Of a DNA stretch of 47,181 nt, positions 1-47,181 are shown one piece after another. Every line of letters begins with the position of its first letter. Within the stretch, counting starts at the first letter, position 1. The DNA is from an uncultured virus (IMG/VR IMGVR_UViG_2061766007_001954). Lineage: Duplodnaviria > Heunggongvirae > Uroviricota > Caudoviricetes. The position numbers and the translations under genes are program-made. Under the pieces are notes generated by a model. The model saw only the letters and a list, made by a program, of their open reading frames with translations. It ran no database searches and was not told the origin of the DNA. The DNA is taken from the IMG/VR virus record IMGVR_UViG_2061766007_001954; one strand, given 5' to 3'.

Positions 1-100
1 GCAGTGTCAATTGGGAAGCTTTTGTATCTGAGTGTCATGTGTTGCGCTGGTGCTACTTCGATGATCTAATTAGTGAGCAGCCATTTATAAGGAGAAGAGC

Positions 101-655
101 ATGAACCTACCTAACCTGCTAGAAAAAGATTCAAGCCTGTATCTCTATCTGGAGGGTGACTGCATACGCATAGCCGATCGGAGTGATGAGGCAGAAGGCG
201 AGCGTCTGGCGTTGGAGCTTGATGCCAATGGCTGGGTTGTTTCTGTTCCACAAGGAGATGATCTTCCGCTATTCGGATACAATGATAGCCATAGGATCGA
301 GCTTGAGTTCTGGCGTAATAAAACTATGCCAAGTGATGATACTATCGTCAACTTCTTTTGGAATCTGATCCGACATTATGGCATCACCCGTTTTGCAGCA
401 GAATTGAAGATTATAGGTCCTATGGACAATTGGGAGCTCATACTCGCATGGTACAGGTACGATGCAAGATACCCGAAACATATTTCCAGAACATGGATGT
501 CGGACAGCGAAATTGACGTGTTCCGGGATACTTGTCCTAAAACGGCATGGGATATGATCTGCTATGGCATGCTGATGAGCCGCACACCAGGGAAGGCAGA
601 CCCCGGTGGTTATACATACATCAATAATAAAAACCAGGAGGTGGGGGAGGTGTGA
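101..655 (+). CDS. hypothetical phage protein
   Basis: 184-aa ORF with AGGAG RBS; stop overlaps the next start (GTGA). Confidence 0.7.
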   Translation: MNLPNLLEKDSSLYLYLEGDCIRIADRSDEAEGERLALELDANGWVVSVPQGDDLPLFGYNDSHRIELEFWRNKTMPSDDTIVNFFWNLIRHYGITRFAAELKIIGPMDNWELILAWYRYDARYPKHISRTWMSDSEIDVFRDTCPKTAWDMICYGMLMSRTPGKADPGGYTYINNKNQEVGEV

Positions 656-876
656 AGGAATTCAAAAACGATAGCGAGCGTCTTGAGTATGCTCTTACAG
701 TGCTGAATAACATCAGCGAGCTGGCAGATAATGCCAAGACACTTGATGACCCCGATGAGAGCTTGTCTAATATAGCCGAGCTCGCAACAGCTGCTCATAT
801 TCTCATCACGAGATCACAGCATGAGCCAGCTGTCGAGATGAACGATCTGCTTTTGGAGATCCACGAGCAGATGTAA
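652..876 (+). CDS. small acidic hypothetical protein
   Basis: 74-aa ORF, GTG start after GGAGG, coupled to the upstream gene. Confidence 0.65.
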   Translation: MKEFKNDSERLEYALTVLNNISELADNAKTLDDPDESLSNIAELATAAHILITRSQHEPAVEMNDLLLEIHEQM

Positions 877-887
877 GGAAGAAACAA

Positions 888-1313
888 ATGAAATTTTACT
901 GCGCTGACCCGGAACTCAAACAATTGTATCGAAAACATGCCGATGACGCCGGGTTTGATATTTGTGCAAGTGAAGAGCTGCTTATCGAAGATCATGATTG
1001 GCACGTCATTAAGACTGGTCTGCATGTCGCTATTCCAAAGCGGTATGTTGGTATCGTGAAGCCTCGCAGCGGTCTCTCTTTGCAGTTTAACACTGACATC
1101 CATGCAGGAGTCATTGATGCATCGTACAGGGGAGAAATCCGTGTACTCATCAGTGCCCGGCAGACACCATTCAAGATTGAGAAGGGCGACAGAATTGCAC
1201 AGCTATGCGTACTAAGGCTGTACCCTGGTCCTGCTCAACAGGTGAGTAGCCTTGATGAACTCGAAGAAACCGAACGGGGATCGGATGGATTTGGGTCGAC
1301 TGGAGGCTACTGA
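888..1313 (+). CDS. dut: trimeric dUTPase
   Basis: All five motifs present: AGFDI, PRSG, GVIDASYRGEI, GDRIAQL, RGSDGFGSTG. Confidence 0.97.
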   Translation: MKFYCADPELKQLYRKHADDAGFDICASEELLIEDHDWHVIKTGLHVAIPKRYVGIVKPRSGLSLQFNTDIHAGVIDASYRGEIRVLISARQTPFKIEKGDRIAQLCVLRLYPGPAQQVSSLDELEETERGSDGFGSTGGY

Positions 1314-1395
1314 TGGCAACTGGGTTTTGGTTCGCATTTCTGCTGATGGGCTTCTTGCTGTGCTATGGAGCAGTCGGCAGTAAAGGAAACAAGAA

Positions 1396-2340
1396 ATGAA
1401 CATCACAAAATTCGATCCGCATGATCGAGAAGCGCTTGTCAAGCTTGGCGCATATCCTGCCATTGTCGCGCTGCCTGCTACCTTTGTCCAGACATTTATG
1501 GCGGATGGTGGCAGACATCTTACGTCAATCGGCAGTGCTGCTGCCGGTAAGGACGCTCGGGTTATCTCTGATGTCTACACACCTGCATTGAACAGACTCA
1601 ATCTGACAGTGCAGTCTCAGGGTGGTTCTATCGAGCAGACTTTCCGTGCAAGGCTGAGTGTCGGTAGACGCGAAGCAAAGAATCATCGCACGCTGCGGGT
1701 AAAGCTTATTGAGGCTCCACATATGGAAGGCCGCAAAGAGCGTTCCGGTATCGTGCTCGATGCTTCAGGAGCAAGACATCGGCTGCGTATGCGTAAGTTC
1801 AATCGGAATCTGCAGGAACAGTTCCGACATCAGATCATCAAGATCTACGAGACCACAGGCATTCCGCAGAACGTCGATTGGAAGCTTGCAGGCGGTAAGC
1901 GCATCAAAGATGCTCTGGAATTCGACAAGATTGTAAAGTACACATGGTGTGACGGTGATTACCGAAATACTGTGGCAGCTACCAGGCTTGTCTTCCAGCT
2001 GTGCAATGATGCTCGGCATACGCTTACCCTCAAGCAGGCAGTAGACAGTCATCTGCTCCCCGATTATCCGGAGCTGGAAGTGCCGTACAATGTGTTCCAC
2101 AAGTTCGACACTTCCGTGAAGCTGACATTCGTCGGCATCATCCAGAAAGGTGGAGCATCCAACTACACCAAGAACATGCAGACAGCCAACAAACTTTCCA
2201 GGATCATAGGTGAGACTGTGAAGGCTGATGAGCTGCTTGCACGCTTGGCGGCAATGGATGCACCCTATCTAATCGTCCAGCCTGATATGGAGATTTTCTG
2301 TGTCGCCGTTGTCAACAAAGCGACAAGGGCAGCAGCATGA
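1396..2340 (+). CDS. hypothetical protein (basic)
   Basis: 314-aa ORF with AAGGA RBS; no motif recognised. Confidence 0.75.
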   Translation: MNITKFDPHDREALVKLGAYPAIVALPATFVQTFMADGGRHLTSIGSAAAGKDARVISDVYTPALNRLNLTVQSQGGSIEQTFRARLSVGRREAKNHRTLRVKLIEAPHMEGRKERSGIVLDASGARHRLRMRKFNRNLQEQFRHQIIKIYETTGIPQNVDWKLAGGKRIKDALEFDKIVKYTWCDGDYRNTVAATRLVFQLCNDARHTLTLKQAVDSHLLPDYPELEVPYNVFHKFDTSVKLTFVGIIQKGGASNYTKNMQTANKLSRIIGETVKADELLARLAAMDAPYLIVQPDMEIFCVAVVNKATRAAA

Positions 2341-2573
2341 ATGTCCTGAGATGGCTGGCAGCCTGCTTCACAGTGTACATGAAGCGGCTGGTCCACAGTG
2401 ATAATATGACGTTAATAAAAGCATCTGTTATCATTTTCTTCTTGATGCTTGCTGCAGCAATCGGGCAGCTGGCAACATTGTTTCTTATTGTTGTCGCGAT
2501 CATAGCATTACCTGCTTTGAATCCAGACATCAAGAAAGAAATAGATGAAGAGTACACCCGTCGCAAAAATTGA
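2337..2573 (+). CDS. small membrane protein
   Basis: ATGA overlap; long hydrophobic stretch and charged tail. Confidence 0.6.
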   Translation: MNVLRWLAACFTVYMKRLVHSDNMTLIKASVIIFFLMLAAAIGQLATLFLIVVAIIALPALNPDIKKEIDEEYTRRKN

Positions 2574-2606
2574 TCCAGAAAAATTCCTTAACAGGAGTAA
2601 CAACAA

Positions 2607-3353
2607 ATGACAACACTTAAATCGTGTGTGAAAAGGTTCTGCATTGCTTGGCACAACAGCGTTGAACTTCGCATCAAGGCCGCACAAATCTATGCGAAAG
2701 CCGTGAACGAGTGGTCGACTGTCGCCAAGGACGTTTTCCGTAACCTCGAAGAGTTCAAGAACTGGACTCCCATGCAGTGGCGCTTGCTGTACTACATCGG
2801 CAGCGAAGCCATTCCCAAGTGCTACCTCGACTTCAAGAACCCGACGATTCCGCTGGCAATGCGACGCCGTGGCGTGTCCATCACCGAGATGGAGCACGTC
2901 TTCGAAAAGGGTCTGTTCTGCGCTGACATTAACGGCAAGGTTCGCTGCCTCAAGCTTCGTTCCGTTCAGGAGAAGCATATCAGCCAGGTCTGGGATGAGA
3001 AGGGCCATAAGCGTACCATTCTNNNNNNNNNNAGACAGCGGAACAGCAGCCTGTGACAGAAGACCAGAAGCCTGAGATTACGCAATCCGTATGCAACAGT
3101 GCTTCACTCGAAGTATTGCTTCCTATGTTTGAGATGGCATGTCTCAAGGCTCGTGAGCTCGGTATGGAAGAAACCATAAAAATGTGGAGGACCGCAATTG
3201 GTCTGAAATANNNNNNNNNNTTTCGACGTTCTGCCCAATGGCGTGATTCTCGTGCATCACAAGTGCTATATCACGCCGGAACTTCTGGCGGGCCTCATTT
3301 CGGCGATGCCGCAGGAAGCCCGTGCCACTCTTGCGGAGAAGGCAGGCTTCTGA
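2607..3353 (+). CDS. hypothetical protein, interrupted by assembly gaps
   Basis: N-part 2607-3022; a frame from 3222 (FDVLPNG...AEKAGF) ends at TGA 3351-3353, overlapping the next ATG; 3033-3210 is a misplaced copy of about 4040-4219. Confidence 0.55.
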
Positions 3354-4219
3354 TGCCAGAAGAGATCGCTGATCTGCTGGGCGCTGAAGCTACTGAAGCC
3401 GTACAGGCAGATCCGTTCTCTGAATCCTCGATTATCGCGAGTCTCCCCCTGGAAGCCCAGGGGGAGTTTAAGCATTTCGGGGTGATGGAAGAGAAGAATA
3501 TTACAGAGCTGCATGACATCCTGCTTCTGATGCGGGAGACTTATGCGATACCTCCGCAGCATCCTTTTACTTATCTCATGAAGTGGTACGCCAATGGCGC
3601 AGCTTCAGGAAGGATCAATGTGGACAACGCCTGGGCGAATACGAAATATTTGCAGAAAGAGTATTTCGATCCTTCTGCTCAGTGCGGAATTCGTAATTGG
3701 TTTGATGCAACTATCCGTATGCAGCAAAGAAACGGTGAGATTGTGGAGATGTCCTGTCTCGTGCTGCCGGAGAGCAAGCTGGTTTGGTCCAAGACAGCGG
3801 AAAAGCCAATAATCGGGGATTCTGTTCCACTCTATGCGCCCGGTAACAGAACGAGCAAAACATGCGTTCGTAAAACCATCGTCTTCGACGAAGCAGTCAA
3901 GCAGCTCAGGGAAGGCAAGGTAAGCGGTGAGCTTGTCTGCAGGGCTATGACACCCACAGAGGCTGGTGAACGTGGCGGCATACTCCGTAATAAAAACGCT
4001 GTGGACCATCTGTCATCTCGCGTTATCAAACGCAAGCATAGGACAGCGGAACAGCAGCCTGTGACAGAAGACCAGAAGCCTGAGATTCAGCAACCCGTAT
4101 GCAACAGTGCTTCACTAGAAGTATTGCTTCCTATGTTCGAGATGGCATGTCTCAAGGCTCGTGAGCTTGGTATGGAAGAAACCATAAAAATGTGGAGGAC
4201 CGCAATTGGTCTGAAATAA
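3353..4219 (+). CDS. hypothetical protein
   Basis: TGATG coupling at 3351-3355 gives MPEEIADLL...; the track ORF 3053-4219 is chimeric across a gap. Confidence 0.65.
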   Translation: MPEEIADLLGAEATEAVQADPFSESSIIASLPLEAQGEFKHFGVMEEKNITELHDILLLMRETYAIPPQHPFTYLMKWYANGAASGRINVDNAWANTKYLQKEYFDPSAQCGIRNWFDATIRMQQRNGEIVEMSCLVLPESKLVWSKTAEKPIIGDSVPLYAPGNRTSKTCVRKTIVFDEAVKQLREGKVSGELVCRAMTPTEAGERGGILRNKNAVDHLSSRVIKRKHRTAEQQPVTEDQKPEIQQPVCNSASLEVLLPMFEMACLKARELGMEETIKMWRTAIGLK

Positions 4220-5190
4220 TGCAAAGAACATTCGTAACCTATGCTCCTTATTGGAGCCCGCCCAAAACAAGACGCCAGCTGCTGCAAAGCTATGAGACCA
4301 GGTTCTTCTGGGAGAAACTGATATCCGTGTTCCTCGGCATGCCGTCATCTGTCGTTAAAGAATATTATCCGGAGATCACGCAATTCCTGTTGGCGTATGT
4401 CCGTGATGGTGGTAAATTCAACTTCCAGACGGATGAATCCGAATGGAACTTCCGGCATGCAATCAGATATGTCGATACGCTGACTGCAGAATTCATCCGG
4501 TGCAGCTGGGGACCGCCCCATCAACAGTCGATGCCGCTCAGGGAATTCCTGAAGATGGATATTATCCCGATCGGTATTAAGCGTAAGACCAGGCTGTTCA
4601 AGCATACTTGGCTTGCTATGCAGATTAATCTGAGTATGGATTCTTTGCTGCAGATCATAAGCCAGTTCAGCAGCGATATGCATAAAAGACTCCAGTTCAG
4701 ACAGGAAGATCCGAAGTTCGGCTTCATCACGAAAGATACAAAGCTTCCGCACACGCCGCAGGAGTATGCAGACCTTCCGGACATGATGCTCGGTATTGTG
4801 TTTGAGTTGCTTGTAAAGCTGCTTGGTGACCGTACCAGATGGGCTCTCAAGACTTTGCGCAACATCCGTCTTGGAGAGCTGCTGTCGGCTGCCGGTAACC
4901 TTGCTTTCATGCAGCCGTTCATGCTGGCTGATCTCAGGATTCGTTATGTCGTATCCCATGAGAACAGCGCACAGTTCAAGCAGCTGCAGGAACTCGAGAA
5001 ACAAGCAGAGCTGATGCGTCCGCAAAGAGCACGTGGTCCCTGCATGTGGTTCACGAACAAATTGCCGGGTACTGTAATAGCACAGATTGATGCTATATTA
5101 CAGGAGGTACCAGATGAGGCACTGCATCAGAGACAGCAAAGGAAGGTTCGCGAAAGCGCAGCAAGCAATCCAGAAGCCCGAACAGTTTGA
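4219..5190 (+). CDS. hypothetical protein
   Basis: TAATG coupling at 4217-4221; about 323-aa ORF. Confidence 0.7.
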   Translation: MQRTFVTYAPYWSPPKTRRQLLQSYETRFFWEKLISVFLGMPSSVVKEYYPEITQFLLAYVRDGGKFNFQTDESEWNFRHAIRYVDTLTAEFIRCSWGPPHQQSMPLREFLKMDIIPIGIKRKTRLFKHTWLAMQINLSMDSLLQIISQFSSDMHKRLQFRQEDPKFGFITKDTKLPHTPQEYADLPDMMLGIVFELLVKLLGDRTRWALKTLRNIRLGELLSAAGNLAFMQPFMLADLRIRYVVSHENSAQFKQLQELEKQAELMRPQRARGPCMWFTNKLPGTVIAQIDAILQEVPDEALHQRQQRKVRESAASNPEARTV

Positions 5191-5299
5191 CAAACAACCG
5201 CTGCTTAAAACAAGCCTGCAGGCGGCAGCGGTTTTGTTGTTGACCTTAATAGGTGCTGGACTTGCGACGGCGCTGTTGGTAATCCTTTCACCAAAATGA
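5114..5299 (+). CDS. small membrane-anchored protein with RDSKGRF motif
   Basis: AGGAGG RBS before ATG 5114; C-terminal hydrophobic helix; overlaps the end of the upstream ORF. Confidence 0.5.
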   Translation: MRHCIRDSKGRFAKAQQAIQKPEQFDKQPLLKTSLQAAAVLLLTLIGAGLATALLVILSPK

Positions 5300-5302
5300 A
5301 TT

Positions 5303-5330
5303 AAGCCCCGGATTTCCGGGGCTTCTTTTT
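5303..5330 (+). terminator. intrinsic terminator between convergent genes
   Basis: AAGCCCCGG-ATTT-CCGGGGCTT hairpin followed by CTTTTT. Confidence 0.85.
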
Positions 5331-6162
5331 AGTCATCAAGTGCGTCTTTACCGACGTGTTCTCGCAGCTTCTGCAGTATCGTATTAATACGACCGCGAAT
5401 ACGTTGCTGACACCATCCGGTCTCAGTGCTAAGCACCTCCAGGTTCACAGCCTCACAACCAAGCCCATAAGTATACCGAAGTAGGAATTTGTCCATGTCC
5501 GTCAGTATGTCTATAGAATCCAGAAGTTGTTCTATAACCTGGTGTCTGGTATAAGTCTGGTGCTGGTCTGTATCATCTTCCTGTGACATCATCTCTTCAA
5601 AAGTAACATTGCTGTCGCTATCAAGTGTTTCATTGGTAGATACCATACTGATATCTGCAGTACGGGCACCATTTAATCGTGCAAGGCTGATCCCCGATAA
5701 TGTAGCAAGTTCTTCATCAGTAGGCATACGTCCATGTTCTGCTTCGAAGGCATTACGAGTTTTTGCTACTTTAGCTGCAAGTTGAGCCATTCCTCCAGGT
5801 ATACGGACAGTACGCTTACCGGATGTAAGATATCTGCGTAGGGACTGCTTAACCCATGACGCGGCTACAACGCTGAACTTAGGTGATCGTTCAGGATCAA
5901 ATTTATCGGCAGCTATGACCAGGCCCTTGTTGCCCTCTTGAATAAGATCAGCCAGTTCTGCATAGGCTTTATAGTCATGGGCAATTTTAACCACAAGGCG
6001 AAGATTACACACAATGAGTTTCTCACGTGCAGCATCTCTTGCAGATTGGTCAGGTCCGTGCATTAGATGGTATAACTCCAGTGTCTGTGCTTGTGTTAGC
6101 TTCGGATACTGCTCAATGTCTTGCATGTAAGCGTCGATGTTGGATACCTTGATGTGCTGCAT
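5329..6162 (-). CDS. sigma-70 family RNA polymerase sigma factor (divergent)
   Basis: Region 2 NLRLVVKIA..DLIQEGNKGL..AADKFDPER, RTVRIP, region 3 GRMPTDEELA, degenerate region 4; AAGGAGG RBS before ATG 6162. Confidence 0.93.
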   Translation of the reverse strand: MQHIKVSNIDAYMQDIEQYPKLTQAQTLELYHLMHGPDQSARDAAREKLIVCNLRLVVKIAHDYKAYAELADLIQEGNKGLVIAADKFDPERSPKFSVVAASWVKQSLRRYLTSGKRTVRIPGGMAQLAAKVAKTRNAFEAEHGRMPTDEELATLSGISLARLNGARTADISMVSTNETLDSDSNVTFEEMMSQEDDTDQHQTYTRHQVIEQLLDSIDILTDMDKFLLRYTYGLGCEAVNLEVLSTETGWCQQRIRGRINTILQKLREHVGKDALDD

Positions 6163-6293
6163 AACTGCCTCCTTGTTGTGAGTTATACAGGTAATATAGC
6201 ATGGAAAATACAAAATGCAAGCCAGAAATCAAAGAAAGTTTGAAAATTCTTATTTACGCTGTGTCTAGGTTATGAAAATAAGGATATAGAATT

Positions 6294-7610
6294 ATGGCTT
6301 CAGCACCAGGAATAAGAAACAGAAAAGACTTTGGCAATATGTCGACGCTTCCCACAGATGCTGTCCTCACACTTATAAGACAGAGACATGCAGCTAGAAA
6401 AGCAGGTCTTCATGAAGATACCAGATGGGGCGATTCGACCAAGGGATTATATTCTTTTGCAACACCAAAGTTTTTGCCAGAACAACCTGGTGATAAACGG
6501 CTTATGATAAGACAGCCTCTGCACCAATGGTCATGGGGAGATTTTGAGGGCGAGATTCCGGCTGGGGAATATGGCGCCGGTGGTGTTTCACTTATTGAGC
6601 GATCCCCGATGGTGCTTCTCAAGAATACACCAGATCATATAGTGTGGACTCGTGGTACATCGCAGGATAGTCCGGTGTACTCTATGCGCCGCACTAAAAA
6701 CGGTAACTATCTGTGCGTCATTCGCAGTAAAGATCAGCCTACCGTTGTTAAGACTTATAAGAAATCTCATTTTCCTTTGATACCTATAGAGGATGTTGCC
6801 AAACTCATAGATCAGGGTGCAAGAGTACGCGAAAAGATCGATGGCGCTTCAGTTTTAGCGTATCTGAGTAAGAATGGTATTAGAGCTTTTGGCACTCGTG
6901 TAGGCGCTAATGGTATGCGTCCAGAGTATACTAATTACCTTGGACCCGAGATCAGAAACGCACAAGTCCCAAAGGAGCTGCAGGATCGTCTTATAAGGGG
7001 AGAGCTTTATGGAGTTGATGCTCATGGTAAGCCTATTCATCCTAACGAGCTTTCTGGCTTACTGCATAGTAACCTTGTAAATGCTGTAGATATCAAGCAG
7101 AAGAAAGGTATCCGCCTTCTTATAGCCGCATTGGCAGAGAATAAGAACGGCACGGATGACTGGTATACAGGTGCAGACGATCTTGTAGCCAAGTTGAACA
7201 ATCCGTCTATTCATGGTATGCCTCCAGCTACAGGTGAAGCCGCCAAACGACTTGTTGCAAAGATCGTAGCAGGCAAGCATCCACTAACAAGGGAAGGTGC
7301 TGTGCTCAGCTTCCCGAACGGTAAGACCTATAAAGCCAAGAAACGTGATGACTATGATGCTGTTATCAGAGAGATCTTCCCAGCCGATACGAAAGGTACA
7401 CCAAGAGCAGGCGGCTTCTATTACAGTTATCCTGGAGAAGATCGTATAGCTGGTAAGGTCGGCACAGGGCTCGACTATAAGACATTGCAGGATATGCTGG
7501 CTAATCCGCAGAAGTACATTGGCAGGGAAGTGCGACTCTCCAGTCAGGAACAATATAAAGATACTGGTGCCTTAAGAGCACCCAGTTTCGTCGCATTCAG
7601 AGCCGATTGA
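6294..7610 (+). CDS. ATP-dependent DNA ligase with N-terminal LigD-type 3'-phosphoesterase domain
   Basis: N-term QRHAARKAGLHED..SFATPK..GDKRL..FEGEIPAGEYGAG (LigD PE); adenylation motif EKIDG; RGELY; EGAV; OB-fold GKVGTG..LRAPSF. Confidence 0.88.
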   Translation: MASAPGIRNRKDFGNMSTLPTDAVLTLIRQRHAARKAGLHEDTRWGDSTKGLYSFATPKFLPEQPGDKRLMIRQPLHQWSWGDFEGEIPAGEYGAGGVSLIERSPMVLLKNTPDHIVWTRGTSQDSPVYSMRRTKNGNYLCVIRSKDQPTVVKTYKKSHFPLIPIEDVAKLIDQGARVREKIDGASVLAYLSKNGIRAFGTRVGANGMRPEYTNYLGPEIRNAQVPKELQDRLIRGELYGVDAHGKPIHPNELSGLLHSNLVNAVDIKQKKGIRLLIAALAENKNGTDDWYTGADDLVAKLNNPSIHGMPPATGEAAKRLVAKIVAGKHPLTREGAVLSFPNGKTYKAKKRDDYDAVIREIFPADTKGTPRAGGFYYSYPGEDRIAGKVGTGLDYKTLQDMLANPQKYIGREVRLSSQEQYKDTGALRAPSFVAFRAD

Positions 7611-7714
7611 TTTGTTCTCAGAAGCTATTAAGCTTATATTCGTTTTGCTTGGAATGATGCTTTATATCTGGGTCTTCCATACGCTGACGCACCGTTAATA
7701 ACACCTATTCGTGA

Positions 7715-7729
7715 GGGCATAATATAATG
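7715..7729 (+). promoter_or_regulatory. recurring phage promoter-like element GGGCATAATATAATG
   Basis: Exact intergenic copies at 7715, 16714 and 18530, near-copy at 46657; contains TATAAT. Confidence 0.7.
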
Positions 7730-7803
7730 AGGAGCTTCCTCGCCTGTATTATGCTAGGGCAGCATTGTGCAGATAAATTCCATAACCGCCCAGGTGTTAA
7801 AGT

Positions 7804-8307
7804 ATGCATAAAAAGCCCCACGACGAATTCATCCCGAACCTCAGCAAGCGCATCCGCAACAAAGTCTGGGATGACATGACCCAGGATCAGAAGGTGGACT
7901 ACATCCGCATTCAGTTCATCCTTGCGATCCGCAAAATCAAAACGTTGCCCGAGCGGGCGGCCGCTACTGAGAACCTTGTCGCTATGGCAAAGTTCATAAG
8001 GAAGCCCATCTATAACAGCCGTGAGTTGACCTTCAACGAGAAGGGGCATCTCAACACCATTACGATCAAGTGGGCGACAGGCAAAATCCCACAGACCAAG
8101 TGGGGAGCGATTCGCGCACTCGAATCCAGAATACAGAAGTGCGACAGCATCTTGCGCAAGAGCTATCGCGATCAGAAGAACGAATTTCTCAGAACAATGG
8201 GGATTCGTCCTGTGGAGTTGGAGACTGGAGCAGAAGACCTCTTCAAGCAGCTTTTCGAAGAGGAGATAAACGAACAACAAAAATCAGATCAGTTCAAGCT
8301 GGTCTGA
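7804..8307 (+). CDS. hypothetical basic protein
   Basis: 167-aa ORF directly after the promoter motif. Confidence 0.7.
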   Translation: MHKKPHDEFIPNLSKRIRNKVWDDMTQDQKVDYIRIQFILAIRKIKTLPERAAATENLVAMAKFIRKPIYNSRELTFNEKGHLNTITIKWATGKIPQTKWGAIRALESRIQKCDSILRKSYRDQKNEFLRTMGIRPVELETGAEDLFKQLFEEEINEQQKSDQFKLV

Positions 8308-8365
8308 TATAACCAAGGGCGATATCTTAATCGAGTCGCCCTTAACTTTTACTGTGGAGGAAACC

Positions 8366-8566
8366 ATGGAACTGAAAGACATGCTCGGCGGAGATACTGT
8401 ACCTGGTAAGGATGTGGAGATCGAAGAACGTCCTGCTCTTGTACCGAGACAGCCCTATGAGCCGCCGAAGAAACAGTGGCCTGTCATGGAGATCATCATT
8501 CTGACAGTCTACATCTTGAACACTATGATCTTATTCGCAATTTACCAAATCATAAAAACACTATGA
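8366..8566 (+). CDS. small membrane protein
   Basis: GGAGG RBS; C-terminal hydrophobic helix. Confidence 0.6.
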   Translation: MELKDMLGGDTVPGKDVEIEERPALVPRQPYEPPKKQWPVMEIIILTVYILNTMILFAIYQIIKTL

Positions 8567-8577
8567 GAGGAGACACT

Positions 8578-9705
8578 ATGTCTGAAACAATGTACCACAA
8601 ATACACTGAAATAGAGAACATGACGCCCAAGTGGATCCAACAGGTCCGGGATCATGGCTTCGACAAGTCCTGTGCAGAGTGGTATGCTGCCGTAAAAATT
8701 GATGGCTGTAACTTGCAGCTCTATGTGGATGCTGAGGGCATTATGCACTATGGCTCACGAAACCAGGAGCTCGGTCGTTACGATACCTTCAACAATTATC
8801 GTTCGATGGTTGCCAGGCTGCAACTCGATGAGAAAGTTCAGCAGGCGAAAGTATACTGGTGCGAGGATATGAACAAAGGAATCAAAGATATGATTCTTGT
8901 TGGTACTCGCATGTATCCTGTGACCTTCTGTGTGTACGGCGAGTTGTGCGGCGGCGTGTATCGTCATCCTGATGTGGAGCCTGTTAAGGGTGAGTCTAAG
9001 ATCCAGGGGCGTGTCTGCTATGCACCGGATCACAGATGGGTTGTATTCGATATCTGGGTTTTGATCCACACTTTCCCTGAACCGACAGGTTTTTACCTCA
9101 CTCCATCTGAGGTTCATGAGATCTGTGCGCAGGTAGGACTTCCCAGTCAGCAGATTGTATGCTGTGGCACCTTTGATGAAGTCATTGCATATCCGAACGA
9201 CTTCGAGGACGAGACAGGGCATGTCCTGTTTGGCTTGCCTAAACTGGAAAAGAATATCGTCGAAGGCGTTGTCATCAAGCCTGGCAGAGAGCTGCGCTTC
9301 GGTAACGGAGACAGGGTCATCGCCAAGAACAAGAACCAGATCTTCCTGGAGCGCGGTGTCAAGACCAACAAGATCAAGAATCCGCCAGAGCCTATGACAG
9401 AGCTCGATGAGAAGTGGTTCAACACCTATATGGAATTCGTCACCGAGAGCCGCATGATGTCTGTGCTTTCCAAGATGGACACCAGCAACATCACACAGAG
9501 CGACTTCGGCAAGCTGTTGAATGCTTTCATTGATGATGCCGATAAGGACTTCAACAAGGAGTATGGCGGACAGATTAAAGTGCTGGAAGCCGAGAAGCCG
9601 GTCAGCGAGTTCAATTTCATGAAGGTTCTGAAGGCCGCCAAGGGCGAAGCAGCCAAGCTTATCAGACCTCACTTCCTCGAATATCTGCAAAACCAGAAAG
9701 GATGA
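8578..9705 (+). CDS. RNA ligase, Rnl2 family
   Basis: YHKYTEIEN, motif I KIDGCN, GSRN, VYGELCGG, FDI, EGVVIKP, KNKN, and Rnl2 C-domain VTESRMMSVLSK. Confidence 0.92.
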   Translation: MSETMYHKYTEIENMTPKWIQQVRDHGFDKSCAEWYAAVKIDGCNLQLYVDAEGIMHYGSRNQELGRYDTFNNYRSMVARLQLDEKVQQAKVYWCEDMNKGIKDMILVGTRMYPVTFCVYGELCGGVYRHPDVEPVKGESKIQGRVCYAPDHRWVVFDIWVLIHTFPEPTGFYLTPSEVHEICAQVGLPSQQIVCCGTFDEVIAYPNDFEDETGHVLFGLPKLEKNIVEGVVIKPGRELRFGNGDRVIAKNKNQIFLERGVKTNKIKNPPEPMTELDEKWFNTYMEFVTESRMMSVLSKMDTSNITQSDFGKLLNAFIDDADKDFNKEYGGQIKVLEAEKPVSEFNFMKVLKAAKGEAAKLIRPHFLEYLQNQKG

Positions 9706-9712
9706 TCTGCAG

Positions 9713-10567
9713 ATGATACCCAACAAAAACTTCATAAGAGTTCTGACAAGGCTCTATCATATCCTGCGCCAGTGGAAGGCGCATGTATGGATCTGCCATG
9801 AACGCTATGACAGAGGAAACGGTTCGTATGTCCCGGTATGGATCAATAGTCTGAAGATCCGTCTCGGTGACAAGGTGTATGAGTTCGGAGTCGATGTGAA
9901 AGAAATTTCCAGAAGCACCGTCTCACAGTATCTTACAATGGATTACATCACTGAGGCTAAGCTCTCCCACAGAGCACAAGCTTTCATCAAGGTTCTCGAC
10001 GAGTTCTTCCGCGACACCGATCTCCGCATTACGGATATGGGAGCCTGGTCCATCAGAGGCACTACTTATATCGGGTTCTTCCAGACAGCGTTGAGCGCAG
10101 AAATTATCAAGGACCTTATCAAGCTGTATACGGATGTGTGTACCAGAGCATCCGATATGGTGAAAGAGTTCGCTTTACTGATGCAGAAATACAAGGCTGC
10201 CATTGCATGGGAAGAAGACACCTGGCCTGCCGGTGGACATGGCGGAAGTGTTTCGCCGACTACCATGCACTATGTGATACTTCACGTTGCCGATGAACCG
10301 CCTGTAAGACTTCTTGGCGGAAAGCAAATACATGCGAACATGTTCGATGCAATGGAACGACAGACTCTGAAAGATCGAGGCTTCGATAAGAAGGTCTTGT
10401 CCTTCATGTCTGAGCTCTATGAGCTAATGTCCAAATACTACATGGCTATCGGATGGCGAAGCAACAGTCTCTATATGAGCGCGCAGAACATACTGGTCTG
10501 TGATGTTCTCATGGGACTTGGCTGGCTCTCACTGTATAGCGCATGGCAACACAAAGGCGAAGTATGA
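9713..10567 (+). CDS. hypothetical protein with apparent internal duplication
   Basis: 284-aa ORF with repeated helix-strand units (ALLMQKYKAAIAW / YELMSKYYMAIGW). Confidence 0.7.
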   Translation: MIPNKNFIRVLTRLYHILRQWKAHVWICHERYDRGNGSYVPVWINSLKIRLGDKVYEFGVDVKEISRSTVSQYLTMDYITEAKLSHRAQAFIKVLDEFFRDTDLRITDMGAWSIRGTTYIGFFQTALSAEIIKDLIKLYTDVCTRASDMVKEFALLMQKYKAAIAWEEDTWPAGGHGGSVSPTTMHYVILHVADEPPVRLLGGKQIHANMFDAMERQTLKDRGFDKKVLSFMSELYELMSKYYMAIGWRSNSLYMSAQNILVCDVLMGLGWLSLYSAWQHKGEV

Positions 10568-10779
10568 GCAAAATCAAATATAACGAACCCGGCAAGTGCC
10601 CGTACTGCGGAGGCTTTAATATCTCATTTGATCCTATCGATGACTCTGATGACACCGTTACATATGCAGTACATTGCAAGGAGTGTGGTAAAGACTACAA
10701 GGAAGGCTATATGATGTCTTTCATTGGAGTCTATGACGAAGACGGGCTCTGGCATGACGTAAACGGAGAAGACATATGA
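10564..10779 (+). CDS. zinc-ribbon protein
   Basis: CPYCG...CKECGKDYKEGY. Confidence 0.75.
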   Translation: MSKIKYNEPGKCPYCGGFNISFDPIDDSDDTVTYAVHCKECGKDYKEGYMMSFIGVYDEDGLWHDVNGEDI

Positions 10780-11027
10780 CCTTAAAAGAGTTCAACAAAA
10801 CGCAGGGTCGCTGTCCCTTTTGCGGCTCTGATGACTTCGTCTTTGATGTTACAGTCGACGCTGAACCACCAGTTCCAAAGCTGGGTATTGAAATGGATGA
10901 ACTACGCACAGGCTGCATCGATCATGTGTACACAGAGTGCCAGTGTATGGTGTGCGGTTGCGAGTTCAGACAGCTCTATGAGCTGCGTTATGCAGGTCAA
11001 GAGATTGAAACGAAAGGATTAATATGA
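10776..11027 (+). CDS. zinc-ribbon protein
   Basis: CPFCGS...CMVCGCEFRQLY. Confidence 0.75.
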   Translation: MTLKEFNKTQGRCPFCGSDDFVFDVTVDAEPPVPKLGIEMDELRTGCIDHVYTECQCMVCGCEFRQLYELRYAGQEIETKGLI

Positions 11028-13285
11028 GAGATCTAATTCTCTTAAGGGGAGCCCCCGGATCCGGAAAAAGCACTTTCGTGAAAGAGCATCACTTAGAGCC
11101 GTACACTGTTTCTTCGGATCAGGTGCGGCTTATGTTTTCTGCACCAGAGATTGATGCGCTTACTGGCGAACCTCATATCAGCCAGCGTAATGAAAATGCT
11201 GTCTGGGAGTTTATTTACCAGATAGTCGAGCTTCGTATGAAGACAGGGCAGTTCATCGTACTGGATGCGCAGAACCTTCATCCTGCGCGTTGGTTGAAGC
11301 TGGCTGAAAAGTATCGGTATCGTGTTTATGTCAAGCAGATGGAAGCCACGTTGGAAGAGTGCCTGGAACGCAATGCAAAGCGGCCGGCACTTAACAGAGT
11401 TCCTGAGCATGTCATTATGGCATCTAACTGGAAGCTCGATAACAACGAACTGTCCTCTAAAGTTAAACCAGTTACCGAAGAGATCGCCAACGGAGATATT
11501 CAGCCCTTTGATGCAAACGGCTATGAGCATGTCTGGATTTGCGGAGATGTGCATGGTTGCTACGTACCGTTGAAAGCCTTCTATGACTACACAGGAGGTT
11601 TCCCGGAAAAGGATCTCGTCATCTTTGTCGGTGACTACGTAGATCGTGGAATCCAGAACAAAGAGACTTTGGAGCTGCTCATCGAACAGCGCCATAAAAA
11701 GAATGTTGTGTTCCTTGAGGGTAATCATATTTGGGAGACCCTGTTCGCCAATGACAGGGTCGATGAGATTAAGTCCCATGAATTCATGCTCAACACATTG
11801 CCGCAGATAGAAACAACCGACAAGAAGCACCTTCGTGAATGGGCTTCTCGCTGGGGACAGTTCTGTTACTTCACATTCCACGGAAAGACATATCTGGTTA
11901 CACATGCAGGTATTGGCTATATGCCGGAACACTTGCTTTATGTGCCCACTAAGATGTTCACTCGCGGTGGAGCATATGAAGAAGATGTTGACAGAGCATG
12001 GTGCGAGAAAGGCTATGGTCCCAATCTGATTCAGGTACACGGTCATCGCAACTGGTATCAGTATGCCATTGATGAAACCGAGACCAGCATCAACCTGTGC
12101 TCGGCTGTTGAGTTCGGCGAACCTTTGCGTGTTTATGGTGTCACTGCGGAAGATACATATTATCTGACGTTTGATAATCCGGTGCATCGTGCAGGTATGT
12201 CATTGCGCAGACGTGCAGATCTACTGGAAGGAAAAGCCACCGCTACGCCGCAGGAAGTTGCTGAACTTCTGGTATACAATCTGCGCATGGCAAAGGGCGT
12301 CGAAGAGAAGCAGCTCAAGAACGGCGTTTCAAGCTTCAATTTTTCCAGAGACATCTTCTATTCAATGGCATGGGATGACCTGAATAAGATCGCCCGTGGT
12401 CTTTTCGTCGATACCATTCACTGGAAGATCCTTGCCAGAGGTTTTGAGAAATTCTTCCATGCCAATGAGCATAATGGTCTTTTCAACAGCAAGGAATGGC
12501 TCAAAGAGAATCTCAAGTTCCCTGTAAAGGCATGGAAGAAATACAACGGTTTCCTGTTTATGACAAGCTGGAATCCGTACACCGACGAGATCTTCTATGC
12601 CTCAAAGTCCACGACAGAGGGGCCGCATGTCGATATCGGCAAAAAGGTCTTGCAGGAATACTTTGATAAGAATCCTGTGGATGCCAAGAAGATCATCGAC
12701 TACATGAAGACGCACGATGTTACAATTCTGTGGGAGATCTGCAGCCATGAAGATCCGCATCCTATCTGGGAGTGGGAGCATGGCGATAAGGCAGTTTGCC
12801 TGGCAATCGTCAAGAACACTGTCAAGTTCGAGACCATACCTGATCAGGAATTCCAGAACCTTGTCTATGAATGCTGGGAAAGTGTACCGACTACGGAAGT
12901 GGAAAATACCTTTAACAGCTGGGAAGAACTGGAGCCGTGTATCGACAGTGGTATTTATGCACCTGTGTATGAGCCCACTGAGGGTTGGGTGCTGGTTGAT
13001 GCAAACGGATACAGATTCAAAGGTAAGACCGCCTACTACGATGCATGGAAGCGTCTTCGTAACATCAAGGAAGCCCTGCAGGAACATCCCGAGATCGATA
13101 TCCATTGGGATAAGTGGGATGAAACCGCATGGGAAGTGATCCGTTTCATGAAGCTTTGTAAGCCGGAGCTGCTCAAGGAATATTCCATCGTGTTCATACG
13201 TGGACAGTGGCTCGCTACCGGTCATAAGGATTATCCCTATGACATGACAAAACAACAACTACAAGAAAGGATTCGTCCGTTATGA
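11024..13285 (+). CDS. Pnkp-like RNA repair enzyme: P-loop kinase + metallophosphoesterase + RNA ligase domain
   Basis: GAPGSGKST and SSDQVR (kinase); GDVHG, GDYVDRG, GNH, THAG, HGH (phosphoesterase); ARGLF, FEKFF, KYNGF, EGWV (Rnl1-like ligase). Confidence 0.9.
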   Translation: MRDLILLRGAPGSGKSTFVKEHHLEPYTVSSDQVRLMFSAPEIDALTGEPHISQRNENAVWEFIYQIVELRMKTGQFIVLDAQNLHPARWLKLAEKYRYRVYVKQMEATLEECLERNAKRPALNRVPEHVIMASNWKLDNNELSSKVKPVTEEIANGDIQPFDANGYEHVWICGDVHGCYVPLKAFYDYTGGFPEKDLVIFVGDYVDRGIQNKETLELLIEQRHKKNVVFLEGNHIWETLFANDRVDEIKSHEFMLNTLPQIETTDKKHLREWASRWGQFCYFTFHGKTYLVTHAGIGYMPEHLLYVPTKMFTRGGAYEEDVDRAWCEKGYGPNLIQVHGHRNWYQYAIDETETSINLCSAVEFGEPLRVYGVTAEDTYYLTFDNPVHRAGMSLRRRADLLEGKATATPQEVAELLVYNLRMAKGVEEKQLKNGVSSFNFSRDIFYSMAWDDLNKIARGLFVDTIHWKILARGFEKFFHANEHNGLFNSKEWLKENLKFPVKAWKKYNGFLFMTSWNPYTDEIFYASKSTTEGPHVDIGKKVLQEYFDKNPVDAKKIIDYMKTHDVTILWEICSHEDPHPIWEWEHGDKAVCLAIVKNTVKFETIPDQEFQNLVYECWESVPTTEVENTFNSWEELEPCIDSGIYAPVYEPTEGWVLVDANGYRFKGKTAYYDAWKRLRNIKEALQEHPEIDIHWDKWDETAWEVIRFMKLCKPELLKEYSIVFIRGQWLATGHKDYPYDMTKQQLQERIRPL

Positions 13286-13425
13286 CAGACGAAGAAGTAA
13301 ACGTGATCTGCGACGCACTGCAGGATGTTGTGGAAAGGGTACGTCATAATGAGTGCCCTGACTGCGACTACACACAGCAAGCCCTGGAAGAGCTCATCGA
13401 CAAAATCAGGAGCGGTACGTTATGA
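13282..13425 (+). CDS. small hypothetical protein (47 aa, CPDC)
   Basis: Own translation MTDEEVNVICDALQ...RSGTL*; ATGA overlaps at both ends. Confidence 0.55.
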   Translation: MTDEEVNVICDALQDVVERVRHNECPDCDYTQQALEELIDKIRSGTL

Positions 13426-13673
13426 GCTATGACGACGATTTCGATGATCTCGACGAAATTGAGGAACTCGACGACTTCGAAGAGCTTGAAGACCTTTCAG
13501 AAGAGATTGATGACATCTATGAGGATCTGTACGGCTATCAGGATCTCGATTGCCATGGCTGCACAGGCTGCGTTCATCATGGAAGGCTCGGATATGAACA
13601 CTATTGCGACTGCAAACAAGACGTCATCTACGACACCGCAGATGGCTGTGACTGCTGGTCGCCAGATTACTGA
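13422..13673 (+). CDS. highly acidic, Cys-rich small protein
   Basis: 23 of the first 43 residues are D/E; 7 Cys in the C-terminal half. Confidence 0.65.
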   Translation: MSYDDDFDDLDEIEELDDFEELEDLSEEIDDIYEDLYGYQDLDCHGCTGCVHHGRLGYEHYCDCKQDVIYDTADGCDCWSPDY

Positions 13674-13684
13674 GGAGACTCATT

Positions 13685-14149
13685 ATGGCAGATGCCATTA
13701 ACCCCGCGCATTACAAAGGGCTGTTTCAAGCCAAGGACATCCAATGTATTGCGCTGACTCGCCAGCTGGATTTTGACCTGGGAAATTGGGCGAAATATAT
13801 TTACAGGCTTGGCAATAAGGACAATCCTCACCAGGACTTTAACAAAGCCCGCTGGTATATGGAGGATTGGTTCGCACATCATCCGCCAGTTGATCCGTCA
13901 CTACGACATGCAGTTACTGTCTGGGAAGAAAAGGACAAGAGCGTAATGCCGATCCACAATCCGTTTGCGGAGAAGGCGCGTATCGCTTTTGACTTCATTC
14001 AGGAACCTGACGCCGGCGATGAAGAGCTGTATGATCGTTGGAGGCTTCTGCGGCTTGTTACAGATGACTACATCATCCCAGAATGGTGGAGAAAAAAGAT
14101 GGACTGTTACGAGATCCAGTATCTCAATAAGGAGCAGCCACATGACTAA
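13685..14149 (+). CDS. DUF3310 (SaV / T7 gp1.7-like) protein
   Basis: DAINPAHY..CI..GNWAKYIYRLGNKD..DFNKARWY. Confidence 0.85.
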   Translation: MADAINPAHYKGLFQAKDIQCIALTRQLDFDLGNWAKYIYRLGNKDNPHQDFNKARWYMEDWFAHHPPVDPSLRHAVTVWEEKDKSVMPIHNPFAEKARIAFDFIQEPDAGDEELYDRWRLLRLVTDDYIIPEWWRKKMDCYEIQYLNKEQPHD

Positions 14150-14294
14150 GATCGGATATGCCATCTATCTTGCTATCGTGTTGACTGCACTTGGTTTCGC
14201 TGTCGGTCTGATTATCACCACCTACAAGGAGGAACATCAGCTACAGCAGCCACAGCAAGAGGTAGCTGTTGAGTCTTCTGCGGGAGAACAGTAA
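14142..14294 (+). CDS. small membrane protein
   Basis: AGGAG RBS; MTKIGYAIYLAIVLTALGFAVGLII transmembrane helix. Confidence 0.55.
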   Translation: MTKIGYAIYLAIVLTALGFAVGLIITTYKEEHQLQQPQQEVAVESSAGEQ

Positions 14295-14524
14295 TGGGAG
14301 GTTCATTTGACATCTCATTTTGTCCGAACAGAAGCTGTAAGAGGTCTGACCGCTGTGGGCGATCCGTCAAGCGCCTGGACGGGCAACGTGCTATTGTCAG
14401 CATGATGGGATTCAAACCAGAAGCTGACGGAACATGCAAGCACGAGCTTCCATACACAGAGTATACAGTTCCGAAATGGATGACTGAGCTCTGTGAGGAG
14501 CGGGAGAAGAAGGACAACAAGTAA
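14294..14524 (+). CDS. small Cys-rich phage protein
   Basis: DISFCPNRSCKRSDRCGR; TAATG coupling. Confidence 0.65.
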   Translation: MGGSFDISFCPNRSCKRSDRCGRSVKRLDGQRAIVSMMGFKPEADGTCKHELPYTEYTVPKWMTELCEEREKKDNK

Positions 14525-14573
14525 ATTGACCCAAAGCGTTTCATAGCAATTAACTAAACATAAGGAGGTTGCT

Positions 14574-15473
14574 ATGAGACGCTTAAAAGTTTTATGTGTT
14601 TGTGGCGGAGGCATTTATGGGATCTTGCCCGCACATTTCTTATCCATGCTCCCGGAAGATCAACAAACGCTTAAAGGAATTGATGTCATAGCAGGTTGCA
14701 GCATTGGGGGCGTCCTTGCCTGTGCATATGCTGTGGGACACACGTTCTCCAATGTGGATAAGTGTTTTCAGCAGAGAGCAAAGGATTGTTTCAAGAAACG
14801 TTGGCAAGCAAAGATTAATCCACTGGAGTGCCCGGTATATGATAGTGAAAGCTTGTATAGTGTGATTCATGATATGGTTGGGGATAATCTTATGAAGGAT
14901 GTCCATAAGATATTCCCACAGCTGTCTATCGTTATCCCGGCACTGAATGTTACAACGGATAAGCCTATCTTTTTCCAGAATATAACACATGAGTTTGAGC
15001 AGTTACCATTAGTCGAAGCGGCAAAGATGACATCAGCAGCACCTAGTTATTTCGACTGTGTAGAGTACAAAGGAGACGCTGTGGTGGACGGTGGTTTGCT
15101 CGATGTTGATGGGGCCATGACAGCACTTACTACTGTGAAAGAACTTATGGGTGTTCCCTTTATGGCTATGGACACTATGATACTTGGAACTGGTCAAGAC
15201 GTTGATAAGAATCCGCTGACTGTTAAAGCATACAGGAAGCTTAATATGCTCGGTATGGCTACAGATGTTCTTAGAGCCTATGCAACACTCGGTAATAAGG
15301 AGACCAGCAAGAGACATCTTCGCGGGTTGGGATGTCATATATTGAATTATTTCAATCCTGTAGTTATAGATGGATCTTTGGATGACTGGAAGCAGATACC
15401 AGCACTTGTTAAAGAGGCAGACAAGTGCAGAGAAGAGTTTATCAGGACATGGAATGCCTGGAAGACATCTTGA
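14574..15473 (+). CDS. patatin-like phospholipase
   Basis: GGGIYG oxyanion motif, GCSIG nucleophile elbow, SAAPSYF, DGG catalytic Asp; AAGGAGG RBS. Confidence 0.93.
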   Translation: MRRLKVLCVCGGGIYGILPAHFLSMLPEDQQTLKGIDVIAGCSIGGVLACAYAVGHTFSNVDKCFQQRAKDCFKKRWQAKINPLECPVYDSESLYSVIHDMVGDNLMKDVHKIFPQLSIVIPALNVTTDKPIFFQNITHEFEQLPLVEAAKMTSAAPSYFDCVEYKGDAVVDGGLLDVDGAMTALTTVKELMGVPFMAMDTMILGTGQDVDKNPLTVKAYRKLNMLGMATDVLRAYATLGNKETSKRHLRGLGCHILNYFNPVVIDGSLDDWKQIPALVKEADKCREEFIRTWNAWKTS

Positions 15474-15520
15474 TCTTTTCTTTTATGCTACATTAAGTTT
15501 AACCAAACAAAAGGACTTAT

Positions 15521-16078
15521 ATGGCACGCAAGAAAAAGAAATCATTCGCCGTTGGCGATACCGTTTATGCAATCAACCCGCAAGGCGAGGTTATTGAAGC
15601 AACTATAAAGTCGATCAATACAGAGGACATGTGCCCCTACGAACTTGATCTGAAAACCAAGCTGCGTTTCTATACAGCAGACGATCTTTACAGTTTTCGT
15701 GAAGAGGCTGAGATGGTGCTTGCCAAACTTGATGGACAGCGCGTTCAAAGAGAGCTTGACAGCGGGAACCCGTGCTCCGGCTGCGTTCCTGCAGGCTATG
15801 ATAAGCGCACGCATACGTTCCTTGATGGCACTGGCAAGCGCATCAGTGAATTCTTTGAAGCCTCGCCGGAGATCGTCGACCAGTACAGCAAGCTTATCAG
15901 CAAGGTTTGCTCTTTCTGCCACAAGCATTCTATACCGGTGGTAACAGTTGCCTGCATGAAACGTACCAAGAAGGGTGAGGTTGCATTCTTGAATTCGTCG
16001 ATTCTGCCGTCTGCAAGGGTACCTGACATTCTGTGGGACGTCGATGAGATGTTTCGCTACGACGATGAGGAAGAATAA
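15521..16078 (+). CDS. hypothetical protein, SH3/KOW-like N-terminus
   Basis: FAVGDTVY...DLYSFREEA pattern shared with five other ORFs in the window. Confidence 0.7.
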   Translation: MARKKKKSFAVGDTVYAINPQGEVIEATIKSINTEDMCPYELDLKTKLRFYTADDLYSFREEAEMVLAKLDGQRVQRELDSGNPCSGCVPAGYDKRTHTFLDGTGKRISEFFEASPEIVDQYSKLISKVCSFCHKHSIPVVTVACMKRTKKGEVAFLNSSILPSARVPDILWDVDEMFRYDDEEE

Positions 16079-16144
16079 GGTCATCTTTATTTCAGCCGCA
16101 CTCGCTGGCACAATAAGATGATGAATACATATAAGGAAAATTTT

Positions 16145-16264
16145 ATGGCAGAACCCAAGCCGATCAAGAACGACTCTACTATTCGCATCTATAGAGACGG
16201 CAAACCTGTCGATATTCCTGTGAATGAGTTCCTGCATATGCTGGAGGAACTGAAGAATGGATGA
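16145..16264 (+). CDS. small hypothetical protein (39 aa)
   Basis: AAGGA RBS; own translation MAEPKPIKND...ELKNG*. Confidence 0.45.
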   Translation: MAEPKPIKNDSTIRIYRDGKPVDIPVNEFLHMLEELKNG

Positions 16265-16631
16265 GCACGCATCCATTTTTTATTGTAAGTATGCAGGTGG
16301 GTATCTGTTGTGCAGTGACAGCGATATAGAGCAGCTGGATACCTTGAAGCGGAAATCGATGACTAAGGACTTGTTTGCATATGCGGCACGAGCCTATTTT
16401 ATCAAGCCGTTCAAGGTATTCGATTGCAGGAACGGCAGACTAGCTATGCGGGTAATCTATAAACCAAAGCGCACTATGGAAGGCAGACGAAAGGACGGAT
16501 ATGTGGATCGATTGGTGACAATGAAACCAGCGTGGTTCACTACAATGCGCACTAAATTCGAGATGACCTTTCCGCACGGCTTGACCAATCAGCTGTTACA
16601 GATGTATAAAGCGCCTCCTGTTGACATTTAA
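16257..16631 (+). CDS. hypothetical protein
   Basis: 124-aa ORF, GGAGG RBS. Confidence 0.65.
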   Translation: MDEHASIFYCKYAGGYLLCSDSDIEQLDTLKRKSMTKDLFAYAARAYFIKPFKVFDCRNGRLAMRVIYKPKRTMEGRRKDGYVDRLVTMKPAWFTTMRTKFEMTFPHGLTNQLLQMYKAPPVDI

Positions 16632-16713
16632 CACATGCGGTCCTCCTCCGTTGGCCCCTTATGGCAGTAGCTGTAAGGGGCTTTATTTTGCGCTTTATAA
16701 ACGGTGTTTTGTG

Positions 16714-16728
16714 GGGCATAATATAATG
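16714..16728 (+). promoter_or_regulatory. promoter-like element upstream of the ncRNA cluster
   Basis: GGGCATAATATAATG copy, after a terminator-like hairpin (GCCCCTTA...TAAGGGGC plus T-rich tail). Confidence 0.7.
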
Positions 16729-16876
16729 GTGGAGCGCATGCTCTGCTGAATCCATTCAATCCCACATCACCCGTAAGAAAGGAGAGCAATGATGAAACGA
16801 CGATGTCTTTGCTTCAACACTCTGAACTAAACCTCATTCCCCGGCGCCGCGAGTAACCAGCCTGTCTCGCGATCAT

Positions 16877-16956
16877 GGGCCGATGAACGGTTTCGACAGC
16901 AGGAAAAGCCAAAGCGCACCTGATTCTGGACGAGGGTCCGACTCCCTCTCGGTCCA
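16877..16956 (+). ncRNA. mini-tmRNA-like RNA (tRNA-like domain only)
   Basis: Acceptor GGGCCGA/TCGGTCC with G3.U70 and discriminator A; no D-stem; GG-TTTCGAC 5' and GGAC 3' signatures of tmRNA; T-arm GAGGG-TCCGACT-CCCTC; only a short hairpin where the mRNA-like domain should be. Confidence 0.75.
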
Positions 16957-16966
16957 TTCAATTTCT

Positions 16967-17068
16967 TGTCGGTACAGGATGATATTGCTAGAGCGGTCCG
17001 GAGCGATTAGCTGACGCAGCGATGCGGGTCGCCCAGGCTCTAGGCGTGTGAAATTCACGCTACCGATA
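16967..17068 (+). ncRNA. tRNA-mimic structured RNA
   Basis: TGTCGGTA/TACCGATA terminal stem abutting T-arm GCGTG-TGAAATT-CACGC; CTAGAGC/GCTCTAG arm with internal hairpin. Confidence 0.5.
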
Positions 17069-17134
17069 TTTATCTCCTCGCTGCGGGAGCGATTCACAGC
17101 GGGCCCTTCCTCGGCATGGTAGAGGCATCTTAGT

Positions 17135-17530
17135 GGTAGTAGAGGCCACGATTCAAGCATCACATAATTCGGAGAACCCGATTTGTCCGAAATCTCTGAT
17201 GTAGGGCAATGCGATGCAAGGCGCCATGAATCAAAACTCTACTCTTTCACATGCGAGTAAATGAATTGTACCATGATCCTTGCAAAGTCTTTGCAAGGGG
17301 AGCACATAGTGTGTGAACCCGCGATAGAGAAATCTGTCGTGAGGGAGGTGCCATCCTTTGAAAAGGATTAATAGCGCATAGGGAGTACGTAGATCTCGGA
17401 GATCGTAAACGTCGTAAGCTTCCCTTGAAATCAGGCTGCAATCCGGCGTCTACTGTTGCAGCTTGATTTCTAAATTCACTTTTCCCGGTATCCAGCTTCC
17501 CGTAGATGACGGTAAAGGCTGCCCGGGATT
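17135..17530 (+). ncRNA. unclassified structured RNA region (series of hairpins)
   Basis: AGTAGAG/CTCTACT, GATTCA/TGAATC, CCTTGCAAAG/CTTTGCAAGG, GAAATCAGGCTGCAA/TTGCAGCTTGATTTC stems; no + strand ORF of 60 aa or more. Confidence 0.45.
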
Positions 17531-17532
17531 CA

Positions 17533-17662
17533 GGGGGCGTAGCTCAGTGGTCCAGAGCAGGTAAAAGCGAAAACTGTATCATTATCGTGATGCATACAGC
17601 AATCTATTAAATGCTCATTCTCAATGACCTGGTCGCACGTTCGAATCGTGCCGCTCCCGCCA
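17533..17662 (+). tRNA. tRNA-Glu(CTC) with 53-nt intron/insert in the 5' strand of the anticodon stem (17563-17615)
   Basis: Acceptor GGGGGCG/CGCTCCC plus G-CCA; D-arm GCTC/GAGC; T-arm GCACG-TTCGAAT-CGTGC; removing 17563-17615 gives GGTCA-TTCTCAA-TGACC and a 77-nt cloverleaf. Confidence 0.85.
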
Positions 17663-17665
17663 TTT

Positions 17666-17893
17666 TTCCTGCCATGGAAACCGTCAGTTCCATGGTCTAC
17701 CTTGATAATCTCTTTCGCAACAGGCCTGACGGCTACTGAGCGGATGGCTAGAGGGACGCCTCGATGCAAAAGATTATCGCTATCCGCAATGGCGTGGTTG
17801 AGCACGTCAGGGTAGCTACAGAAGGCGCTGCGACAGGAACGGCCGGTGGGGATAACGTGAATCCCCCATGAGCAGGCTACGAAGTTGCAGGAA
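17666..17893 (+). ncRNA. unclassified pseudoknotted RNA
   Basis: Closing stem TTCCTGC/GCAGGAA; hairpin CCATGGAA/TTCCATGG whose loop CCGTCAG pairs with CTGACGG (17726-17732); GATAATCT/AGATTATC stem. Confidence 0.5.
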
Positions 17894-17921
17894 GGGGTCA
17901 AAAAGGTGGATAAGACCCATT

Positions 17922-17962
17922 GCCCGAAATGCCCCGGTTGGGGTAGGTCGGGCTTTCTTTTT
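17922..17962 (+). terminator. intrinsic terminator ending the ncRNA cluster
   Basis: GCCCGA...TCGGGC with inner GCCCC/GGGGT stem, then TTTCTTTTT. Confidence 0.75.
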
Positions 17963-18084
17963 AGCCTTTAATTGGTGCTTAATAATCGCACAAAATGAAG
18001 GAAGTATAAGATGGTAAGGAAAACATCCTTACTAGCTGTATCAGAGTTAGTTACAGTTAATCAATTAACATAAGGATTATACTT

Positions 18085-18477
18085 ATGAACGATCATCTTA
18101 GCTCCCAGAATGTGTACCTGCAGACCAAATGGTTAACAGGTGAGTCGATCGCCACTAGCATCACTGTCTTTGCTGACGGTTATTTGATTCTAGGTGGCAG
18201 CTCCACAGCGATGCATACCAAAGTCGACAGAGGCGGAAAGTTTATTGTTTTGGACTCTGCTTTGGCGTATGGCACAACAATTTATGCAGAGGGTCAGATG
18301 ATGCTCTACGGCACGGCTGAGTCCCTTACTATCAGCAGCGGTGGATTGCTTCGTGTCTATACAGGAGGCAAAGTAAATATGCTGACTGTAGAATCTGGCG
18401 GTGCTGTATTGCTGGATAGCGGCAGCATGATTAAGACTGTCACATATAAGGATGGTGCCAGAGTTTATCCTTGCTGA
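18085..18477 (+). CDS. beta-helix (AIDA-repeat-like) protein
   Basis: Repeats TKVDRGGKFIV, LTISSGGLLRVYTGG, LTVESGGAVLLDSG. Confidence 0.65.
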   Translation: MNDHLSSQNVYLQTKWLTGESIATSITVFADGYLILGGSSTAMHTKVDRGGKFIVLDSALAYGTTIYAEGQMMLYGTAESLTISSGGLLRVYTGGKVNMLTVESGGAVLLDSGSMIKTVTYKDGARVYPC

Positions 18478-18482
18478 TCGAG

Positions 18483-18512
18483 TGGGGCCGTTTGGCCCCA
18501 TTTCTTTTCTTT
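18483..18512 (+). terminator. intrinsic terminator
   Basis: TGGGGCC-GTTT-GGCCCCA followed by TTTCTTTTCTTT. Confidence 0.8.
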
Positions 18513-18529
18513 ATAATACGTTCGCCTGA

Positions 18530-18544
18530 GGGCATAATATAATG
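18530..18544 (+). promoter_or_regulatory. promoter-like element GGGCATAATATAATG
   Basis: Third exact copy, directly after a terminator. Confidence 0.7.
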
Positions 18545-18598
18545 AGAAGGAGCCCCTTCAATAATACACCAATCAAACCATAAAGAAAGGATCCTGTT

Positions 18599-18772
18599 AT
18601 GGTACTTACCGTCATCCTCTGCACGACGATTGTCGTGGTCCTCAACAGCTGCTGCATCGTCGCGATGAAGCAGACCGCCAAACCCGAAACCATCATCAAG
18701 GCGTTGTCCTGGCTGACCAGCTTCTATGTCGGTCTGATGATGGGTGTTCTCTTCACTTTCATTTTCAGCTGA
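18599..18772 (+). CDS. small two-TM membrane protein (57 aa)
   Basis: AAGGA RBS; own translation MVLTVILCTTIVVVLN...GVLFTFIFS*. Confidence 0.55.
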   Translation: MVLTVILCTTIVVVLNSCCIVAMKQTAKPETIIKALSWLTSFYVGLMMGVLFTFIFS

Positions 18773-18782
18773 GGAGGTATCT

Positions 18783-18953
18783 ATGCTTTTCAACATCTGT
18801 CTGATTCTGTTCGTATTTTTCTGTATGATGGGATCCTGCTGCCTCGCCCTGGCTGCCTGGTATCGTCATGATCTCCGCGTATCCGATGTCGCACAGGCTC
18901 TTGTCAGCATTCTGTGCTTCGGAGCGATCTCATGGATCTGCATCCTGGGGTAA
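18783..18953 (+). CDS. small two-TM membrane protein
   Basis: GAGGAGG RBS; MLFNICLILFVFF... Confidence 0.6.
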   Translation: MLFNICLILFVFFCMMGSCCLALAAWYRHDLRVSDVAQALVSILCFGAISWICILG

Positions 18954-18956
18954 GGC

Positions 18957-19112
18957 ATGTACCCCTGGGATGTCGTTATCCTCATTAAGGCACCAAAGAT
19001 ATCGGAATATGAACCGGTAATTTCTGGTGTTAAAATGTCCCTTCACAGAGTCCGCGTATATTTGAAAGTCGCGGATTCGATACAACTTAAAACCTGGAAC
19101 ACAGAGGAATAA
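18957..19112 (+). CDS. small hypothetical protein (51 aa)
   Basis: Own translation MYPWDVVILIK...WNTEE*; fills the gap between neighbouring genes. Confidence 0.35.
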   Translation: MYPWDVVILIKAPKISEYEPVISGVKMSLHRVRVYLKVADSIQLKTWNTEE

Positions 19113-19313
19113 ATGCCTCACGGTATCCAAACCCAAAACCTGACCGTCACCTTGAATTTCATCGAGGTGTCAAGAATGATCATGTCCATCGGAAACGTAA
19201 TCGATCGCTTGGAGGGGCTGATGCCCACATATCCTCCCGATTGCCATGATGACGATGTGACGGACCTCAGAGCTGTGAGAGCCACTCTGAAGAAAGCGAT
19301 GGCGGCAGGATAA
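19113..19313 (+). CDS. hypothetical protein
   Basis: GAGG RBS; 66-aa ORF. Confidence 0.55.
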   Translation: MPHGIQTQNLTVTLNFIEVSRMIMSIGNVIDRLEGLMPTYPPDCHDDDVTDLRAVRATLKKAMAAG

Positions 19314-19325
19314 GGAGAGCGCTTT

Positions 19326-19667
19326 ATGGAGAAGTGTCAAATCCACATGCAGCGCGTAGACGGAGGAGTCTACGGCTGTGCAATAAACATAAGCGATTAT
19401 ACACGCATGATAATTGAGTGCATCCCGGCAGGTGATGTTTGGGATCTCAAAGTGTCTTGCGAGGATCGCGACTACGAGGCAGGCGTGCTGACGCATCATT
19501 TCGATGGTCATGCCGTTACGCTCAACGACGCTGAAGGCAATACCATCATGCGCAAAGCCCTGTGCTATGGGCAGGCAGCGAAGTATGTCCTGGAGCGCCC
19601 CAGTGAGGTGCATTTCCTTAAAATGCATGCAGATCTCATCTATCCGCAAGCTCAAGCTGCCGTGTGA
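19326..19667 (+). CDS. hypothetical protein
   Basis: AAGGAG RBS; 113-aa ORF. Confidence 0.65.
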   Translation: MEKCQIHMQRVDGGVYGCAINISDYTRMIIECIPAGDVWDLKVSCEDRDYEAGVLTHHFDGHAVTLNDAEGNTIMRKALCYGQAAKYVLERPSEVHFLKMHADLIYPQAQAAV

Positions 19668-19690
19668 GGGCAGTATAAATAATATCACAT

Positions 19691-19720
19691 AGCCGCGTCC
19701 TCCAGCGCGGCTTTCTTTTT
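19691..19720 (+). terminator. intrinsic terminator
   Basis: AGCCGCG-TCCTCCAG-CGCGGCT followed by TTCTTTTT. Confidence 0.8.
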
Positions 19721-19745
19721 ATCAACCGAGAAAGGATTCACAACA

Positions 19746-20009
19746 ATGGAAGACAAAAACACCCAAACGGTCGATGCAGAAGTCGTCGACGAAATCACTG
19801 ACAAGCACAAAAGGAGCCATACCATGGAATCTGCCGCCACAGGTTGCAGCTGCAGCAGCTGTTGTTTAACAGGCTGCCTGATCCCGATCTTGATTGTCAT
19901 TCTGATCTGGATCGGCTGCATTCTCGCCAAGATCGCCAGGGGCTACAACAAGTCCCATGAACCGCAAATAGAACAGGTGCAGCCCAATGAGCAGCAATCG
20001 GATAAGTGA
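19746..20009 (+). CDS. small membrane protein with Cys-rich juxtamembrane motif
   Basis: GCSCSSCCLTGC followed by a TM helix; AAGGA RBS. Confidence 0.65.
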   Translation: MEDKNTQTVDAEVVDEITDKHKRSHTMESAATGCSCSSCCLTGCLIPILIVILIWIGCILAKIARGYNKSHEPQIEQVQPNEQQSDK

Positions 20010-21051
20010 GCAAGTAATCTTCAAGACCATCTATGGCTCCAAGCTCTATGGAACGGATGGTCCTAAGTCGGATGTCGATATTAAAGGAGTCTTTCTTCCC
20101 TCAATGGAATCATGTTTATTGTGCAAGGCTCCGCAGCATTATCTGTTCAAGCCTGAGACAGTGGAGCATGGTCCTGACAGGGAAGAGGAGTCCTGGCTGT
20201 CGCTGCAGTATTTCATGGGTCTGCTGACACAGGGAGAAACGAACTGTTTAGATATGTTCTTTGCATACACCAATAAGTCTGCCGTACTGGAGACGTCGTA
20301 TGCATACAAGGAACTTATCGATAACAGGGACAAATTCATCACCTCCAATGTGACCAAGTATTTAGGCTACTGCAAATCGCAAGCGCTTAAATACAGCATC
20401 AAAGGTGACAAGATTGCCAATTATGAAGCCTTTATGAAACTTATTGACAGCTGTACAAGTCCATCTTCTACAACGTTGGGTGAGTGGCTCGTACATTTAA
20501 GAATCATGGGGGCTGACTCAGGTGCACCTTTGGGGGATCCTGAGGATTACTTCAAGAATAATACCCATATCGGAAAGCGTTTCAAGATTACGGATAACAG
20601 ACTCGGTGATCATGCATATCTTCTTCTTTGTGACAATAAGGAGAGGTATATCATGGTTTCTGGTCATCTATTCCCGCAAAACGCCAACATCAACAGCACA
20701 AAAGATTCAATCAACAAATGCCTGAAGTCCTATGGCAAACGGGCGTTCAACGCAGCGGAGGACAACGGTGCCGATTATAAGGCACTGAGTCATGCGTTGC
20801 GTGTTGCCTATCAGGCACAGGATCTGCTGGTGCATGGCGAGATTCGCTTCCCACTGGACGAGCTGCAGCTTAAGGTAGTCCGTGACATCAAATTCAAGCA
20901 AACCACAATGTCGTATGATGAAATCGTCGAGCTGATTGAACAGAACATCGAAACAGTCGAAGGCTGTCTCAAGACGACATCACTGCCAAGTAAACCCAAC
21001 TGGGACTGGATCAACGGTTTCATTCTCAGTCAATACAAGGAGACCAAATGA
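19987..21051 (+). CDS. DNA polymerase beta-superfamily nucleotidyltransferase (T4 NrdC.11 / RlaP-like)
   Basis: YGSKLYGTDGPKSDVDIKGVF, GYCKSQA, DYKALSHALR. Confidence 0.85.
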   Translation: MSSNRISEQVIFKTIYGSKLYGTDGPKSDVDIKGVFLPSMESCLLCKAPQHYLFKPETVEHGPDREEESWLSLQYFMGLLTQGETNCLDMFFAYTNKSAVLETSYAYKELIDNRDKFITSNVTKYLGYCKSQALKYSIKGDKIANYEAFMKLIDSCTSPSSTTLGEWLVHLRIMGADSGAPLGDPEDYFKNNTHIGKRFKITDNRLGDHAYLLLCDNKERYIMVSGHLFPQNANINSTKDSINKCLKSYGKRAFNAAEDNGADYKALSHALRVAYQAQDLLVHGEIRFPLDELQLKVVRDIKFKQTTMSYDEIVELIEQNIETVEGCLKTTSLPSKPNWDWINGFILSQYKETK

Positions 21052-21476
21052 GTTCACATATCCGGGCAACTGTTATATTAACCGAGGATCTAAGCAGGGA
21101 TGACCTTGTGCAGTTCCTGTCCGAGGCTGTTGGAGAGGAGGCTGCCGCACTGGCTGAAAAGATCTTCAACATTCCTGCCAAAACAGATCTGAAACGCATG
21201 TTCAGTAGGCTTCACAAGCTTTACAACGCATGGCATGAATCCCCGGCGTACATCGAAACTGAGGACGAGTTCATTCCTGACGGTGATGGCGCTGCTGAGT
21301 TCCAAGGCACGATTCAGGCAATCATGCAACATGGTCAGGGCATCACTACGCATGATATGTTCCGTCTGGAATTGTTGTCTGAGTTTCTTTATGAGCTGGT
21401 CGATGGTCCCAGAAGCAAAGCCTTTATGAAGTCTCTCAACAAGTGGGAGAAGGTATTGCTGGAGGAGAACGCATAA
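21048..21476 (+). CDS. hypothetical protein
   Basis: 142-aa coupled ORF. Confidence 0.65.
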   Translation: MSSHIRATVILTEDLSRDDLVQFLSEAVGEEAAALAEKIFNIPAKTDLKRMFSRLHKLYNAWHESPAYIETEDEFIPDGDGAAEFQGTIQAIMQHGQGITTHDMFRLELLSEFLYELVDGPRSKAFMKSLNKWEKVLLEENA

Positions 21477-21820
21477 TGATGATCCCATGCAAACACATCA
21501 CAATATATGTTCCCTACAGCTCATTTGAGTTTGTATCTTCCAGATTCACAGGTAAGCGAGATCAGCTTCATCCTGTCATCATGAGTTACAGCGCTCTGAC
21601 AATCAGTGATAATTCCCCACTGATGCGTAAGCCTATCAAGGAATGCGGATTAAGCCCGCGTTCTGTGCATGCACTCGGTCGCAGAGGCATCGACACCATC
21701 GGAGAGCTGGTGCAGTACAGCCGTCATCAGCTGCTGCAAATCCGTAACCTCGGTGTGAAATGTGCCGATGAAATCGAAGCAATGCTTCAGAAAATCGGTC
21801 TGAAACTGGAGGCATCGTGA
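21476..21820 (+). CDS. RNA polymerase alpha-subunit C-terminal-domain-like protein
   Basis: PIKECGLSPRSVHALGRRGIDTIGELV..QLLQIRNLGVKCADEI matches the RpoA CTD pattern. Confidence 0.88.
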   Translation: MMIPCKHITIYVPYSSFEFVSSRFTGKRDQLHPVIMSYSALTISDNSPLMRKPIKECGLSPRSVHALGRRGIDTIGELVQYSRHQLLQIRNLGVKCADEIEAMLQKIGLKLEAS

Positions 21821-22215
21821 TGAAGGTATACAAGGCACATGAGAAGCCCAAATGCAAAGTCGGTGATACCGTCTATATGGTTCGTGCAGAAGATCCGTGG
21901 CCGGTAGAAGCAGAGTGCTATCGCATCGATAAGATCGTCGAGCAGAAAAAGATCGGCGATGAGATTGTGCAGTGTGCTCCGTACTGGAGATACTATCTGC
22001 GAACCAAAGCAAATGACTACGAGAATATCGCAGGGGCTTTCATCTATCGTGACGAGGAAACCGCATTAACCGCAGTTCTTGCTTATGAGCGCAGCAAGCA
22101 GCGTATGGCAGTAGCTACAGAGAATGCTTGTGCGGATCGCATCGCCCTCGTAGAAAAGGAACGTACCAGAGTCCTCACAGCTAAGGAGCTAACCAGATGC
22201 CAAAAACACAGATGA
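21817..22215 (+). CDS. SH3/KOW-like family protein with coiled-coil tail
   Basis: KCKVGDTVY...FIYRDEETAL. Confidence 0.65.
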   Translation: MMKVYKAHEKPKCKVGDTVYMVRAEDPWPVEAECYRIDKIVEQKKIGDEIVQCAPYWRYYLRTKANDYENIAGAFIYRDEETALTAVLAYERSKQRMAVATENACADRIALVEKERTRVLTAKELTRCQKHR

Positions 22216-22730
22216 CCTCTGATCAGATAAAAGCCAAAATCAAAGAGTTGACCAAGAAACACAATAAACGCATCAAGCTGTTGAAAGAGCAGTATGAGAA
22301 AGCTGTTATCCAAGAAGAGGCAGCTCGTACCGATGAGCAGGATGCCGATATTCTTGAGGTCTACAACAATATAAAGCACCGTGATGACTGGAAGAAGGGT
22401 GATCGTGCCTGGATTTGGCATTCTTTTCTTGGAGAGATAAACTTTGTTCCTATCGAGGGTATCCATGAGGAGAACGGCAAGAAAAGCGGTGCAACTTTGT
22501 GGGGTACTGGCTGGACTCATTATGGTCTCGATGAGTGTTTCGATACCTGTATTGAGGCTTGTGCTGATTGGTATGTAAAGCTCAAAAACTTCAAACCCAA
22601 AGCAAAGAATGATCGTCCTCCAGTTCCTATCAATATGACACGCGAGAAGATGCTTAAGCATATCCGCAGATGGTTCTACGAGGAGTATCCGAAATACAAA
22701 CAATCCAGAAAGGAGAACAAAGCATGCTAG
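22197..22730 (+). CDS. hypothetical protein (coiled coil + SH3/KOW-like)
   Basis: WKKGDRAWIW...ECFDTCIEAC. Confidence 0.65.
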   Translation: MPKTQMTSDQIKAKIKELTKKHNKRIKLLKEQYEKAVIQEEAARTDEQDADILEVYNNIKHRDDWKKGDRAWIWHSFLGEINFVPIEGIHEENGKKSGATLWGTGWTHYGLDECFDTCIEACADWYVKLKNFKPKAKNDRPPVPINMTREKMLKHIRRWFYEEYPKYKQSRKENKAC

Positions 22731-22921
22731 TTTTAACACAAGCGGGGCATGTGCAAGACACAGAGACGGGTGGCTATCGTGTCTGCTGCCGTATGTTCAG
22801 CGGAACTTGCGGTGCATACTGCGATGAGCTGGATCTGAAAACGCTCGAATGCAAACTCAACCAGCAACCCAAGAAGGATGTGCAAGCATGCAAGACGCAG
22901 AGCAATCGCATCCACGCATAG
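22724..22921 (+). CDS. small Cys-rich protein
   Basis: AAGGAG RBS; CC..CGAYC..C. Confidence 0.45.
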   Translation: MLVLTQAGHVQDTETGGYRVCCRMFSGTCGAYCDELDLKTLECKLNQQPKKDVQACKTQSNRIHA

Positions 22922-23211
22922 GTTCCATTATCTGGACACCAGAGGCCGACTACAAAGGCGTCACCAGAGGCCAGATTATCCCAGCCAGAAGATTACGCAA
23001 TGGACTTTACCTGGTGCGTTATTCCCGTAACGGAGAACTCAACATCAGGCACAAGTCCGCAATCTTCAACACTAAGGATGAAGCCATTAAAGGCCTTATT
23101 GCAGAGATTCGTCAGGATCTCGCAGATCTCGATGCCAGTCGTACCGAAGAAATCAACAAACTCAAAACCAAATTAAAAGAGCTGGAGGCATCACAAAGGA
23201 CACCATCATGA
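22888..23211 (+). CDS. SH3/KOW-like family protein with coiled-coil tail
   Basis: PRIGSIIW...AIFNTKDEAI. Confidence 0.6.
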   Translation: MQDAEQSHPRIGSIIWTPEADYKGVTRGQIIPARRLRNGLYLVRYSRNGELNIRHKSAIFNTKDEAIKGLIAEIRQDLADLDASRTEEINKLKTKLKELEASQRTPS

Positions 23212-23591
23212 ATTTACCTGTAATACCCGAGCTGTGCAATGGAGAAGTCAATGACTTTGTTCTCTCCTTAGTGCAGAAAGAGCTGAACAATATCCCGCCT
23301 AATACGTTTTGTAGAAGGCGGGATTTATGTGAAGCCATTCTTGGCTGTAACAAAGTAGTTGGCAACAGAGATCACGTCAAAGACACCATGATATCTGTGC
23401 TGCGCACTTGGTCAGCCAAGCAATCCGAAATCAACACGCTTGAGAGTATGGGCTTCCGCATCACACAAGGGCGCACTCATTACAAGATGCGTTTCAACAA
23501 CAGCGTCTACTTCTCAAGCTTACCCACAACACCAGGCGATCGCAGGACGGGCAACAATACAGCCCAGCATGCGATCAGCGCTTTCTTCTAA
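23208..23591 (+). CDS. protein with C-terminal HicA-like domain
   Basis: LESMGFRITQGRTHYKMRF...TPGDRRTGNN. Confidence 0.5.
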   Translation: MNLPVIPELCNGEVNDFVLSLVQKELNNIPPNTFCRRRDLCEAILGCNKVVGNRDHVKDTMISVLRTWSAKQSEINTLESMGFRITQGRTHYKMRFNNSVYFSSLPTTPGDRRTGNNTAQHAISAFF

Positions 23592-23605
23592 ACAGGAAGT
23601 AAATA

Positions 23606-24031
23606 ATGAACTATCTCATGATCATAGGCATGCTGGCTGCAGGTGTGTGGTTTGTCATCACAATATCTGATTTGCTTGCAACATTCAGGTACACGGAGAA
23701 ATTACGAAAGATTCACCATGAGCTTGAGTTGATCGACTCGTATTTCTGTAATCTAAAAGAGCGGATTGACAAGAACCACATCAACAGTTCGATTGATTGC
23801 CACATCGAGCGTGGCAAAGACCTGTCAAATCCTGCGGATATTGAAAACGAACCAGTAGCATGGTTTGTTTGTATCATTGTGACTCTTGTGATCCTCGCGT
23901 TTTTCTTCGGTTGCGGCATTTACCATAACCGATGTTTGGAGAGTAGCACCAAGAACGGTGTAAAGCAGGGCTATCAGCAAGCAATCCATGAAGTCCAGCA
24001 AAAGCATCCAAATTGGAGACACGATGAGTGA
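23606..24031 (+). CDS. membrane protein
   Basis: Two hydrophobic helices. Confidence 0.65.
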   Translation: MNYLMIIGMLAAGVWFVITISDLLATFRYTEKLRKIHHELELIDSYFCNLKERIDKNHINSSIDCHIERGKDLSNPADIENEPVAWFVCIIVTLVILAFFFGCGIYHNRCLESSTKNGVKQGYQQAIHEVQQKHPNWRHDE

Positions 24032-24384
24032 AGCCGCATAAATTCAAAGTCGGTGACTGTTTATGGTATGCCACCCATCTGGAAGTTACCGAGGTAGATG
24101 TACTCGAACTCAAATACTTCGTTGATGGTCAGGCATCCTATATCGTCCGGCGCAATAGTCCTTATTCAAAGAAGGATGAGGTATTTGAGACACATCTCTA
24201 CACGTCCAGGAAGGAAGCACTTCATGCTGCTTTGCGCGAGAACGATATCAGTCAGGAAGTCGTGAATCAGAACATTCGCAATGAAGTCAGCTTCCTTGAA
24301 AATCTTCAGCAAGCCAGTCAACGTATGCGGCAGTTCCTGTGCGAGGAATATATCATGGAACATATGAAGGACAAGCAAAAATGA
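24028..24384 (+). CDS. SH3/KOW-like family protein
   Basis: KFKVGDCLWY...HLYTSRKEAL. Confidence 0.65.
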   Translation: MKPHKFKVGDCLWYATHLEVTEVDVLELKYFVDGQASYIVRRNSPYSKKDEVFETHLYTSRKEALHAALRENDISQEVVNQNIRNEVSFLENLQQASQRMRQFLCEEYIMEHMKDKQK

Positions 24385-25098
24385 ACAACCGCAAAACAGT
24401 AGCCGTTTACGGCGGTGCATTCAACCCTCCGCATAACGGGCATATGCAGTTGGCAGAGTATCTGCTTGAGACTAATGAGGTTGATACTGTGTCGTTCATG
24501 CCATCATTCAATCCTCCACATAAAGATGCTGCAAAGATGGCTCCTTATGAGGACCGTTGTGAGATGGTTCGCAGNNNNNNNNNNGGATGCTGCAAAGATG
24601 GCTCCTTATGAGGACCGTTGTGAGATGGTTCGCAGAATGTGCACTTTTAGAGGCACTGACAACATCCTGTATCAGCGTTCCAATGTCTCCCGTCTTGAAA
24701 AGGACATGAAAGGCGTATCTTATACGCTGCTGTTGCTGGATGAGCTGTCCCATCGGTGGATGGACTGCGAGTTTAAGATGGTCATAGGTGCGGATGAGTT
24801 GTGTCAGCTCCATACCTGGAAGCCTGATTGCATACGACTTGTTCGCAATTATGACTTCATTGTCTATCTTCGTCCCGGTATCACAGTGGATCTTACAGAG
24901 CTTAATAAGCACTGGCCTGGCTGGTTGTGTCAGAAGCTCCTCAAAGGAATCATCTTCGATGCGCCCATGGTGGATATATCGTCATCGCGATTACGGGAAT
25001 CCATAAAGCAGCATGGCTTCGTTCCTCCGGATGCACAGATACCGTTGGCTGTCGCAAACTACATCAATGAGAACAAACTCTATATGGAGAAACAATGA
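24381..25098 (+). CDS. nadD: nicotinate/nicotinamide mononucleotide adenylyltransferase (split by an assembly gap)
   Basis: YGGAFNPPHNGH, NPPHK, SYT, IGAD..W, ISSSRLR; the gap at 24575-24584 has duplicated flanks. Confidence 0.88.
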
Positions 25099-25760
25099 TC
25101 CGATTCAAACCCGAACAACAGGTCCATTGGTATGACGTCGGCAGAGACGAATTACGTACCGGAAAGATCTACAAAGCTCAGATCATCGAATCCTGGAACG
25201 GTGACAAACTCGGCTACATCGTTCTTACCCAGGACAAATGCATTACCGAACAGCGTGTCACCGTACTGGAATCCCAGATCGGTCTCACACCTGTGGAAGC
25301 AGTTGAGGCAGCTCTCGCTGTTGCACGTGAGACAAAAGCGGAAGTAGAAGCTGAAAAGAACAACCAACTCCGTGCCTGTCAAATGAACATCGACAAGCTG
25401 GAAGCAGAACTCCGCAAAATCAAAGGAACTGCTCCAGAGCAGCCGACATACCATTACGATGAAACCAAGCGCACGCTCTATCATTTAATGGAGCAGGTGC
25501 ATGGTGGAGGTGGCAATATCGGTTTCGCTGAAATCGATTATCGTGGACGTCGGACACTGTTCTCGGCTCACCTGACAAAGCAGGGGAACATCGGTTACCG
25601 CTACTGGTGCCCCGGCAATACTGCCTGTATGGTGAAAGGCTGGCCTACCGTGTACAGCAAATCGGTCTTCTGGGCAAACAAGGCAATCTGGACGCGTGAT
25701 ATTCCGCATGAGTGGAAGGTCCGTATTCAGGAGGCACAGGAGCAGGGACAGCTCTTATGA
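25095..25760 (+). CDS. hypothetical protein (SH3/KOW-like N-terminus + coiled coil)
   Basis: FKPEQQVHWY...QIGLTPVEAV. Confidence 0.65.
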   Translation: MIRFKPEQQVHWYDVGRDELRTGKIYKAQIIESWNGDKLGYIVLTQDKCITEQRVTVLESQIGLTPVEAVEAALAVARETKAEVEAEKNNQLRACQMNIDKLEAELRKIKGTAPEQPTYHYDETKRTLYHLMEQVHGGGGNIGFAEIDYRGRRTLFSAHLTKQGNIGYRYWCPGNTACMVKGWPTVYSKSVFWANKAIWTRDIPHEWKVRIQEAQEQGQLL

Positions 25761-25921
25761 GAGCCCACCACAAATGTCCAAAGTGCGGTTCTCAGGAACT
25801 CACAACCAAAACAGAACACAGAGATGATATATCCCTGATAGAGAGTGTTAGCTGCAATGACTGCGGCTACAGCTGGAAGGAATACTATGCTCTGACACTT
25901 CTCGATGTGAAGGAGGACTGA
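25757..25921 (+). CDS. zinc-ribbon protein
   Basis: CPKCGS...CNDCGYSWKEYY. Confidence 0.7.
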   Translation: MRAHHKCPKCGSQELTTKTEHRDDISLIESVSCNDCGYSWKEYYALTLLDVKED

Positions 25922-26436
25922 TGAAGACCAAATGCTTCGAGATCCGACTGGAGTTTCCGACCCGCCAGAGAGTCGACAAACTTGTCAAAGATTTCCCTTT
26001 CAAACCTACCAATCAGCTTCTGAAAGATTCGATTCTGAAGGGAGAGAAACTTAAGGGTAGTCTTGTCAAGGACGGCGTTTGTGCTGTTCTTTACATTCAT
26101 CCATTGGATGAATGTATTGAACGCACTGGAGGCTTCAATCGTAACATTCCCATGCTCACAAAAATGACTCAGCAATTTACGGAATTGTTTCCTGATTTGC
26201 TGAGTGTCGAGGTCTATGGCTACAGCGACAAACCAGAGGCAGAGTGCTCTTTTGTCATCTGGAACTGGCACTATGTCATCAAGACCCAGACAGCCCTTCA
26301 GTGTGAGCTTCCTGAGACGCTTCAGTACCACTTCAGTGTTCGCCAAGACAAGCCCTCTCATGCTTCCCGCGCATTGCTGGATTTTCTGATCCGCAACCAT
26401 GACAAGACAGCAGGGCAGTTACTGCGATATCACTAA
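25921..26436 (+). CDS. hypothetical protein
   Basis: TGATG coupling; AGGAGG RBS. Confidence 0.65.
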   Translation: MKTKCFEIRLEFPTRQRVDKLVKDFPFKPTNQLLKDSILKGEKLKGSLVKDGVCAVLYIHPLDECIERTGGFNRNIPMLTKMTQQFTELFPDLLSVEVYGYSDKPEAECSFVIWNWHYVIKTQTALQCELPETLQYHFSVRQDKPSHASRALLDFLIRNHDKTAGQLLRYH

Positions 26437-26554
26437 AATCGACGCTAAGGCACCTAAAAGGCCTTTCTGAGCGCACTTAGCATCAAACCTATGTAATTAC
26501 TCATCTTAGCCCTTTAACCTACGTTAGAGGGCCTTATTTTTGAAAGGATACCAA

Positions 26555-26818
26555 ATGTCAGAGAAACAACGCAATCAAATCCTGGAGCAGGCAGAGTCCC
26601 AATTCCAGGATGTTCTGCAGAAAGCCCGCCAAGCATTCGACATGATCGACGATAACGCCGAGACAATGGACGGTGCCAGTGGCATGGGCGATATGACGGC
26701 ATATGAGGCTGTCATGCAGCTCTTCAACGAGATCTATGAAACCGGCTGTACAGCTCTCGGATATCTGTGTGCCAGCGTTCTCCATTACGCCGTGCAGGCG
26801 AGAAAGGATGCAGACTGA
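26555..26818 (+). CDS. small acidic helical protein
   Basis: AAGGA RBS; coupled to the radical SAM gene. Confidence 0.6.
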   Translation: MSEKQRNQILEQAESQFQDVLQKARQAFDMIDDNAETMDGASGMGDMTAYEAVMQLFNEIYETGCTALGYLCASVLHYAVQARKDAD

Positions 26819-27780
26819 TGGATGTCATCAACACCCACACAGGTAAACTGTTCGTCGACCGTGTACGCAAACTGGAATTCGTTTCAGTCGGCGACTACGG
26901 GCAGGAAGAGAACGTGAAGGCTGACTTCTTGGGACTCAAGCAGGAGATCCACGGTGTCAAGCATCATGCTGTCGATCTCACGCAGAAATGGATCACACTC
27001 ATCAGCACCCAGAAAGGCTGCCCGATGAAGTGCGCATTCTGCGACTGCCCCAAAGTCGGATTCCATGGGAACGCATCTGTCGACGATCTCTGCTATGAGG
27101 TCAGCTCTGTCATGAATGCATTCCCCGAGGTCAAGGAGACCAAGCGGTTCAATCTGCACTTTGCCAGAATGGGCGAACCGACTTTCAACCCGGCTGTGCT
27201 TTATTTCACAGAGTACAGGCTTCAGCATCTGATCCGTTCCAGAGTGAATGCGGAAATCATCCATCCTGTTCTGGCGACCATGCTTCCCCAAACCAATCAG
27301 GATCTCGAATACTTCCTTCGGACATGGTGCCACATCAAGAACGACGTCTACGATGGGCATGCTGGCCTGCAAGTCAGCCTTCAGTCCACGGACGAGTTCC
27401 AGCGTGACGCACAGTTCAATGGCATGAGCCTCTGTCTCAGAGATGCCGCCATATTGCTGGACAAGCTGCCGCATCCGAAGACCAGAAAGTACACTTTGAA
27501 CTTTGCTATCACAAAGGATACGATCCTCGATGCAGGCGTACTGGACAGCCTCTTTGACAGCAGGAAGTTCGTTGTCAAGTTGACTCCGGTCCATGAAACC
27601 AAGGCAGCTGTTGCCAACGGCTTCGACATCGGAGACACGTACACAAGCTACGACGCCTACAGGAAGTTCGAGGATCCGCTGCTGGAACGAGGATGGCAGG
27701 TAATTTCTGCTGTTCCTTCCAGAGAAGAAGACAGCGATCGCATCACTTGCGGAAACGCGTTGCTTTCATATGGAGCTTGA
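26818..27780 (+). CDS. RlmN/Cfr-like radical SAM enzyme
   Basis: ISTQKGCPMKCAFC (CxxxCxxC), MGEP, LQVSLQS, C-terminal ITCG. Confidence 0.8.
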   Translation: MDVINTHTGKLFVDRVRKLEFVSVGDYGQEENVKADFLGLKQEIHGVKHHAVDLTQKWITLISTQKGCPMKCAFCDCPKVGFHGNASVDDLCYEVSSVMNAFPEVKETKRFNLHFARMGEPTFNPAVLYFTEYRLQHLIRSRVNAEIIHPVLATMLPQTNQDLEYFLRTWCHIKNDVYDGHAGLQVSLQSTDEFQRDAQFNGMSLCLRDAAILLDKLPHPKTRKYTLNFAITKDTILDAGVLDSLFDSRKFVVKLTPVHETKAAVANGFDIGDTYTSYDAYRKFEDPLLERGWQVISAVPSREEDSDRITCGNALLSYGA

Positions 27781-28111
27781 AACAGCCTTTAAGGTCTGTG
27801 ACGAACTGAACGACGCCAATCCGTACAAGTGGAACAACTCCCGAACCGCACCGCGATACAGGCCTATTCACCAGCAACCAATGGGTGCGCCTGTAATCGC
27901 GATGCGGAATATCGTAGGCACCGGCGCGTTCCTCTATACGGTTGATACGATCCATAGCAGGCTCCACCATCCGGCGCATTCGATAAGGATAAGCGAAGAT
28001 GTCTGGGATGACTGGGGGATCAGGAAGGTCTGGCTGGACGGCTGGGCGCCGATCGTATTAGTCAAGCTCGGTCCGCTACTGAAGCTGCGGCATCAAGGTT
28101 CTGTTTTCTGA
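27770..28111 (+). CDS. PY-family paralogue 1 (divergent)
   Basis: MELETAF...NPY. Confidence 0.5.
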   Translation: MELETAFKVCDELNDANPYKWNNSRTAPRYRPIHQQPMGAPVIAMRNIVGTGAFLYTVDTIHSRLHHPAHSIRISEDVWDDWGIRKVWLDGWAPIVLVKLGPLLKLRHQGSVF

Positions 28112-28202
28112 TAGCTCTCGCACAGAGGGTTATCACCGATAGACGGAGCCTTGATGCCATAACCTGGAAATACTTTTATGAAATACACAAAGAACTGGCT
28201 AT

Positions 28203-28580
28203 ATGAACTTTAGAGATGCGCTGGACGAATTGTTTCGCGCCAGATGCGGAAGAATCATCACATGTCCATACAAGGAGGACGAGCCGCGAACAAACAGGGC
28301 TACCTTTACAATGGAGCCTATGGCATTCACCGATAGGAAATTCAGAGACTATGTGATCATCTTCCTGGACCATGAGGCCAAACCCAGGTTTTGGCGTTGG
28401 AATAAGGCTGAAGAAAAGGCTCCTTGTTTAATCTCCGCAACAGATTCATATAAACTGGCAGCTGGCAAACCCTGGAATACTGGCAGCTGGATAATACCTG
28501 ATCCGCCACGCCAAATTGGTGACTGGATCGAAGAGGAACGAAATATATGCGACTGGACGACGCAAAACGAGAACTCCTGA
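28203..28580 (+). CDS. PY-family paralogue 2
   Basis: MNFRDAL..TCPY..WIIPDPPRQIGDW. Confidence 0.7.
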   Translation: MNFRDALDELFRARCGRIITCPYKEDEPRTNRATFTMEPMAFTDRKFRDYVIIFLDHEAKPRFWRWNKAEEKAPCLISATDSYKLAAGKPWNTGSWIIPDPPRQIGDWIEEERNICDWTTQNENS

Positions 28581-28891
28581 AGTTGGTTCATAAGGACGTC
28601 TGTCCTTTCAAGGAGCCAGAAGCTGGACAGCGCAGATGGTTTAAGCACGGCGGGGATGTAGCTTGTTTCAAGTACATCCATAACGGCATCGCTCATGGCG
28701 TTCTGTTCCTGAGAAGTAATTTGCGGTTTGCTTATTGGGACTGGCCGCCGGGAGGAGAGCCTGTGAGAACTGATGCCATGCCAGACTGGATCAAGAATGG
28801 CGATGAGTGGGGTTTCAGATTATGGCATCTCACTCTACCGCCAGAGTCAGTAAACGAATGGTACAGGAAGTTTGGCTACTATGACATTTGA
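28547..28891 (+). CDS. PY-family paralogue 3
   Basis: MRLDDAK..VCPF..WHLTLPPESVNEW. Confidence 0.7.
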   Translation: MRLDDAKRELLKLVHKDVCPFKEPEAGQRRWFKHGGDVACFKYIHNGIAHGVLFLRSNLRFAYWDWPPGGEPVRTDAMPDWIKNGDEWGFRLWHLTLPPESVNEWYRKFGYYDI

Positions 28892-29246
28892 ACAAGCAAA
28901 ACAATGGCTGCTCGCTACATTGGATACCAAAAGCTTAACTTGTCCATACAAGGTGCCAGGAATCGATAAACGTGCGTTTGTTGACTACAAACGTGGCCTC
29001 TTTGTTCCCTGCGCCAAGATAACACGCCCGATCGGAGACAGAAGGCACGGAGGCGGCATGTTGTTAGACAAGCATGGCGAAGTTGTGCTGTGGTGGTTCG
29101 ATCAGGAGAATTCCATAATGCTGCATGAGCCTAAGCTCTATTGGAGTGAAGAAGCATGGTACAACAATTGGCATATGGATGCATGGAATCTCACTCTGAG
29201 TCCCTGGATCATAACAAACTGGGTCAAGATGGAGGGTTTGACATGA
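28881..29246 (+). CDS. PY-family paralogue 4
   Basis: MTFEQAK..TCPY..WNLTLSPWIITNW. Confidence 0.75.
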   Translation: MTFEQAKQWLLATLDTKSLTCPYKVPGIDKRAFVDYKRGLFVPCAKITRPIGDRRHGGGMLLDKHGEVVLWWFDQENSIMLHEPKLYWSEEAWYNNWHMDAWNLTLSPWIITNWVKMEGLT

Positions 29247-29602
29247 TCTATCAGGAAGCGTGCTACTGGCTAACAGGACAGCCGTTAGGCGCAGGTTGCC
29301 CATATAAGCAAGAGGGTGCCGCCCTCGGCTCTGCTGAGGAGTGTTTCTCCATATCTGAGAATACTGTGCCCTGTTGCAAATTGATTGCTGGCCGCTATTA
29401 CGGAGGGCTTTTCCTTCGAGCGGACAACACAATCGCTGTGTGGGAGTTTAGATCCGACGAACGAGATCGTTTACTGGATGCTGTACCAGAGGACTGGTTT
29501 AAGGCTAGCCTGCGTAACCACTGGATACACACCGTGTGGTACTTAGGCAAGCCTCCATGGGTTGTAAGCAACTGGTTAAAAGAAAATGGAAGATTAATAT
29601 GA
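29243..29602 (+). CDS. PY-family paralogue 5
   Basis: MIYQEAC..GCPY..WYLGKPPWVVSNW. Confidence 0.75.
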   Translation: MIYQEACYWLTGQPLGAGCPYKQEGAALGSAEECFSISENTVPCCKLIAGRYYGGLFLRADNTIAVWEFRSDERDRLLDAVPEDWFKASLRNHWIHTVWYLGKPPWVVSNWLKENGRLI

Positions 29603-29976
29603 CTTTCTATGAAGCATGCCGTTGGCTGAACGGTGAAGATGTCTTTACTGGTTGCTGCCCGTATGTGGATGCTCCGGGTACCCGCTCAAAGCCAGCAGTT
29701 GAACTATATAACAACGGAAGAGTGATCCCTTGTTGCAAATTAGTTGCCGATGACTTCCTCGGAGCCATTTTCTTGAAGCGGGATGGATCTATCGCCATCT
29801 GGCAGTTTGCAACGGATGACGGCGAATCAGAATCAGACAGACTAGTTGATGCGGTACCATCTTCCTGGAATACACAGAAGAGGCGTAACTGCTGGAAACA
29901 GAACGTCTGGTATCTTGACAGAGGTCCTTGGGTTATAACTGATTGGCTCAAAGACAATGCGAGACTGGAACCATGA
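29599..29976 (+). CDS. PY-family paralogue 6
   Basis: MTFYEAC..CCPY..WYLDRGPWVITDW. Confidence 0.75.
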   Translation: MTFYEACRWLNGEDVFTGCCPYVDAPGTRSKPAVELYNNGRVIPCCKLVADDFLGAIFLKRDGSIAIWQFATDDGESESDRLVDAVPSSWNTQKRRNCWKQNVWYLDRGPWVITDWLKDNARLEP

Positions 29977-30561
29977 ACGACACTGTGGACTACGAGGCTG
30001 GAATCATGAACTATGAAGAAGCCAAACAGGCGCTTCTGGCGCTGATCGATAGCAAGGCAGACTGCCCCTATTCCCAACCATCTTGGAATGAAGCGGCATC
30101 CGGTCACGACTACAGACGAGGTGACCGGGTTCCATGTGTATTCTTCAGTCCGTGGGATTTGCATGGAGGCGGTGTCATGTTCATTAATCAGCAAGGTGAG
30201 ACTGTCCTCTGGTATTTCGGCGACGAGGATCATGAACACCATATTCTGGAGAGTGTTCCTCAGGAGTGGCTCGACTATACNNNNNNNNNNGCACGACTAC
30301 AGACGTGGTGACCGGGTTCCATGTGTATTCTTCAGTCCGTGGGATCTGCATGGAGGCGGTGTCATGTTCATCAATCAGCAAGGTGATACTGTCCTCTGGT
30401 ATTTCGGAGACGAGGAGCATGAACACCATATTCTGGAGAGTGTTCCTCAGGAGTGGCTCGACTATACAGGCGACAACTGCGAGTGGAGACTTGAAAGCTG
30501 GAACCTGCACGTCGGACCAGACACGATCACTGCCTGGGTTAAGGAGAACGGACTGTTATGA
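29973..30561 (+). CDS. PY-family paralogue 7 (middle duplicated around an assembly gap)
   Basis: MNYEEAK..DCPY..WNLHVGPDTITAW; about 30105-30280 is repeated after the gap with SNPs. Confidence 0.65.
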
Positions 30562-30950
30562 CATACGACGAGGCAAGAGCTGCTCTAATAGCTTTGGCTG
30601 TGGCTGATGCCAAATGTCCGTATGCGCCTGCACAATGGTCGAGTAAAGCAAAAGAACTTGAGTGGTATCCTGGACATACTATCCCTTGCATCTGGCACAC
30701 CCACAGAGATGCAACACAGACAGCAACTATCGCGGTTATGTTTCTGTCGAAGCATGCTGAAACGGTGCTCTGGTATATTGGTGAACGTGTCGATAACGAC
30801 GATAATCACTATATCATGGAGCAGCCTCCAGCAGAATGGCTTCGGTATGATAGATCACCGGAAAGTCAGGGCTGGAGGTTTGGTCGCTGGAACATAAAGG
30901 TCGGGCCGTGGGATATCACCAACTGGGTTAAAGAGGAGTGTCTGTTATGA
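30558..30950 (+). CDS. PY-family paralogue 8
   Basis: MTYDEAR..KCPY..WNIKVGPWDITNW. Confidence 0.75.
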   Translation: MTYDEARAALIALAVADAKCPYAPAQWSSKAKELEWYPGHTIPCIWHTHRDATQTATIAVMFLSKHAETVLWYIGERVDNDDNHYIMEQPPAEWLRYDRSPESQGWRFGRWNIKVGPWDITNWVKEECLL

Positions 30951-31276
30951 CACTGGCACAAATCAAAGGATGGGTCAAGGCAGGCCCCAACAAGATCATA
31001 ATCTGTCCATACAGGGATCATCCTCCCGGATTGCCTGGCACGACGATACGCATAGGAAGGTTGGAGCTTTATCCAGGCATCATCTTTCTGCTGTTCCGCG
31101 TAAGACACACAGACGACTTCATGCTTTTCAAGTATGAAGTACGCTGGCCGCCTGTACCGGCAGAAGCTGATGATCCGTACTATCAACTAGCCATTGATTC
31201 CAGGAAATGGGGCATGGACAGATGGTATGCCCCTGATTCTGATGTCACAGAAAGGTACAACCTGTATGACATATGA
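30947..31276 (+). CDS. PY-family paralogue 9
   Basis: MTLAQIK..ICPY. Confidence 0.65.
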   Translation: MTLAQIKGWVKAGPNKIIICPYRDHPPGLPGTTIRIGRLELYPGIIFLLFRVRHTDDFMLFKYEVRWPPVPAEADDPYYQLAIDSRKWGMDRWYAPDSDVTERYNLYDI

Positions 31277-31610
31277 TGAAGCTAGACACTGGCTCCTGTC
31301 GTCCCGTAGGAAAGCTCTTTGCCCCTATAAGAGGGAAAGCACGGTGACGCCAAAGGCACCGAACCAGGTGTTGTGTGTAAAGCTGGAGGGAGGACGCTTT
31401 TATAACGGCATCATGCTGCTTAAGAGAGACGGTACCATACAGCTTTGGGATTGGCCTGATGAACGGGATCCCTACAGAGTCGACGAGCCTCTTGATTACT
31501 GGTTCAAAGATTTTGGCAAGATCAACGGATGGGTGGAAGATCTGTGGTGGTTGGATAATTCACCGTTAAATGTAGGGAGTTGGTACAAAGAGGAGCATGG
31601 ATTGCGATGA
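31266..31610 (+). CDS. PY-family paralogue 10
   Basis: MTYDEAR..LCPY..WWLDNSPLNVGSW. Confidence 0.75.
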   Translation: MTYDEARHWLLSSRRKALCPYKRESTVTPKAPNQVLCVKLEGGRFYNGIMLLKRDGTIQLWDWPDERDPYRVDEPLDYWFKDFGKINGWVEDLWWLDNSPLNVGSWYKEEHGLR

Positions 31611-31924
31611 CCGATTTCAATGATGCGTCGGCTTGGCTTGTATCGCAGGCATACGGCACATTGTCTCCTTATAAACCGGATCCTGATCATTATGCTGGCG
31701 ATGAGATTCCCTGTTGCAAGAACTATATGAAAGCTCCTCGCTACATTATGTTCTTCCATCCTAAGGAGCAACGAATCGTATTCTATGCCTTTGAAGGTCA
31801 GTACGGATGTTTTCCGCCAACACGTATCAGCGGCTTAGAAGAAATACCGAAAGACCGTATGAACACTTGGACCAAGGACATATGGTTCGTCGACACTTTC
31901 GCAAAACAGGAGAAGCTCATATGA
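31607..31924 (+). CDS. PY-family paralogue 11
   Basis: MTDFNDAS..LSPY..IPCC. Confidence 0.7.
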   Translation: MTDFNDASAWLVSQAYGTLSPYKPDPDHYAGDEIPCCKNYMKAPRYIMFFHPKEQRIVFYAFEGQYGCFPPTRISGLEEIPKDRMNTWTKDIWFVDTFAKQEKLI

Positions 31925-32334
31925 GCAAAGACCCTTATCAGGAGGCTCTGGCGCAGCTGCTCGGTTACACTGTCGAGTCTCCTTATGACAGCCGCAACTG
32001 GAGGTTTGCTTTGAGATCAGATCCCGCGCAGGAAGATATTCCTGTCATCAGGGTCTATGATAGTAATGACACCAATTCCAAGCGACTTGGCGTTATTGTC
32101 CTCGATCGCAACAGACAGCCGGTTGCTTTTTCGTGGCCCCGTGCAGAACATCTGCATTCACCAGCCGTTTTGTTAGATGAAGTTCCTGAAGAGTGGAAGC
32201 ATGGCGACTATATGGTTACCTTGTGGCACCTTAAGGGAAAACCACATGAAGTAGGAGACTGGTATGCCTACAATGGCTACAGATTCCCAGACGGATCTGT
32301 CCCGTCAACAGCAGATTCGCCAGCTGGCGAATAA
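31921..32334 (+). CDS. PY-family paralogue 12
   Basis: PYQEAL..ESPY..WHLKGKPHEVGDW. Confidence 0.7.
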   Translation: MSKDPYQEALAQLLGYTVESPYDSRNWRFALRSDPAQEDIPVIRVYDSNDTNSKRLGVIVLDRNRQPVAFSWPRAEHLHSPAVLLDEVPEEWKHGDYMVTLWHLKGKPHEVGDWYAYNGYRFPDGSVPSTADSPAGE

Positions 32335-32752
32335 AGAATACAGCTATTCGGATGCCATTCGGGCATTACGCCAGCTTGCTGTTCCGTCTCCCTATGGCGG
32401 CAGCTCTCTGGAAGACGTGTTCGCTACCAGATTCGGAATCAATCAGGTTGCTGATCTGCAACGCTGGCTGGATAGCGGCTATATTCCGATCATGGTCTCC
32501 GCCACCGCTCGCAAGTGGCGCGATGCAGGATATCAGAACGTCGAAGACGTGCTGATCGTGATGGACAAGGATATGAAACCATCGTATTGGCACAGAGGCA
32601 TCAGCGGCGGAGCCAAGGTGCTTAAGACCATCGAAGATCAGCGACAGCTGTGGGAAGCAGCAAAATATCACTGGTTCGTATGGTCTACTACTGCACCGCC
32701 TATGCAAGTAGGCGAGTGGTGGAGGAAGCATGGCTATAAGTACAGAGCATGA
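32264..32752 (+). CDS. PY-family paralogue 13
   Basis: YSYSDAI..PSPY..PPMQVGEWW; start uncertain. Confidence 0.65.
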   Translation: MPTMATDSQTDLSRQQQIRQLANKEYSYSDAIRALRQLAVPSPYGGSSLEDVFATRFGINQVADLQRWLDSGYIPIMVSATARKWRDAGYQNVEDVLIVMDKDMKPSYWHRGISGGAKVLKTIEDQRQLWEAAKYHWFVWSTTAPPMQVGEWWRKHGYKYRA

Positions 32753-33146
32753 TTTCTACATACCAAATGCGATAGATGTCCTGAGAAACCTGGCTACTTC
32801 GAATCCGTATAAGGAACGCTGGTCTGATGTTATGAACGCAGAGCTCAGATGGATGACACGTCCAAGGGACAACGCACCTACACCTATCCCTGTACCGGGA
32901 ATTATAAGTGGCTGGTTCGATTTCGATCTAAGGCGTTCTCAGAGCATCATCTTTCTGAACAGGGACATGCAACCTCAGCCTTTTCGCAGGAACTACATCA
33001 GTATCTCGAAGCTCGATGCTATCCCTAAGAACTGGTACAGGAAGGTGTGGACGCTGACATTGTACAACTTTGCCGAGCCGGATGAAAGAAGTGGCGGCTT
33101 GATTCTCAGAACATGGTATCAGCAGGAAGGCTTCCATTATGATTGA
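32730..33146 (+). CDS. PY-family paralogue 14
   Basis: YIPNAIDVL..SNPY..IFLNRD. Confidence 0.65.
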   Translation: MAISTEHDFYIPNAIDVLRNLATSNPYKERWSDVMNAELRWMTRPRDNAPTPIPVPGIISGWFDFDLRRSQSIIFLNRDMQPQPFRRNYISISKLDAIPKNWYRKVWTLTLYNFAEPDERSGGLILRTWYQQEGFHYD

Positions 33147-33570
33147 TGGCAGGACAGGTAATCTGCATGAAGGCATTCAGATGTTGATAAACCGTTCTTA
33201 TCAGTCGCCATATAGACCACTATGGTCGGAAGGTTATGCGATGGAGCCCGGTGATATTCTGGTTCCGTCATTGCATGTCAACAACCGCCATTCCAGACAG
33301 GGCTGTATCCTGCTGGACCGTGAACGCAAACCAAAAGCGTTCAAATGGACATCCGAGGACTGGGACGAAGAGCGTGGGGAATATGCCACGCCGCTCGATG
33401 CAATTCCAAGCTGGTGGTACGGTCTCTGCAGCTGTGATAGATGCTATTGGTATGTCAACGCCGAGCCATTTGAAGTAGGCAACTGGTGGAAGCAATACGG
33501 TTTCGTCTTTGCCGAAGATGATGTCCCGCCGTTAAGGCGTTCCTACTATAGAGGGCACGACTATGAGTGA
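33139..33570 (+). CDS. PY-family paralogue 15
   Basis: NLHEGI..QSPY..WYVNAEPFEVGNWW. Confidence 0.7.
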   Translation: MIDGRTGNLHEGIQMLINRSYQSPYRPLWSEGYAMEPGDILVPSLHVNNRHSRQGCILLDRERKPKAFKWTSEDWDEERGEYATPLDAIPSWWYGLCSCDRCYWYVNAEPFEVGNWWKQYGFVFAEDDVPPLRRSYYRGHDYE

Positions 33571-33922
33571 CGATGTTTGTGTCAAATCCATGGAACAGTT
33601 CACAAGCCTTACTTTCAGTGACGCCTGCAGAGAGATAGCCAACAATCCCTATAGCCCGATAGGCGGCCAGGTGCTTTACAACCATAGCCGCAAATCCGAG
33701 CTGCCGGTGCAATACTACGTTGTCTTCGCCAAAGGCGAGTTCCGTATCTATCGTCGTGCCAACTTCTCCAACGACAATATAAGACGTCTAACAGTGGAAG
33801 AAGCCACCGCCCTTGATCCGGAACTCTTCACGACAGATACCAGATGGATGTATGCGCCAGAATACGGATTGCCTATCACCCTGTATGAGGACTTGGTCAT
33901 TGAAGGAGTAATAAACCCATGA
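33563..33922 (+). CDS. PY-family paralogue 16
   Basis: LTFSDAC..NNPY..QYYVVF. Confidence 0.65.
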   Translation: MSDDVCVKSMEQFTSLTFSDACREIANNPYSPIGGQVLYNHSRKSELPVQYYVVFAKGEFRIYRRANFSNDNIRRLTVEEATALDPELFTTDTRWMYAPEYGLPITLYEDLVIEGVINP

Positions 33923-34251
33923 CAGCCGGTTTCTATTCTTTTCAGGAAGGCATCAATTCGATGCGAGATTCCCCGTATCATGGAAACCATAACAAGATCC
34001 TGTACATTTGCACCACCACTGAAACCAGGCCTCTGAGAACGCTTGAGTTCTATGCGCTGTATAAGGACAGCAATCTTTTGATATTCAGACGTTATGATTA
34101 CGCAGCACGTTTGGATCCTGTCCTTAAAAAGACACATCCGGTTTTTACCAGTCCGTCTGCCAGCTGGTCTTTCATAACAGCCGGAGGCCTGTCAAGACCG
34201 GCATACATGTTCTTAAGGTCGGAAGGATTTCTGAAAGATGTCGAGCCATGA
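33919..34251 (+). CDS. PY-family paralogue 17
   Basis: YSFQEGI..DSPY..EFYALY. Confidence 0.65.
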   Translation: MTAGFYSFQEGINSMRDSPYHGNHNKILYICTTTETRPLRTLEFYALYKDSNLLIFRRYDYAARLDPVLKKTHPVFTSPSASWSFITAGGLSRPAYMFLRSEGFLKDVEP

Positions 34252-34559
34252 GACATGAACTTACTTTCCAGCTCGGTATCATGCATATGACTTACTGCCC
34301 CTATAGCGACTGTCCTGATCCTGCATTGTACAACTTCTATACGGAGCCAGGCAGCTGCTTCAGAAGGCATAATTACTATGCTGTTGTCATAGGCGGAAAG
34401 CCCCATGTCTATAGAACGCCCGAATGGACCAATGAAATCTTTCTTGTGGAGGACTTCACAGAGGAGCCTTTCATCAAGGACGGCCATTGGTATATCATAC
34501 GGCAAACTAATATCCCATGGGTAGTCTATCATCAGATGTGGCTGGACGGTGCGGTATGA
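34248..34559 (+). CDS. PY-family paralogue 18
   Basis: LTFQLGI..YCPY..NYYAVV. Confidence 0.65.
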   Translation: MRHELTFQLGIMHMTYCPYSDCPDPALYNFYTEPGSCFRRHNYYAVVIGGKPHVYRTPEWTNEIFLVEDFTEEPFIKDGHWYIIRQTNIPWVVYHQMWLDGAV

Positions 34560-34868
34560 GAATCACACTCAATCTGCAGGACGGCCTGAAAGCGCTTACA
34601 TCCTGTCCGTACAATGTTGCCGATACTAAAGTGCTATGGTGCTCTTATTGGGGACCTACATATAGTACCGACTTCTATATTGTTGTCAACAAAGGGATTC
34701 CTGTCGTATATGCACATACTCCAATGCGCAATCTGATAGAAAGGCCCGCCTCGCTCTATAAGGAGGAGCTGAAGGATTTAAGGACAGCATGGTGCTGGGC
34801 ATTCACTGGTACGCAGGCGTTGCCAGGTGTCGTCTATACAGTTATGCAACATGACGGAGTGTTCGGAT
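34556..34868 (+). CDS. PY-family paralogue 19 (stop codon recovered from the overlap with the inverted contig)
   Basis: LNLQDGL..SCPY..DFYIVV; the reverse complement of 36671-36773 supplies ...GVFG-TGA. Confidence 0.6.
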
Positions 34869-34944
34869 NNNNNNNNNNNNNATCGCCATGTCCCCCTTTA
34901 TAAAGGGGGACTGGCTCAATACTAATTTGTAATCGGTGAACACT

Positions 34945-34984
34945 AAAAGAAAGACCAGGACAATCCTATTGGGAAAGCCTGGTC
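34945..34984 (-). terminator. intrinsic terminator closing the paralogue array (on the inverted contig)
   Basis: Minus strand GACCAGG...CCTGGTC followed by TTTCTTTT. Confidence 0.65.
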
Positions 34985-35015
34985 GGGTTAATTGTTACAC
35001 GTGCGCGTCCATATA

Positions 35016-35309
35016 TTAGTATGGAAAACCGATGGGCCAATCTGTATCTGCCCACTTGATCAAATTCCATGAATTATAATCATCCGCAAAAATGTGCGGA
35101 TACCTGGAAAGAATCTCTACTGGTGGTACAACTTCTGGCTCCAATGTAGATGACACTTCCACAAACCACAGCTTATCCTTGCGATAAGAAGCCATAATCA
35201 GCCTTGGCAGGTAATATCCAGGAATATGTACTGTCGTATGGGCGAAATAGTCTTCTCCATATGGGCACAATGTTGGTTCAATGGCCGATAAGGCCTCTGA
35301 GTACGTCAT
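35016..35309 (-). CDS. PY-family paralogue 24
   Basis: MTYSEAL..LCPY. Confidence 0.65.
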   Translation of the reverse strand: MTYSEALSAIEPTLCPYGEDYFAHTTVHIPGYYLPRLIMASYRKDKLWFVEVSSTLEPEVVPPVEILSRYPHIFADDYNSWNLIKWADTDWPIGFPY

Positions 35310-35628
35310 AATCTGGCTGCCATCCTCCAAATCTGGCTCCAACGATCCCCCATACCCCAAGACGCCACTCGTTGAAGTGTTCCTGGAACATATAAGGATG
35401 TCGCTTCCTTGCTGTCCGCTTTGTAAGATAGATGTCATGTCTGCCTCTCCAGAACTCTGCGAACCATAATCTGCCTTCATAATAAAAGCCATACAATTCG
35501 CCGAGTTTTGTAGGATCAACTTCCCACCCATTCTTATATAGATAGGACTTTATGCAATCTGCCCTGCCGTACTCCCTGTAAGGAGTGTGTATCGGCATAA
35601 TCCATAACAGTGCGTTCTGGAAGTTCAT
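35278..35628 (-). CDS. PY-family paralogue 23
   Basis: MNFQNAL..HTPY. Confidence 0.65.
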   Translation of the reverse strand: MNFQNALLWIMPIHTPYREYGRADCIKSYLYKNGWEVDPTKLGELYGFYYEGRLWFAEFWRGRHDIYLTKRTARKRHPYMFQEHFNEWRLGVWGIVGARFGGWQPDYDVLRGLIGH

Positions 35629-35957
35629 AGAAGAGCCCAGATCCTCGCTGGAACAAAGCAACAATCTCTCCAATTGCCTGGAGTCCAGCAGTTAGATATG
35701 TGAGCATCACCCATGTCAGAATAGAACAGCTGTGGCTTCTCCTGCTTCAGAGATCCTAATGATGGGAAATACGTATGATCTTCATCCAGGCTGTACATCA
35801 CACAGCAAATAGTATTTCCTTGCAAATATGATACATAGTATAAGACAGCATGACCTCCTCTGGATCTGTCTGTAAGCTCCAGATGATTGTAGTCTCTACG
35901 ATCCTGATATGGACACAGCTGCGGCTTCAATAATTCAAAACCTTCATCGAATCTCAT
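35625..35957 (-). CDS. PY-family paralogue 22
   Basis: MRFDEGF..LCPY..VLYYVS..ICC. Confidence 0.7.
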   Translation of the reverse strand: MRFDEGFELLKPQLCPYQDRRDYNHLELTDRSRGGHAVLYYVSYLQGNTICCVMYSLDEDHTYFPSLGSLKQEKPQLFYSDMGDAHISNCWTPGNWRDCCFVPARIWALL

Positions 35958-36304
35958 AACAGCGACAGTATCCTGTGAGGAACAAATATGCAGTCAGACC
36001 AGCAACCTGCATGCCACTTACCAAGCATTCCGGGAGTGTCCCTATGCGATTGGAAAGCACGAGGACATTCTATTTGAAACTCTACAATTGTATTGTAATA
36101 AGTGGTTGCAGACTCTCTAAGTGCTTCCATCTTGCAGCATATGACGGTACCTTTAATATTGGACACATAATACAAGATCTGTTGCCCTGTTGATATGTTC
36201 TCCCATGTGTTGACAAAATCATAACCTCTTTTTCGTTGGTTTGTTTTGTACGGACAGAGAACATCCTCATGAGAAAGCAGTTTGTAGGCATCCTGAAAAT
36301 TCAC
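35954..36304 (-). CDS. PY-family paralogue 21
   Basis: (GTG)NFQDAY..LCPY..ILYYVS..ICC; close to paralogue 22. Confidence 0.7.
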   Translation of the reverse strand: MNFQDAYKLLSHEDVLCPYKTNQRKRGYDFVNTWENISTGQQILYYVSNIKGTVICCKMEALRESATTYYNTIVEFQIECPRAFQSHRDTPGMLGKWHAGCWSDCIFVPHRILSLL

Positions 36305-36624
36305 GAATTTCTCCTTGGGCGGTTTTCCCACCACGATAAAGCGCTCTTAGGCCAGAGATACCAGCTTTCTGAGCTTAGAATTTGAGGCTCTTTAATAGAA
36401 AGAGAATATCTATCCTCAAGATAGATACGATTATCGTCCATCTCCTCTCGTCTGTAGATTATAAGGACATTCCCCTCATACGCGGCATACCACTGGACTA
36501 GACCATTTTCCGGATGCATGCCGGCATGATACAGCACACAGTCAGGATGTCCTCCATATGGCGAATCGCGTATGAGTTGTATGCCTCTTTGAAACGTATA
36601 GCTGTTTACCAGATCCACGTCCAT
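36301..36624 (-). CDS. PY-family paralogue 20
   Basis: YTFQRGI..DSPY..QWYAAY; similar to paralogue 17. Confidence 0.65.
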   Translation of the reverse strand: MDVDLVNSYTFQRGIQLIRDSPYGGHPDCVLYHAGMHPENGLVQWYAAYEGNVLIIYRREEMDDNRIYLEDRYSLSIKEPQILSSESWYLWPKSALSWWENRPRRNS

Positions 36625-36823
36625 TCCGGCAGTAAGTCCTATAGCCTTGCAATATGATGTGCCATGAATGTCATCCGAACACTCCGTCATGTTGCATAAC
36701 TGTATAGACGACACCTGGCAACACCTGCGTACCAGTGAATGCCCAGCACCATGCTGTCCTTAAATCCTTCAGCNNNNNNNNNNAGATAAGTCTCAACACC
36801 TCTAAATAATAGGAGTTATCTAT

Positions 36824-39800
36824 ATGAGTATTGACCTTACAGGGAATACCAACTTTGCCGCTCTGAAGAATCTGCAGGACGAAGTGATCGTGCCTCGTAC
36901 CAGTCTTGCTGCGGTAGATATGGTGACAGCCAATGGTATCGAACGCAATGGCAACGTTCTTAAAGTGAAAGAAGCGGCAGCTGCTGATATGCTGTCAGGA
37001 TCCACAACAGGTGCAGTCGTTACAGCTGACAATCTTAAGAAGGCTCTGGCAATGGGCCAGGCAACGCTGCTTGATATGCATACCCACGAATTGACTGCCA
37101 GTGGTGCTGCTGTTGAATGGAGCTTTAATGGCAATCAGCTGGATGTGTCGGGTACTGCCACAGCTGCTACAGCCGGTATCGCTTTCCTTGGACCTATTGA
37201 AGGCCCTGCTACCAAGAATGGCAAATATCTGGTGACGTTCGATGTGTTTCTGCCATCCACAAGCACAGCCACTAACTTCGTTGTCGGCGGTCCTACTTTC
37301 GTCACTGTGGGCACTTATCCTACTACTGTGACGACCAAGGGTGCATGGGCACGCTGCGCAGGCGTCATCAATACAACCAGTACGCTCTATACTGGCGATC
37401 TGAATCTCAGACTTACTACCAGTGTCAATAACAGCGTTGCTTTCAGTGTCGCCAATTTCCGGTTGCTGGATGTTACCGGTTTCAGTGATGCGGATATTCT
37501 GTATCTTGCGGGTACTGGTACCAAGAACACGACTGTCAGCGGTCAGACTGTGATAGGCGAAGGTGATTCCCAGTATCTCTATAAGCCTGGTTATGGTATT
37601 AAGATCAAAGGCGATACCATTGAAATCGATACTAGTGTTCTTGCAGTAGATGCTGATGATTTTATTTATGGTATCGATATGGACACCCAGTGGGCAGATG
37701 CTACGAGTGCTCGTATTGGAGGCGGACTCAGACGTGTTGTCATGGATCGCAGTAATGGCATTATCAGTGAAGTTGCTGATTTCGACTATATGCCTGCACA
37801 TGATGCATGGCGCCGTTGCGTGATGGACAATCTGGAAACCAAACATGTCAATTACTATCTGGATAAGAACGACAGCAATCTGAAAGAAGACCACACTCCC
37901 GCAGTGCTTACAGGTGCAGATGGTGATGTGATGGTTGAGTGGCCTATCACCTATGTGCGTGTTGATCAGTATACAGACAGCAACGGGCATGCACATCAGC
38001 GTTGGCTCGTAAGCCTTACGGAATTCGATGGCAGTCGTCCGCATGATTGTTTCTATGTGAGCGGTGATGGCAAGACAGTAGGTGTCCAGTATGTCGGCGC
38101 TTTCCGTATGGGTGGTTGCAATACCAATATGCAGCCTGTTGGAACTGATGAGAACAGTTGGACCGTTGTGACTACTGGGAGTGGTGTTGCGCAAGCATAC
38201 TATGGCAGATCAATCGCCGGTGTTAAGCCGATCGCGAATATGACGATTCAGCAGTTCCGTACCGTTGCGGATAATAACGGTGGTCATATCATCAGCTCTG
38301 CACATGCGCAGTTCCTGGGCCTTATGATGCTGATCGAATATGGTACTGATATTCAGTATGCCTTTAATAATGGCTTTGCTTCCAGCGTAGGTCTTGGTTG
38401 GGGACAATACAGGCTTTGCGGACGTACTGCAAGCTTCGGCAATAACAGCACTCCTGCAACAGCGGTTCATGCCAATAGCATCTATGGTGCAGATACCGAT
38501 GATGGTGCGGGCTTCTACAGACCTACCTTTGCAACCGCCAGTTCCTATAGCAACAGCACTTATGCCCTCAGACGGGCTGACAAGGATGTCAATGTCGGTC
38601 TGCTCTCTTATGGGGGTGTTGACTATAAGCGTGATGCATCTCAGGATGTCGGCTATCAGGTTATTATCGGCGGTGTTACTTATGATCGCGGCACTCCTTT
38701 CGAGAATGAGAGCGAAGGCATCATGTATTATAAGTGGACCAATGGCACCACCAATTATTACACGACTGATCACAGCCCGACTACCAGCAGCACGCTTTAT
38801 AGCGATATTTTCGGTGATGTCAGCAGTGCGACGATCGAGGGTGATACCGATCTTCATGCATGGTACAATGCATCCGCAACACCTGCTGTTATCTATACAA
38901 CAGTGGCAGAACCTAATGTCGGTACTGTGACTGTTGTGGATTATGACGATACCACGCTTGGTACTGGCACCAAGGGACTGGATGCTTATGCATGGTGTCC
39001 TGATAAGGCTACTAACAGTGTGCTTTACAGTGCAGTCGGGCATCCGGCAGTTGGTGCTTCGCTTTATAGCGATAGCACGCTTACCACTGCAGCTGTTACG
39101 ATTACCAGCATCGCCGGTTCCACTGATCCGCGTGTTGCTATTATCCAGTGCAGCTATCGTGGCATCGAAGATCCGTTTGGTTCGCAGTGGTGCTTTGAAG
39201 ATGGCGCATGGGGAGTGTTCTCCATGGTCTATAATGGAAAGACGTATTACAGACTTGGCGGGACCGGAAGCTCCATTACAGTCAGTAGCACCACTTATTA
39301 CAAGTGGGCAACTGATATTGATGGACAGCTTGGTGTCAGCGGTGCGGATGTCGTGTATCTGAATACGTTGACTCCTGCGGCCGGCGGCAATGTATATAAT
39401 GCCAGCGGTACGGTTATTGGCACTATCACCAGTGTGACTGCTCCAAGCTGCGGTGCTTTCTGGATGACAACGTCGACCGATGCTTATGCCGTGGTTACGG
39501 CTATCGCAGTTAGCAGCGTGTTCTATTGGCGCGATAGTGCAGATGATGCCGTTGTCAACAATACTCGTTACTATGGATGGAAGAGCGACGCAGGCAATAT
39601 TGTATATAGCACGACTCGTCAGATCGCAGCCAATGGTGCAGTTTATAGCATCAGCGGTACGACCGTAACGAGCGCTGGTACAGCAAGTGCTGTCTACAAC
39701 GCGCATCAGACCTATCTTAAGAACTACAGTTTGATCACCGGCAGTGTTTCGACTGTCAATGGCTATGTCCGCAAGATGGAACCGCATACGTTTGTTCCTC

Positions 39801-40009
39801 TGGTTACGGGTAGCCCTGCGTCTGACCGTCAGTGGTGGTGCGATTACTTCTACAATGTCAAGGCAGAAACTGCAAGTTATCCTAATCCCCGTGTTGTCGT
39901 TCGTGGTGGCTCCCTGTACTTCGGGGGCTTTGTTGGTCCTTTCTGCTTGGACCTGACTCCCGGTTTCTCCCTTGCTCACTGGTCCTTTGGCTCTCGCCTG
40001 GCGGTCTGA
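36824..40009 (+). CDS. DGR target protein: tail-fibre/adhesin with C-terminal C-type-lectin-fold variable region
   Basis: GADGDVMVEWP, YVGAF, LIEYG, YRGIEDPFGSQW, CDYFY, RGGS...FGSRL motifs of phage DGR targets; 3' end is the VR. Confidence 0.9.
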   Translation: MSIDLTGNTNFAALKNLQDEVIVPRTSLAAVDMVTANGIERNGNVLKVKEAAAADMLSGSTTGAVVTADNLKKALAMGQATLLDMHTHELTASGAAVEWSFNGNQLDVSGTATAATAGIAFLGPIEGPATKNGKYLVTFDVFLPSTSTATNFVVGGPTFVTVGTYPTTVTTKGAWARCAGVINTTSTLYTGDLNLRLTTSVNNSVAFSVANFRLLDVTGFSDADILYLAGTGTKNTTVSGQTVIGEGDSQYLYKPGYGIKIKGDTIEIDTSVLAVDADDFIYGIDMDTQWADATSARIGGGLRRVVMDRSNGIISEVADFDYMPAHDAWRRCVMDNLETKHVNYYLDKNDSNLKEDHTPAVLTGADGDVMVEWPITYVRVDQYTDSNGHAHQRWLVSLTEFDGSRPHDCFYVSGDGKTVGVQYVGAFRMGGCNTNMQPVGTDENSWTVVTTGSGVAQAYYGRSIAGVKPIANMTIQQFRTVADNNGGHIISSAHAQFLGLMMLIEYGTDIQYAFNNGFASSVGLGWGQYRLCGRTASFGNNSTPATAVHANSIYGADTDDGAGFYRPTFATASSYSNSTYALRRADKDVNVGLLSYGGVDYKRDASQDVGYQVIIGGVTYDRGTPFENESEGIMYYKWTNGTTNYYTTDHSPTTSSTLYSDIFGDVSSATIEGDTDLHAWYNASATPAVIYTTVAEPNVGTVTVVDYDDTTLGTGTKGLDAYAWCPDKATNSVLYSAVGHPAVGASLYSDSTLTTAAVTITSIAGSTDPRVAIIQCSYRGIEDPFGSQWCFEDGAWGVFSMVYNGKTYYRLGGTGSSITVSSTTYYKWATDIDGQLGVSGADVVYLNTLTPAAGGNVYNASGTVIGTITSVTAPSCGAFWMTTSTDAYAVVTAIAVSSVFYWRDSADDAVVNNTRYYGWKSDAGNIVYSTTRQIAANGAVYSISGTTVTSAGTASAVYNAHQTYLKNYSLITGSVSTVNGYVRKMEPHTFVPLVTGSPASDRQWWCDYFYNVKAETASYPNPRVVVRGGSLYFGGFVGPFCLDLTPGFSLAHWSFGSRLAV
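39892..40000 (+). repeat. DGR variable repeat (VR)
   Basis: Ungapped 109-nt match to 40332-40440; 20 mismatches, all opposite TR adenines. Confidence 0.97.
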
Positions 40010-40037
40010 TCCCCATAGACGGGTATAAGGAGCCAAG

Positions 40038-40140
40038 CGACCATGGGGCAGGCGGCAGGATCCCGAGAGCCAGGAGCGCCGGATGGTCAGTCCAGACGCA
40101 TAGCGGCGCAGAGGCGTGGGATCCTGCCGCCTTATGGTCG
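40038..40140 (+). other. long GC-rich stem-loop downstream of the VR
   Basis: Perfect 15-bp inverted repeat 40050-40064 / 40118-40132, extended by CGACCATG/TATGGTCG. Confidence 0.7.
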
Positions 40141-40331
40141 AGTTTTATCGGTGGTTTGTTCGGAGAAAGTTCCAGGCGAGCCCCCAAAAATTAACCAAAG
40201 TATAACTTTAACAAAACGATTTGTGATTCACGCCTTCATAATTATGCAGCCTCGTGCTGTGTGGCTTGACAGTGGTACGGGAGTAGTTCCTGGATCACAC
40301 CTTCCGTTGTGACAGAGAACTGCCCCACGAA

Positions 40332-40440
40332 TGTTGTCATTCGTGGTGGCAACCTGAACAACGGGGGCAATGATGGTCCTTTCTACTTGAACCTGAATAA
40401 CGGTTTCTCCAATGCTAACTGGAACTATGGCTCTCGCCTG
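40332..40440 (+). ncRNA. DGR template repeat (TR)
   Basis: AAC/AAT-rich invariant copy of the VR, upstream of the RT. Confidence 0.97.
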
Positions 40441-40567
40441 AACGATCTACAAACTTTCTTAAGCTGTTGAGTCGCTACCTAGGCAACTTATTGCAAGGTA
40501 CATTGAGATGGGGTCCTAGGGGTTGGTAAGCAATTGCTGAATGCTCCGGTGTTAGACCGCACGGTAG

Positions 40568-40592
40568 GAGGCCGAAAGGCCTCTTTCTTTTT
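40568..40592 (+). terminator. terminator-like hairpin between TR and the RT start codon
   Basis: GAGGCC-GAAA-GGCCTC followed by TTTCTTTTT, ending 2 nt before the ATG. Confidence 0.65.
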
Positions 40593-40594
40593 GT

Positions 40595-42147
40595 ATGAAA
40601 TCCTGGAAGCACTTATTCGAACGCGTTACAACAAAGGAAAATTTCTTAAAGGCTTTTCAGAAGGCTAAGCTTGGCAAACAGGATCATCCTTCTTTTGTTA
40701 AGTTTGCTTCTGATCTTGATGATAATCTGGAAGCGCTTAGACAGGCTGTCATTAATGGCACATGGCGCCCATGGGGCTATAATACATTTCTTAAATATGA
40801 TGGCAATAAGATCCGTCAGATCGACTATGATCCAGAGTTCTCGGATAACTTGGTACAACATGCAGTAGCCATCATTCTGTTACCATTATTCAGTAAAACT
40901 GCAATAAGAGACACTTATTCAGGTATAAAGGGACGTGGTTTACATGACGGTGTACAACGAGTCTATGCTGCTATTCAGTCATATGGCACCAATGATCCCT
41001 GGGTTGTTAAGATTGATATTCACCATTTCTATCAGAATGTGGATATAGCCAGGCTTAAGCAGATGCTTGCTAAACGTATCAGGGATAAACAATTCTTAAG
41101 TCTTCTTTTTATTATCCTTGACANNNNNNNNNNNNNNNNNNNNNNNNNNNNNNNNNNNNNNNNNNNNNNNTTTCCGCTACTGTGATGACATTGTAATTCT
41201 AGAACAGACGAAGCAAGCAGCCCTCGACGACCTATTCATCATAACACANNNNNNNNNNTGATATAGCCAGACTTAAGCAGATGCTTGCTAGACGTATCAG
41301 GGATAAACAATTCTTAAGTCTTCTTTTTATTATCCTTGACAGCCACCCGGATGGACTTCCCATTGGTAATTATCTGAGTCAGCACTTTGCTAACTTCTTC
41401 CTAAATGACATGGATCACTATATGAAGGAAGCAATCCATTGCAAGCATTACTTCCGCTATTGCGATGACATCGTAATCCTAGAACAGACGAAGCAAGCAG
41501 CCCTCGACGACCTATTCATCATAACACAAAAGTTGCAGGAGCTCGGTTTGTCCCTGAAAGACAATAAGCAGGTATTCCCAATTACCAGACCAGGACATTT
41601 GGATTTCCTTGGTTACGTCTTCTTCCGAAACACCATCAGAATACGTAGATCCATAGAGCGCGATTTTAGACGTGCTGCTCTTTCTTATATAAAGACGCCT
41701 AATACGCATGACGCACAATCTTTAATAAGTTACTATGGATGGCTAAAATGGACGACATCCGGCTATAAATTATGGAATACCTTACTGCCTGGAGTTGATG
41801 ACGTGAAATATCACCTGCCCAAGGATACCGATGCTATGCAAAACGGGACCGATCTTACTGATCTGGTTTACGATGATGGTACCATCCTGAAGCATATGGT
41901 GGATGTATTCAATAGAGATATCATTGTTGTCGACTATAGCACATTTATAAATGACAGGCAAGAGCGTGTACTTAAGATTGTGTTCTTCTTTCCCGATGAC
42001 GAACAACCCTATCGTGTATTTACACAGTCGAAAGTATTGATAACAGTTATTCCTGATATAGCAAAGACCAAACCATTTGAACCATTCAAGACCAGGATCA
42101 TTGAACGTAACAAGTGTTACACATTAGCACATACGGAGACGATATGA
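40595..42147 (+). CDS. DGR reverse transcriptase (about 444 aa once gap duplications are collapsed) with C-terminal extension
   Basis: KIRQI, DNLVQHA, IKGRG, KIDIHHFY, GLPIGNYLSQHFAN, YFRYCDD, DFLGY; both halves share KQMLA..IILD across the gaps. Confidence 0.92.
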
Positions 42148-42752
42148 AGCTTACTGATATTCCAAAAGGGCTGCAGACAGACTTCCTGGAAGAGCTTACT
42201 GCAGATAAGATGCCAGTCATTATCCGTGACGGCAAGACGGTTTATTTCCCTGCATTCATTCGCAAGGTTGAAATGCAGCAGGACGAAGAGACTAAAACTG
42301 TTTACAAATATTTCCTTGTGGAGCTGTCTTACACGGGACAGGACATCAAAGACTATGACAGCTGCAAGATTCAGTCCTATGCAGAGCTGCGTCAGTATTT
42401 CTACGGTCCTGTGACTGTGCAGATGGAGCAGCAGCTTAAAGGCACATTCGGTGCCCATCAGTATGCTGTCAGACAGGCGTTTCCGAAGGTTGCTGATGAA
42501 GTGATCTCCGGTGTTGAGCGGCTTAAAGAGATCAAGCGGCAATTCTGGGCGCTTATTGATGAGGCGACTGCGCTTGCTGGTAAGACGCGTGCAGATCTTC
42601 CTGAAGTGTTCAGTTCTGATGAATTGAAATACTATGCTACGGAGTGGGAGCTTCCTACTGAGGCAATTATCAATTATACAATCCAGTTTACGCTGATCAG
42701 CACGAACCTGCTGCAGAATTGTTTTAACTGGAGTGATCTTTTTCCGGCTTGA
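42144..42752 (+). CDS. hypothetical protein downstream of the RT (possibly tail-fibre associated)
   Basis: GGAG RBS; ATGA coupling to the RT. Confidence 0.7.
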   Translation: MKLTDIPKGLQTDFLEELTADKMPVIIRDGKTVYFPAFIRKVEMQQDEETKTVYKYFLVELSYTGQDIKDYDSCKIQSYAELRQYFYGPVTVQMEQQLKGTFGAHQYAVRQAFPKVADEVISGVERLKEIKRQFWALIDEATALAGKTRADLPEVFSSDELKYYATEWELPTEAIINYTIQFTLISTNLLQNCFNWSDLFPA

Positions 42753-42765
42753 GGAGGACTAATAT

Positions 42766-43209
42766 ATGAAGCATTTTACTTGGCAAGGTGAAACATACGA
42801 TCAGATCCCTGATCCTCTGAAGTTCGAAGATGGATCCCAGATCTCTCCTGTCACGGAAGAAGTTTTCCTTGCAAATGGTGGGACTGTGGAAGATGATGGA
42901 ACTCCCACGCACTATGAAGAGCTTTGTGATGCCTGCGATGTCTTTATTGCAGTCGTTCTCGATATCCAGGAATTTATAGGCTCCACGGACTTCCTTGGCG
43001 GCATCGATCAGATGGGTATGCTGGAAGACAGCGAAGCCGCACAGTCCGATAAGCTTACTGCACTTACTCTTGCACAACGTTGGGCAGCAGCTAATACACG
43101 GTGCAACTTCTTTGCAGATAAACCAGATCTTTATGAGGACTTCCATTCCCCGAACTGGTTCTATTTTGCCTGGGCAAGGTATGCAGAGCAGCTGCAGGCA
43201 GGTGAGTAA
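42766..43209 (+). CDS. acidic hypothetical protein (possibly tail-fibre associated)
   Basis: GAGGAGG RBS; 147 aa. Confidence 0.7.
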   Translation: MKHFTWQGETYDQIPDPLKFEDGSQISPVTEEVFLANGGTVEDDGTPTHYEELCDACDVFIAVVLDIQEFIGSTDFLGGIDQMGMLEDSEAAQSDKLTALTLAQRWAAANTRCNFFADKPDLYEDFHSPNWFYFAWARYAEQLQAGE

Positions 43210-43257
43210 TGAAGCATCTTCTTACCGCACTCTTTCTTTTAGCCTCCNNNNNNNNNN

Positions 43258-43458
43258 TTCCAGGGCGGCTTTGATGAGTATGCAGAATTTGCTAATAGCG
43301 AGGCTTATCAGAATAATCCTGTGCAGGGCAATGCTCTGGCTATTCAATGGTCCGCCCTTAATGAGCTCTGTAAATATAAGGGCTCTCTTATTGGTCTTGG
43401 GCAGCCTGGTTGGTGGTACCGCTGCTGGGAGCTTCTTGCAGAGGAAGCAGGTGAGTAA
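43258..43458 (+). CDS. partial divergent allele or paralogue of the 42766-43209 C-terminus
   Basis: Own translation FQGGFDEYAEFANSEAYQ...PGWWYRCWELLAEEAGE*; rejoins identical downstream DNA. Confidence 0.6.
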   Translation, partial: FQGGFDEYAEFANSEAYQNNPVQGNALAIQWSALNELCKYKGSLIGLGQPGWWYRCWELLAEEAGE

Positions 43459-43646
43459 TGAAGCATCTTCTTACCGCACTCTTTCTTTTAGCCTCCNNNN
43501 NNNNNNATGCTCTGGGGATTCTATATGCAGCGCAACAAACCATGCGATGAGGAATATTACATATGAATTATATCGAAGTTCAAAATATGCGTAAGCAGGC
43601 AGCAGATGCATTCAATACCGCCGTTGAAAAAGAACGNNNNNNNNNN

Positions 43647-44327
43647 ACCGCGCTTAGTGCTGCAACGGTGTATGATGTCTATGAGACGCCATACACCAAT
43701 GCTAATGGCGAGGGCACAGCTGGCAGCTACTATACAATCAGAATGAAAGAAGCCGGCAAACTGTGGATTACCGACTTCTTTAACAATACCGGCAGTGACA
43801 CCCAGTCAGAGCTTCTTACTAATCCTGCTTATGGGCTCACTGAATATGGCTATAAAGATTCGACCGGCATTCATTCTTGGTCTCTGACAGATGAATCCCG
43901 CATCTCTCAGGGTGACTCTTATAAATACAATCTTTATAAAGGCGAGAACGCCGATGTGATGTCTCGCAACAAGTATTTCCTTGGTGACTTCAAAGGCGGA
44001 GAAGAGATCGAGATCTGGCTCAGCAATGGTACGAGCTCTGTTGCATCCAATACACCAGCAGGATATCATCTCAGCACTTTCAATAAGCGTACAGATGCAT
44101 TAACCGCCACTATGGATGTAGGCCAACTGTTCCTTCCAAGCAGCTCGCAGATCAATTTTGGACTTCTTGCCGTTAGTTCTCAGGTACCTATTACAGAGAC
44201 TCAGACAATGGGTTCTCCTCTTCCGTCTAAGGGGTTGACAGTTGTTCTGTCTCTGTTTATCGGTCTTGTGCTCTGGGGATCCTATATGCAGCGTAACAAA
44301 CCATGCGATGAGGAATATTATATATGA
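43647..44327 (+). CDS. secreted surface protein with C-terminal GSPLP-TM-basic (PEP-CTERM-like) anchor; N-terminus displaced by gaps
   Basis: Signal peptide MKHLLTALFLLAS (43209 and 43458) plausibly joins TALSAATVY...; C-term MGSPLPSKGLTVVLSLFIGLVLWGSYMQRNK. Confidence 0.6.
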   Translation, partial: TALSAATVYDVYETPYTNANGEGTAGSYYTIRMKEAGKLWITDFFNNTGSDTQSELLTNPAYGLTEYGYKDSTGIHSWSLTDESRISQGDSYKYNLYKGENADVMSRNKYFLGDFKGGEEIEIWLSNGTSSVASNTPAGYHLSTFNKRTDALTATMDVGQLFLPSSSQINFGLLAVSSQVPITETQTMGSPLPSKGLTVVLSLFIGLVLWGSYMQRNKPCDEEYYI

Positions 44328-44959
44328 ATTATATCGAAGTTCAAAAGATGCGTAAGCAGGCAGCAGATGCATTCAATACCGCCGTTGAAAAAGAACGTCA
44401 GCGTAGGCTTGCTATCTCAAAGGGTGATCCTCGTGTCGAAGCTGCTTTTGACAATGCTGCTAGACAGCGTGCAGCAACTGCGCAAGCAAATCGACTTGCC
44501 GATAAACAGATGCGTGATCAGTTCAATGCAGAACAGAAAGCCAGAACGCAGGCTCGTGTTAATCGTGTGAACGCAGAAATAGCCAGACAGCAAAAAGCTG
44601 ACGCAGCCAATAGATCTAAAGCTATGGGTGTTGCTCCTACGCCAAAGTCAGAACCTAGACCGGCTCCCGTCAGAACACAGCCTGCTCATATGGGTCGTCC
44701 GACAACGGGTACTGGTACCATGAAGGATGCGCAGGGCAATGTTTGGAGCATTCAGAATGGGAAGCAGACTCTTGTGGGTAAGACACAGCAGCCGCGTCTG
44801 GCTCCTAAACCGCAGACACAGACGAACGCTTATAATACTGCTCGTAGTGCCGATATTAGAGCAGCTGCTGCAAAGGTCGGTCTGAAACCAGGGCAAGTAA
44901 CACGCGTTGGTTATGATGCTAATGGTCGTGTCAACCGTATCAATGGCATTGGACTTTAA
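44324..44959 (+). CDS. basic Ala/Gln/Arg-rich protein
   Basis: 211-aa ORF; helical N-half, low-complexity C-half. Confidence 0.7.
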   Translation: MNYIEVQKMRKQAADAFNTAVEKERQRRLAISKGDPRVEAAFDNAARQRAATAQANRLADKQMRDQFNAEQKARTQARVNRVNAEIARQQKADAANRSKAMGVAPTPKSEPRPAPVRTQPAHMGRPTTGTGTMKDAQGNVWSIQNGKQTLVGKTQQPRLAPKPQTQTNAYNTARSADIRAAAAKVGLKPGQVTRVGYDANGRVNRINGIGL

Positions 44960-44986
44960 TTAAGATTTTACCGCCTTATAAATGGG

Positions 44987-45020
44987 AAGCCCCAGGCAAT
45001 TAAGTCTGGGGCTTTCTTTT
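44987..45020 (+). terminator. intrinsic terminator
   Basis: AAGCCCCAG...CTGGGGCTT followed by TCTTTT. Confidence 0.8.
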
Positions 45021-45171
45021 ATTCTACAACTGGCTCTTCGATTGCACCGAATAGATACCACAACTCTCTGTAGAATTCCACTGTGCCTTGATAAAAGATC
45101 TCTTCCATAGGGATCACCTCCATGGTGTTACAGTAGTGTTAACCACCAACAGCCAACAAAGGAGATAACCA

Positions 45172-45477
45172 ATGGCTAAAAAGAAAAACGTCGAATGCGA
45201 TGCTCCTGTCATCCGCTATGAAGCTGATCCCGAGAGCTTCAAGACTATCGTTCTGAAAGTGCACAAGAAGTTGCCGTCTGGCGATGATATCTATGCAGAT
45301 GCAGCTCCTATCAGCGCAGGTGAGAAGGATGCTATGATCATGTCCCAGGAATTTCCTGAGGATGCGTTTGTCACTGTATATGCGAACGGCATTCCAACTA
45401 CGCTTTCTGTTACGGAGCTTGTGCGCGATACTGTAATTTCGATCCTTGCGCAATCCAGACCCGAATACGAAGACTAA
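45172..45477 (+). CDS. hypothetical protein
   Basis: AAGGAG RBS; 101 aa. Confidence 0.7.
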   Translation: MAKKKNVECDAPVIRYEADPESFKTIVLKVHKKLPSGDDIYADAAPISAGEKDAMIMSQEFPEDAFVTVYANGIPTTLSVTELVRDTVISILAQSRPEYED

Positions 45478-45489
45478 GGAGACTTTATT

Positions 45490-46005
45490 ATGGGAAGACG
45501 CACTACCAAAAAGACGCAACTCGACAACCATATCCAGGAACATGCCGATGATCGCATTCAGTTCTCGCTGGTCAGCGATCAGATTGGCGTGATTGATCTG
45601 GATGTCGCCATCGGCGATCTGTTCGACAATCTGACTCTTGTGTACATCGACGATGCTATGAAAGCCAACATGAAGCTTGGTAAGATGTATGAATACTCTG
45701 CCGTGGCTTTCAAGGGTGCCTGCAAGCCTGAGCCCATGTATATGTTTGCAGCCGGGGTCGACCCAGAGTCTGAAGACCTGTTTAATTTCGAAGACCGCGA
45801 ATATGAATCTATTATGTGCTATGCGTTTCCTGTGGAGAAGCTGCAGGAGTGGACTGTAAAGTCGCATGTGCAAAAGCCTCTTGTTATGACCTATAAGGTC
45901 GAAGACATCGATATCGAGGAGCTTACAGATATGCTTGAAGAGGGCACCACTCCTGAAGAAGTTGACGCATGGCTCCGGGAACACGGCGCGACCCCTATTG
46001 ACTAA
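45490..46005 (+). CDS. acidic hypothetical protein
   Basis: AAGGAG RBS; 171 aa. Confidence 0.7.
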   Translation: MGRRTTKKTQLDNHIQEHADDRIQFSLVSDQIGVIDLDVAIGDLFDNLTLVYIDDAMKANMKLGKMYEYSAVAFKGACKPEPMYMFAAGVDPESEDLFNFEDREYESIMCYAFPVEKLQEWTVKSHVQKPLVMTYKVEDIDIEELTDMLEEGTTPEEVDAWLREHGATPID

Positions 46006-46016
46006 GGAGAACTATT

Positions 46017-46454
46017 ATGAAAGCTATTTTTTATGAAACAGGTAAGTCCTTCCAACAGCAGAAGAAGGAAGCTGACAAGAAGCATCAGCCTATGTATATG
46101 ACGTTGAAGCTTAAGGCGAGCGCCAACGATCTGTATTATTCCGCAGGTCCGATTGATCTTACGATCAGCGCGGGCTCGCTGGAACGTTGCCGCAGACTTT
46201 ATGTCAGTGATAGTCTTACAAGCAAACTCGCGCTGGGTACTGTGTATCGTGTGAGCGGTGCTGAAAGCTATCTGGCTGACCCGCGCATTCTTGTGCGTCT
46301 GCGTTGGCAGGACAGCAAGGGCTACTTTGCAAAGGGCAAGATCAAGAAGGATGAGCCTGTGGAAGAGCATATCTTCGCTATCCCTGAAGACGTGTTTCTT
46401 AAGGGCGCCTATGTTCCGACTGAGGGACGGATGGCTAGCCAGATCAGTGCATAA
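46017..46454 (+). CDS. hypothetical protein
   Basis: AAGGAG RBS; 145 aa. Confidence 0.7.
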   Translation: MKAIFYETGKSFQQQKKEADKKHQPMYMTLKLKASANDLYYSAGPIDLTISAGSLERCRRLYVSDSLTSKLALGTVYRVSGAESYLADPRILVRLRWQDSKGYFAKGKIKKDEPVEEHIFAIPEDVFLKGAYVPTEGRMASQISA

Positions 46455-46606
46455 TATCTCCTCGTGGTTGAGGTTCCAATAGTCGGGCGCGAGAACTCAG
46501 GTATTCATATTAATAACACCTTTCGATGCGTAAGAACATTTCTTAACTGAGTGGCGACCATATCGGGCTGGGTTTCGATTGTGATTTTCCCGCCGATCCC
46601 GACGAT

Positions 46607-46638
46607 GAGGGCAGGTTCCGTTGGGCCTGCCCTCTTTT
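46607..46638 (+). terminator. intrinsic terminator
   Basis: GAGGGCAGG...CCTGCCCTC followed by TTTT. Confidence 0.75.
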
Positions 46639-46656
46639 CATATCTACAGGTTTGAT

Positions 46657-46670
46657 GGCATAATATATTG
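46657..46670 (+). promoter_or_regulatory. promoter-like element GGCATAATATATTG
   Basis: One-mismatch copy of the recurring motif, after a terminator. Confidence 0.6.
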
Positions 46671-46900
46671 GAGGGTTCTACGGCTCCCTCCGCACAGTTT
46701 GACCATGTGAGTCGGACGCGATAAAAGCAGCTGGTTACTCCAAAGACCTCAGGCCGGTTATTCCTTTCTGTAACCTCTCCGGCTGATCTGCTGACCTGGC
46801 GACCATACCAGTATTGGGTGCTTCTCCATACGTTCCCGCTGGTTCCGACTACGTACCTTGAGACAGCTCTGTTGCATTGTGCAGGGCTGTCTCTTCTTTA
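46670..46900 (+). ncRNA. putative small RNA or structured leader
   Basis: Lies between the promoter motif and a GAGACAGC/GCTGTCTC+TTCTTT terminator; long irregular hairpin closed by AGTCGGA/TCCGACT. Confidence 0.4.
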
Positions 46901-46925
46901 ACCACAAACAATAAGGAATTACACA

Positions 46926-47069
46926 ATGTCCAAGATACAAATTTTCAATGCCGTCATCGTCATCATGTTTTTCATCGCACTGTATGTGTCGCTTTGCGAC
47001 TGGGCAGAAGATCTGGGTCAGCTGATCCATGACTATCTGCGATCCAGAAAGGAGAAAACCCGATGCTGA
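46926..47069 (+). CDS. small membrane protein (47 aa)
   Basis: AAGGA RBS; own translation MSKIQIFNAVIVIMFFIALYVSL... Confidence 0.5.
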   Translation: MSKIQIFNAVIVIMFFIALYVSLCDWAEDLGQLIHDYLRSRKEKTRC

Positions 47070-47181
47070 TTACGCTGCTTGTAACCGTGCTGATAATCCC
47101 AGGAAGCTTTTTGCTGATTGGTGTAATTATTGGCTTACTATTAACACTCTTGTCGAAACTGACCGGCAAGAATATTCACTT
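47063..47181 (+). CDS. small membrane protein (runs off the window)
   Basis: AAGGAG RBS; MLITLLVTVLIIPGSFLLIGVIIGLLL... Confidence 0.5.
   Translation, partial: MLITLLVTVLIIPGSFLLIGVIIGLLLTLLSKLTGKNIH

Follow-up and report, generated by a model that had tools for sequence, protein, structure and literature searches.

A tag-less mini-tmRNA gene, very probably of the DS6A type, in a rumen phage fragment

Known tag-less tmRNAs and the rumen phage element

The tmRNA-SmpB system is the main bacterial system for ribosome rescue and protein tagging. A standard tmRNA (Rfam RF00023) joins a tRNA-like domain (TLD), with both ends of the molecule and alanine identity, to about 250-300 nt of pseudoknots, a resume codon and a tag frame. 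Elsewhere, t-elements of the mascRNA type act as tRNA-shaped processing marks within longer noncoding transcripts and need only the fold. Mycobacterium phage DS6A is listed with a 'TLD only' tmRNA by Hudson, Lau & Williams (2014, PMC4131195). The 2025 tmRNA database paper (PMC11915505) repeats this entry and adds CDS-less tmRNAs from jakobid and oomycete mitochondria and two plastid genes of ~65 bp from Mallomonadaceae. Both papers describe work by Mao et al. (2009) in which a comparable molecule was a strong inhibitor of tmRNA in E. coli, and a published remark states that an unchargeable analogue is inhibitory as well. Sequestration of SmpB and untagged acceptance of stalled peptides are readings that those texts already contain (PMC4131195, PMC11915505).

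The organellar CDS-less tmRNAs are reduced to little beyond the TLD and are kept with SmpB supplied from elsewhere, which suggests by analogy that a TLD alone can be useful. They descend from a resident tmRNA and meet no full-length competitor, whereas a virus enters a cell that has its own tmRNA.

We analyzed a DNA stretch of 47,181 nt from an uncultured virus (IMG/VR record IMGVR_UViG_2061766007_001954), called the window below, which looks like part of a large phage. Judged by its sequence, positions 16877-16956 almost certainly hold a tag-less mini-tmRNA gene whose TLD is of the DS6A type. The parts of the element are as follows.

16877..16956, + strand: TLD-only (tag-less) mini-tmRNA gene, from the sequence and as the sole match of the family model R1 in the window
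16877..16883, + strand: 5' strand of the acceptor stem, GGGCCGA, with 7/7 pairs to 16949-16955, the third pair being G:U
16884..16896, + strand: unpaired D-loop analogue of tmRNA type ending in GG and TTTCGAC, without a D stem (sequence, R1)
16897..16928, + strand: helix 2 of 7 bp, 16897-16903 paired with 16919-16928 (sequence)
16928..16931, + strand: GGAC linker before the T arm (sequence)
16932..16948, + strand: T arm, 5-bp stem 16932-16936/16944-16948 and loop 16937-16943, TCCGACT (sequence, fold)
16949..16956, + strand: 3' strand of the acceptor stem, TCGGTCC, and discriminator A (sequence, family comparison)

The gene is 80 nt long and ends at the discriminator A16956, after which the sequence continues with TTC instead of CCA. 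All 19 stem pairs are intact. Helix 2 carries a 3-nt ATT bulge at 16923-16925 and is capped by a 15-nt A-rich loop (16904-16918), located where a tmRNA has its entire mRNA-like domain; helix 2 and its short loop contain no resume codon, tag frame, stop codon or pseudoknots. Position 16938 is C in place of the usual U (the near-universal U55), and the T loop so departs from the canonical UUCRANU. Each component named in the preliminary description, namely the acceptor stem, G3:U70, discriminator A, GG-TTTCGAC, GGAC, helix 2 and the 15-nt loop, was present base for base, and the same applies to the atypical T loop TCCGACT and the unencoded CCA. Its overall reading also held: the element is a complete, non-permuted tRNA-like domain without space for a tag frame. 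As judged by R1, it is homologous to the DS6A element. The two functions that the preliminary description suggested with reserve are the two published readings named above.

Both the minimum free energy (MFE) fold and the centroid fold contain the acceptor stem and the T arm, and of helix 2 they recover the inner 4 bp. The MFE of -27.0 kcal/mol compares with -24.3 +/- 3.2 for shuffles (z -0.84; 44/200 shuffles fold equally well), and the thermodynamic stability of the element by itself is unremarkable. A gapped motif derived from the element matched once in the window, compared with 0/100 shuffles; this match and that of R1 exceed what is expected by chance.

The DS6A element was found by R1 at 28478-28557 (56.8 bits, E 2.9e-13), in the unannotated gap between gp33 and gp34. 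Both elements are phage-borne and about 80 nt long, and share a full acceptor stem with G3:U70 and A73, a tmRNA-type D loop, GGAC and a T arm, and a helix 2 closed by a short A-rich loop without a tag frame; both are found by one covariance model, and both score under the RF00023 gathering threshold. The carriers belong to unrelated lineages, DS6A being a temperate actinophage with an integrase, whereas the window, a fragment of a rumen phage, has RNA-repair genes and lacks an integrase. In contrast to the DS6A element, the window copy has the 3-nt bulge in helix 2 and C as the second residue of its T loop, and no 3-bp tetraloop hairpin stands out clearly in its inner loop. The likeness to standard tmRNA lies in the tRNA-like domain, the two molecule ends, alanine identity and, presumably, the SmpB partner; the pseudoknots, resume codon and tag frame are what the window element lacks.

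Standard tools miss this copy. ARAGORN called no tRNA or tmRNA in the whole window, and Rfam at gathering thresholds called nothing in it. For RF00023, with its gathering threshold of 47 bits, the window gave 0 matches. A permissive Rfam scan of 451 nt returned only a local beta_tmRNA match (RF01850, 11 bits, E 0.24), which covers the GGAC/T-arm segment and lies far under the 84-bit threshold. This segment is what the permuted two-piece tmRNA has in common with the window gene, which is unpermuted and has no coding piece; a permuted form was rejected, the order being 5' half, loop, 3' half and the beta_tmRNA match being local at 11 versus 84 bits. An ordinary tRNA (RF00005/ARAGORN) was likewise rejected, the element having neither D stem nor anticodon arm and being called by neither tool. 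No tag-like frame occurs within 520 nt downstream, except for a chance-looking '...VAA stop' inside a hairpin, and no second T arm or matching acceptor strand was found between 16000 and 19500. A two-part tmRNA was rejected on these two findings, the missing downstream tag frame and the missing second 3' half.

A phage family recovered by one covariance model

To collect relatives, we scanned viral contigs with a motif whose only constraints were TTCGAC, then GGAC after a gap of 10-40 nt, and the T-loop consensus, and at least 120 viral loci matched; a strict motif made from the element matched 0 viral contigs. The analyzed set comprised 100 distinct sequences of 62-82 nt, 99 from loci among the matches listed plus the window. 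Among these, a perfect 7-bp acceptor stem was found in 95/100, G3:U70 in 96/100 and discriminator A in 98/100. Acceptor pairing, G3:U70 and discriminator A all lie outside the search pattern. CCA is encoded in 35 of the 100 sequences and absent in 65, again among the matches listed, so its absence from the window copy is normal. Within the same set, C occupies the T-loop position of 16938 in 7/100.

Six non-conforming sequences were excluded from the alignments: L067 and L088, rejected as ordinary tRNAs; L015 and L061, set aside as lying within long ARAGORN tmRNA calls; and L017 and L040, set aside for indels. MAFFT on all 93 sequences put the 5' acceptor strand out of register because D-loop lengths differ, and the seed was therefore restricted to 29 sequences of one D-loop length, in which the two G before TTTCGAC are invariant. 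The covariance model R1 was built from these 29 viral-contig sequences, window excluded, with a hand-written structure of 78 positions and 21 pairs. In the 47-kb window R1 gave one match, 16877-16956, over model positions 1-78 (47.3 bits, E 9e-11). Over 100 sources it gave 102 matches, with mini elements at 44-96 bits and ordinary tRNAs at 20-23 bits; the window copy ranks 95th of 102, among the weakest family members.

Pairs were counted on 96 members aligned to R1, with L015, L061, L067 and L088 dropped. This alignment is fitted to R1, and the search pattern determined its TTCGAC, GGAC and T loop as well as two pairs of the T stem. In it, 96.4% of cells were paired, compared with 65.3% in column shuffles (0/500 reached the observed value) and 42.6-55.0% with a slid partner. 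Changes on both sides were observed in 16/21 pairs. G1:C72, G2:C71 and G3:U70 are invariant in 96/96 members, acceptor pairs 4-6 switch among GC, CG, AU and UA, and in the 6-bp helix 2 of the family both sides have changed in 6/6 pairs. Covariation among homologues, which had been proposed as a check, was found in the other stem pairs, and the aligned members all keep G3:U70. The conservation of the T loop, GGAC and TTCGAC is no independent evidence, since the search pattern fixed them. In many members the 5' part of the helix 2 loop is an A-rich internal loop, which leads into a 3-bp hairpin with a covarying stem; the tetraloop of this inner hairpin varies (GCAA, GAAA, GTAA, CTTG, CACG) within a conserved module.

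A further motif scan, of metagenome contigs, gave 87 loci, 85 of them with a 7/7 acceptor stem, and 52 distinct sequences. In bacterial genomes an equivalent motif matched at least 120 loci, and the acceptor stem was 7/7 in six among the matches listed (L136, L151, L183, L190, L195 and L233); the remaining bacterial matches, inspected by eye in part, were set aside as what look like ordinary tmRNA 3' ends with a chance TTCGAC. The tag-less form thus appears, from these sequences, to be mainly a phage trait. Full-length unannotated homologues are also present in cultured Streptomyces phages. The element of LuckySocke (17977-18054, 92.3 bits with R1) is part of a tRNA array, where tRNA-Val and tRNA-Ser flank it; genes for an RNA ligase and a phosphoesterase are found at a distance of 2-4 kb. 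Since R1 finds both the window element and the 'TLD only' tmRNA of DS6A, we place the former, on this shared match, in a large and mostly unannotated phage family.

Detection varies within this family. In an ordinary scan RF00023 scored above gathering at the mini element in 6/8 other sources tested, with DS6A and the metagenome locus L282 failing, and it scored the mini element over threshold in 49/50 carrier contigs. ARAGORN called 0 mini elements as tRNA in 60 loci and placed tRNA genes within 400 nt in 11/60. Most family members are detectable by Rfam's tmRNA model, and the lineage of the window slips past both Rfam and ARAGORN. The kind itself, whose novelty the preliminary description had implied, was described in 2009 and 2014 for the DS6A type and is within reach of RF00023 in those six of eight sources; it is already known, and by sequence comparison the window element is a divergent member. 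What is new is the extension of the type to rumen phages, a lineage quite different from that of DS6A and one that evades both ARAGORN and Rfam's tmRNA model, together with a natural C/T polymorphism in the T loop, cover in RNA libraries, and a noncoding, RNA-repair-rich neighbourhood. A literature search limited to main texts in a collection of open papers found no description of how broad the family is.

Close relatives, transcription and neighbourhood

Ruminant gut metagenome runs contain DNA of the window, and a run from a separate study covers 16600-17128 at 95-99% identity. The metagenome locus L282 matches 15476-17128 at 96.6% identity; its copy of the element is one A shorter in the loop and has TTCGACT, the usual form, as its T loop. 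Of the four runs aligned, X15 and X17 have T at position 16938, and X18 and X4 have C. Only two more differences lie within the 80 nt, the loss of 1 nt from the loop (16904) and a T>C change in the bulge (16925); in L282 and the four runs, at ~96-97% identity, no difference falls in any stem of the element. Given that the nearest relatives (L282, X15, X17) have the usual T, the atypical T loop is not a hallmark of the lineage and is thus a recent change that is tolerated or mildly damaging. Among GenBank phages we found no near-identical phage for 15500-18500, and viral contigs yielded no relative of the ORF at 16257-16631, which lies upstream of the element. The stretch 16771-16903 shows no difference in any aligned run covering it, and the flanking stretches vary.

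The element lies in a noncoding stretch of ~1.4 kb (16632-18084) and is covered by contigs of three RNA libraries. The X18 library gave a 626-nt contig on 16848-17180 and 17275-17473, and the X17 library a 348-nt contig on 16752-17095, both on noncoding DNA only; a 29.9-kb contig of X15 also spans the element. Neither the strand nor the ends of a transcript can be read from these contigs, they may stem from DNA carry-over, and no silent control stretch was compared; as they are contigs only, the gaps in cover (X18 before 16848 and after 17473, X17 before 16752 and after 17131) carry no meaning. Two features of this stretch bear on its transcription.

16694..16727, + strand: promoter-like site, TTTATA, 17 nt, CATAAT with an overlapping TATAAT, ~150 nt upstream of the element (consensus scan)
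16848..17473, strand not assigned: noncoding stretch, likely a precursor, in which the element lies close to the 5' end and a hairpin of 14 bp (17428-17469) comes last (RNA-library contigs)

The consensus scan gave four promoter sites versus 2.6 +/- 1.6 in shuffles, which is weak alone; the 348-nt contig of X17 begins shortly downstream of the site at 16694-16727. The stretch 16848..17473 folds at -225.6 kcal/mol (z -2.86, with 0/20 shuffles as stable). The picture fits a model in which transcription would run from 16694-16727 through the element into the folded noncoding stretch, which has the hairpin at 17428-17469 at its end.

Several smaller features surround the element. A 13-codon ORF, MMKRRCLCFNTLN (16789-16830, + strand), lies 46 nt upstream of the mini-tmRNA and is preceded by a strong Shine-Dalgarno-like sequence, GAAAGGAGAG (16777-16786). 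Downstream, about 400 nt (17129-17528) are present in the window and in the RNA-library contig of X18, where 94 nt are diverged, and missing from L282, X15 and X4; this segment has the look of a noncoding cassette that was inserted, contains no convincing ORF and has the hairpin at 17428-17469 at its end. Next, at 17533-17661 on the + strand, comes a second odd tRNA-like gene, with a 7-bp acceptor stem, a normal D arm, the T loop TTCGAAT, discriminator G and an encoded CCA, and with ~60-70 nt in place of the anticodon arm. It was called by neither ARAGORN nor Rfam, and is 97.8% conserved in L282; in X15 and X4 a tRNA-like start comes immediately after 17128. On the minus strand this gene is overlapped by a probably spurious ORF, 17530-17901.

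Among the 73 ORFs of the window, PHROG and Pfam matches include a tail protein, a sigma factor, a dUTPase, a reverse transcriptase and the following RNA-repair genes.

6294..7610: LigD-type 3'-phosphoesterase (PHROG/Pfam)
8476..9705: Rnl2-type ligase (PHROG/Pfam)
11024..13285: kinase-phosphatase-Rnl1 fusion, Pnkp-Rnl1 (PHROG/Pfam)
19987..21051: RlaP nucleotidyltransferase (PHROG/Pfam)

This is a dense repair set for one phage fragment, and a patatin-like phospholipase (14574-15473) sits between its genes. A small protein encoded at 21443-21820 (+ strand) has a bacterial RNA polymerase alpha C-terminal domain (E 2e-18), and the same phage encodes a sigma-70-family factor on the minus strand (5329-6213). 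No tyrosine integrase was matched by Pfam among the 73 ORFs, and the nearest integrase-like signal in the window is a weak DUF3701 match under the alpha C-terminal domain.

Our survey of carriers covered the 50 longest contigs, and ten of these reach a completeness of 90% or more. SmpB was found in 0/50 carriers and 0/10 near-complete ones, and is also absent from the 73 window ORFs; RF-1 domain proteins, that is, release-factor-like rescue proteins, were found in 0/50. A tyrosine integrase is present in 2/50 carriers and 1/10 near-complete ones. RtcB occurs in 2/50 and the RNA_ligase family in 6/50, counts for which there is no control set and no enrichment is claimed; five of the six RNA_ligase carriers are one lineage, as seen from their common Streptomyces-phage-like (LuckySocke-like) gene order. 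The tRNA model passed its cut-off in 18/50 carriers, with arrays of 7-42 tRNAs in seven contigs, so the mini-tmRNA is the sole tRNA-like gene in many carriers.

Proposed mechanism and rival readings

From these sequence features we propose that the element is a functional tag-less mini-tmRNA acting as a charged competitor of host tmRNA. We lean towards this account of identity and mechanism taken jointly; for the mechanism as such the case is about evenly balanced. The RNA would be transcribed within a longer noncoding RNA, the one step on which data bear, in the form of the RNA-library contigs. Host RNase P and a 3' endonuclease would then excise it, the CCA-adding enzyme would complete it, and host alanyl-tRNA synthetase would charge it via G3:U70 and A73. 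Host SmpB is expected to bind its D-loop/T-loop elbow, the phage having no SmpB of its own; a dependence on host SmpB is what the lack of SmpB in the 50 carriers and the window ORFs leads us to infer. On ribosomes that have stalled on broken mRNAs, the complex, with EF-Tu, could then move into the vacant A site and take over the nascent chain. Since the RNA has neither resume codon nor tag frame, translation would not restart and no degradation tag would be added. The ribosome might afterwards be freed, by drop-off, Pth or ArfB-like factors, or remain jammed. The net effect would be competition with host tmRNA for SmpB and stalled ribosomes, so that truncated proteins escape ssrA tagging; in short, the element probably short-circuits the rescue-and-tagging system of the host. 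If true, a small phage RNA that plugs into tmRNA-SmpB would be a compact natural tool to switch off tagging or redirect rescue.

That charging matters, and not SmpB binding alone, is argued by the alanine identity pair, which is unchanged across a deep family. This point separates the charged competitor from a pure SmpB sponge, which would titrate host SmpB (perhaps EF-Tu or RNase R) off the ribosome and for which alanine charging would be irrelevant. The sponge remains the main rival because of the published inhibition by an unchargeable analogue, and it is in keeping with the absence of a phage SmpB from all 50 carriers and from the window. Yet G3:U70 is kept in 96/96 aligned members and A73 in 98/100 of the sequences among the matches listed while neighbouring acceptor pairs vary, and such conservation is predicted by selection for recognition by alanyl-tRNA synthetase and superfluous for a sponge. 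On account of the invariance of G3:U70 we prefer the charged competitor and regard the sponge as unlikely. An RNase P or RNase Z mark that frees neighbouring noncoding RNAs, as t-elements do, and that has no role at the ribosome, would suit the ~1.4-kb noncoding stretch (16632-18084) with its second odd tRNA-like gene at 17533-17661, as well as the short RNA-library contigs that extend from the element into downstream noncoding DNA. The likeness to t-elements and mascRNA is that of a tRNA-shaped module in a noncoding transcript. For such a signal, however, any tRNA-like fold would suffice, whereas the family retains alanine identity and tmRNA-specific loops; moreover, the DS6A element stands alone between protein genes, and in many carriers, the tRNA model passing in 18/50, the element is the only tRNA-like gene. 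We therefore consider a processing signal improbable.

Still less probable, to a degree that we would call very slight, is a decaying remnant, that is, a phage tmRNA gene whose middle was deleted and which now drifts without function in the window lineage. The score under the Rfam tmRNA threshold, the miss by ARAGORN, the atypical T loop, the bulged helix 2, the missing CCA and the C/T polymorphism at 16938 among relatives would all agree with decay. Against it, 19/19 stem pairs are intact, relatives at ~96-97% identity differ only at unpaired positions, the architecture including the A-rich internal loop recurs over a deep family, and CCA is absent from 65/100 of the sequences among the matches listed. 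Least credible of all, and highly improbable, is a role as the attachment site by which the phage would insert itself into the host tmRNA gene. Integration often targets tmRNA genes (PMC10865867), and one carrier, G033, has an integrase ~3.4 kb from its element. However, an attP carries only the 3' part of the gene, whereas the window element has both halves, paired; there is no integrase family match among the 73 window ORFs, and a tyrosine integrase is found in only 2/50 carriers and 1/10 near-complete ones. The earlier statement that the element is not an attP 3' remnant is borne out by the two halves and by this lack of an integrase match.

A broader proposal than the charged competitor, and a rather unlikely one in our estimate, is that the mini-tmRNA is part of a phage kit of RNA-damage countermeasures against host anti-phage RNases that cut mRNAs and perhaps host tmRNA. 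In such a kit the compact, fully paired, alanine-charged TLD would clear stalled ribosomes via host SmpB and spare phage proteins ssrA-directed proteolysis, working alongside the neighbouring Pnkp-Rnl1, Rnl2, 3'-phosphoesterase and RlaP genes. Other parts of a structured noncoding precursor of ~0.6-0.75 kb, including the tRNA-like gene at 17533-17661, might act together with it.

The mini-tmRNA is not a replacement for tmRNA. The complete carrier contig G010 (123.6 kb, behind locus L018) has both, a mini copy at 46486-46567 and a 392-nt full-length tmRNA at 77588-77979, along with 42 tRNA matches. At a further locus, L009, ARAGORN called a 343-nt tmRNA at 130-472 with an odd 30-residue tag, and a perfectly formed 82-nt mini element at 388-469 shares its T arm and acceptor strand with this call.

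Follow-up and report, generated by a model that had tools for sequence, protein, structure and literature searches.

Bacteria and their viruses are, to our knowledge, thought to lack protein-catalysed tRNA splicing, and the only tRNA introns accepted for them are ribozymes. Group I introns are ribozymes of roughly 200 nt or more that lie in the anticodon loop. They are known in bacterial and phage tRNA genes (PMC3984707), and the locus described here likewise has an intervening sequence in a tRNA gene of the bacterial world; unlike them, its insert is 53 nt long, sits in the anticodon stem and has no Rfam match. Published reports of short inserts in phage tRNA genes go back to the Lak megaphages, whose tRNA introns were called 'enigmatic' (Devoto et al. 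2019, PMC6784885), and such inserts have never been explained. As far as that account describes them, the Lak genes share with ours a phage tRNA whose anticodon arm is interrupted by a short A+T-rich insert without an Rfam intron match, and in both cases the inserts are identical across samples. The Lak inserts, however, are 79–114 nt long, lie in the loop after 36/37 and contain a T-arm-like mini-tRNA (PMC6784885, Table S6, by eye), whereas the shorter one here interrupts the stem at 29/30 and contains nothing like a T-arm, and the phage, at 47.7% G+C against ~26%, is unrelated to Lak. A+T-rich words shared with the Lak Phe intron (one 9-mer, by eye) are within chance for A+T-rich DNA and were set aside. 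Outside the Lak papers, our literature search found no short non-ribozyme intron in a phage tRNA.

Archaeal tRNA introns (general background in PMC4090602) are short and protein-spliced, with the exon halves held by tRNA pairing, and in these respects the present locus may resemble them; it differs in having no usable bulge-helix-bulge, a bacterial host, and no EndA or RtcB found in the window, by which we mean the whole 47,181-nt stretch of uncultured Caudoviricetes DNA analysed here (IMG/VR record IMGVR_UViG_2061766007_001954). In the break-and-repair system of T4, tRNA cut by PrrC is healed by Pnk and sealed by Rnl1 (PMC3014915). Enzymes of these families are encoded beside the tRNA here, and tRNA halves are what they join, but T4 mends damaged host tRNA, and the maturation of an interrupted phage tRNA of its own is not described. 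The tRNA-like domain of tmRNA and the T4 RNAs RNAC and RNAD also offer a parallel, as small stable RNAs of the phage tRNA region with tRNA-like ends and, in the account cited, no known decoding (PMC3014915). Compared with such tRNA-shaped, non-decoding RNAs, the RNA here retains a complete, restorable anticodon stem-loop.

The interrupted tRNA gene and its surroundings

Without intron mode, ARAGORN by default called no tRNA anywhere in the window. In intron mode (-i) it returned exactly one, a tRNA-Glu(ctc) at 17533–17662 with an intron of 53 nt; coordinates and sequence match those of an earlier sequence-only reading, which had proposed a tRNA split by a 53-nt insert at 29/30 and suggested this search. 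Because ARAGORN places introns solely in the anticodon loop, it put the intron at 31/32 with an A·G mismatch; placement at 29/30 gives the perfect stem GGTCA/TGACC. We found that deleting 17563–17615 or 17562–17614 in silico yields a 77-nt tRNA-Glu(ctc) called by default ARAGORN, with a 5-bp anticodon stem, a 7-nt loop, U33 and A37, all the usual tertiary positions and an encoded CCA (17660–17662; the anticodon CTC is 17620–17622). A continuous anticodon stem-loop is absent from the gene itself and appears solely after the 53 nt between 29 and 30 are removed. The Rfam tRNA model RF00005 scored 17533–17659 at 41.8 bits (E 4.7e-8), above its curated gathering cut-off of 29, with 64 nt standing where the model has 11 central positions; the copy in the relative L002 scored identically, and the absence of the window copy from larger searches is a filter effect. 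None of 40 block-shuffled windows gave a tRNA call (ARAGORN -i0,100). Together, these results bear out a split tRNA whose perfect anticodon arm is restored on removal of the insert (Table 1).

The amino acid is less clear. Glu is a label taken from the anticodon; CTC agrees with the Glu identity given earlier, but nothing beyond the anticodon does, and relatives read AUC. The tRNA body appears to lack the features of bacterial tRNA-Glu, the special D-arm included, and looks generic.

Table 1. Features of the tRNA locus and of the RNA-joining genes, in window coordinates
Feature	Coordinates	Strand	Basis or remark
Interrupted tRNA gene	17533..17662	+	ARAGORN intron mode; Rfam RF00005
5' exon: acceptor 5' strand, D-arm, A26, GGT (first three anticodon-stem bases)	17533..17562	+	ARAGORN -i; Rfam alignment
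Insert, 53 nt, A+T-rich, between tRNA positions 29 and 30	17563..17615 (or 17562-17614, one-T shift)	+	Sequence; removal restores tRNA
3' exon: CA of anticodon stem, loop TTCTCAA, TGACC, variable loop, T-arm, acceptor 3' strand, G73, CCA	17616..17662	+	ARAGORN; Rfam
Inner hairpin of insert, CTGTATCAT / ATG(C)ATACAG, 7-nt loop	17574..17599	+	Present in all predicted folds; unchanged in L001, L002, X7
GAGCA, D-stem 3' strand plus A26	17555..17559	+	Predicted partner of 17612-17616 in precursor, p 0.75-0.76
TGCT (final four bases of insert) plus C30	17612..17616	+	Predicted partner of 17555-17559
Anticodon-loop positions 32 and 34, sole sites differing in L001/L002	17618..17620	+	T>C at 17618, C>A at 17620; alignment with relatives
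Non-coding unit, ~1.2 kb, containing the tRNA	16725..17960	+	Bounded by terminator-like hairpins 16653-16682 and 17933-17952; promoter-like site 16694-16722
tmRNA tRNA-like domain only, G3:U70 acceptor, T-arm, no tag-coding part	16877..16957	+	Rfam tmRNA 43.2 bits, E 1.6e-15 on L002 copy; sequence
Strongly folding stretch downstream of tRNA, inside non-coding unit	17664..17932	+	z -2.86; 2/200 shuffles as good
LigD-type 3'-phosphoesterase domain fused to ligase-like domain	6294..7610	+	Pfam LigD_N 5.3e-10; NCBIfam LigD_PE_dom, PRK09632; PHROG 114
Rnl2-family RNA ligase with Rnl2 C-terminal domain	8476..9705	+	Pfam RNA_ligase 6.8e-19, T4_Rnl2_C 1.1e-11; PHROG 548
Polynucleotide kinase, metallophosphoesterase and Rnl1-type ligase fusion	11024..13285	+	Pfam AAA_33, Metallophos, RNA_lig_T4_1; PHROG 8238, 2.4e-160
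RlaP-family nucleotidyltransferase (RNA-ligase-associated)	19987..21051	+	Pfam RlaP 4.6e-8; PHROG 388, 1e-62

Within the surrounding non-coding unit, the three minus-strand ORFs tested had no Pfam match, and the recorded variants of a spurious minus-strand ORF at 17530–17901 are the L001 copy only. Contigs from RNA libraries stop at ~16882/16912 and ~17890/17894. The tmRNA-like RNA stands 575 nt upstream of the tRNA; it has no anticodon arm and cannot decode. A tmRNA-like tag frame in the insert itself (GCG ... TGA, 7 sense codons before the stop) was rejected, since about 7 of 10 random frames are as open.

Relatives, RNA-library contigs and selection

The insert is present in independent assemblies: both contigs recovered from JGI metagenomes (L001 and L002; 2 of 2) and contigs of runs X7, X18 and X16. 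L001 and L002 are one haplotype and thus offer too little variation for a covariation test. When aligned with these two, the flanks show changes in 16 of 385 and 11 of 271 columns (~4%), whereas tRNA and insert together differ at 2 of 130, both inside the 7-nt anticodon loop. The anticodon changes from CUC to AUC, and ARAGORN names the relatives' tRNA tRNA-Asp(atc). The alignment with L001 and L002 shows no decay of the cloverleaf, which the sequence-only reading had named as the mark of a pseudo-tRNA; it shows a tRNA body held intact by selection and an anticodon loop that is the part changing between strains.

Related rumen phage contigs carry large indels in the flanks and retain the tRNA and insert: 17529–17663 is kept in relatives that lack 17129–17528 or have 624 or 935 added letters directly after 17663, and this behaviour as a module counts for a working gene. 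Beside the tRNA lie strain-specific cassettes, of 400 nt in the window and 624 nt in L001/L002; they are mutually unrelated, and ARAGORN found no tRNA in them. In a 919-nt X16 contig, 17483–17663 is replaced by 122 other letters. In the X7 haplotype, the insert linkers show three substitutions and one additional A, with the predicted fold retained. Seven letters of 17529–17663 differ in X7, of which five have been placed: three belong to the insert and two are loop positions 32 and 34. A sixth, as inferred from L001/L002, is A>T at 17532, immediately 5' of the tRNA, and the seventh has no assigned site. By these comparisons the insert evolves faster than the exons. Diverged inserts also occur in X16 record 3 and X17 record 6, where they are recorded as differences only.

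We considered whether the gene is a pseudo-tRNA, recently disabled by a small inserted element and functionless today. The region is indel-prone, no splicing route is apparent and the insert folds no better than chance (below), all as a dead gene would have it, but none of the 123 non-loop positions has changed against ~4% in the flanks (P ~0.007), and both changes that did occur are in the loop (P ~0.003 for two random changes, by hand arithmetic), unlike neutral decay. The module is also retained in contigs from several studies. Also against this view, the insert, for whose motif the sequence-only reading had suggested a search for further copies, occurs once in the window. IMG/VR scans gave no match for the across-insert pattern, the 3' half or the insert ends, and a single match for the hairpin stem with a free loop, unrelated, outside any tRNA and within chance expectation. 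A pseudo-tRNA is accordingly improbable.

The anticodon change can be read in two ways. The 32–38 pair of a tRNA is tuned to its anticodon, and the paired change at 32 and 34 would be the pattern expected of a decoding tRNA that shifts its anticodon. AUC is nevertheless an unusual anticodon for bacteria, and the same body with CUC in the window strain and AUC in its relatives would mean two different synthetases or mistranslation. Among 14 window genes, GAG and GAT codons are both common (28.3 and 41.5 per 1000), in favour of a decoding tRNA.

Contigs of four RNA libraries covering the site (X7, X18, X16 record 3) hold the unspliced form only, and the 17562-to-17616 junction is absent from them, bearing in mind that contigs lose rare forms and that neither uncovered stretches nor depth values count as evidence. 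They show the tRNA gene transcribed from insert-bearing DNA, with the reservation that the libraries may also contain DNA. The occurrence of the unspliced form alone is what would be seen if the 130-nt RNA were itself the product, a tRNA-shaped decoy, sponge or regulator of tRNA-binding enzymes such as host anticodon nucleases, acting with the tmRNA-like mini-RNA. The unspliced RNA of this alternative would combine a CCA-ended acceptor/T-arm body with an anticodon-like loop on display and one additional arm. The unit also holds a strongly folding RNA and the tmRNA-like RNA, a look-alike unable to decode, which fits a decoy; the strain changes fall at loop positions 32 and 34 and the resulting anticodon is odd. 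Phage tRNAs have been proposed to evade tRNA-targeting defences through anticodon-loop changes (PMC10264068), the repair genes in the window suggest host attack on tRNAs (PMC7824862), AcrIIIA1 gives a precedent for phage t(m)RNA pieces acting against host nucleases (PMC11662646), and the T4 tRNA region yields two small RNAs to which the account cited assigns no role (PMC3014915). On the other hand, a decoy has no obvious need for every tertiary position or for a perfectly restorable 5-bp stem, its target enzyme is not known, and the relatives are all too close to tell whether positions specific to tRNA are conserved in their own right. We regard a decoy as a tentative alternative, a real possibility that nonetheless falls well short of an even chance.

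Predicted folds and possible routes of excision

The sequence-only reading had the insert folding on itself through an inner hairpin and an AGCG/TGCT closing helix. The hairpin is indeed predicted, but folded alone the insert does not beat chance (z −1.15; 27 of 200 shuffles as good), and the pair probabilities of the closing helix are 0.002–0.005 in the energy model. In the precursor, the end of the insert is predicted to pair with the D-stem 3' strand, also in the L001/L002 and X7 haplotypes, and the pair probability of the D-stem is 0.02 (energy model). A precursor predicted to lack its D-stem argues against a working tRNA. It weighs on a decoy as well: with the D-stem unfolded by the insert end, as the energy model has it, the unspliced RNA might not adopt an L shape.

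Position 29/30 is a known non-canonical intron site in Crenarchaeota. For an archaeal-type intron, a splicing endonuclease would cut at a bulge-helix-bulge, and RtcB or a ligase like it would seal the exons. When every 4-bp central helix with 3-nt bulges was scanned, no motif had cuts that give a tRNA. One loose look-alike, GGTA/TATT with AAA + AAA bulges and a 5-bp outer helix, was the best; its pairs are weak (two G·U and two A–U), after cutting there the anticodon arm would be 8 bases too long, and the added A in X7 lengthens one of its bulges. With a bacterial host besides, and no matching endonuclease or RtcB family among the window ORFs scanned, an archaeal-type intron is close to refuted.

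Bacterial 23S rRNA intervening sequences are excised by RNase III and the rRNA is not religated. They too are short non-ribozyme inserts in a stable bacterial RNA, removed by a host nuclease, but the geometry of RNase III cutting does not match: counted by hand on the hairpin predicted for the precursor, 7 nt separate the 5' cut from the partner of the 3' exon's first base, where 2 nt would be expected, and a tRNA would probably need resealing.

No Rfam ribozyme or intron family matched, up to E = 1 in a 166-nt search and up to E = 10 in a 1.2-kb search. The earlier view that group I and group II introns are far longer than this insert thus holds: at 53 nt, the insert matches neither in Rfam, and it starts with AAAAG where a group II intron has GUGYG. 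Hammerhead, twister, pistol, hatchet and HDV-like ribozymes gave no Rfam match either, and no hammerhead core was seen by eye. A small self-cleaving or self-splicing RNA would suit the length of the insert, which is within the small-ribozyme size range, and its cuts would require healing and sealing enzymes of the kind encoded in the window; yet one ribozyme makes one cut, not two, and with no family recognised we think it very improbable.

Among the scanned ORFs of the window, itself part of the phage genome, we found no splicing endonuclease (EndA/Sen), no RtcB and no other ribonuclease family (Pfam 44 + 19 + 38 queries, PHROGs 71, NCBIfam 22, PADLOC 43, the lists overlapping), so that the search prompted by the sequence-only reading came back empty. 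A candidate nuclease gene between the ligase genes, ORF 9713–10567, has near-identical copies as its only relatives and no Atlas lead, and its AlphaFold model (mean pLDDT 41.9) is unusable. Elsewhere in the window, a split reverse-transcriptase gene (40595–41185 / 41281–42147) was considered as a second short intron and rejected, since N runs and a repeated stretch mark the gap as one of assembly. An insert with neither self-splicing nor a known signal implies either that the virus removes it by means of enzymes new to bacteria or that the RNA with the insert in place serves some function itself.

RNA-joining genes and a proposed maturation route

The Rnl2 and Pnkp-ligase that the sequence-only reading had placed in the window are both there (Table 1); the Rnl2-family protein also matches TIGR02307 at 4.4e-32, under the curated cut-off. 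Three ligase-type genes, end-healing domains and RlaP all lie within 11 kb. The window holds a sigma-70 family gene, a C-terminal domain of RNA polymerase alpha and the tmRNA-like RNA, which indicate a bacterial host and, with the conservation described above, support a real, conserved tRNA gene of a bacterial virus. GenBank phages include no close DNA relatives, the nearest Pnkp-ligase proteins are <60% identical, and IMG/VR gave no Pnkp-ligase relatives. The tRNA halves match generic tRNA words only. GTDB genomes had no match to the 3' half, and one to a D-arm 21-mer, an ordinary tRNA-Met(cat) in an actinobacterial MAG that gives no clue to the host.

We favour a working tRNA gene, in a phage of rumen bacteria, with a protein-removed, non-ribozyme intervening sequence whose exons are resealed by a phage ligase, to which we assign a probability of roughly 40%. 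The 130-nt precursor would fold first as a long irregular hairpin, with the insert end paired to the D-stem. One or more protein endonucleases, perhaps with trimming, would then excise the 53 bases; they could come from the phage, encoded outside the window or among its many unknown genes, or from the host. As the insert sits inside the stem, excision would leave the two halves next to each other, both paired to the uncut 3' strand of the anticodon stem; a nicked RNA duplex of this sort is the type of substrate that Rnl2 acts on. The Rnl2 of T4 joins 3'-OH/5'-PO4 ends at nicks in RNA duplexes (PMC3884662). Sealing would yield a 77-nt tRNA that reads GAG in the window strain and GAU in relatives. 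The sequence-only reading had likewise proposed a protein-spliced tRNA joined by the Pnkp-ligase or Rnl2; the ligases are present in the window, but neither an endonuclease in its scanned ORFs nor spliced RNA in the contigs was found. In its specific form, protein-only splicing in which a novel endonuclease excises the 53 nt and Rnl2 seals the duplex nick, the proposal is possible but rather unlikely. Spliced tRNA and unspliced decoy, both put forward by the sequence-only reading, are the two leading readings.

The locus is a small, clean case, an in-stem insert beside three ligase-type genes, end-healing domains and RlaP, for which a single 130-nt transcript and a handful of recombinant enzymes would suffice as a direct test. 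Should the insert stay in place, phages make tRNA-shaped RNAs with masked anticodon arms, which, with the tmRNA-like mini-RNA, would point to decoys for translation factors or nucleases as a class so far overlooked. If it is removed, the locus would reveal a new RNA-processing route and give Rnl2-type nick-sealing ligases a natural role and substrate; were protein-only splicing true, it would be ribozyme-free tRNA splicing in the bacterial world.

A tRNA gene interrupted within its anticodon stem

The sequence of 17533-17662 agrees with its description in the sequence-only reading, a tRNA-Glu(CUC) gene split by a 53-nt insert. In default mode ARAGORN reported no tRNA over the 47-kb window; in intron mode it made a single call in the window, at 17533-17662, a tRNA-Glu(ctc) containing a 53-nt intron, and when the intron limit was set at 100 nt it called no tRNA in 40 block-shuffled windows. 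Because ARAGORN allows introns only in the anticodon loop, it places this one at 31/32 with an A.G mismatch, whereas the placement at 29/30 in the sequence-only reading gives a perfect stem (GGTCA/TGACC). Scripted deletion of 17563-17615 or, equally, of 17562-17614 left a 77-nt sequence that default ARAGORN called as tRNA-Glu(ctc). Against the Rfam tRNA model, 17533-17659 scored 41.8 bits (E 4.7e-8; cut-off 29), with 11 central model positions replaced by 64 nt, and the copy on L002, a related JGI metagenome contig, gave the same result. Rfam searches over longer sequence missed the window copy, which we attribute to their speed filters. The cloverleaf has U8, A14, G18 and G19, A21, a G15-C48 pair and the T-loop TTCGAAT, and ends in a discriminator G and an encoded CCA.

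We found no known class of element that accounts for the insert. At only 53 nt, and with no Rfam match at E<=1 over 166 nt or at E<=10 over 1.2 kb, it was rejected as a group I or group II intron; known small ribozymes likewise had no Rfam match under either search, and we regard a ribozyme as very improbable. For an archaeal-type intron, we scanned the unspliced 130-nt precursor for all 4-bp helices between two 3-nt bulges. The sole bulge-helix-bulge look-alike was GGTA/TATT, with bulges AAA and AAA and an outer helix GAGCA/TGCTC. An intron of this type is less probable still: of the four pairs in the look-alike helix two are G.U and two A-U, cutting there would strand 8 additional bases in the anticodon arm, contigs of X7 (an RNA-library run compared with the window) lengthen one 'bulge' by a base, and the host markers are bacterial. 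The insert is single-copy in the window, which argues against a repeat element, and pattern scans of IMG/VR for it gave one unrelated match, within chance, and then none. The Lak megaphage inserts (PMC6784885) measure 79-114 nt, are situated in the loop and include a T-arm-like mini-tRNA; the present insert differs in length, position (in the stem) and content.

Alone, the insert has a fold within the chance range (z -1.15; equalled by 27 of 200 shuffles), and the AGCG/TGCT closing helix proposed from sequence did not hold up in the energy model (pair probabilities 0.002-0.005). The model pairs 17612-17616, the last four insert bases and C30, with GAGCA at 17555-17559 (p ~0.75) and gives the D-stem p 0.02; the predicted precursor is one long irregular hairpin from tRNA position 22 to 30, and a fold keeping the cloverleaf is 3.3 kcal/mol costlier (-35.7 vs -39.0). 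The X7 haplotype, in which one of 7 differing letters could not be placed, has one A added to the A-run after 17562 and TCT>CTC at 17603-17605, both within insert linkers. It retains the predicted hairpin, in which the extra A of one strand and a one-base CT shift in the other together keep a 2-bp helix. These paired shifts may favour the predicted hairpin, as suggestive but slight evidence. By our count the boundary offset in this hairpin is 7 nt, not the 2 nt left by RNase III, and exact RNase III excision is therefore unsupported.

Strain differences fall in the anticodon loop

Relatives were sought by an exact 28-nt pattern from the tRNA 3' half, which had no matches in IMG/VR or in GTDB genomes and retrieved from JGI metagenomes two contigs, L001 and L002, both with the insert. 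These represent one haplotype, differing from each other at 1/385 and 1/271 aligned flank columns and from the window at 16/385 and 11/271. Across tRNA and insert only 2 of 130 positions differ from the window, position 32 (T>C at 17618) and position 34 (C>A at 17620), and because of these loop changes ARAGORN names the L001 and L002 copies tRNA-Asp(atc). The same two changes are present in contigs of the RNA-library runs X7 and X18. In what is effectively one pairwise comparison, the probability that the remaining 123 positions would all stay unchanged at 4% divergence is ~0.007, and that of both of two random changes falling in the 7-nt loop is, by our arithmetic, ~0.003. The tRNA gene is real, with its body under purifying selection; we consider a dead gene unlikely.

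The stretch 17529-17663 behaves as a module. The 400 nt at 17129-17528 are absent from L001, L002, X7 and X18, and 3' of 17663 there are 624 extra bases in L001 and L002 (518-1141 in L002) and 935 in X7, while X18 departs from the window sequence there; strain-specific cassettes thus abut the tRNA module. The window 400-nt and the L001/L002 624-nt cassettes bear no relation to each other and contain no tRNA by ARAGORN, and the 171 nt 5' of the variable cassette fold at shuffle level (z 0.03). In one contig of the RNA-library run X16, 17483-17663 is replaced by 122 other letters. Two further copies, read over 22-24 letters, are more diverged: X16 record 3 joins a different insert end to 17605-17660 and has no encoded CCA, and record 6 of X17, another RNA-library run, has different letters as far as 17622.

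RNA genes and RNA-joining enzymes around the tRNA

The tRNA lies within a ~1.2-kb stretch (roughly 16725-17960) that is preceded by a promoter-like site and flanked by terminator-like hairpins, and three minus-strand ORFs tested within it had no Pfam match. Immediately 3' of the tRNA, the 269 nt of 17664-17932 (+) have a multi-branched predicted fold (z -2.86; 2 of 200 shuffles as good), and no Rfam match, and they are conserved in L001, L002, X7, X16 and X17. One X16 contig (record 1) covers 16912-17890 and X17 contigs cover 16882-17076 and 17623-17894, the letters after 17894 being presumably sequencing adapter. That contigs end inside the unit hints, weakly, at a discrete RNA; such libraries may contain DNA, and their contig depth ranks nothing.

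The unit also holds, at 16877-16957 (+), an RNA of ~80 nt that corresponds to the tRNA-like domain of tmRNA alone, with a G3:U70 acceptor stem, a T-arm, a discriminator A and a short hairpin in place of the tag-coding part and pseudoknots. The L002 copy (132-213) aligned end to end with Rfam tmRNA, 316 middle positions being replaced by 23 nt, at 43.2 bits (E 1.6e-15), below the cut-off of 47; the window copy, which has T>C in its T-loop, was not reported by that model. A pattern scan of IMG/VR returned 65 loci, and in 58 of them the 7-bp acceptor stem is paired throughout. Each of these 58 has G3:U70 and 42 have ACCA; they are 66-94 nt long, with 15 different acceptor pairs. Five of the seven remaining loci are permuted tmRNAs by ARAGORN. 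A literature search for phage mini-tmRNAs returned full-length phage tmRNAs only, and mini-tmRNAs seem widespread in viral contigs.

Features flanking the tRNA unit and RNA end-joining genes of the window
Feature	Coordinates	Strand	Match
LigD-type 3'-phosphoesterase and ligase-like domain, fused	6294-7610	+	
Rnl2-family ligase with Rnl2 C-terminal domain	8476-9705	+	
Kinase, metallophosphoesterase and Rnl1-type ligase fusion	11024-13285	+	PHROG 8238, E 2.4e-160
Terminator-like hairpin	16653-16682	+	
Terminator-like hairpin	17933-17952	+	
RlaP nucleotidyltransferase	19987-21051	+	

The window codes for a dUTPase, a sigma-70 family factor and an ORF with an RNA polymerase alpha C-terminal domain. 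GenBank phages gave no DNA match to it; 0.99 of sampled words of 13000-22000 are present in two runs from a single bovine gut sample, possibly the source, and 0.57-0.58 in two runs of a second bovine gut study. From gene content and word matches together, the window is from a virus of a ruminant-gut bacterium. Its RNA end-joining gene set is unusually full, three ligase-type genes and RlaP spanning less than 15 kb. Two small zinc-ribbon ORFs, weakly Lar-like, lie among the ligase-type genes (10543-11027). Between two of these genes, ORF 9713-10567 has no relatives apart from near-identical copies and no Atlas lead, and its structure model was unusable (pLDDT 41.9).

The sequence-only reading had pointed to a splicing endonuclease or RtcB as a partner to look for; neither had a match among window ORFs, nor did RNase III or other ribonuclease-annotated families. 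These scans used overlapping lists (Pfam, 44, 19 and 38 ORFs; PHROGs, 71; NCBIfam, 22; PADLOC, 43) within the window, which is part of the phage genome, and the majority of scanned ORFs had no match whatever. The single PADLOC match was a patatin-like phospholipase gene at 14574-15473 (Effector / Phospholipase models, PDLC00758, 2.4e-41), models that we take to be of CBASS-type effectors. Elsewhere, reverse-transcriptase ORFs (40595-41185 and 41281-42147; PHROG 1423) follow a large tail protein gene (36824-40009) in the layout of a diversity-generating retroelement (36824-42147); the split between them is an assembly gap, with N runs and a repeated stretch at 41125-41250.

Removal or retention of the insert

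The gene is placed among RNA genes and RNA-joining enzymes, and the reading that we prefer, at a probability of about 40%, is that the insert is removed in a protein-dependent manner and the exons are resealed. With the 53 nt gone, the stem would regain exactly 5 bp and the loop 7 nt, U33 and A37 included, which favours removal, as does the position-32 change that accompanies the one at position 34; in a decoding tRNA shifting its anticodon, a change at 32 is expected alongside 34. We count in the same direction that 14 window genes make common use of the codons GAG (28.3 per 1000) and GAT (41.5 per 1000). Cleavage at 29/30 would produce a nicked RNA duplex; should its ends carry 5'-OH and cyclic phosphate, the fusion of kinase, phosphatase and ligase would serve, as Pnk and Rnl1 do in T4 (PMC3014915).

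Only somewhat less probable, in our view, is that the RNA instead functions unspliced, as a tRNA-shaped molecule presenting its anticodon loop to some enzyme. In the data examined we found no nuclease, splice signal or spliced RNA; AUC is an odd anticodon, a single tRNA body carries two anticodon meanings, and the adjacent RNA is a tRNA mimic incapable of decoding. All of this counts against removal and is consistent with an unspliced RNA. Anticodon-loop changes have been proposed as phage tRNA escape from tRNA-targeting defences (PMC10264068), and PMC7824862 and PMC12776372 describe phages pairing ligases with RlaP to repair attacked tRNAs. Two further accounts describe t(m)RNA fragments used by a phage anti-CRISPR protein (PMC11662646) and a T4 tRNA region that yields two small RNAs of unknown role (PMC3014915). 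The remaining probability belongs to some explanation that we have not thought of.

In the literature searched, short non-ribozyme introns in phage tRNAs were found in the Lak reports alone. The in-stem insert, the poor RNase III fit and the three ligase-type genes nearby set the present case apart. Short phage tRNA inserts are known but unexplained, and the tRNA at 17533-17662 adds a variant form.

Follow-up and report, generated by a model that had tools for sequence, protein, structure and literature searches.

Between a radical-SAM gene and a DGR target gene, the window (the whole stretch of DNA analyzed, 47,181 nt from an uncultured virus) carries about 9 kb of short, mostly overlapping ORFs, which raises the question of whether they form one gene family, how the series arose, and what it does for the phage. 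A first-pass annotation of the sequence had described about 24 paralogues here. We found 23 firm ones and a doubtful one (g01) within 27770-36714, each 97 to 159 amino acids long and sharing an N-terminal helix and an xP[YF] motif. The count of 23 leaves out g01, and ORFs 7 and 8 of the annotation proved to be one gene; the small ORFs with their helix, xPY, and Trp motifs were found as described. The genes fall into subfamilies A (14 genes), B (5 genes), and C (4 genes), and family profiles run against the 407 six-frame ORFs (≥50 amino acids) of the window gave no match outside 28182-36759. The array genes all run in one direction and form a single, translationally coupled operon. Its paralogues are old and number 23, perhaps 24; it is bounded upstream by the radical-SAM gene and downstream by a palindrome in front of the DGR target gene. 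The paralogues represent a previously undescribed family of small cytoplasmic, Trp-rich proteins. Their carrier is a phage of roughly the 158-kb class from ruminant guts; a database entry for g14 (P0006) sits on a contig of 158,425 nt. Genes upstream encode RNA repair, sigma factor, and nucleotide metabolism functions, and the region is therefore accessory and nonstructural.

The gene order of the scaffold is distorted at two places. On either side of an N gap (30281-30290), 176 nt are duplicated with 96.6 to 97% identity (30105-30280 and 30292-30467), and the independent contigs X3 and X11 skip 187 nt there (joint 30221->30409). Therefore, ORFs 7 and 8 are one gene, and their reading as two paralogues was rejected as a scaffold artefact; the intact g07 orthologue, P0023 (133 amino acids), is 86% identical. 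Further downstream, the block containing g21 to g25 is inverted relative to independent assemblies. The last 101 nt of g20 (34768-34868) recur reverse-complemented at 36673-36773 with a single mismatch (100 of 101 positions), and this repeat of the g20 end is an overlap of contig ends. Strand-changing joints were present in X1, X11, and X3, that of X1 and X11 connecting 34767->36773 on opposite strands, and the JGI contig L004 carries g22-g21 in the same direction as the DGR target. The minus strand of g21 to g25 was rejected as real, since independent contigs show every gene to be co-directional. In the X3 contig (7023 nt), g01 to g20 are collinear with the window at 95 to 99% identity. The X11 contig differs from the window by >10% at equal length over 31638-31898 in g12. 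The palindrome gave BLAST matches on both strands, and contig joints fall at 34882 and 34950.

Table 1. Features of the array and its surroundings, with positions and strands as they stand in the window.
Feature	Coordinates	Strand	Description	Match or model
Radical-SAM protein (phrog_24834)	26767..27780	+	Upstream neighbour	
g01	27770..28111	+	Doubtful, very divergent member; helix and NPY	A3 profile p = 0.022
g02	28203..28580	+	Subfamily A	A3 profile E 1.3e-25; orthologue P0003 95% identical
g03	28547..28891	+	Subfamily A, CPF variant	A3 profile E 8.2e-28; P0019 93% identical
g04	28881..29246	+	Subfamily A	A3 profile E 5.9e-30; P0017 97.5% identical
g05	29243..29602	+	Subfamily A, ATGA overlap with g04	A3 profile E 2.9e-31
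g06	29599..29976	+	Subfamily A	A3 profile E 1.4e-30; P0016 identical
g07	30006..30561	+	Subfamily A, one gene split into two window ORFs	
g09	30558..30950	+	Subfamily A	A3 profile E 7.7e-28; P0020 91% identical
g10	30947..31276	+	Degenerate subfamily A member	A3 profile E 2.6e-4 (407 ORFs)
g11	31266..31610	+	Subfamily A, modelled protein	A3 profile E 6.2e-31; AF2 pLDDT 92.8, pTM 0.83
g12	31607..31924	+	Subfamily A, shortened C-terminus	A3 profile E 5.5e-18
g13	31921..32334	+	Subfamily A, C-terminal tail	A3 profile E 5e-27
g14	32273..32752	+	Subfamily A, long insert after SPY	A3 profile E 5.2e-19; P0005 98% identical
g15	32730..33146	+	Subfamily A	A3 profile E 8.7e-13; P0030 64% identical
g16	33139..33570	+	Subfamily A, C-terminal tail	A3 profile E 1.4e-24; P0004 94% identical
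g17	33563..33922	+	Subfamily B	B profile E 3.1e-42; BLASTP links to g19, g20, g25
g18	33919..34251	+	Subfamily B	B profile E 2.6e-39
g19	34248..34559	+	Subfamily B, modelled protein	AF2 pLDDT 86.3, pTM 0.80
g20	34556..34868	+	Subfamily B	Orthologue P0013, 104 aa
Scaffold block with g21-g25	34882..36773		Between N gaps 34869-34881 and 36774-36783; inverted vs independent assemblies	
Palindrome	34882..34950		Long, terminator-like; array end	L004 600-900 sequence
g21	35016..35309	-	Subfamily C, last array gene in true order	C profile E 2.3e-38
g22	35278..35628	-	Subfamily C	C profile E 1.5e-40
g23	35625..35957	-	Subfamily C	C profile E 2.3e-47; BLASTP vs g24 about 1e-19
g24	35954..36304	-	Subfamily C, GTG start in GTGA overlap with g25 stop	
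g25	36301..36624	-	Subfamily B, after g20 in true order	B profile E 2.2e-39
DGR target, tail protein (phrog_5302)	36824..40009	+	Downstream neighbour; VR 39892-40000	

Neighbouring genes share 4 nt (ATGA/GTGA) at 12 of the 23 junctions and overlap briefly at most of the others; at the upstream end, the g01 start overlaps the radical-SAM stop by 11 nt. SD-like motifs (AAGGAG/GAGGAG) are located 12 to 17 nt before many starts and fall within the stretch of the gene before that encodes the conserved W-x-K-E-E-G. An AAGGAG also lies upstream of the g24 GTG start, at which the database proteins P0007 and P0008 (116 amino acids) begin with VNFQ/MNFQ. A sigma-70 promoter scan remained at background (13 found versus 15.3 expected). 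RNA-library contigs (X6) span parts of the array, although DNA may be present in such libraries.

Searches of Pfam, PHROGs, NCBIfam, and PDB sequences returned no family match, in agreement with the first-pass annotation, which had recognized no known domain; the single weak PHROG match was to phrog_14892 (E 0.0023, 1 of 22 proteins). Among 1.84e9 proteins, 51 family representatives were recovered at E<=1e-3. Twelve are 86 to 100% identical to a window gene and 39 are at most 64% identical to any, 38 of them at most 41%. Seven family clusters have a common longest contig of 4432 nt, and groups of three have common longest contigs of 3978, 3811, 1875, and 1551 nt, which suggests that arrays occur in other phages too. 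A single-protein scan of 185,579 species genomes did not find the family, yielding 4 spurious matches of 8 to 13 residues. The related phage record L001 (138.6 kb, 83% complete) holds no copy, and the family is therefore dispensable for that lineage.

Conservation of motifs was counted in a 51-sequence alignment of subfamily A. In the N-terminal helix, L10 is nearly invariant (48/51), followed by M1 (37/51), T2 (36/51), E5 (33/51), and A6 (31/51). The middle part is marked by P20 (51/51), Y/F21 (49/51), P36 (43/51), C37 (28/51), F51 and L52 (38/51 each), and the C-terminal part by W94 (51/51), P100 (49/50), and W106 (50/51). The conserved residues L10, P20, Y/F21, P36, F51, L52, W61, W89, W94, P100, and W106 probably form the core, to judge from their hydrophobicity and from where they lie in the predicted helices and strands. 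Trp accounts for 4.54% of residues in the array, compared to 1.83% in 23 other window ORFs. The earlier annotation had recognized no TM helix, and no 19-residue window of any array protein showed TM-like hydrophobicity (Kyte-Doolittle maximum, 1.38).

The AF2 models of g11 and g19 were computed from separate alignments, that of g19 containing only B and C sequences. Both have the identical element order H-E-E-E-e-H-E-H, and at least 19 of the top 50 weak PDB neighbours are common to both. In the predicted fold, alpha1 leads into an antiparallel sheet of four strands, which is followed by a short helix, beta5, and a helix at the C-terminus; according to these models the fold is shared by subfamilies A, B, and C, as the proposed common scaffold implied. 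A profile comparison linked A3 with B+C (probability 83%, E 8.5e-6); weak profile matches and matching predicted folds hint that B and C are homologous to A. SH2 domains (Spt6, STAP-1, RasGAP) are among the closest known systems.

The first-pass annotation had also called the array a gene accordion built by serial local duplication, with similarity graded along it. The duplication is borne out by BLASTP links, tree clades, and gene order: the farther apart two genes lie in the array, the less similar they are (Spearman -0.32; none of 2000 shuffled orders gave a value as low), and the bit sum of adjacent pairs is 675 versus a shuffled mean of 381. The sisters g05 and g06 (42% identity) form a 95* clade and the SPY sub-clade g13-g16 has a support of 97*; the pairing of ORFs 7 and 8 has to be removed from the gradient as an assembly artefact. 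These patterns indicate that ancient, local tandem duplications built the array. Paralogue pairs are at most 42% identical, and once the two assembly artefacts are set aside, no DNA repeat common to them exceeds 38 nt; the expansion is therefore ancient and not a recent accordion. Gene accordions of the poxvirus type likewise consist of a viral accessory gene in tandem copies, but their copies are recent, near-identical, and variable in number, whereas those of the array have diverged beyond DNA similarity and g01-g20 remain collinear across strains. Nor is a recent, dynamic amplification supported by the 12 representatives with 86 to 100% identity to window genes or by the strain changes listed, which are mostly synonymous. 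Among the 40 listed of 539 strain differences, 20 synonymous and 10 nonsynonymous changes fall in the array and 7 and 3, respectively, in the radical-SAM gene; relative to L004, the ratio is 6:2 for g22 and 2:1 for g21 (8:3 together). By these counts, purifying selection appears to maintain the copies. Bacillus phage G (PMC7824862) offers a parallel in the lineage-specific expansion of a zinc ribbon to about 35 copies: there, too, a small domain whose role is unknown has multiplied to dozens of paralogues in a large phage. The array differs from it in its undescribed alpha/beta fold and its single contiguous, translationally coupled operon.

Variation is concentrated outside the scaffold. Averaged over columns, entropy is lowest at xPY (0.98), intermediate in helices and strands (2.25 to 2.85), and highest in loops (3.2 to 3.6), which also hold 171, 113, and 98 inserted residues. 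Substitutions and indels are most frequent in the loops after xPY, the beta1-beta2 hairpin, and the beta3-to-beta5 stretch. A conserved core with variable, indel-rich loops is what one would expect of binders, and it suggests intracellular ones. A uniform DNA-mimic character was rejected, given pI values that spread from 4.6 to 9.3. The explanation that we consider best, tentatively and at somewhat less than even confidence, is a candidate repertoire of intracellular binders on one scaffold, serving host takeover or anti-defence; the proteins showed no homology to a characterized inhibitor.

An unlikely alternative, though the strongest of the rivals, is that the array encodes oligomeric sponges, very distantly Tad2/DUF2829-like, by which nucleotides of immune signalling (gcADPR, cyclic oligonucleotides) are sequestered, different paralogues serving different signals. 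The array proteins are rich in aromatic residues, DUF2829/Tad2-like BFVD models score at prob 0.35 to 0.63, and the element order resembles that of Tad2, which is described as starting with a helix and continuing into an antiparallel sheet, beta1-beta5, with helices in its loops (10.1101/2023.05.01.538930). Against SPO1 Tad2 alone, hhalign paired the N-terminal helix and central hairpin of A3 (probability 38%, E 3.4e-4), but with a 15-sequence Tad2-like profile the probability dropped to 12.6% (E 0.0023). PF11195 (DUF2829, including AcrIIA7) matched none of 22 window proteins and none of 51 family members (E<=1), the family consensus lacks the Tad2 signatures R-x-G-W-N-G-K and S-Q-x-D-x-x-A-x-D-W, and the family goes beyond Tad2 by beta5 and by a helix at the C-terminus, with the W94/P100/W106 motif. 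Moreover, known sponges are usually single-copy genes, whereas the array has 23 tandem copies, and 23 co-expressed sponges would be, to our knowledge, unprecedented.

There is a slim chance that the paralogues are accessory factors of the DGR-diversified tail protein, for example chaperones, adaptors, or decoys suited to particular receptor-binding variants. About 130 nt lie between the array end and the DGR target, in L004 as well as in the corrected order, and in BK063676.1 a Tad2-like gene lies directly upstream of a tail protein of the same PHROG, phrog_5302. However, the terminator-like palindrome separates array and target, a strong SD of its own precedes the target, no array protein matches a structural PHROG, the TR matches only the VR and no site in the array, and the linkage to a DGR is shown for this lineage only. 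We give an equally slim chance to immunity or superinfection exclusion, in which the genes would encode a tandem set of antidotes to polymorphic toxins or to competing phages. Immunity arrays (SUKH, Imm) are likewise described as made of tandem, diverged small alpha+beta binders (PMC3482391, PMC3113570), but in a cellular, not a phage, context. The array family has no sequence match to them (no Imm or SUKH Pfam match; best, Imm39 at E 0.22 in 1 of 51 members), no toxin gene was recognized beside it, and the single-protein scan of species genomes did not find the family.

Very unlikely is a role as substrates or partners of the radical-SAM protein, either as RiPP-like precursors or as proteins modified at [C/S/T]-P-[Y/F] or Trp positions. 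The overlap of g01 with the radical-SAM stop and the conserved Cys/Ser-Pro-Tyr and Trp positions would fit it, and RiPP precursors are known to occur in multi-copy arrays, but conservation reaches the C-terminus without a hypervariable core peptide and the models predict compact globular domains. A tie of the radical-SAM gene to the family was rejected, as two records that lack any family member (L001 and L002) carry homologues of it (62% and 48% identity). That the array consists of decaying or selfish duplicates without function is barely credible: g10 and g01 are degenerate (g10 has a tree branch of 3.13 and, in 3 of 4 compared runs, an extra A after 31264), and there is some strain-level 3'-end loss or replacement (X11 skips 35018->35278 at g21), but frames are intact, starts are coupled, synonymous changes exceed nonsynonymous ones, orthologues are retained across strains and studies, and fold predictions are confident.

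If the array is an intracellular binder repertoire, its paralogues would constitute a germline set of binding modules on a scaffold common to all, the loops of each adapting it to a target of its own, a host or defence protein or one variant of such a protein. Because no catalytic motif is conserved in the family, they would most likely act by stoichiometric binding or inhibition. The modules would be produced together, probably early in infection, and may thereby allow the phage to take over or disarm its host.

Between positions 27770 and 36714, the window contains a run of short open reading frames (ORFs). With gene starts set at the common N-terminal helix, the encoded proteins range from 97 to 159 amino acids, and an all-against-all BLASTP comparison divided them into three groups, designated subfamilies A, B, and C. 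The motifs reported in the first-pass annotation are real, as was checked in an alignment of 51 sequences. In this alignment, P20 and W94 are invariant, and L10 (48 of 51), Y/F21 (49 of 51), P36 (43 of 51), P100 (49 of 50), and W106 (50 of 51) are conserved. The family consensus contains [S/T/C]-P-[Y/F], P-C-x-K, F-L-D-K, and W...W.....P.....W. The described richness in tryptophan was likewise borne out (4.54% of residues in the array proteins versus 1.83% in 23 other window ORFs), and none of the array proteins contains a transmembrane-like segment, as had been stated. Of the approximately 24 paralogues originally proposed, the array as such was upheld, but one neighboring "pair" is a single gene, g07, and g01 is doubtful as a family member (P = 0.022 with A3, the subfamily A profile); g10 is a degenerate member of subfamily A (P = 7.5e-7 with the same profile). 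Among 407 six-frame ORFs of the window, the family profiles matched none outside positions 28182 to 36759. The array is a well-defined family, with 23 copies, clear motifs, and confident models.

Array subfamilies and positions of neighboring features in the window
Feature	Position	Strand	Remark
Subfamily A			g02-g07 and g09-g16; 14 genes; core g03-g11; SPY sub-clade g13-g16
Subfamily B			g17-g20 and g25
Subfamily C			g21-g24
Phage sigma-70-family factor	5329-6213	-	
RNA-repair set	6294-13285 and 19987-21051		
Patatin-like phospholipase	14574-15473	+	
Small protein with RNA polymerase alpha C-terminal domain	21443-21820	+	
Long palindrome	34882-34950		positions 690-775 in JGI contig L004
Variable repeat (VR)	39892-40000		
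Template repeat (TR)	40332-40440		
Reverse transcriptase (RT)	40595-42147		interrupted by N runs

The window is a scaffold with eleven N runs (at 3023, 3211, 24575, 30281, 34869, 36774, 41124, 41249, 43248, 43497, and 43637). Three joins were checked and proved to be unmerged contig-end overlaps of 176 and 101 nt and one inverted block; the remaining eight may hide similar errors, for example, in the split RT gene. The N gap at 30281 to 30290 is flanked on both sides by a 176-nt repeat (96.6% identity), and contigs from sequencing runs X3 and X11 run straight across it, skipping 187 nt. The two ORFs that had been taken for neighboring sisters, numbers 7 and 8, are therefore one gene, g07, and their duplication is an assembly artifact; the family representative P0023 is the intact orthologue. 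The minus-strand block at 34882 to 36773, which holds g21 to g25, sits exactly between two N gaps in inverted orientation, and its far end is the reverse complement of the last 101 nt of g20 (100 of 101 positions). Position 34767 is joined to 36773 in contigs from runs X1 and X11, and 34943 is joined to 36784 in X3, on opposite strands in both cases. On a single strand, contig L004 carries g22, g21, a long palindrome, and the target gene of the diversity-generating retroelement (DGR), in that order. The true order is g01 to g20, g25, g24, g23, g22, g21, palindrome, and DGR target, with all genes codirectional. Once the inversion is corrected, the genes of subfamily B form one uninterrupted group, as do those of subfamily C, but the adjacency statistic does not rise (675 bits versus 689 in scaffold order). 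Annotators of this record should note that the scaffold shows the locus wrongly, through a false duplication and an inverted block.

The array genes are tightly packed and form one operon. Four-nucleotide ATGA or GTGA overlaps were found at 12 of 23 junctions, and most of the others overlap by 8 to 62 nt, leaving only three short gaps (g01/g02, 91 nt; g06/g07, 29 nt; and g20/g25, approximately 46 nt). Shine-Dalgarno-like AAGGAG or GAGGAG motifs precede many array starts by 12 to 17 nt (junctions from 28560 to 36320) and lie within the sequence that encodes the conserved W-x-K-E-E-G at the C-terminal end of the gene before. Since the motifs sit in its codons, the conservation of W-x-K-E-E-G may partly serve translational coupling. 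The K-E-E-G codons (AAGGAG/GAGGAG) are at once the Shine-Dalgarno sequence for the next gene, a dual constraint of coding and signal. Scans for promoters (13 versus 15.3 expected from background, using a sigma-70 model) and for terminators (12 versus 8.4) remained at background. The palindrome, a long perfect stem (...GTCCCCCTTTATAAAGGGGGAC...) within a larger inverted repeat, separates the last array gene from the DGR target, and a second, GC-rich hairpin stands before it. Probably the palindrome acts as a terminator and led to the break between contigs. Contigs of the RNA library X6 span several stretches of the array, with a depth similar to that of the flanks. RNA libraries can contain DNA, and this cover therefore counts only as a hint of transcription; the stretches 27351 to 27701 and 29106 to 30158, which X6 does not cover, are uninformative. 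Run X11 includes contigs of 30 to 50 kb and was not taken as proof of transcription.

Structure prediction for g11 (subfamily A), based on the 51-sequence alignment, gave a confident model (pLDDT 92.8, pTM 0.83) with the elements H3-18, xPY loop, E34-42, E45-52, E58-62, E70-72, short helices at 78-86, E89-95, and H101-111. The model of g19 (subfamily B), built from 12 sequences of B and C only, has the same order of elements (pLDDT 86.3, pTM 0.80). Profile-profile comparison of A3 with the combined B and C profile yielded a probability of 83% (E = 8.5e-6) over the N-terminal 60 columns, and pairwise hhalign comparisons of subgroups gave E values from 5e-4 to 3e-5. Because of the significant profile similarity and the matching element order in two independent models, we regard A, B, and C, with moderate confidence, as one superfamily, which agrees with the shared scaffold suggested earlier. 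The two models share at least 19 of their 50 best, though weak, PDB neighbors; the weak neighbors of both include the SH2 domains of Spt6 and STAP-1, the Tas1 immunity protein, and SIRV ORF131. The combination of a Pfam SH2 match and a phosphotyrosine pocket, which would mark an SH2 domain, was not found in the family. The predicted fold belongs to a common type, the helix-sheet-helix sandwich, and no relative of it could be demonstrated.

No credible match to the family was obtained in Pfam, PHROGs, NCBIfam, or a PDB sequence profile search (E ≤ 10), and the ESM Atlas gave no usable match to g11 or g19. The initial impression that no known domain is recognizable thus stood against four profile libraries and the PDB. 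A description of the family was not found in the literature on rumen, jumbo, or DGR phages and tandem small antidefense paralogues, in which its motifs are not text-searchable. As far as these checks go, the family is undescribed. An exhaustive HMMER search of 1.84 billion proteins with the subfamily A profile returned 51 representatives at E ≤ 1e-3, including 23 at E ≤ 1e-10. Identity to a window gene is 86 to 100% for 12 of the 51, 64% for one, and at most 41% for 38; this rare family therefore extends beyond the present phage. Word-seeded searches retrieved near-orthologues only (6 for subfamily A and 9 for B and C together) and no fused, longer forms, the latter being weak evidence.

Family members outside this phage sit on short ENA or Logan contigs. 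One longest contig, of 4432 nt, is common to seven family clusters, and contigs of 3978, 3811, 1875, and 1551 nt are each the longest for three clusters; such identical values point indirectly to arrays in other phages. Scanning IMG/VR with g05 gave no locus besides the window's own record, scans with representatives P0038 and P0075 gave no match, and a single match to P0024, inside a primase, was spurious, as were four matches of 8 to 13 residues to P0073 in GTDB genomes. GenBank phages contained no match to the array (megablast) or to P0024 (tblastn). The array stretch from 30600 to 34800 was found in runs of 10 studies of bovine, sheep, and goat gut and was confirmed in four runs; in an independent bovine run, g01 to g20 are collinear on one 7023-nt contig. 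An outside subfamily of 109 amino acids (P0040 and P0073 to P0085) is far more widespread than the others, with 14 members at 90% identity, contigs of up to 191,055 nt, and three sources; it was not located in IMG/VR or GTDB genomes.

Identity of the paralogues to g05 ranges from 18% to 42%. Apart from assembly artifacts, DNA-level matches among paralogues are limited to motifs of at most 38 nt (CPYK and W-V-K-E), and the only long DNA repeats in the array are the two artifacts, D1 and I1. The paralogues are old. The gene accordion that had been envisaged was not supported in the sense of recent amplification, as near-identical tandem copies are absent. Similarity drops with distance along the array (Spearman coefficient of -0.32; 0 of 2,000 shuffles as low), neighbors are sisters in the tree (g05/g06, g04/g07/g09, and g13 to g16), and window genes are interleaved with outside members, 13 changes being needed for 13 window rows. 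These three features fit ancestral local duplication followed by retention, in accordance with the serial duplication first proposed.

Among close strains, g01 to g20 are collinear in X3 and X11. Among the 40 of 539 strain differences listed, array genes show 20 synonymous versus 10 nonsynonymous changes, and the upstream radical-SAM gene shows 7 versus 3. Relative to L004, the ratios are 6:2 for g22 and 2:1 for g21, and replacements in the DGR target saturate its VR, clustering at residues 1013 to 1055. In these small samples, the changes in the array look like purifying selection, not an arms-race signature. Individual sites also vary. In X11, g12 (31638 to 31898) is represented by an equally long allele that is more than 10% diverged between flanks of 95 to 99% identity, and the body of g21 (35019 to 35277) is unaligned; X3 has approximately 565 extra unaligned nucleotides between palindrome and DGR target. 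These variants may reflect allele or cassette exchange at single paralogues. Small compensated indels occur in g18, g22, and g25. An extra A after 31264, altering the last few codons of g10, is present in three of four runs (X3, X6, and X11); the window's version is common to X1 only, which may be its source.

The DGR is canonical in form, its TR and VR being 81.7% identical with all 20 mismatches at TR adenines. The array adjoins it, as had been noted, but TR matches no window site besides VR; with no second target in the array, the relation is, on this evidence, one of position. The operon is preceded by an accessory region encoding a dUTPase, a sigma factor, RNA ligases, a Pnkp-like repair enzyme, nucleotidyltransferases, and a patatin-like lipase. 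The RNA-repair set includes LigD-phosphoesterase/ligase-like, Rnl2-like RNA ligase, and RlaP-type nucleotidyltransferase members and a 753-amino-acid kinase-phosphatase-Rnl1 fusion (phrog_8238, E = 2.4e-160). The nearest GenBank matches of this fusion, at most 35% identical, are from phages of Firmicutes (Bacillus, Staphylococcus, and Lactobacillus) and Fusobacterium.

Nothing catalytic-looking was seen among the conserved positions of the array proteins. These are hydrophobic or Pro/Trp residues placed in helices and strands and hence probably form the core. Entropy and indels are both highest in three places: the loop that follows xPY, with 171 inserted residues; the beta1-beta2 hairpin, with 113; and the loop between beta3 and beta4, with 98. 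The pI values range from 4.6 to 9.3. The paralogues could constitute a set of intracellular binders built on a single scaffold, each module having its own target among host or defense proteins. We consider this the most economical reading, if a tentative one. A more specific proposal, which we regard as unlikely, holds that 23 binders form a hard-wired repertoire on a new alpha/beta scaffold, perhaps distantly derived from the Tad2/SH2-like architecture, and that each neutralizes a different defense protein or immune signal of the rumen host population.

Being the sole functional lead, Tad2 was tested. Tad2-like proteins consist of an N-terminal helix and a five-stranded antiparallel sheet, and Tad2 is a homotetramer binding gcADPR. 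The Pfam model PF11195 (Tad2-like/DUF2829; 25-bit cutoff), which detects SPO1 Tad2 at 84.8 bits, matched none of 22 window proteins and none of the 51 family members (E ≤ 1). Two signatures derived from 15 phage homologues, R-x-G-W-N-G-K following helix 1 and [AP]-S-Q-x-D-x-x-A-x-D-W at the C terminus, are both absent from the family. Comparison of A3 with SPO1 Tad2 alone gave an hhalign probability of 38% (E = 3.4e-4), and that with a profile of 15 Tad2-like proteins from GenBank phages was lower (12.6%, E = 0.0023); against the latter, profiles A4, B, and C align by the first helix only. Membership in the Tad2-like family was rejected for lack of the PF11195 match and the signatures, while a very distant common origin of the two folds is conceivable. 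That the array proteins are Tad2-like signal sponges seems rather improbable.

We see only a small chance that they are accessories of the DGR tail protein. A curious parallel exists in the GenBank record BK063676.1, a gut member of the Caudoviricetes, in which a Tad2-like gene (phrog_1048, 27574 to 28041) immediately precedes a tail protein of phrog_5302, to which the DGR target downstream of the array also belongs. A role as immunity or exclusion proteins appears similarly improbable. It is very doubtful that they are substrates of the radical-SAM enzyme, as the enzyme is present without the family on two other records, L001 and L002 (on L001, a more distant phage of 138.6 kb and 83% completeness, the homologue is 62% identical), and the proteins are predicted to be globular with a conserved C terminus. 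An array of RiPP precursors, with a conserved leader and a hypervariable C-terminal core, was rejected, since the C-terminal helix is among the best-conserved parts. That the copies are junk duplicates is scarcely credible.

Phages tend to keep tools for host manipulation and counterdefense in large tandem expansions of small accessory proteins. To our knowledge, most such expanded families are still unnamed. Lineage-specific expansion of a small domain to many copies is already a known phenomenon in large phages; Bacillus phage G, for example, has approximately 35 zinc-ribbon copies (PMC7824862). The present family recurs in bovine, sheep, and goat gut samples and is open to direct expression, pull-down, and ligand tests. 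If the more specific proposal of a hard-wired repertoire is true, the array would be a germline "library" of counterdefense specificities, located beside the DGR and complementing its somatic diversification of the receptor-binding protein. It would then represent a rich new source of antidefense proteins and a case of natural scaffold-based binder diversification in a virus.

Follow-up and report, generated by a model that had tools for sequence, protein, structure and literature searches.

What does a DGR use when it has no avd gene? In the DGR of phage BPP-1, which has the order mtd-avd-TR-brt and whose bRT-Avd-RNA particle is available in the PDB (8ub7, 8ubc-8ubf), the barrel-shaped, pentameric Avd (Wu 2018, PMC5758913; Handa preprint) binds a stem-loop directly 3' of the template repeat (TR), and without it no cDNA is made (Handa preprint). 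Homologues of avd were reported for 74% of DGRs, while 29% were classed as having no accessory gene at all, and an 'Avd-independent' mechanism was proposed for the DGRs that lack avd (Wu 2018, PMC5758913). DGRs with no accessory gene include some of the most abundant ones in human-gut phages, such as those of Hankyphage and the crAss-like phages.

The locus analysed here lies on a stretch of 47,181 nt (the window) from an uncultured virus of the Caudoviricetes (IMG/VR record IMGVR_UViG_2061766007_001954). An earlier note, made from the letters of the sequence, had described in it a DGR with no visible Avd, whose reverse transcriptase (RT) carries a fused C-terminal domain, and had suggested that this domain is a true accessory factor, perhaps nucleic-acid binding, that replaces Avd. 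Judging from structural models and from its presence in related elements as a separate gene beside the RT, that C-terminal domain would be the best candidate for the missing Avd helper.

Results

A complete target-TR-RT element in a rumen phage

The target gene (36824..40009, on the plus strand, as are all features below apart from the assembly gap) encodes a 1061-aa tail protein (phrog_5302 'tail protein', E 2.1e-34) with a C-terminal variable repeat (VR; 39892..40003), which ends 6 nt ahead of the stop codon and forms a direct repeat (D1) with a TR of 112 nt that contains 26 adenines (40332..40443). The two repeats, 328 nt apart, differ at 23 positions, of which 22 are TR adenines, and each of these 22 falls in codon position 1 or 2. 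About 30 nt 3' of the target stop codon is a long GC-rich hairpin (40038..40140; inverted repeat I12) with perfect 15-nt arms (40050-40064 / 40118-40132) and a DNA fold of -39.5 kcal/mol (z -6.0; none of 200 shuffles was as stable). Among the known elements of DGRs is a GC-rich inverted repeat 3' of the IMH (Wu 2018, PMC5758913), and this one, which follows a VR at the target's 3' end, is a candidate target-recognition hairpin. The spacer of ~150 nt between TR and RT (40444..40594) holds only short overlapping ORFs, none of them credible, as the earlier note had stated, and carries a GC hairpin and a T-run (~40567-40592) immediately 5' of the RT start codon; by analogy with the spacer RNA of BPP-1 (Handa et al. 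preprint), it is probably part of the DGR RNA. An Rfam search of 39500-42800 returned a single sub-threshold chance match.

The locus resembles that of BPP-1 in having a target whose VR lies at the C-terminus, a TR downstream of it, mismatches specific to adenine, a GC-rich hairpin after the VR, an RT core that fits bRT and a spacer of ~150 nt from TR to RT gene, and it is a genuine DGR. It also shows possible signs of diversifying its VR in nature: contigs break at the VR in two of the four runs compared, and all four of the between-sample VR differences listed, which come from contigs and not raw reads and from a list that leaves out 111 further differences, fall at TR-adenine sites.

Unlike BPP-1, the window has no match to an Avd profile. 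Neither PF22296 nor PF05635 matched any of the 181 window ORFs of at least 70 aa, in agreement with the observation that no Avd is visible; the stretch scanned covers 47 kb, and the genome measures at least 195 kb. Public assemblies contain contigs of 104-195 kb of this phage. PF22296 also went unmatched in all nine related phage records searched, seven of which are at least 98% complete by CheckV. As a positive control, PF22296 finds the BPP-1 avd (E 2e-37), and BPP-1 Avd scores 123 and 107 bits with the Pfam and NCBIfam profiles (PF22296 and NF033474, respectively). PF05635 was abandoned as a probe: it had no match in 15 records but missed BPP-1 avd too, and its negatives were discarded. Since Avd proteins are poorly conserved and PF05635 missed even this reference gene, profile negatives weigh little.

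It had further been said that no credible ORF lies between target and TR. An ORF of 89 aa does lie there (40043..40312; 9.5 kDa, pI 10.8), but we judge it to be non-coding. It has no match in Pfam, PHROG or NCBIfam, it overlaps the strong hairpin, and it has just three database matches, near-identical and with differing ends, which cover 100, 65 and 51%. Contigs of two other samples carry single-base insertions within it, at 40044 and 40206; the RT part 40595-41123 has, in other samples' contigs, substitutions and no indel among the differences listed. The whole is a complete 'target gene-TR-RT, no avd' DGR on a large rumen phage, an arrangement like lineage 3 / architecture A1 (TG-TR-RT, no avd) of Wu 2018 (PMC5758913).

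The reverse transcriptase continues in frame past the thumb

In the window, the RT gene (40595-42147) is interrupted by an assembly gap with duplicated flanks. Its 5' part (40595..41123, residues 1-176, with an RVT_1 match) is followed at 41124..41259 by a run of 47 Ns (41124-41170), a 78-nt duplicate of 41452-41528 and a run of 10 Ns (41249-41258), and the piece from 41260 begins by repeating 41042-41123 (repeat families D2 and D3). The interruption is a scaffolding artefact and no biological break. Other assemblies contain an intact RT of 444 aa, P0124, with 10 member sequences and a longest contig of 195 kb. It agrees with the first window piece at 174 of 176 residues and with the second at 282 of 288, and the same tail is present in relatives of 449 aa (P0002) and 439 aa (P0125); the continuity of the tail rests on these independent assemblies. 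A blastn search with 40300-42750 against 50,697 phage records gave no match.

The palm and thumb part (41260..41796; phrog_1423 RT, E 1.3e-43) has the motifs IGNYLSQ and YCDD, and its thumb ends in ..GYKLWNTLLPGV. The peptides quoted in the earlier note (SYYGWLKW..GYKLW, HMVDVFNRDIIVVDYSTF, RVLKIVFF, YRVFTQSKVL and PFEPFKTRIIERNKCYTL) are all found in one open frame, 41281..42147, with no stop from thumb to tail. In superposition, the model of the RT core matches BPP-1 bRT (8ub7_A; TM 0.88 on target, 30% identity) over the full 328 residues; bRT is also the best structural match of the RT (E 7.8e-22), above group II intron RTs. Since the core covers the whole of bRT, about 116 residues of the window RT are extra, with no counterpart in the BPP-1 enzyme. 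The motif [ILV]GxxxSQ, which replaces a group II intron motif, is a hallmark of DGR RTs; with IGNYLSQ, YCDD and a bRT-like fold, the window RT belongs to that clade.

The additional domain is predicted to be OB-fold-like

The extra residues form an acidic linker of ~26 aa (41797..41874; P0124 residues 329-354) and a C-terminal domain of ~90 aa (41875..42144; P0124 residues 355-444). The linker is predicted with low confidence (pLDDT <50 in the full-length model), which leaves undefined, in the model, where on the RT the domain sits. The domain itself, modelled with AF2 from 44 sequences, has a core pLDDT of 85-92. DSSP assigns five strands (43-53, 59-66, 73-78, 99-106 and 109-117) and one helix (81-93) to the domain model, which corresponds to a predicted OB topology: a five-strand barrel with the helix between strands 3 and 4 (beta1-3/helix/beta4-5).

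Among representative structures, the nearest to the domain model is the OB domain of RuvBL2 (Z 6.9, rmsd 2.7 Å over 71 residues), followed by the mtSSB Rim1 (Z 6.5), a bacterial SSB (6.0) and then PriB, PRD1 SSB and Teb1 OB-B; 21 chains had Z >= 5, and the top rows are nearly all OB folds. Foldseek gave HIN-200, Teb1, RPA and SSB as its top rows, all with E >= 0.024, and the nearest clusters in the ESM Atlas include a phi29-type SSB at 0.92. The predicted barrel and these top neighbours liken the domain to the OB single-strand binders that work as partners of polymerases (SSB, PriB, phage SSBs, telomerase Teb1/CST). Against them, however, it reaches a Z of only 5-7, and it had no family match in Pfam or NCBIfam, SSB and OB models of Pfam included; when the family profile was run on PDB sequences, nothing but zinc-finger chance rows came up (E >= 0.04). 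A structure-search Z below 8 can reflect a common arrangement, and 6.9 is the best Z of the domain; with such middling scores (Z <= 6.9 and no Foldseek match at E <= 0.001), the OB assignment rests on the topology and on the consistency of the neighbours. On this modelling, we predict that the domain is OB-fold-like and resembles single-strand-binding proteins.

An Avd protomer is a four-helix bundle. The domain, predicted to be mostly beta strands with one helix, does not share this fold, its presumed beta-barrel differing from the pentameric barrel of Avd, and it has no match to the Avd profiles PF22296, NF033474 and PF05635. Its pI is ~7-8 in the window, and the stand-alone members of its family described below average 7.9 +/- 1.3 (range 4.8-9.4), compared to 9.55 for bAvd; the family is thus not uniformly basic.

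The domain belongs to a family linked to DGRs

The earlier note had likened the tail to a small beta-rich protein of the same motif order that is often encoded right after the RT in Avd-less DGRs of gut phages. Such a protein exists, as a separate gene of ~95-110 aa, and the likeness is borne out: a profile made from 38 stand-alone sequences matches the window tail (E 1.4e-11, 33.5 bits), its sole match in a six-frame scan of the window, and phmmer with the tail finds the stand-alone proteins P0003, P0006 and P0007. The stand-alone-only profile also matches Hankyphage-type RTs and the ORF after the RT in ANMV-1, and has no match to Brt or Avd. The VR-TR gap of 328 nt was found to contain no remnant or second copy of the small gene, and neither was the rest of the window.

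Using the stand-alone profile, we retrieved 68 stand-alone loci. A DGR RT lies beside the small gene in 63 of them (RT first in 53, small gene first in 10), and an adenine-biased TR/VR pair is present in 59; the five with no RT match are decayed DGRs or contig ends. DGR remains were found in 68/68 loci, and homologues that lack a link to DGRs, which the earlier note had regarded as fatal to its proposal, did not appear among them. In 11 loci the small gene has its place between VR and TR, the slot that avd has in phage BPP-1. In the other 48 loci with a TR/VR pair the VR-to-TR gap is 32-136 nt, which would not accommodate an avd gene. Where the ORFs of both RT and small gene were called, they share 4-68 nt in most loci. 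The family is wider than the gut-phage DGRs in which the earlier note had placed it, as the archaeal virus ANMV-1 has it too, and so does a contig of a Methanogenium genome.

As for the fused form, 1637 longer protein clusters match the tail domain, and nearly all of the 120 listed have PF00078 and a length of 418-449 aa; the domain is thus conserved across many protein clusters. That the fusion is natural, as had been supposed, is borne out by the intact RTs of 444, 449 and 439 aa, but it is not peculiar to the window, as Hankyphage-type RTs end in the same domain. A tree of 50 RT rows, made with a quick method, has the fused clades of window type and Hankyphage type as sisters (SH-aLRT 85), joined through long branches and under a 'long branches meet' warning; the tree is compatible with a single fusion and gives no support for repeated, independent ones. 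Fusion, homology and strict DGR linkage, as read from these sequences, point to a DGR-specific accessory family.

Two groups of matches were set aside. Longer proteins with odd Pfam domains (P0179 with glycosidase domains, P0196 with MutS_I) proved to be chimeric joins with the last part of a Hankyphage-type RT. Most near-length matches of 108 aa (84/123 stored sequences by motif count) begin within Hankyphage-type RTs, at an internal Met; the 108-aa matches were treated as fragments or alternative gene calls and left out of the stand-alone genes.

Hankyphage and other described systems

The DGR of Hankyphage (Bacteroides phage p00, BK010646) shares with the window the order target-VR, TR, RT, an RT (434 aa) with a homologous C-terminal domain, and a coupled acidic gene after the RT; like the window, its whole record has no PF22296 or PF05635 match. 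The two RTs align over query residues 2-273 of 288, with 26-27% identity over 272 residues. Unlike Hankyphage, a 43-kb transposable phage of Bacteroides, the window comes from a large rumen phage with a different target protein. The RT tail domain goes unmentioned in the accessible parts of the Hankyphage descriptions (2025 paper; Benler 2018).

The coupled gene of the window (42144..42752) encodes an acidic protein of 202 aa (pI 4.8), has an ATG that overlaps the RT stop (ATGA), and has no family match. Its counterpart in Hankyphage encodes 161 aa (pI 5.0) with a DUF4376 match (E 9.7e-07). Homology between the two is not supported (BLASTP E 2.7). In related loci the small gene is followed by members of two recurrent acidic families, and the 202-aa protein scores only 9.2 bits against the profile of one of them. 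Small acidic genes of this sort, which recur after the RT or the small gene, might themselves be the helper, or might act as a further one.

Unexplained extensions after the thumb occur in ~20% of DGR RTs, and lineage 3 is devoid of avd (Wu 2018, PMC5758913). The same survey shows a gene, PAG1, between VR and TR in three Bacteroidia DGRs whose AVD column is empty. Compared by eye in the printed alignment, PAG1 shares with the present domain family the order of its motifs (..FFT-x-S.., ..FP.., ..YY-x-[FL]-E), and by this likeness the stand-alone small protein is possibly PAG1. The evidence for PAG1-4 was judged tenuous by those authors, whose accessible text gives no fold for them and no tie to the RT extensions (Wu 2018, PMC5758913). 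Our literature search found no paper that ties an OB-fold accessory to DGRs or gives a description of the present domain, though subscription journals or supplements may hold one.

Discussion

We favour, with some confidence, the reading in which the C-terminal domain is an accessory module that binds nucleic acid and takes the place of Avd. The predicted OB-fold, the absence of matches to Avd profiles and the 11 loci with the small gene in the avd slot all fit this reading; from them we infer the binding of nucleic acid, the contact with the RT in split systems and the replacement of Avd. The RT is a single 444-aa polypeptide made of a bRT-like core (~1-328), an acidic linker and a predicted OB-fold-like domain, and related elements supply the domain from a separate gene, which overlaps the stop codon of the RT or else is placed between VR and TR. 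In the scheme that we propose, the module would bind the single-stranded nucleic acid of the DGR particle, be it the RNA around the TR or the emerging cDNA, and would do the job of the BPP-1 Avd pentamer by keeping the RNA on the RT. RNA held in this way could then allow priming and a processive, adenine-mutagenic synthesis of cDNA. In the window RT, the module would be tethered to the thumb rather than recruited as a separate subunit.

The module might instead act after cDNA synthesis, coating or protecting the cDNA or passing it to host replication or recombination for integration into the VR, in which case no Avd-like step would be needed. We regard this as rather unlikely, although several observations speak for it: the closest structural neighbours (SSB, PriB, RPA, phage SSBs) bind ssDNA, the module hangs on a flexible linker in the model instead of packing on the RT, and its pI, being near neutral, is what one expects of SSB-type OB folds and not of Avd. 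Against it stand the presence of the small gene in the exact avd slot in 11 loci and the stop-start overlap of RT and small gene in most loci where both were called, which suggests a stoichiometric partner of the enzyme; the present evidence does not separate RNA binding from cDNA binding. It is a good deal less probable that a divergent Avd is present, encoded by the 89-aa ORF (40043-40312) or elsewhere in the genome of at least 195 kb, and that the OB domain is an extra. Small ORFs have been called Avd-like by their pI and molecular weight in ANMV-1 and Nanoarchaeota (Paul 2015) and in Hankyphage (Benler 2018), a standard of 'similar pI and MW' that the 89-aa ORF satisfies; a figure legend in the 2025 Hankyphage paper draws an Avd; and the profiles are insensitive and were run on 47 kb of the genome. 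However, this ORF has no family match, only three near-identical database matches, internal insertions and an overlap with the hairpin, PF22296 matched 0/9 related records, seven of them near-complete, and avd-less DGRs have been reported to have no avd elsewhere in their genomes (Wu 2018, PMC5758913).

The coupled acidic gene (42144-42752) might be the real helper, in the manner of the acidic 'CH1' genes that were found only in avd-less DGRs (Wu 2018, PMC5758913), with the OB domain a mere appendage of the RT. The ATGA overlap and the pI of 4.8 agree with such a role, as do the coupled acidic gene of Hankyphage and the two recurrent acidic families of related loci, yet these downstream genes are not one family (E 2.7 against the Hankyphage protein, only 9.2 bits against one of the two family profiles), and it is the OB module that is the only element common to all 68 loci and both fused clades; we hold this explanation to be very improbable. 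We give next to no credence to the notion that the extension is an artefact of a fragmented scaffold or an inert tail. The N runs and duplicated flanks within the RT gene might invite it, but the intact RTs of 444, 449 and 439 aa in other assemblies speak against an artefact, and a domain that is confidently modelled and conserved across many clusters is hardly inert.

If the module does stand in for Avd in the window, the same may hold more widely. Teb1, a processivity factor of telomerase according to PDB titles, is among the neighbours of the domain, and telomerase is itself a reverse transcriptase, which provides a functional analogy. More tentatively, and with somewhat less than even confidence, we propose that the OB module represents a second, Avd-independent way to build a DGR ribonucleoprotein across the whole 'target-TR-RT' class, holding the template RNA or the nascent cDNA much as the OB processivity factors of telomerase do; Hankyphage-type, crAss-like and rumen phages as well as archaeal viruses such as ANMV-1 would then all use it. 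Were this class-wide proposal true, the fused form would combine all the protein machinery of mutagenic reverse transcription in one polypeptide, and the fused RT would provide a minimal, portable DGR for engineering. An OB-like module that is always fused to or beside the RT offers in any event a concrete, testable candidate for the mechanism of avd-less DGRs, and the small ORFs of ANMV-1 and Hankyphage that were labelled 'Avd' by size and charge may merit re-examination.

The RT gene and its C-terminal tail

The DGR occupies 36.8-42.8 kb of the window. Its target gene (36824-40009) encodes a 1061-aa tail protein that matches phrog_5302 and carries the VR at its 3' end (39892-40003), with the TR 440 nt downstream (40332-40443). 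The two repeats differ at 23 positions, 22 of which are TR adenines, and all 22 fall in codon positions 1 or 2 of AAC/AAT-type codons. After a 150-nt spacer the RT gene starts at 40595; its product contains the RT motifs IGNYLSQ and YCDD. A terminator-like GC hairpin followed by a T-run (40567-40594) ends 2 bases upstream of the RT start codon.

As a scaffold, the window contains 11 N runs, two of which interrupt the RT gene (the others are at 3023, 3211, 24575, 30281, 34869, 36774, 43248, 43497 and 43637). Sequence flanking the RT gap zone (41124-41259) is duplicated almost exactly (95-98%), as though variant strains had been joined end to end in one scaffold: 82 nt from before the first gap recur after the second, and the island of 78 nt that separates the gaps is a copy of 41452-41528. 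Read through this overlap, the RT is 444 aa long, the same length as in P0124, a protein known from other assemblies (three sources with 10 member sequences in all, on contigs of up to 195 kb) that is identical to the two RT pieces of the window at 174/176 and 282/288 residues. The relatives P0002 (449 aa; tail 50% identical) and P0125 (439 aa) have the same layout. Because these proteins, from other assemblies, agree, the open frame across 41780-41840 is not peculiar to our scaffold, and the peptides that the earlier note had quoted for the RT and its extension do all lie inside one ORF (41281..42147). In a further database protein, P0001 (211 aa), the last 118 residues are identical to the window tail and the first 93 are unrelated to RT; the join point is ..GWLKW, and P0001 may represent a chimeric contig or a rearranged copy.

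An AlphaFold model of the full-length RT (mean pLDDT 86.6) has three parts: a confident RT core (residues 1-328), an acidic segment with pLDDT <50 (residues 329-354; 41797-41874) and a second folded unit (residues 355-444; 41875-42144). Foldseek aligned the core to all 328 residues of bRT, the RT of Bordetella phage BPP-1 (8ub7_A; TM 0.88 on target, E 7.8e-22, 30% identity), which ranked above group II intron RTs. Since the core alone covers the whole of bRT, what follows the thumb, some 116 residues, is truly extra.

This tail domain has no match in Pfam, PHROG, NCBIfam or PDB sequences. When a 118-aa piece was folded alone from an alignment of 44 sequences, its core (residues 30-117) reached a pLDDT of 85-92 and was predicted to consist of a short leading strand, three strands, a helix and two further strands, which is the order of an OB fold. 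In a structure search of 48,161 PDB representatives, the best neighbors were the OB domain of RuvBL2 (Z 6.9), the yeast mitochondrial SSB Rim1 (Z 6.5) and Bartonella SSB (Z 6.0), middling scores in a range (Z <8) that may reflect no more than a common arrangement; PriB, the PRD1 SSB P12, LEF-3, Teb1 OB-B and CST ranked lower. Foldseek gave no match to the tail at E <= 0.001, its top rows being HIN-200 domains, Teb1 OB-A, RPA and SSB. By ESM Atlas features the tail lies nearest to viral clusters (score 0.92), 31-40% of whose members carry a phi29-type SSB family. The predicted topology and the uniformity of the neighbors, rather than any single strong match, lead us to describe the tail as OB-fold-like.

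Stand-alone and fused relatives

A phmmer search of 1.84 billion representatives with the tail returned only 7 matches, proteins of 102-127 aa among them. A near-length profile search gave 192, the majority being 108-aa products (84 of 123 stored sequences by motif count) that start at an internal Met of Hankyphage-type RTs; we treated these as fragments or alternative gene calls and not as stand-alone genes. A separate group of 94-127 aa, opening with M-x-K-F-S-[DEQ]-F-A-K, looks like a set of real small genes.

With a profile of 12 small proteins we fetched 68 loci (66 viral and 2 genome). A DGR-type RT adjoins the small gene in 63 of them, preceding it in 53 and following it in 10, and an adenine-biased TR/VR pair was found in 59. 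In most loci with both ORFs called, the RT stop lies inside the small ORF, the overlap being 4-68 nt and most commonly 4 nt. The BPP-1 order is mtd-bbp7-TR-brt, and the slot that avd takes there, between VR and TR, holds the small gene in 11 of the 68 loci (VR-TR gap 352-392 nt); the remaining 48 with a repeat pair have VR and TR only 32-136 nt apart (median 61), which leaves no room for avd. The five loci without an RT match are no counter-examples to DGR linkage. L023, L066 and L067 are decayed DGRs that have kept the small gene: the RT of L023 (228-1401) has a large internal deletion; in L066 (6887-7165) a TR copy runs directly and in frame into a small gene reduced to its C-terminal half, and the RT is gone; and L067, by its near-identical match to L066, has the same junction. 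L040 and L044 reach a contig edge in the order VR-small gene-TR.

A profile built from 38 stand-alone proteins only matched the window tail (E 1.4e-11, 33.5 bits), which was its sole match at E <0.4 in a six-frame scan of the window. It also matched the C-terminus of the Hankyphage RT (22.5 bits), five other Hankyphage-type RTs (22.7-26 bits) and the ORF directly after the RT of ANMV-1 (109 bits), and left BPP-1 Brt and Avd unmatched. The small protein that the earlier note had placed beside DGR RTs is thus real, and this profile links it to the tail; its supposed gut-phage setting proved too narrow, since the family does occur in gut phages but also in ANMV-1 (L073, KP703175, 3480-3776, right after the RT), a Methanosarcinales virus, a genome contig of Methanogenium cariaci (L068, next to an RT) and a Desulfovibrio MAG. 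The ANMV-1 and methanogen loci imply that viruses of both bacteria and archaea have the OB module. The figure legend of the ANMV-1 paper (Paul 2015) does not identify which ORF it labels 'Avd'.

In some loci (L006 2758-3051, L024 6977-7291 and L038 6977-7285) there is no ATG, GTG or TTG upstream of the conserved KFS-x-F motif in the small-gene frame, so that translation may start at a non-canonical codon, re-initiate, or shift frame to yield an RT-OB fusion; frameshifts have been proposed for the Quimbyvirus RT (Benler 2021).

Fused forms were also found: in a tblastn search of 50,697 phage records with the 288-aa ORF, Hankyphage (Bacteroides phage p00) and its relatives aligned over query residues 2-273, tail included, at 26-27% identity. 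Longer protein clusters matched by a profile of seven tail sequences number 1637; of the 120 listed, almost every one is an RVT_1 protein of 418-449 aa, and a few others, with no Pfam label, are shorter pieces of Hankyphage-type RT. Two listed clusters with other Pfam labels were rejected as new contexts, being chimeric joins with only the last part of such an RT. In an RT-core tree (50 rows, quick method, rooted with Brt) the two fused clades lie within the split forms and group together at SH-aLRT 85, with a long-branch warning; a single fusion event would be enough to explain this tree.

The survey by Wu et al. (2018; PMC5758913) reports that about 20% of DGR RTs have post-thumb extensions of up to ~150 aa, with no motif found, that 29% of DGRs are without an accessory gene, that lineage 3 has no avd, and that a potential accessory gene, PAG1, occupies the VR-TR interval of three Bacteroidia DGRs of lineage 3, for which the AVD column is empty. 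The motif order of PAG1, as printed there and compared by eye alone, is that of the OB family. The crAss-like DGRs have been described as TG-VR-TR-RT without avd. In a non-exhaustive literature search we found no paper that describes what the RT tail folds into or does, or that connects it with PAG1.

Search for Avd

Among the 181 ORFs of at least 70 aa on the two strands of the window, Pfam scans matched none to PF22296 (bAvd) or PF05635; the window is 47 kb of a genome that measures 195 kb or more. PF05635 was also without a match in 15 related records, negatives that we set aside because it missed BPP-1 avd as well. BPP-1 Avd is recognized by PF22296 (123 bits) and NF033474 (107 bits). With BPP-1 avd found as a positive control (E 2e-37), PF22296 matched none of nine records that have the OB module (8 viral contigs and Hankyphage), seven of which are at least 98% complete by CheckV. 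It should be noted that Avd proteins are poorly conserved, as the survey text states (Wu et al. 2018).

The earlier note saw no credible ORF between target and TR. An 89-aa ORF (40043-40312) is in fact present, the single ORF in the window's avd slot, although we judge it non-coding. Small ORFs have been labeled Avd-like on the basis of 'similar pI and molecular weight', in the wording of Benler (2018) and Paul (2015), and this one, being very basic (pI 10.8), would pass that test. As a coding gene we nevertheless rejected it: it has no Pfam, PHROG or NCBIfam match; its database matches are three near-identical sequences covering 100, 65 and 51% of it; and contigs from two other studies have single-base insertions within it, at 40044 and 40206, and all four indels listed across the 1.5 kb compared lie outside the target and RT reading frames. 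It also overlaps a long GC-rich hairpin about 30 nt past the target stop codon (perfect 15-nt arms, DNA fold z -6.0).

A possible role for the OB module

In BPP-1, according to the preprint by Handa et al., bRT is bound by an Avd pentamer that also contacts a stem-loop where the spacer begins, immediately after TR; loss of the Avd-RNA contact lowers cDNA synthesis, and the surrounding RNA is wrapped around the enzyme, one part of it being a single-stranded 'thumb ring'. In the model of the fused form, the OB module is attached to the end of the thumb by a flexible linker; in the split form, the small gene is translationally coupled to the RT gene or placed in the avd slot. Given these arrangements, we propose that the module would bind a single-stranded component of the DGR particle, spacer RNA or nascent cDNA, and by analogy may supply the anchoring and processivity given by Avd elsewhere. 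Several observations count against this proposal: the 38 stand-alone members are not uniformly basic (mean pI 7.9 +/- 1.3 vs 9.55 for bAvd), and the RT model leaves the placement of the module on the RT unpredicted.

A further point against it is that small acidic genes downstream could be additional or alternative helpers. Such genes recur immediately, or nearly so, downstream of the RT or small gene: in the window, the ATG of the next gene (42144-42752, 202 aa, pI 4.8) overlaps the RT stop, and in Hankyphage (L001 5828-6313) a 161-aa acidic gene (DUF4376, pI 5.0) follows the RT. Two recurrent acidic families were found by profile in the L003-L065 loci, in 11 and 12 loci at >64 bits; sequence and profile comparison established no homology of the 202-aa gene to either. 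The acidic genes may be the 'CH1' genes of Wu et al. (2018). The reading of the OB module as a putative DGR helper that would stand in for Avd, and is fused here to the RT, is supported by the comparative evidence.

Variable repeat in other samples and surrounding genes

Contigs of four rumen/gut metagenome runs from four studies, one run probably being the source sample, were aligned to 39600-41123. In two of the three non-source runs the assembly breaks at the VR, leaving short pieces or a gap over 39898-39988. Two non-source runs have a contig across that part of the VR (X10 over the whole of it; X4 as a short piece), and all four VR differences listed for them are at TR-adenine positions, the TR being 23% adenine. 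These contigs are suggestive of ongoing VR diversification, among the differences listed (111 more exist).

Pfam scans of the window ORFs recognized no structural gene besides the tail protein. A sigma-70-like factor (5329-6213, minus strand), a small protein with an RNA polymerase alpha C-terminal domain (21443-21820, plus), a patatin-like phospholipase (14574-15473, plus) and a dUTPase (888-1313, plus) are consistent with a large phage. Two adjacent ORFs without a family match (43563-44327, 254 aa, and 44324-44959, 211 aa) share their first 24 residues, MNYIEVQ.MRKQAADAFNTAVEKE, and may be tandem paralogues or an assembly duplication near N runs. Finally, an RNA-repair-type gene cluster (6294-13285 and 19987-21051) comprises a LigD 3'-phosphoesterase-like protein, an Rnl2-type RNA ligase, a 753-aa kinase-phosphatase-Rnl1 ligase fusion and an RlaP nucleotidyltransferase, and looks like a tRNA-repair counter-defence module.
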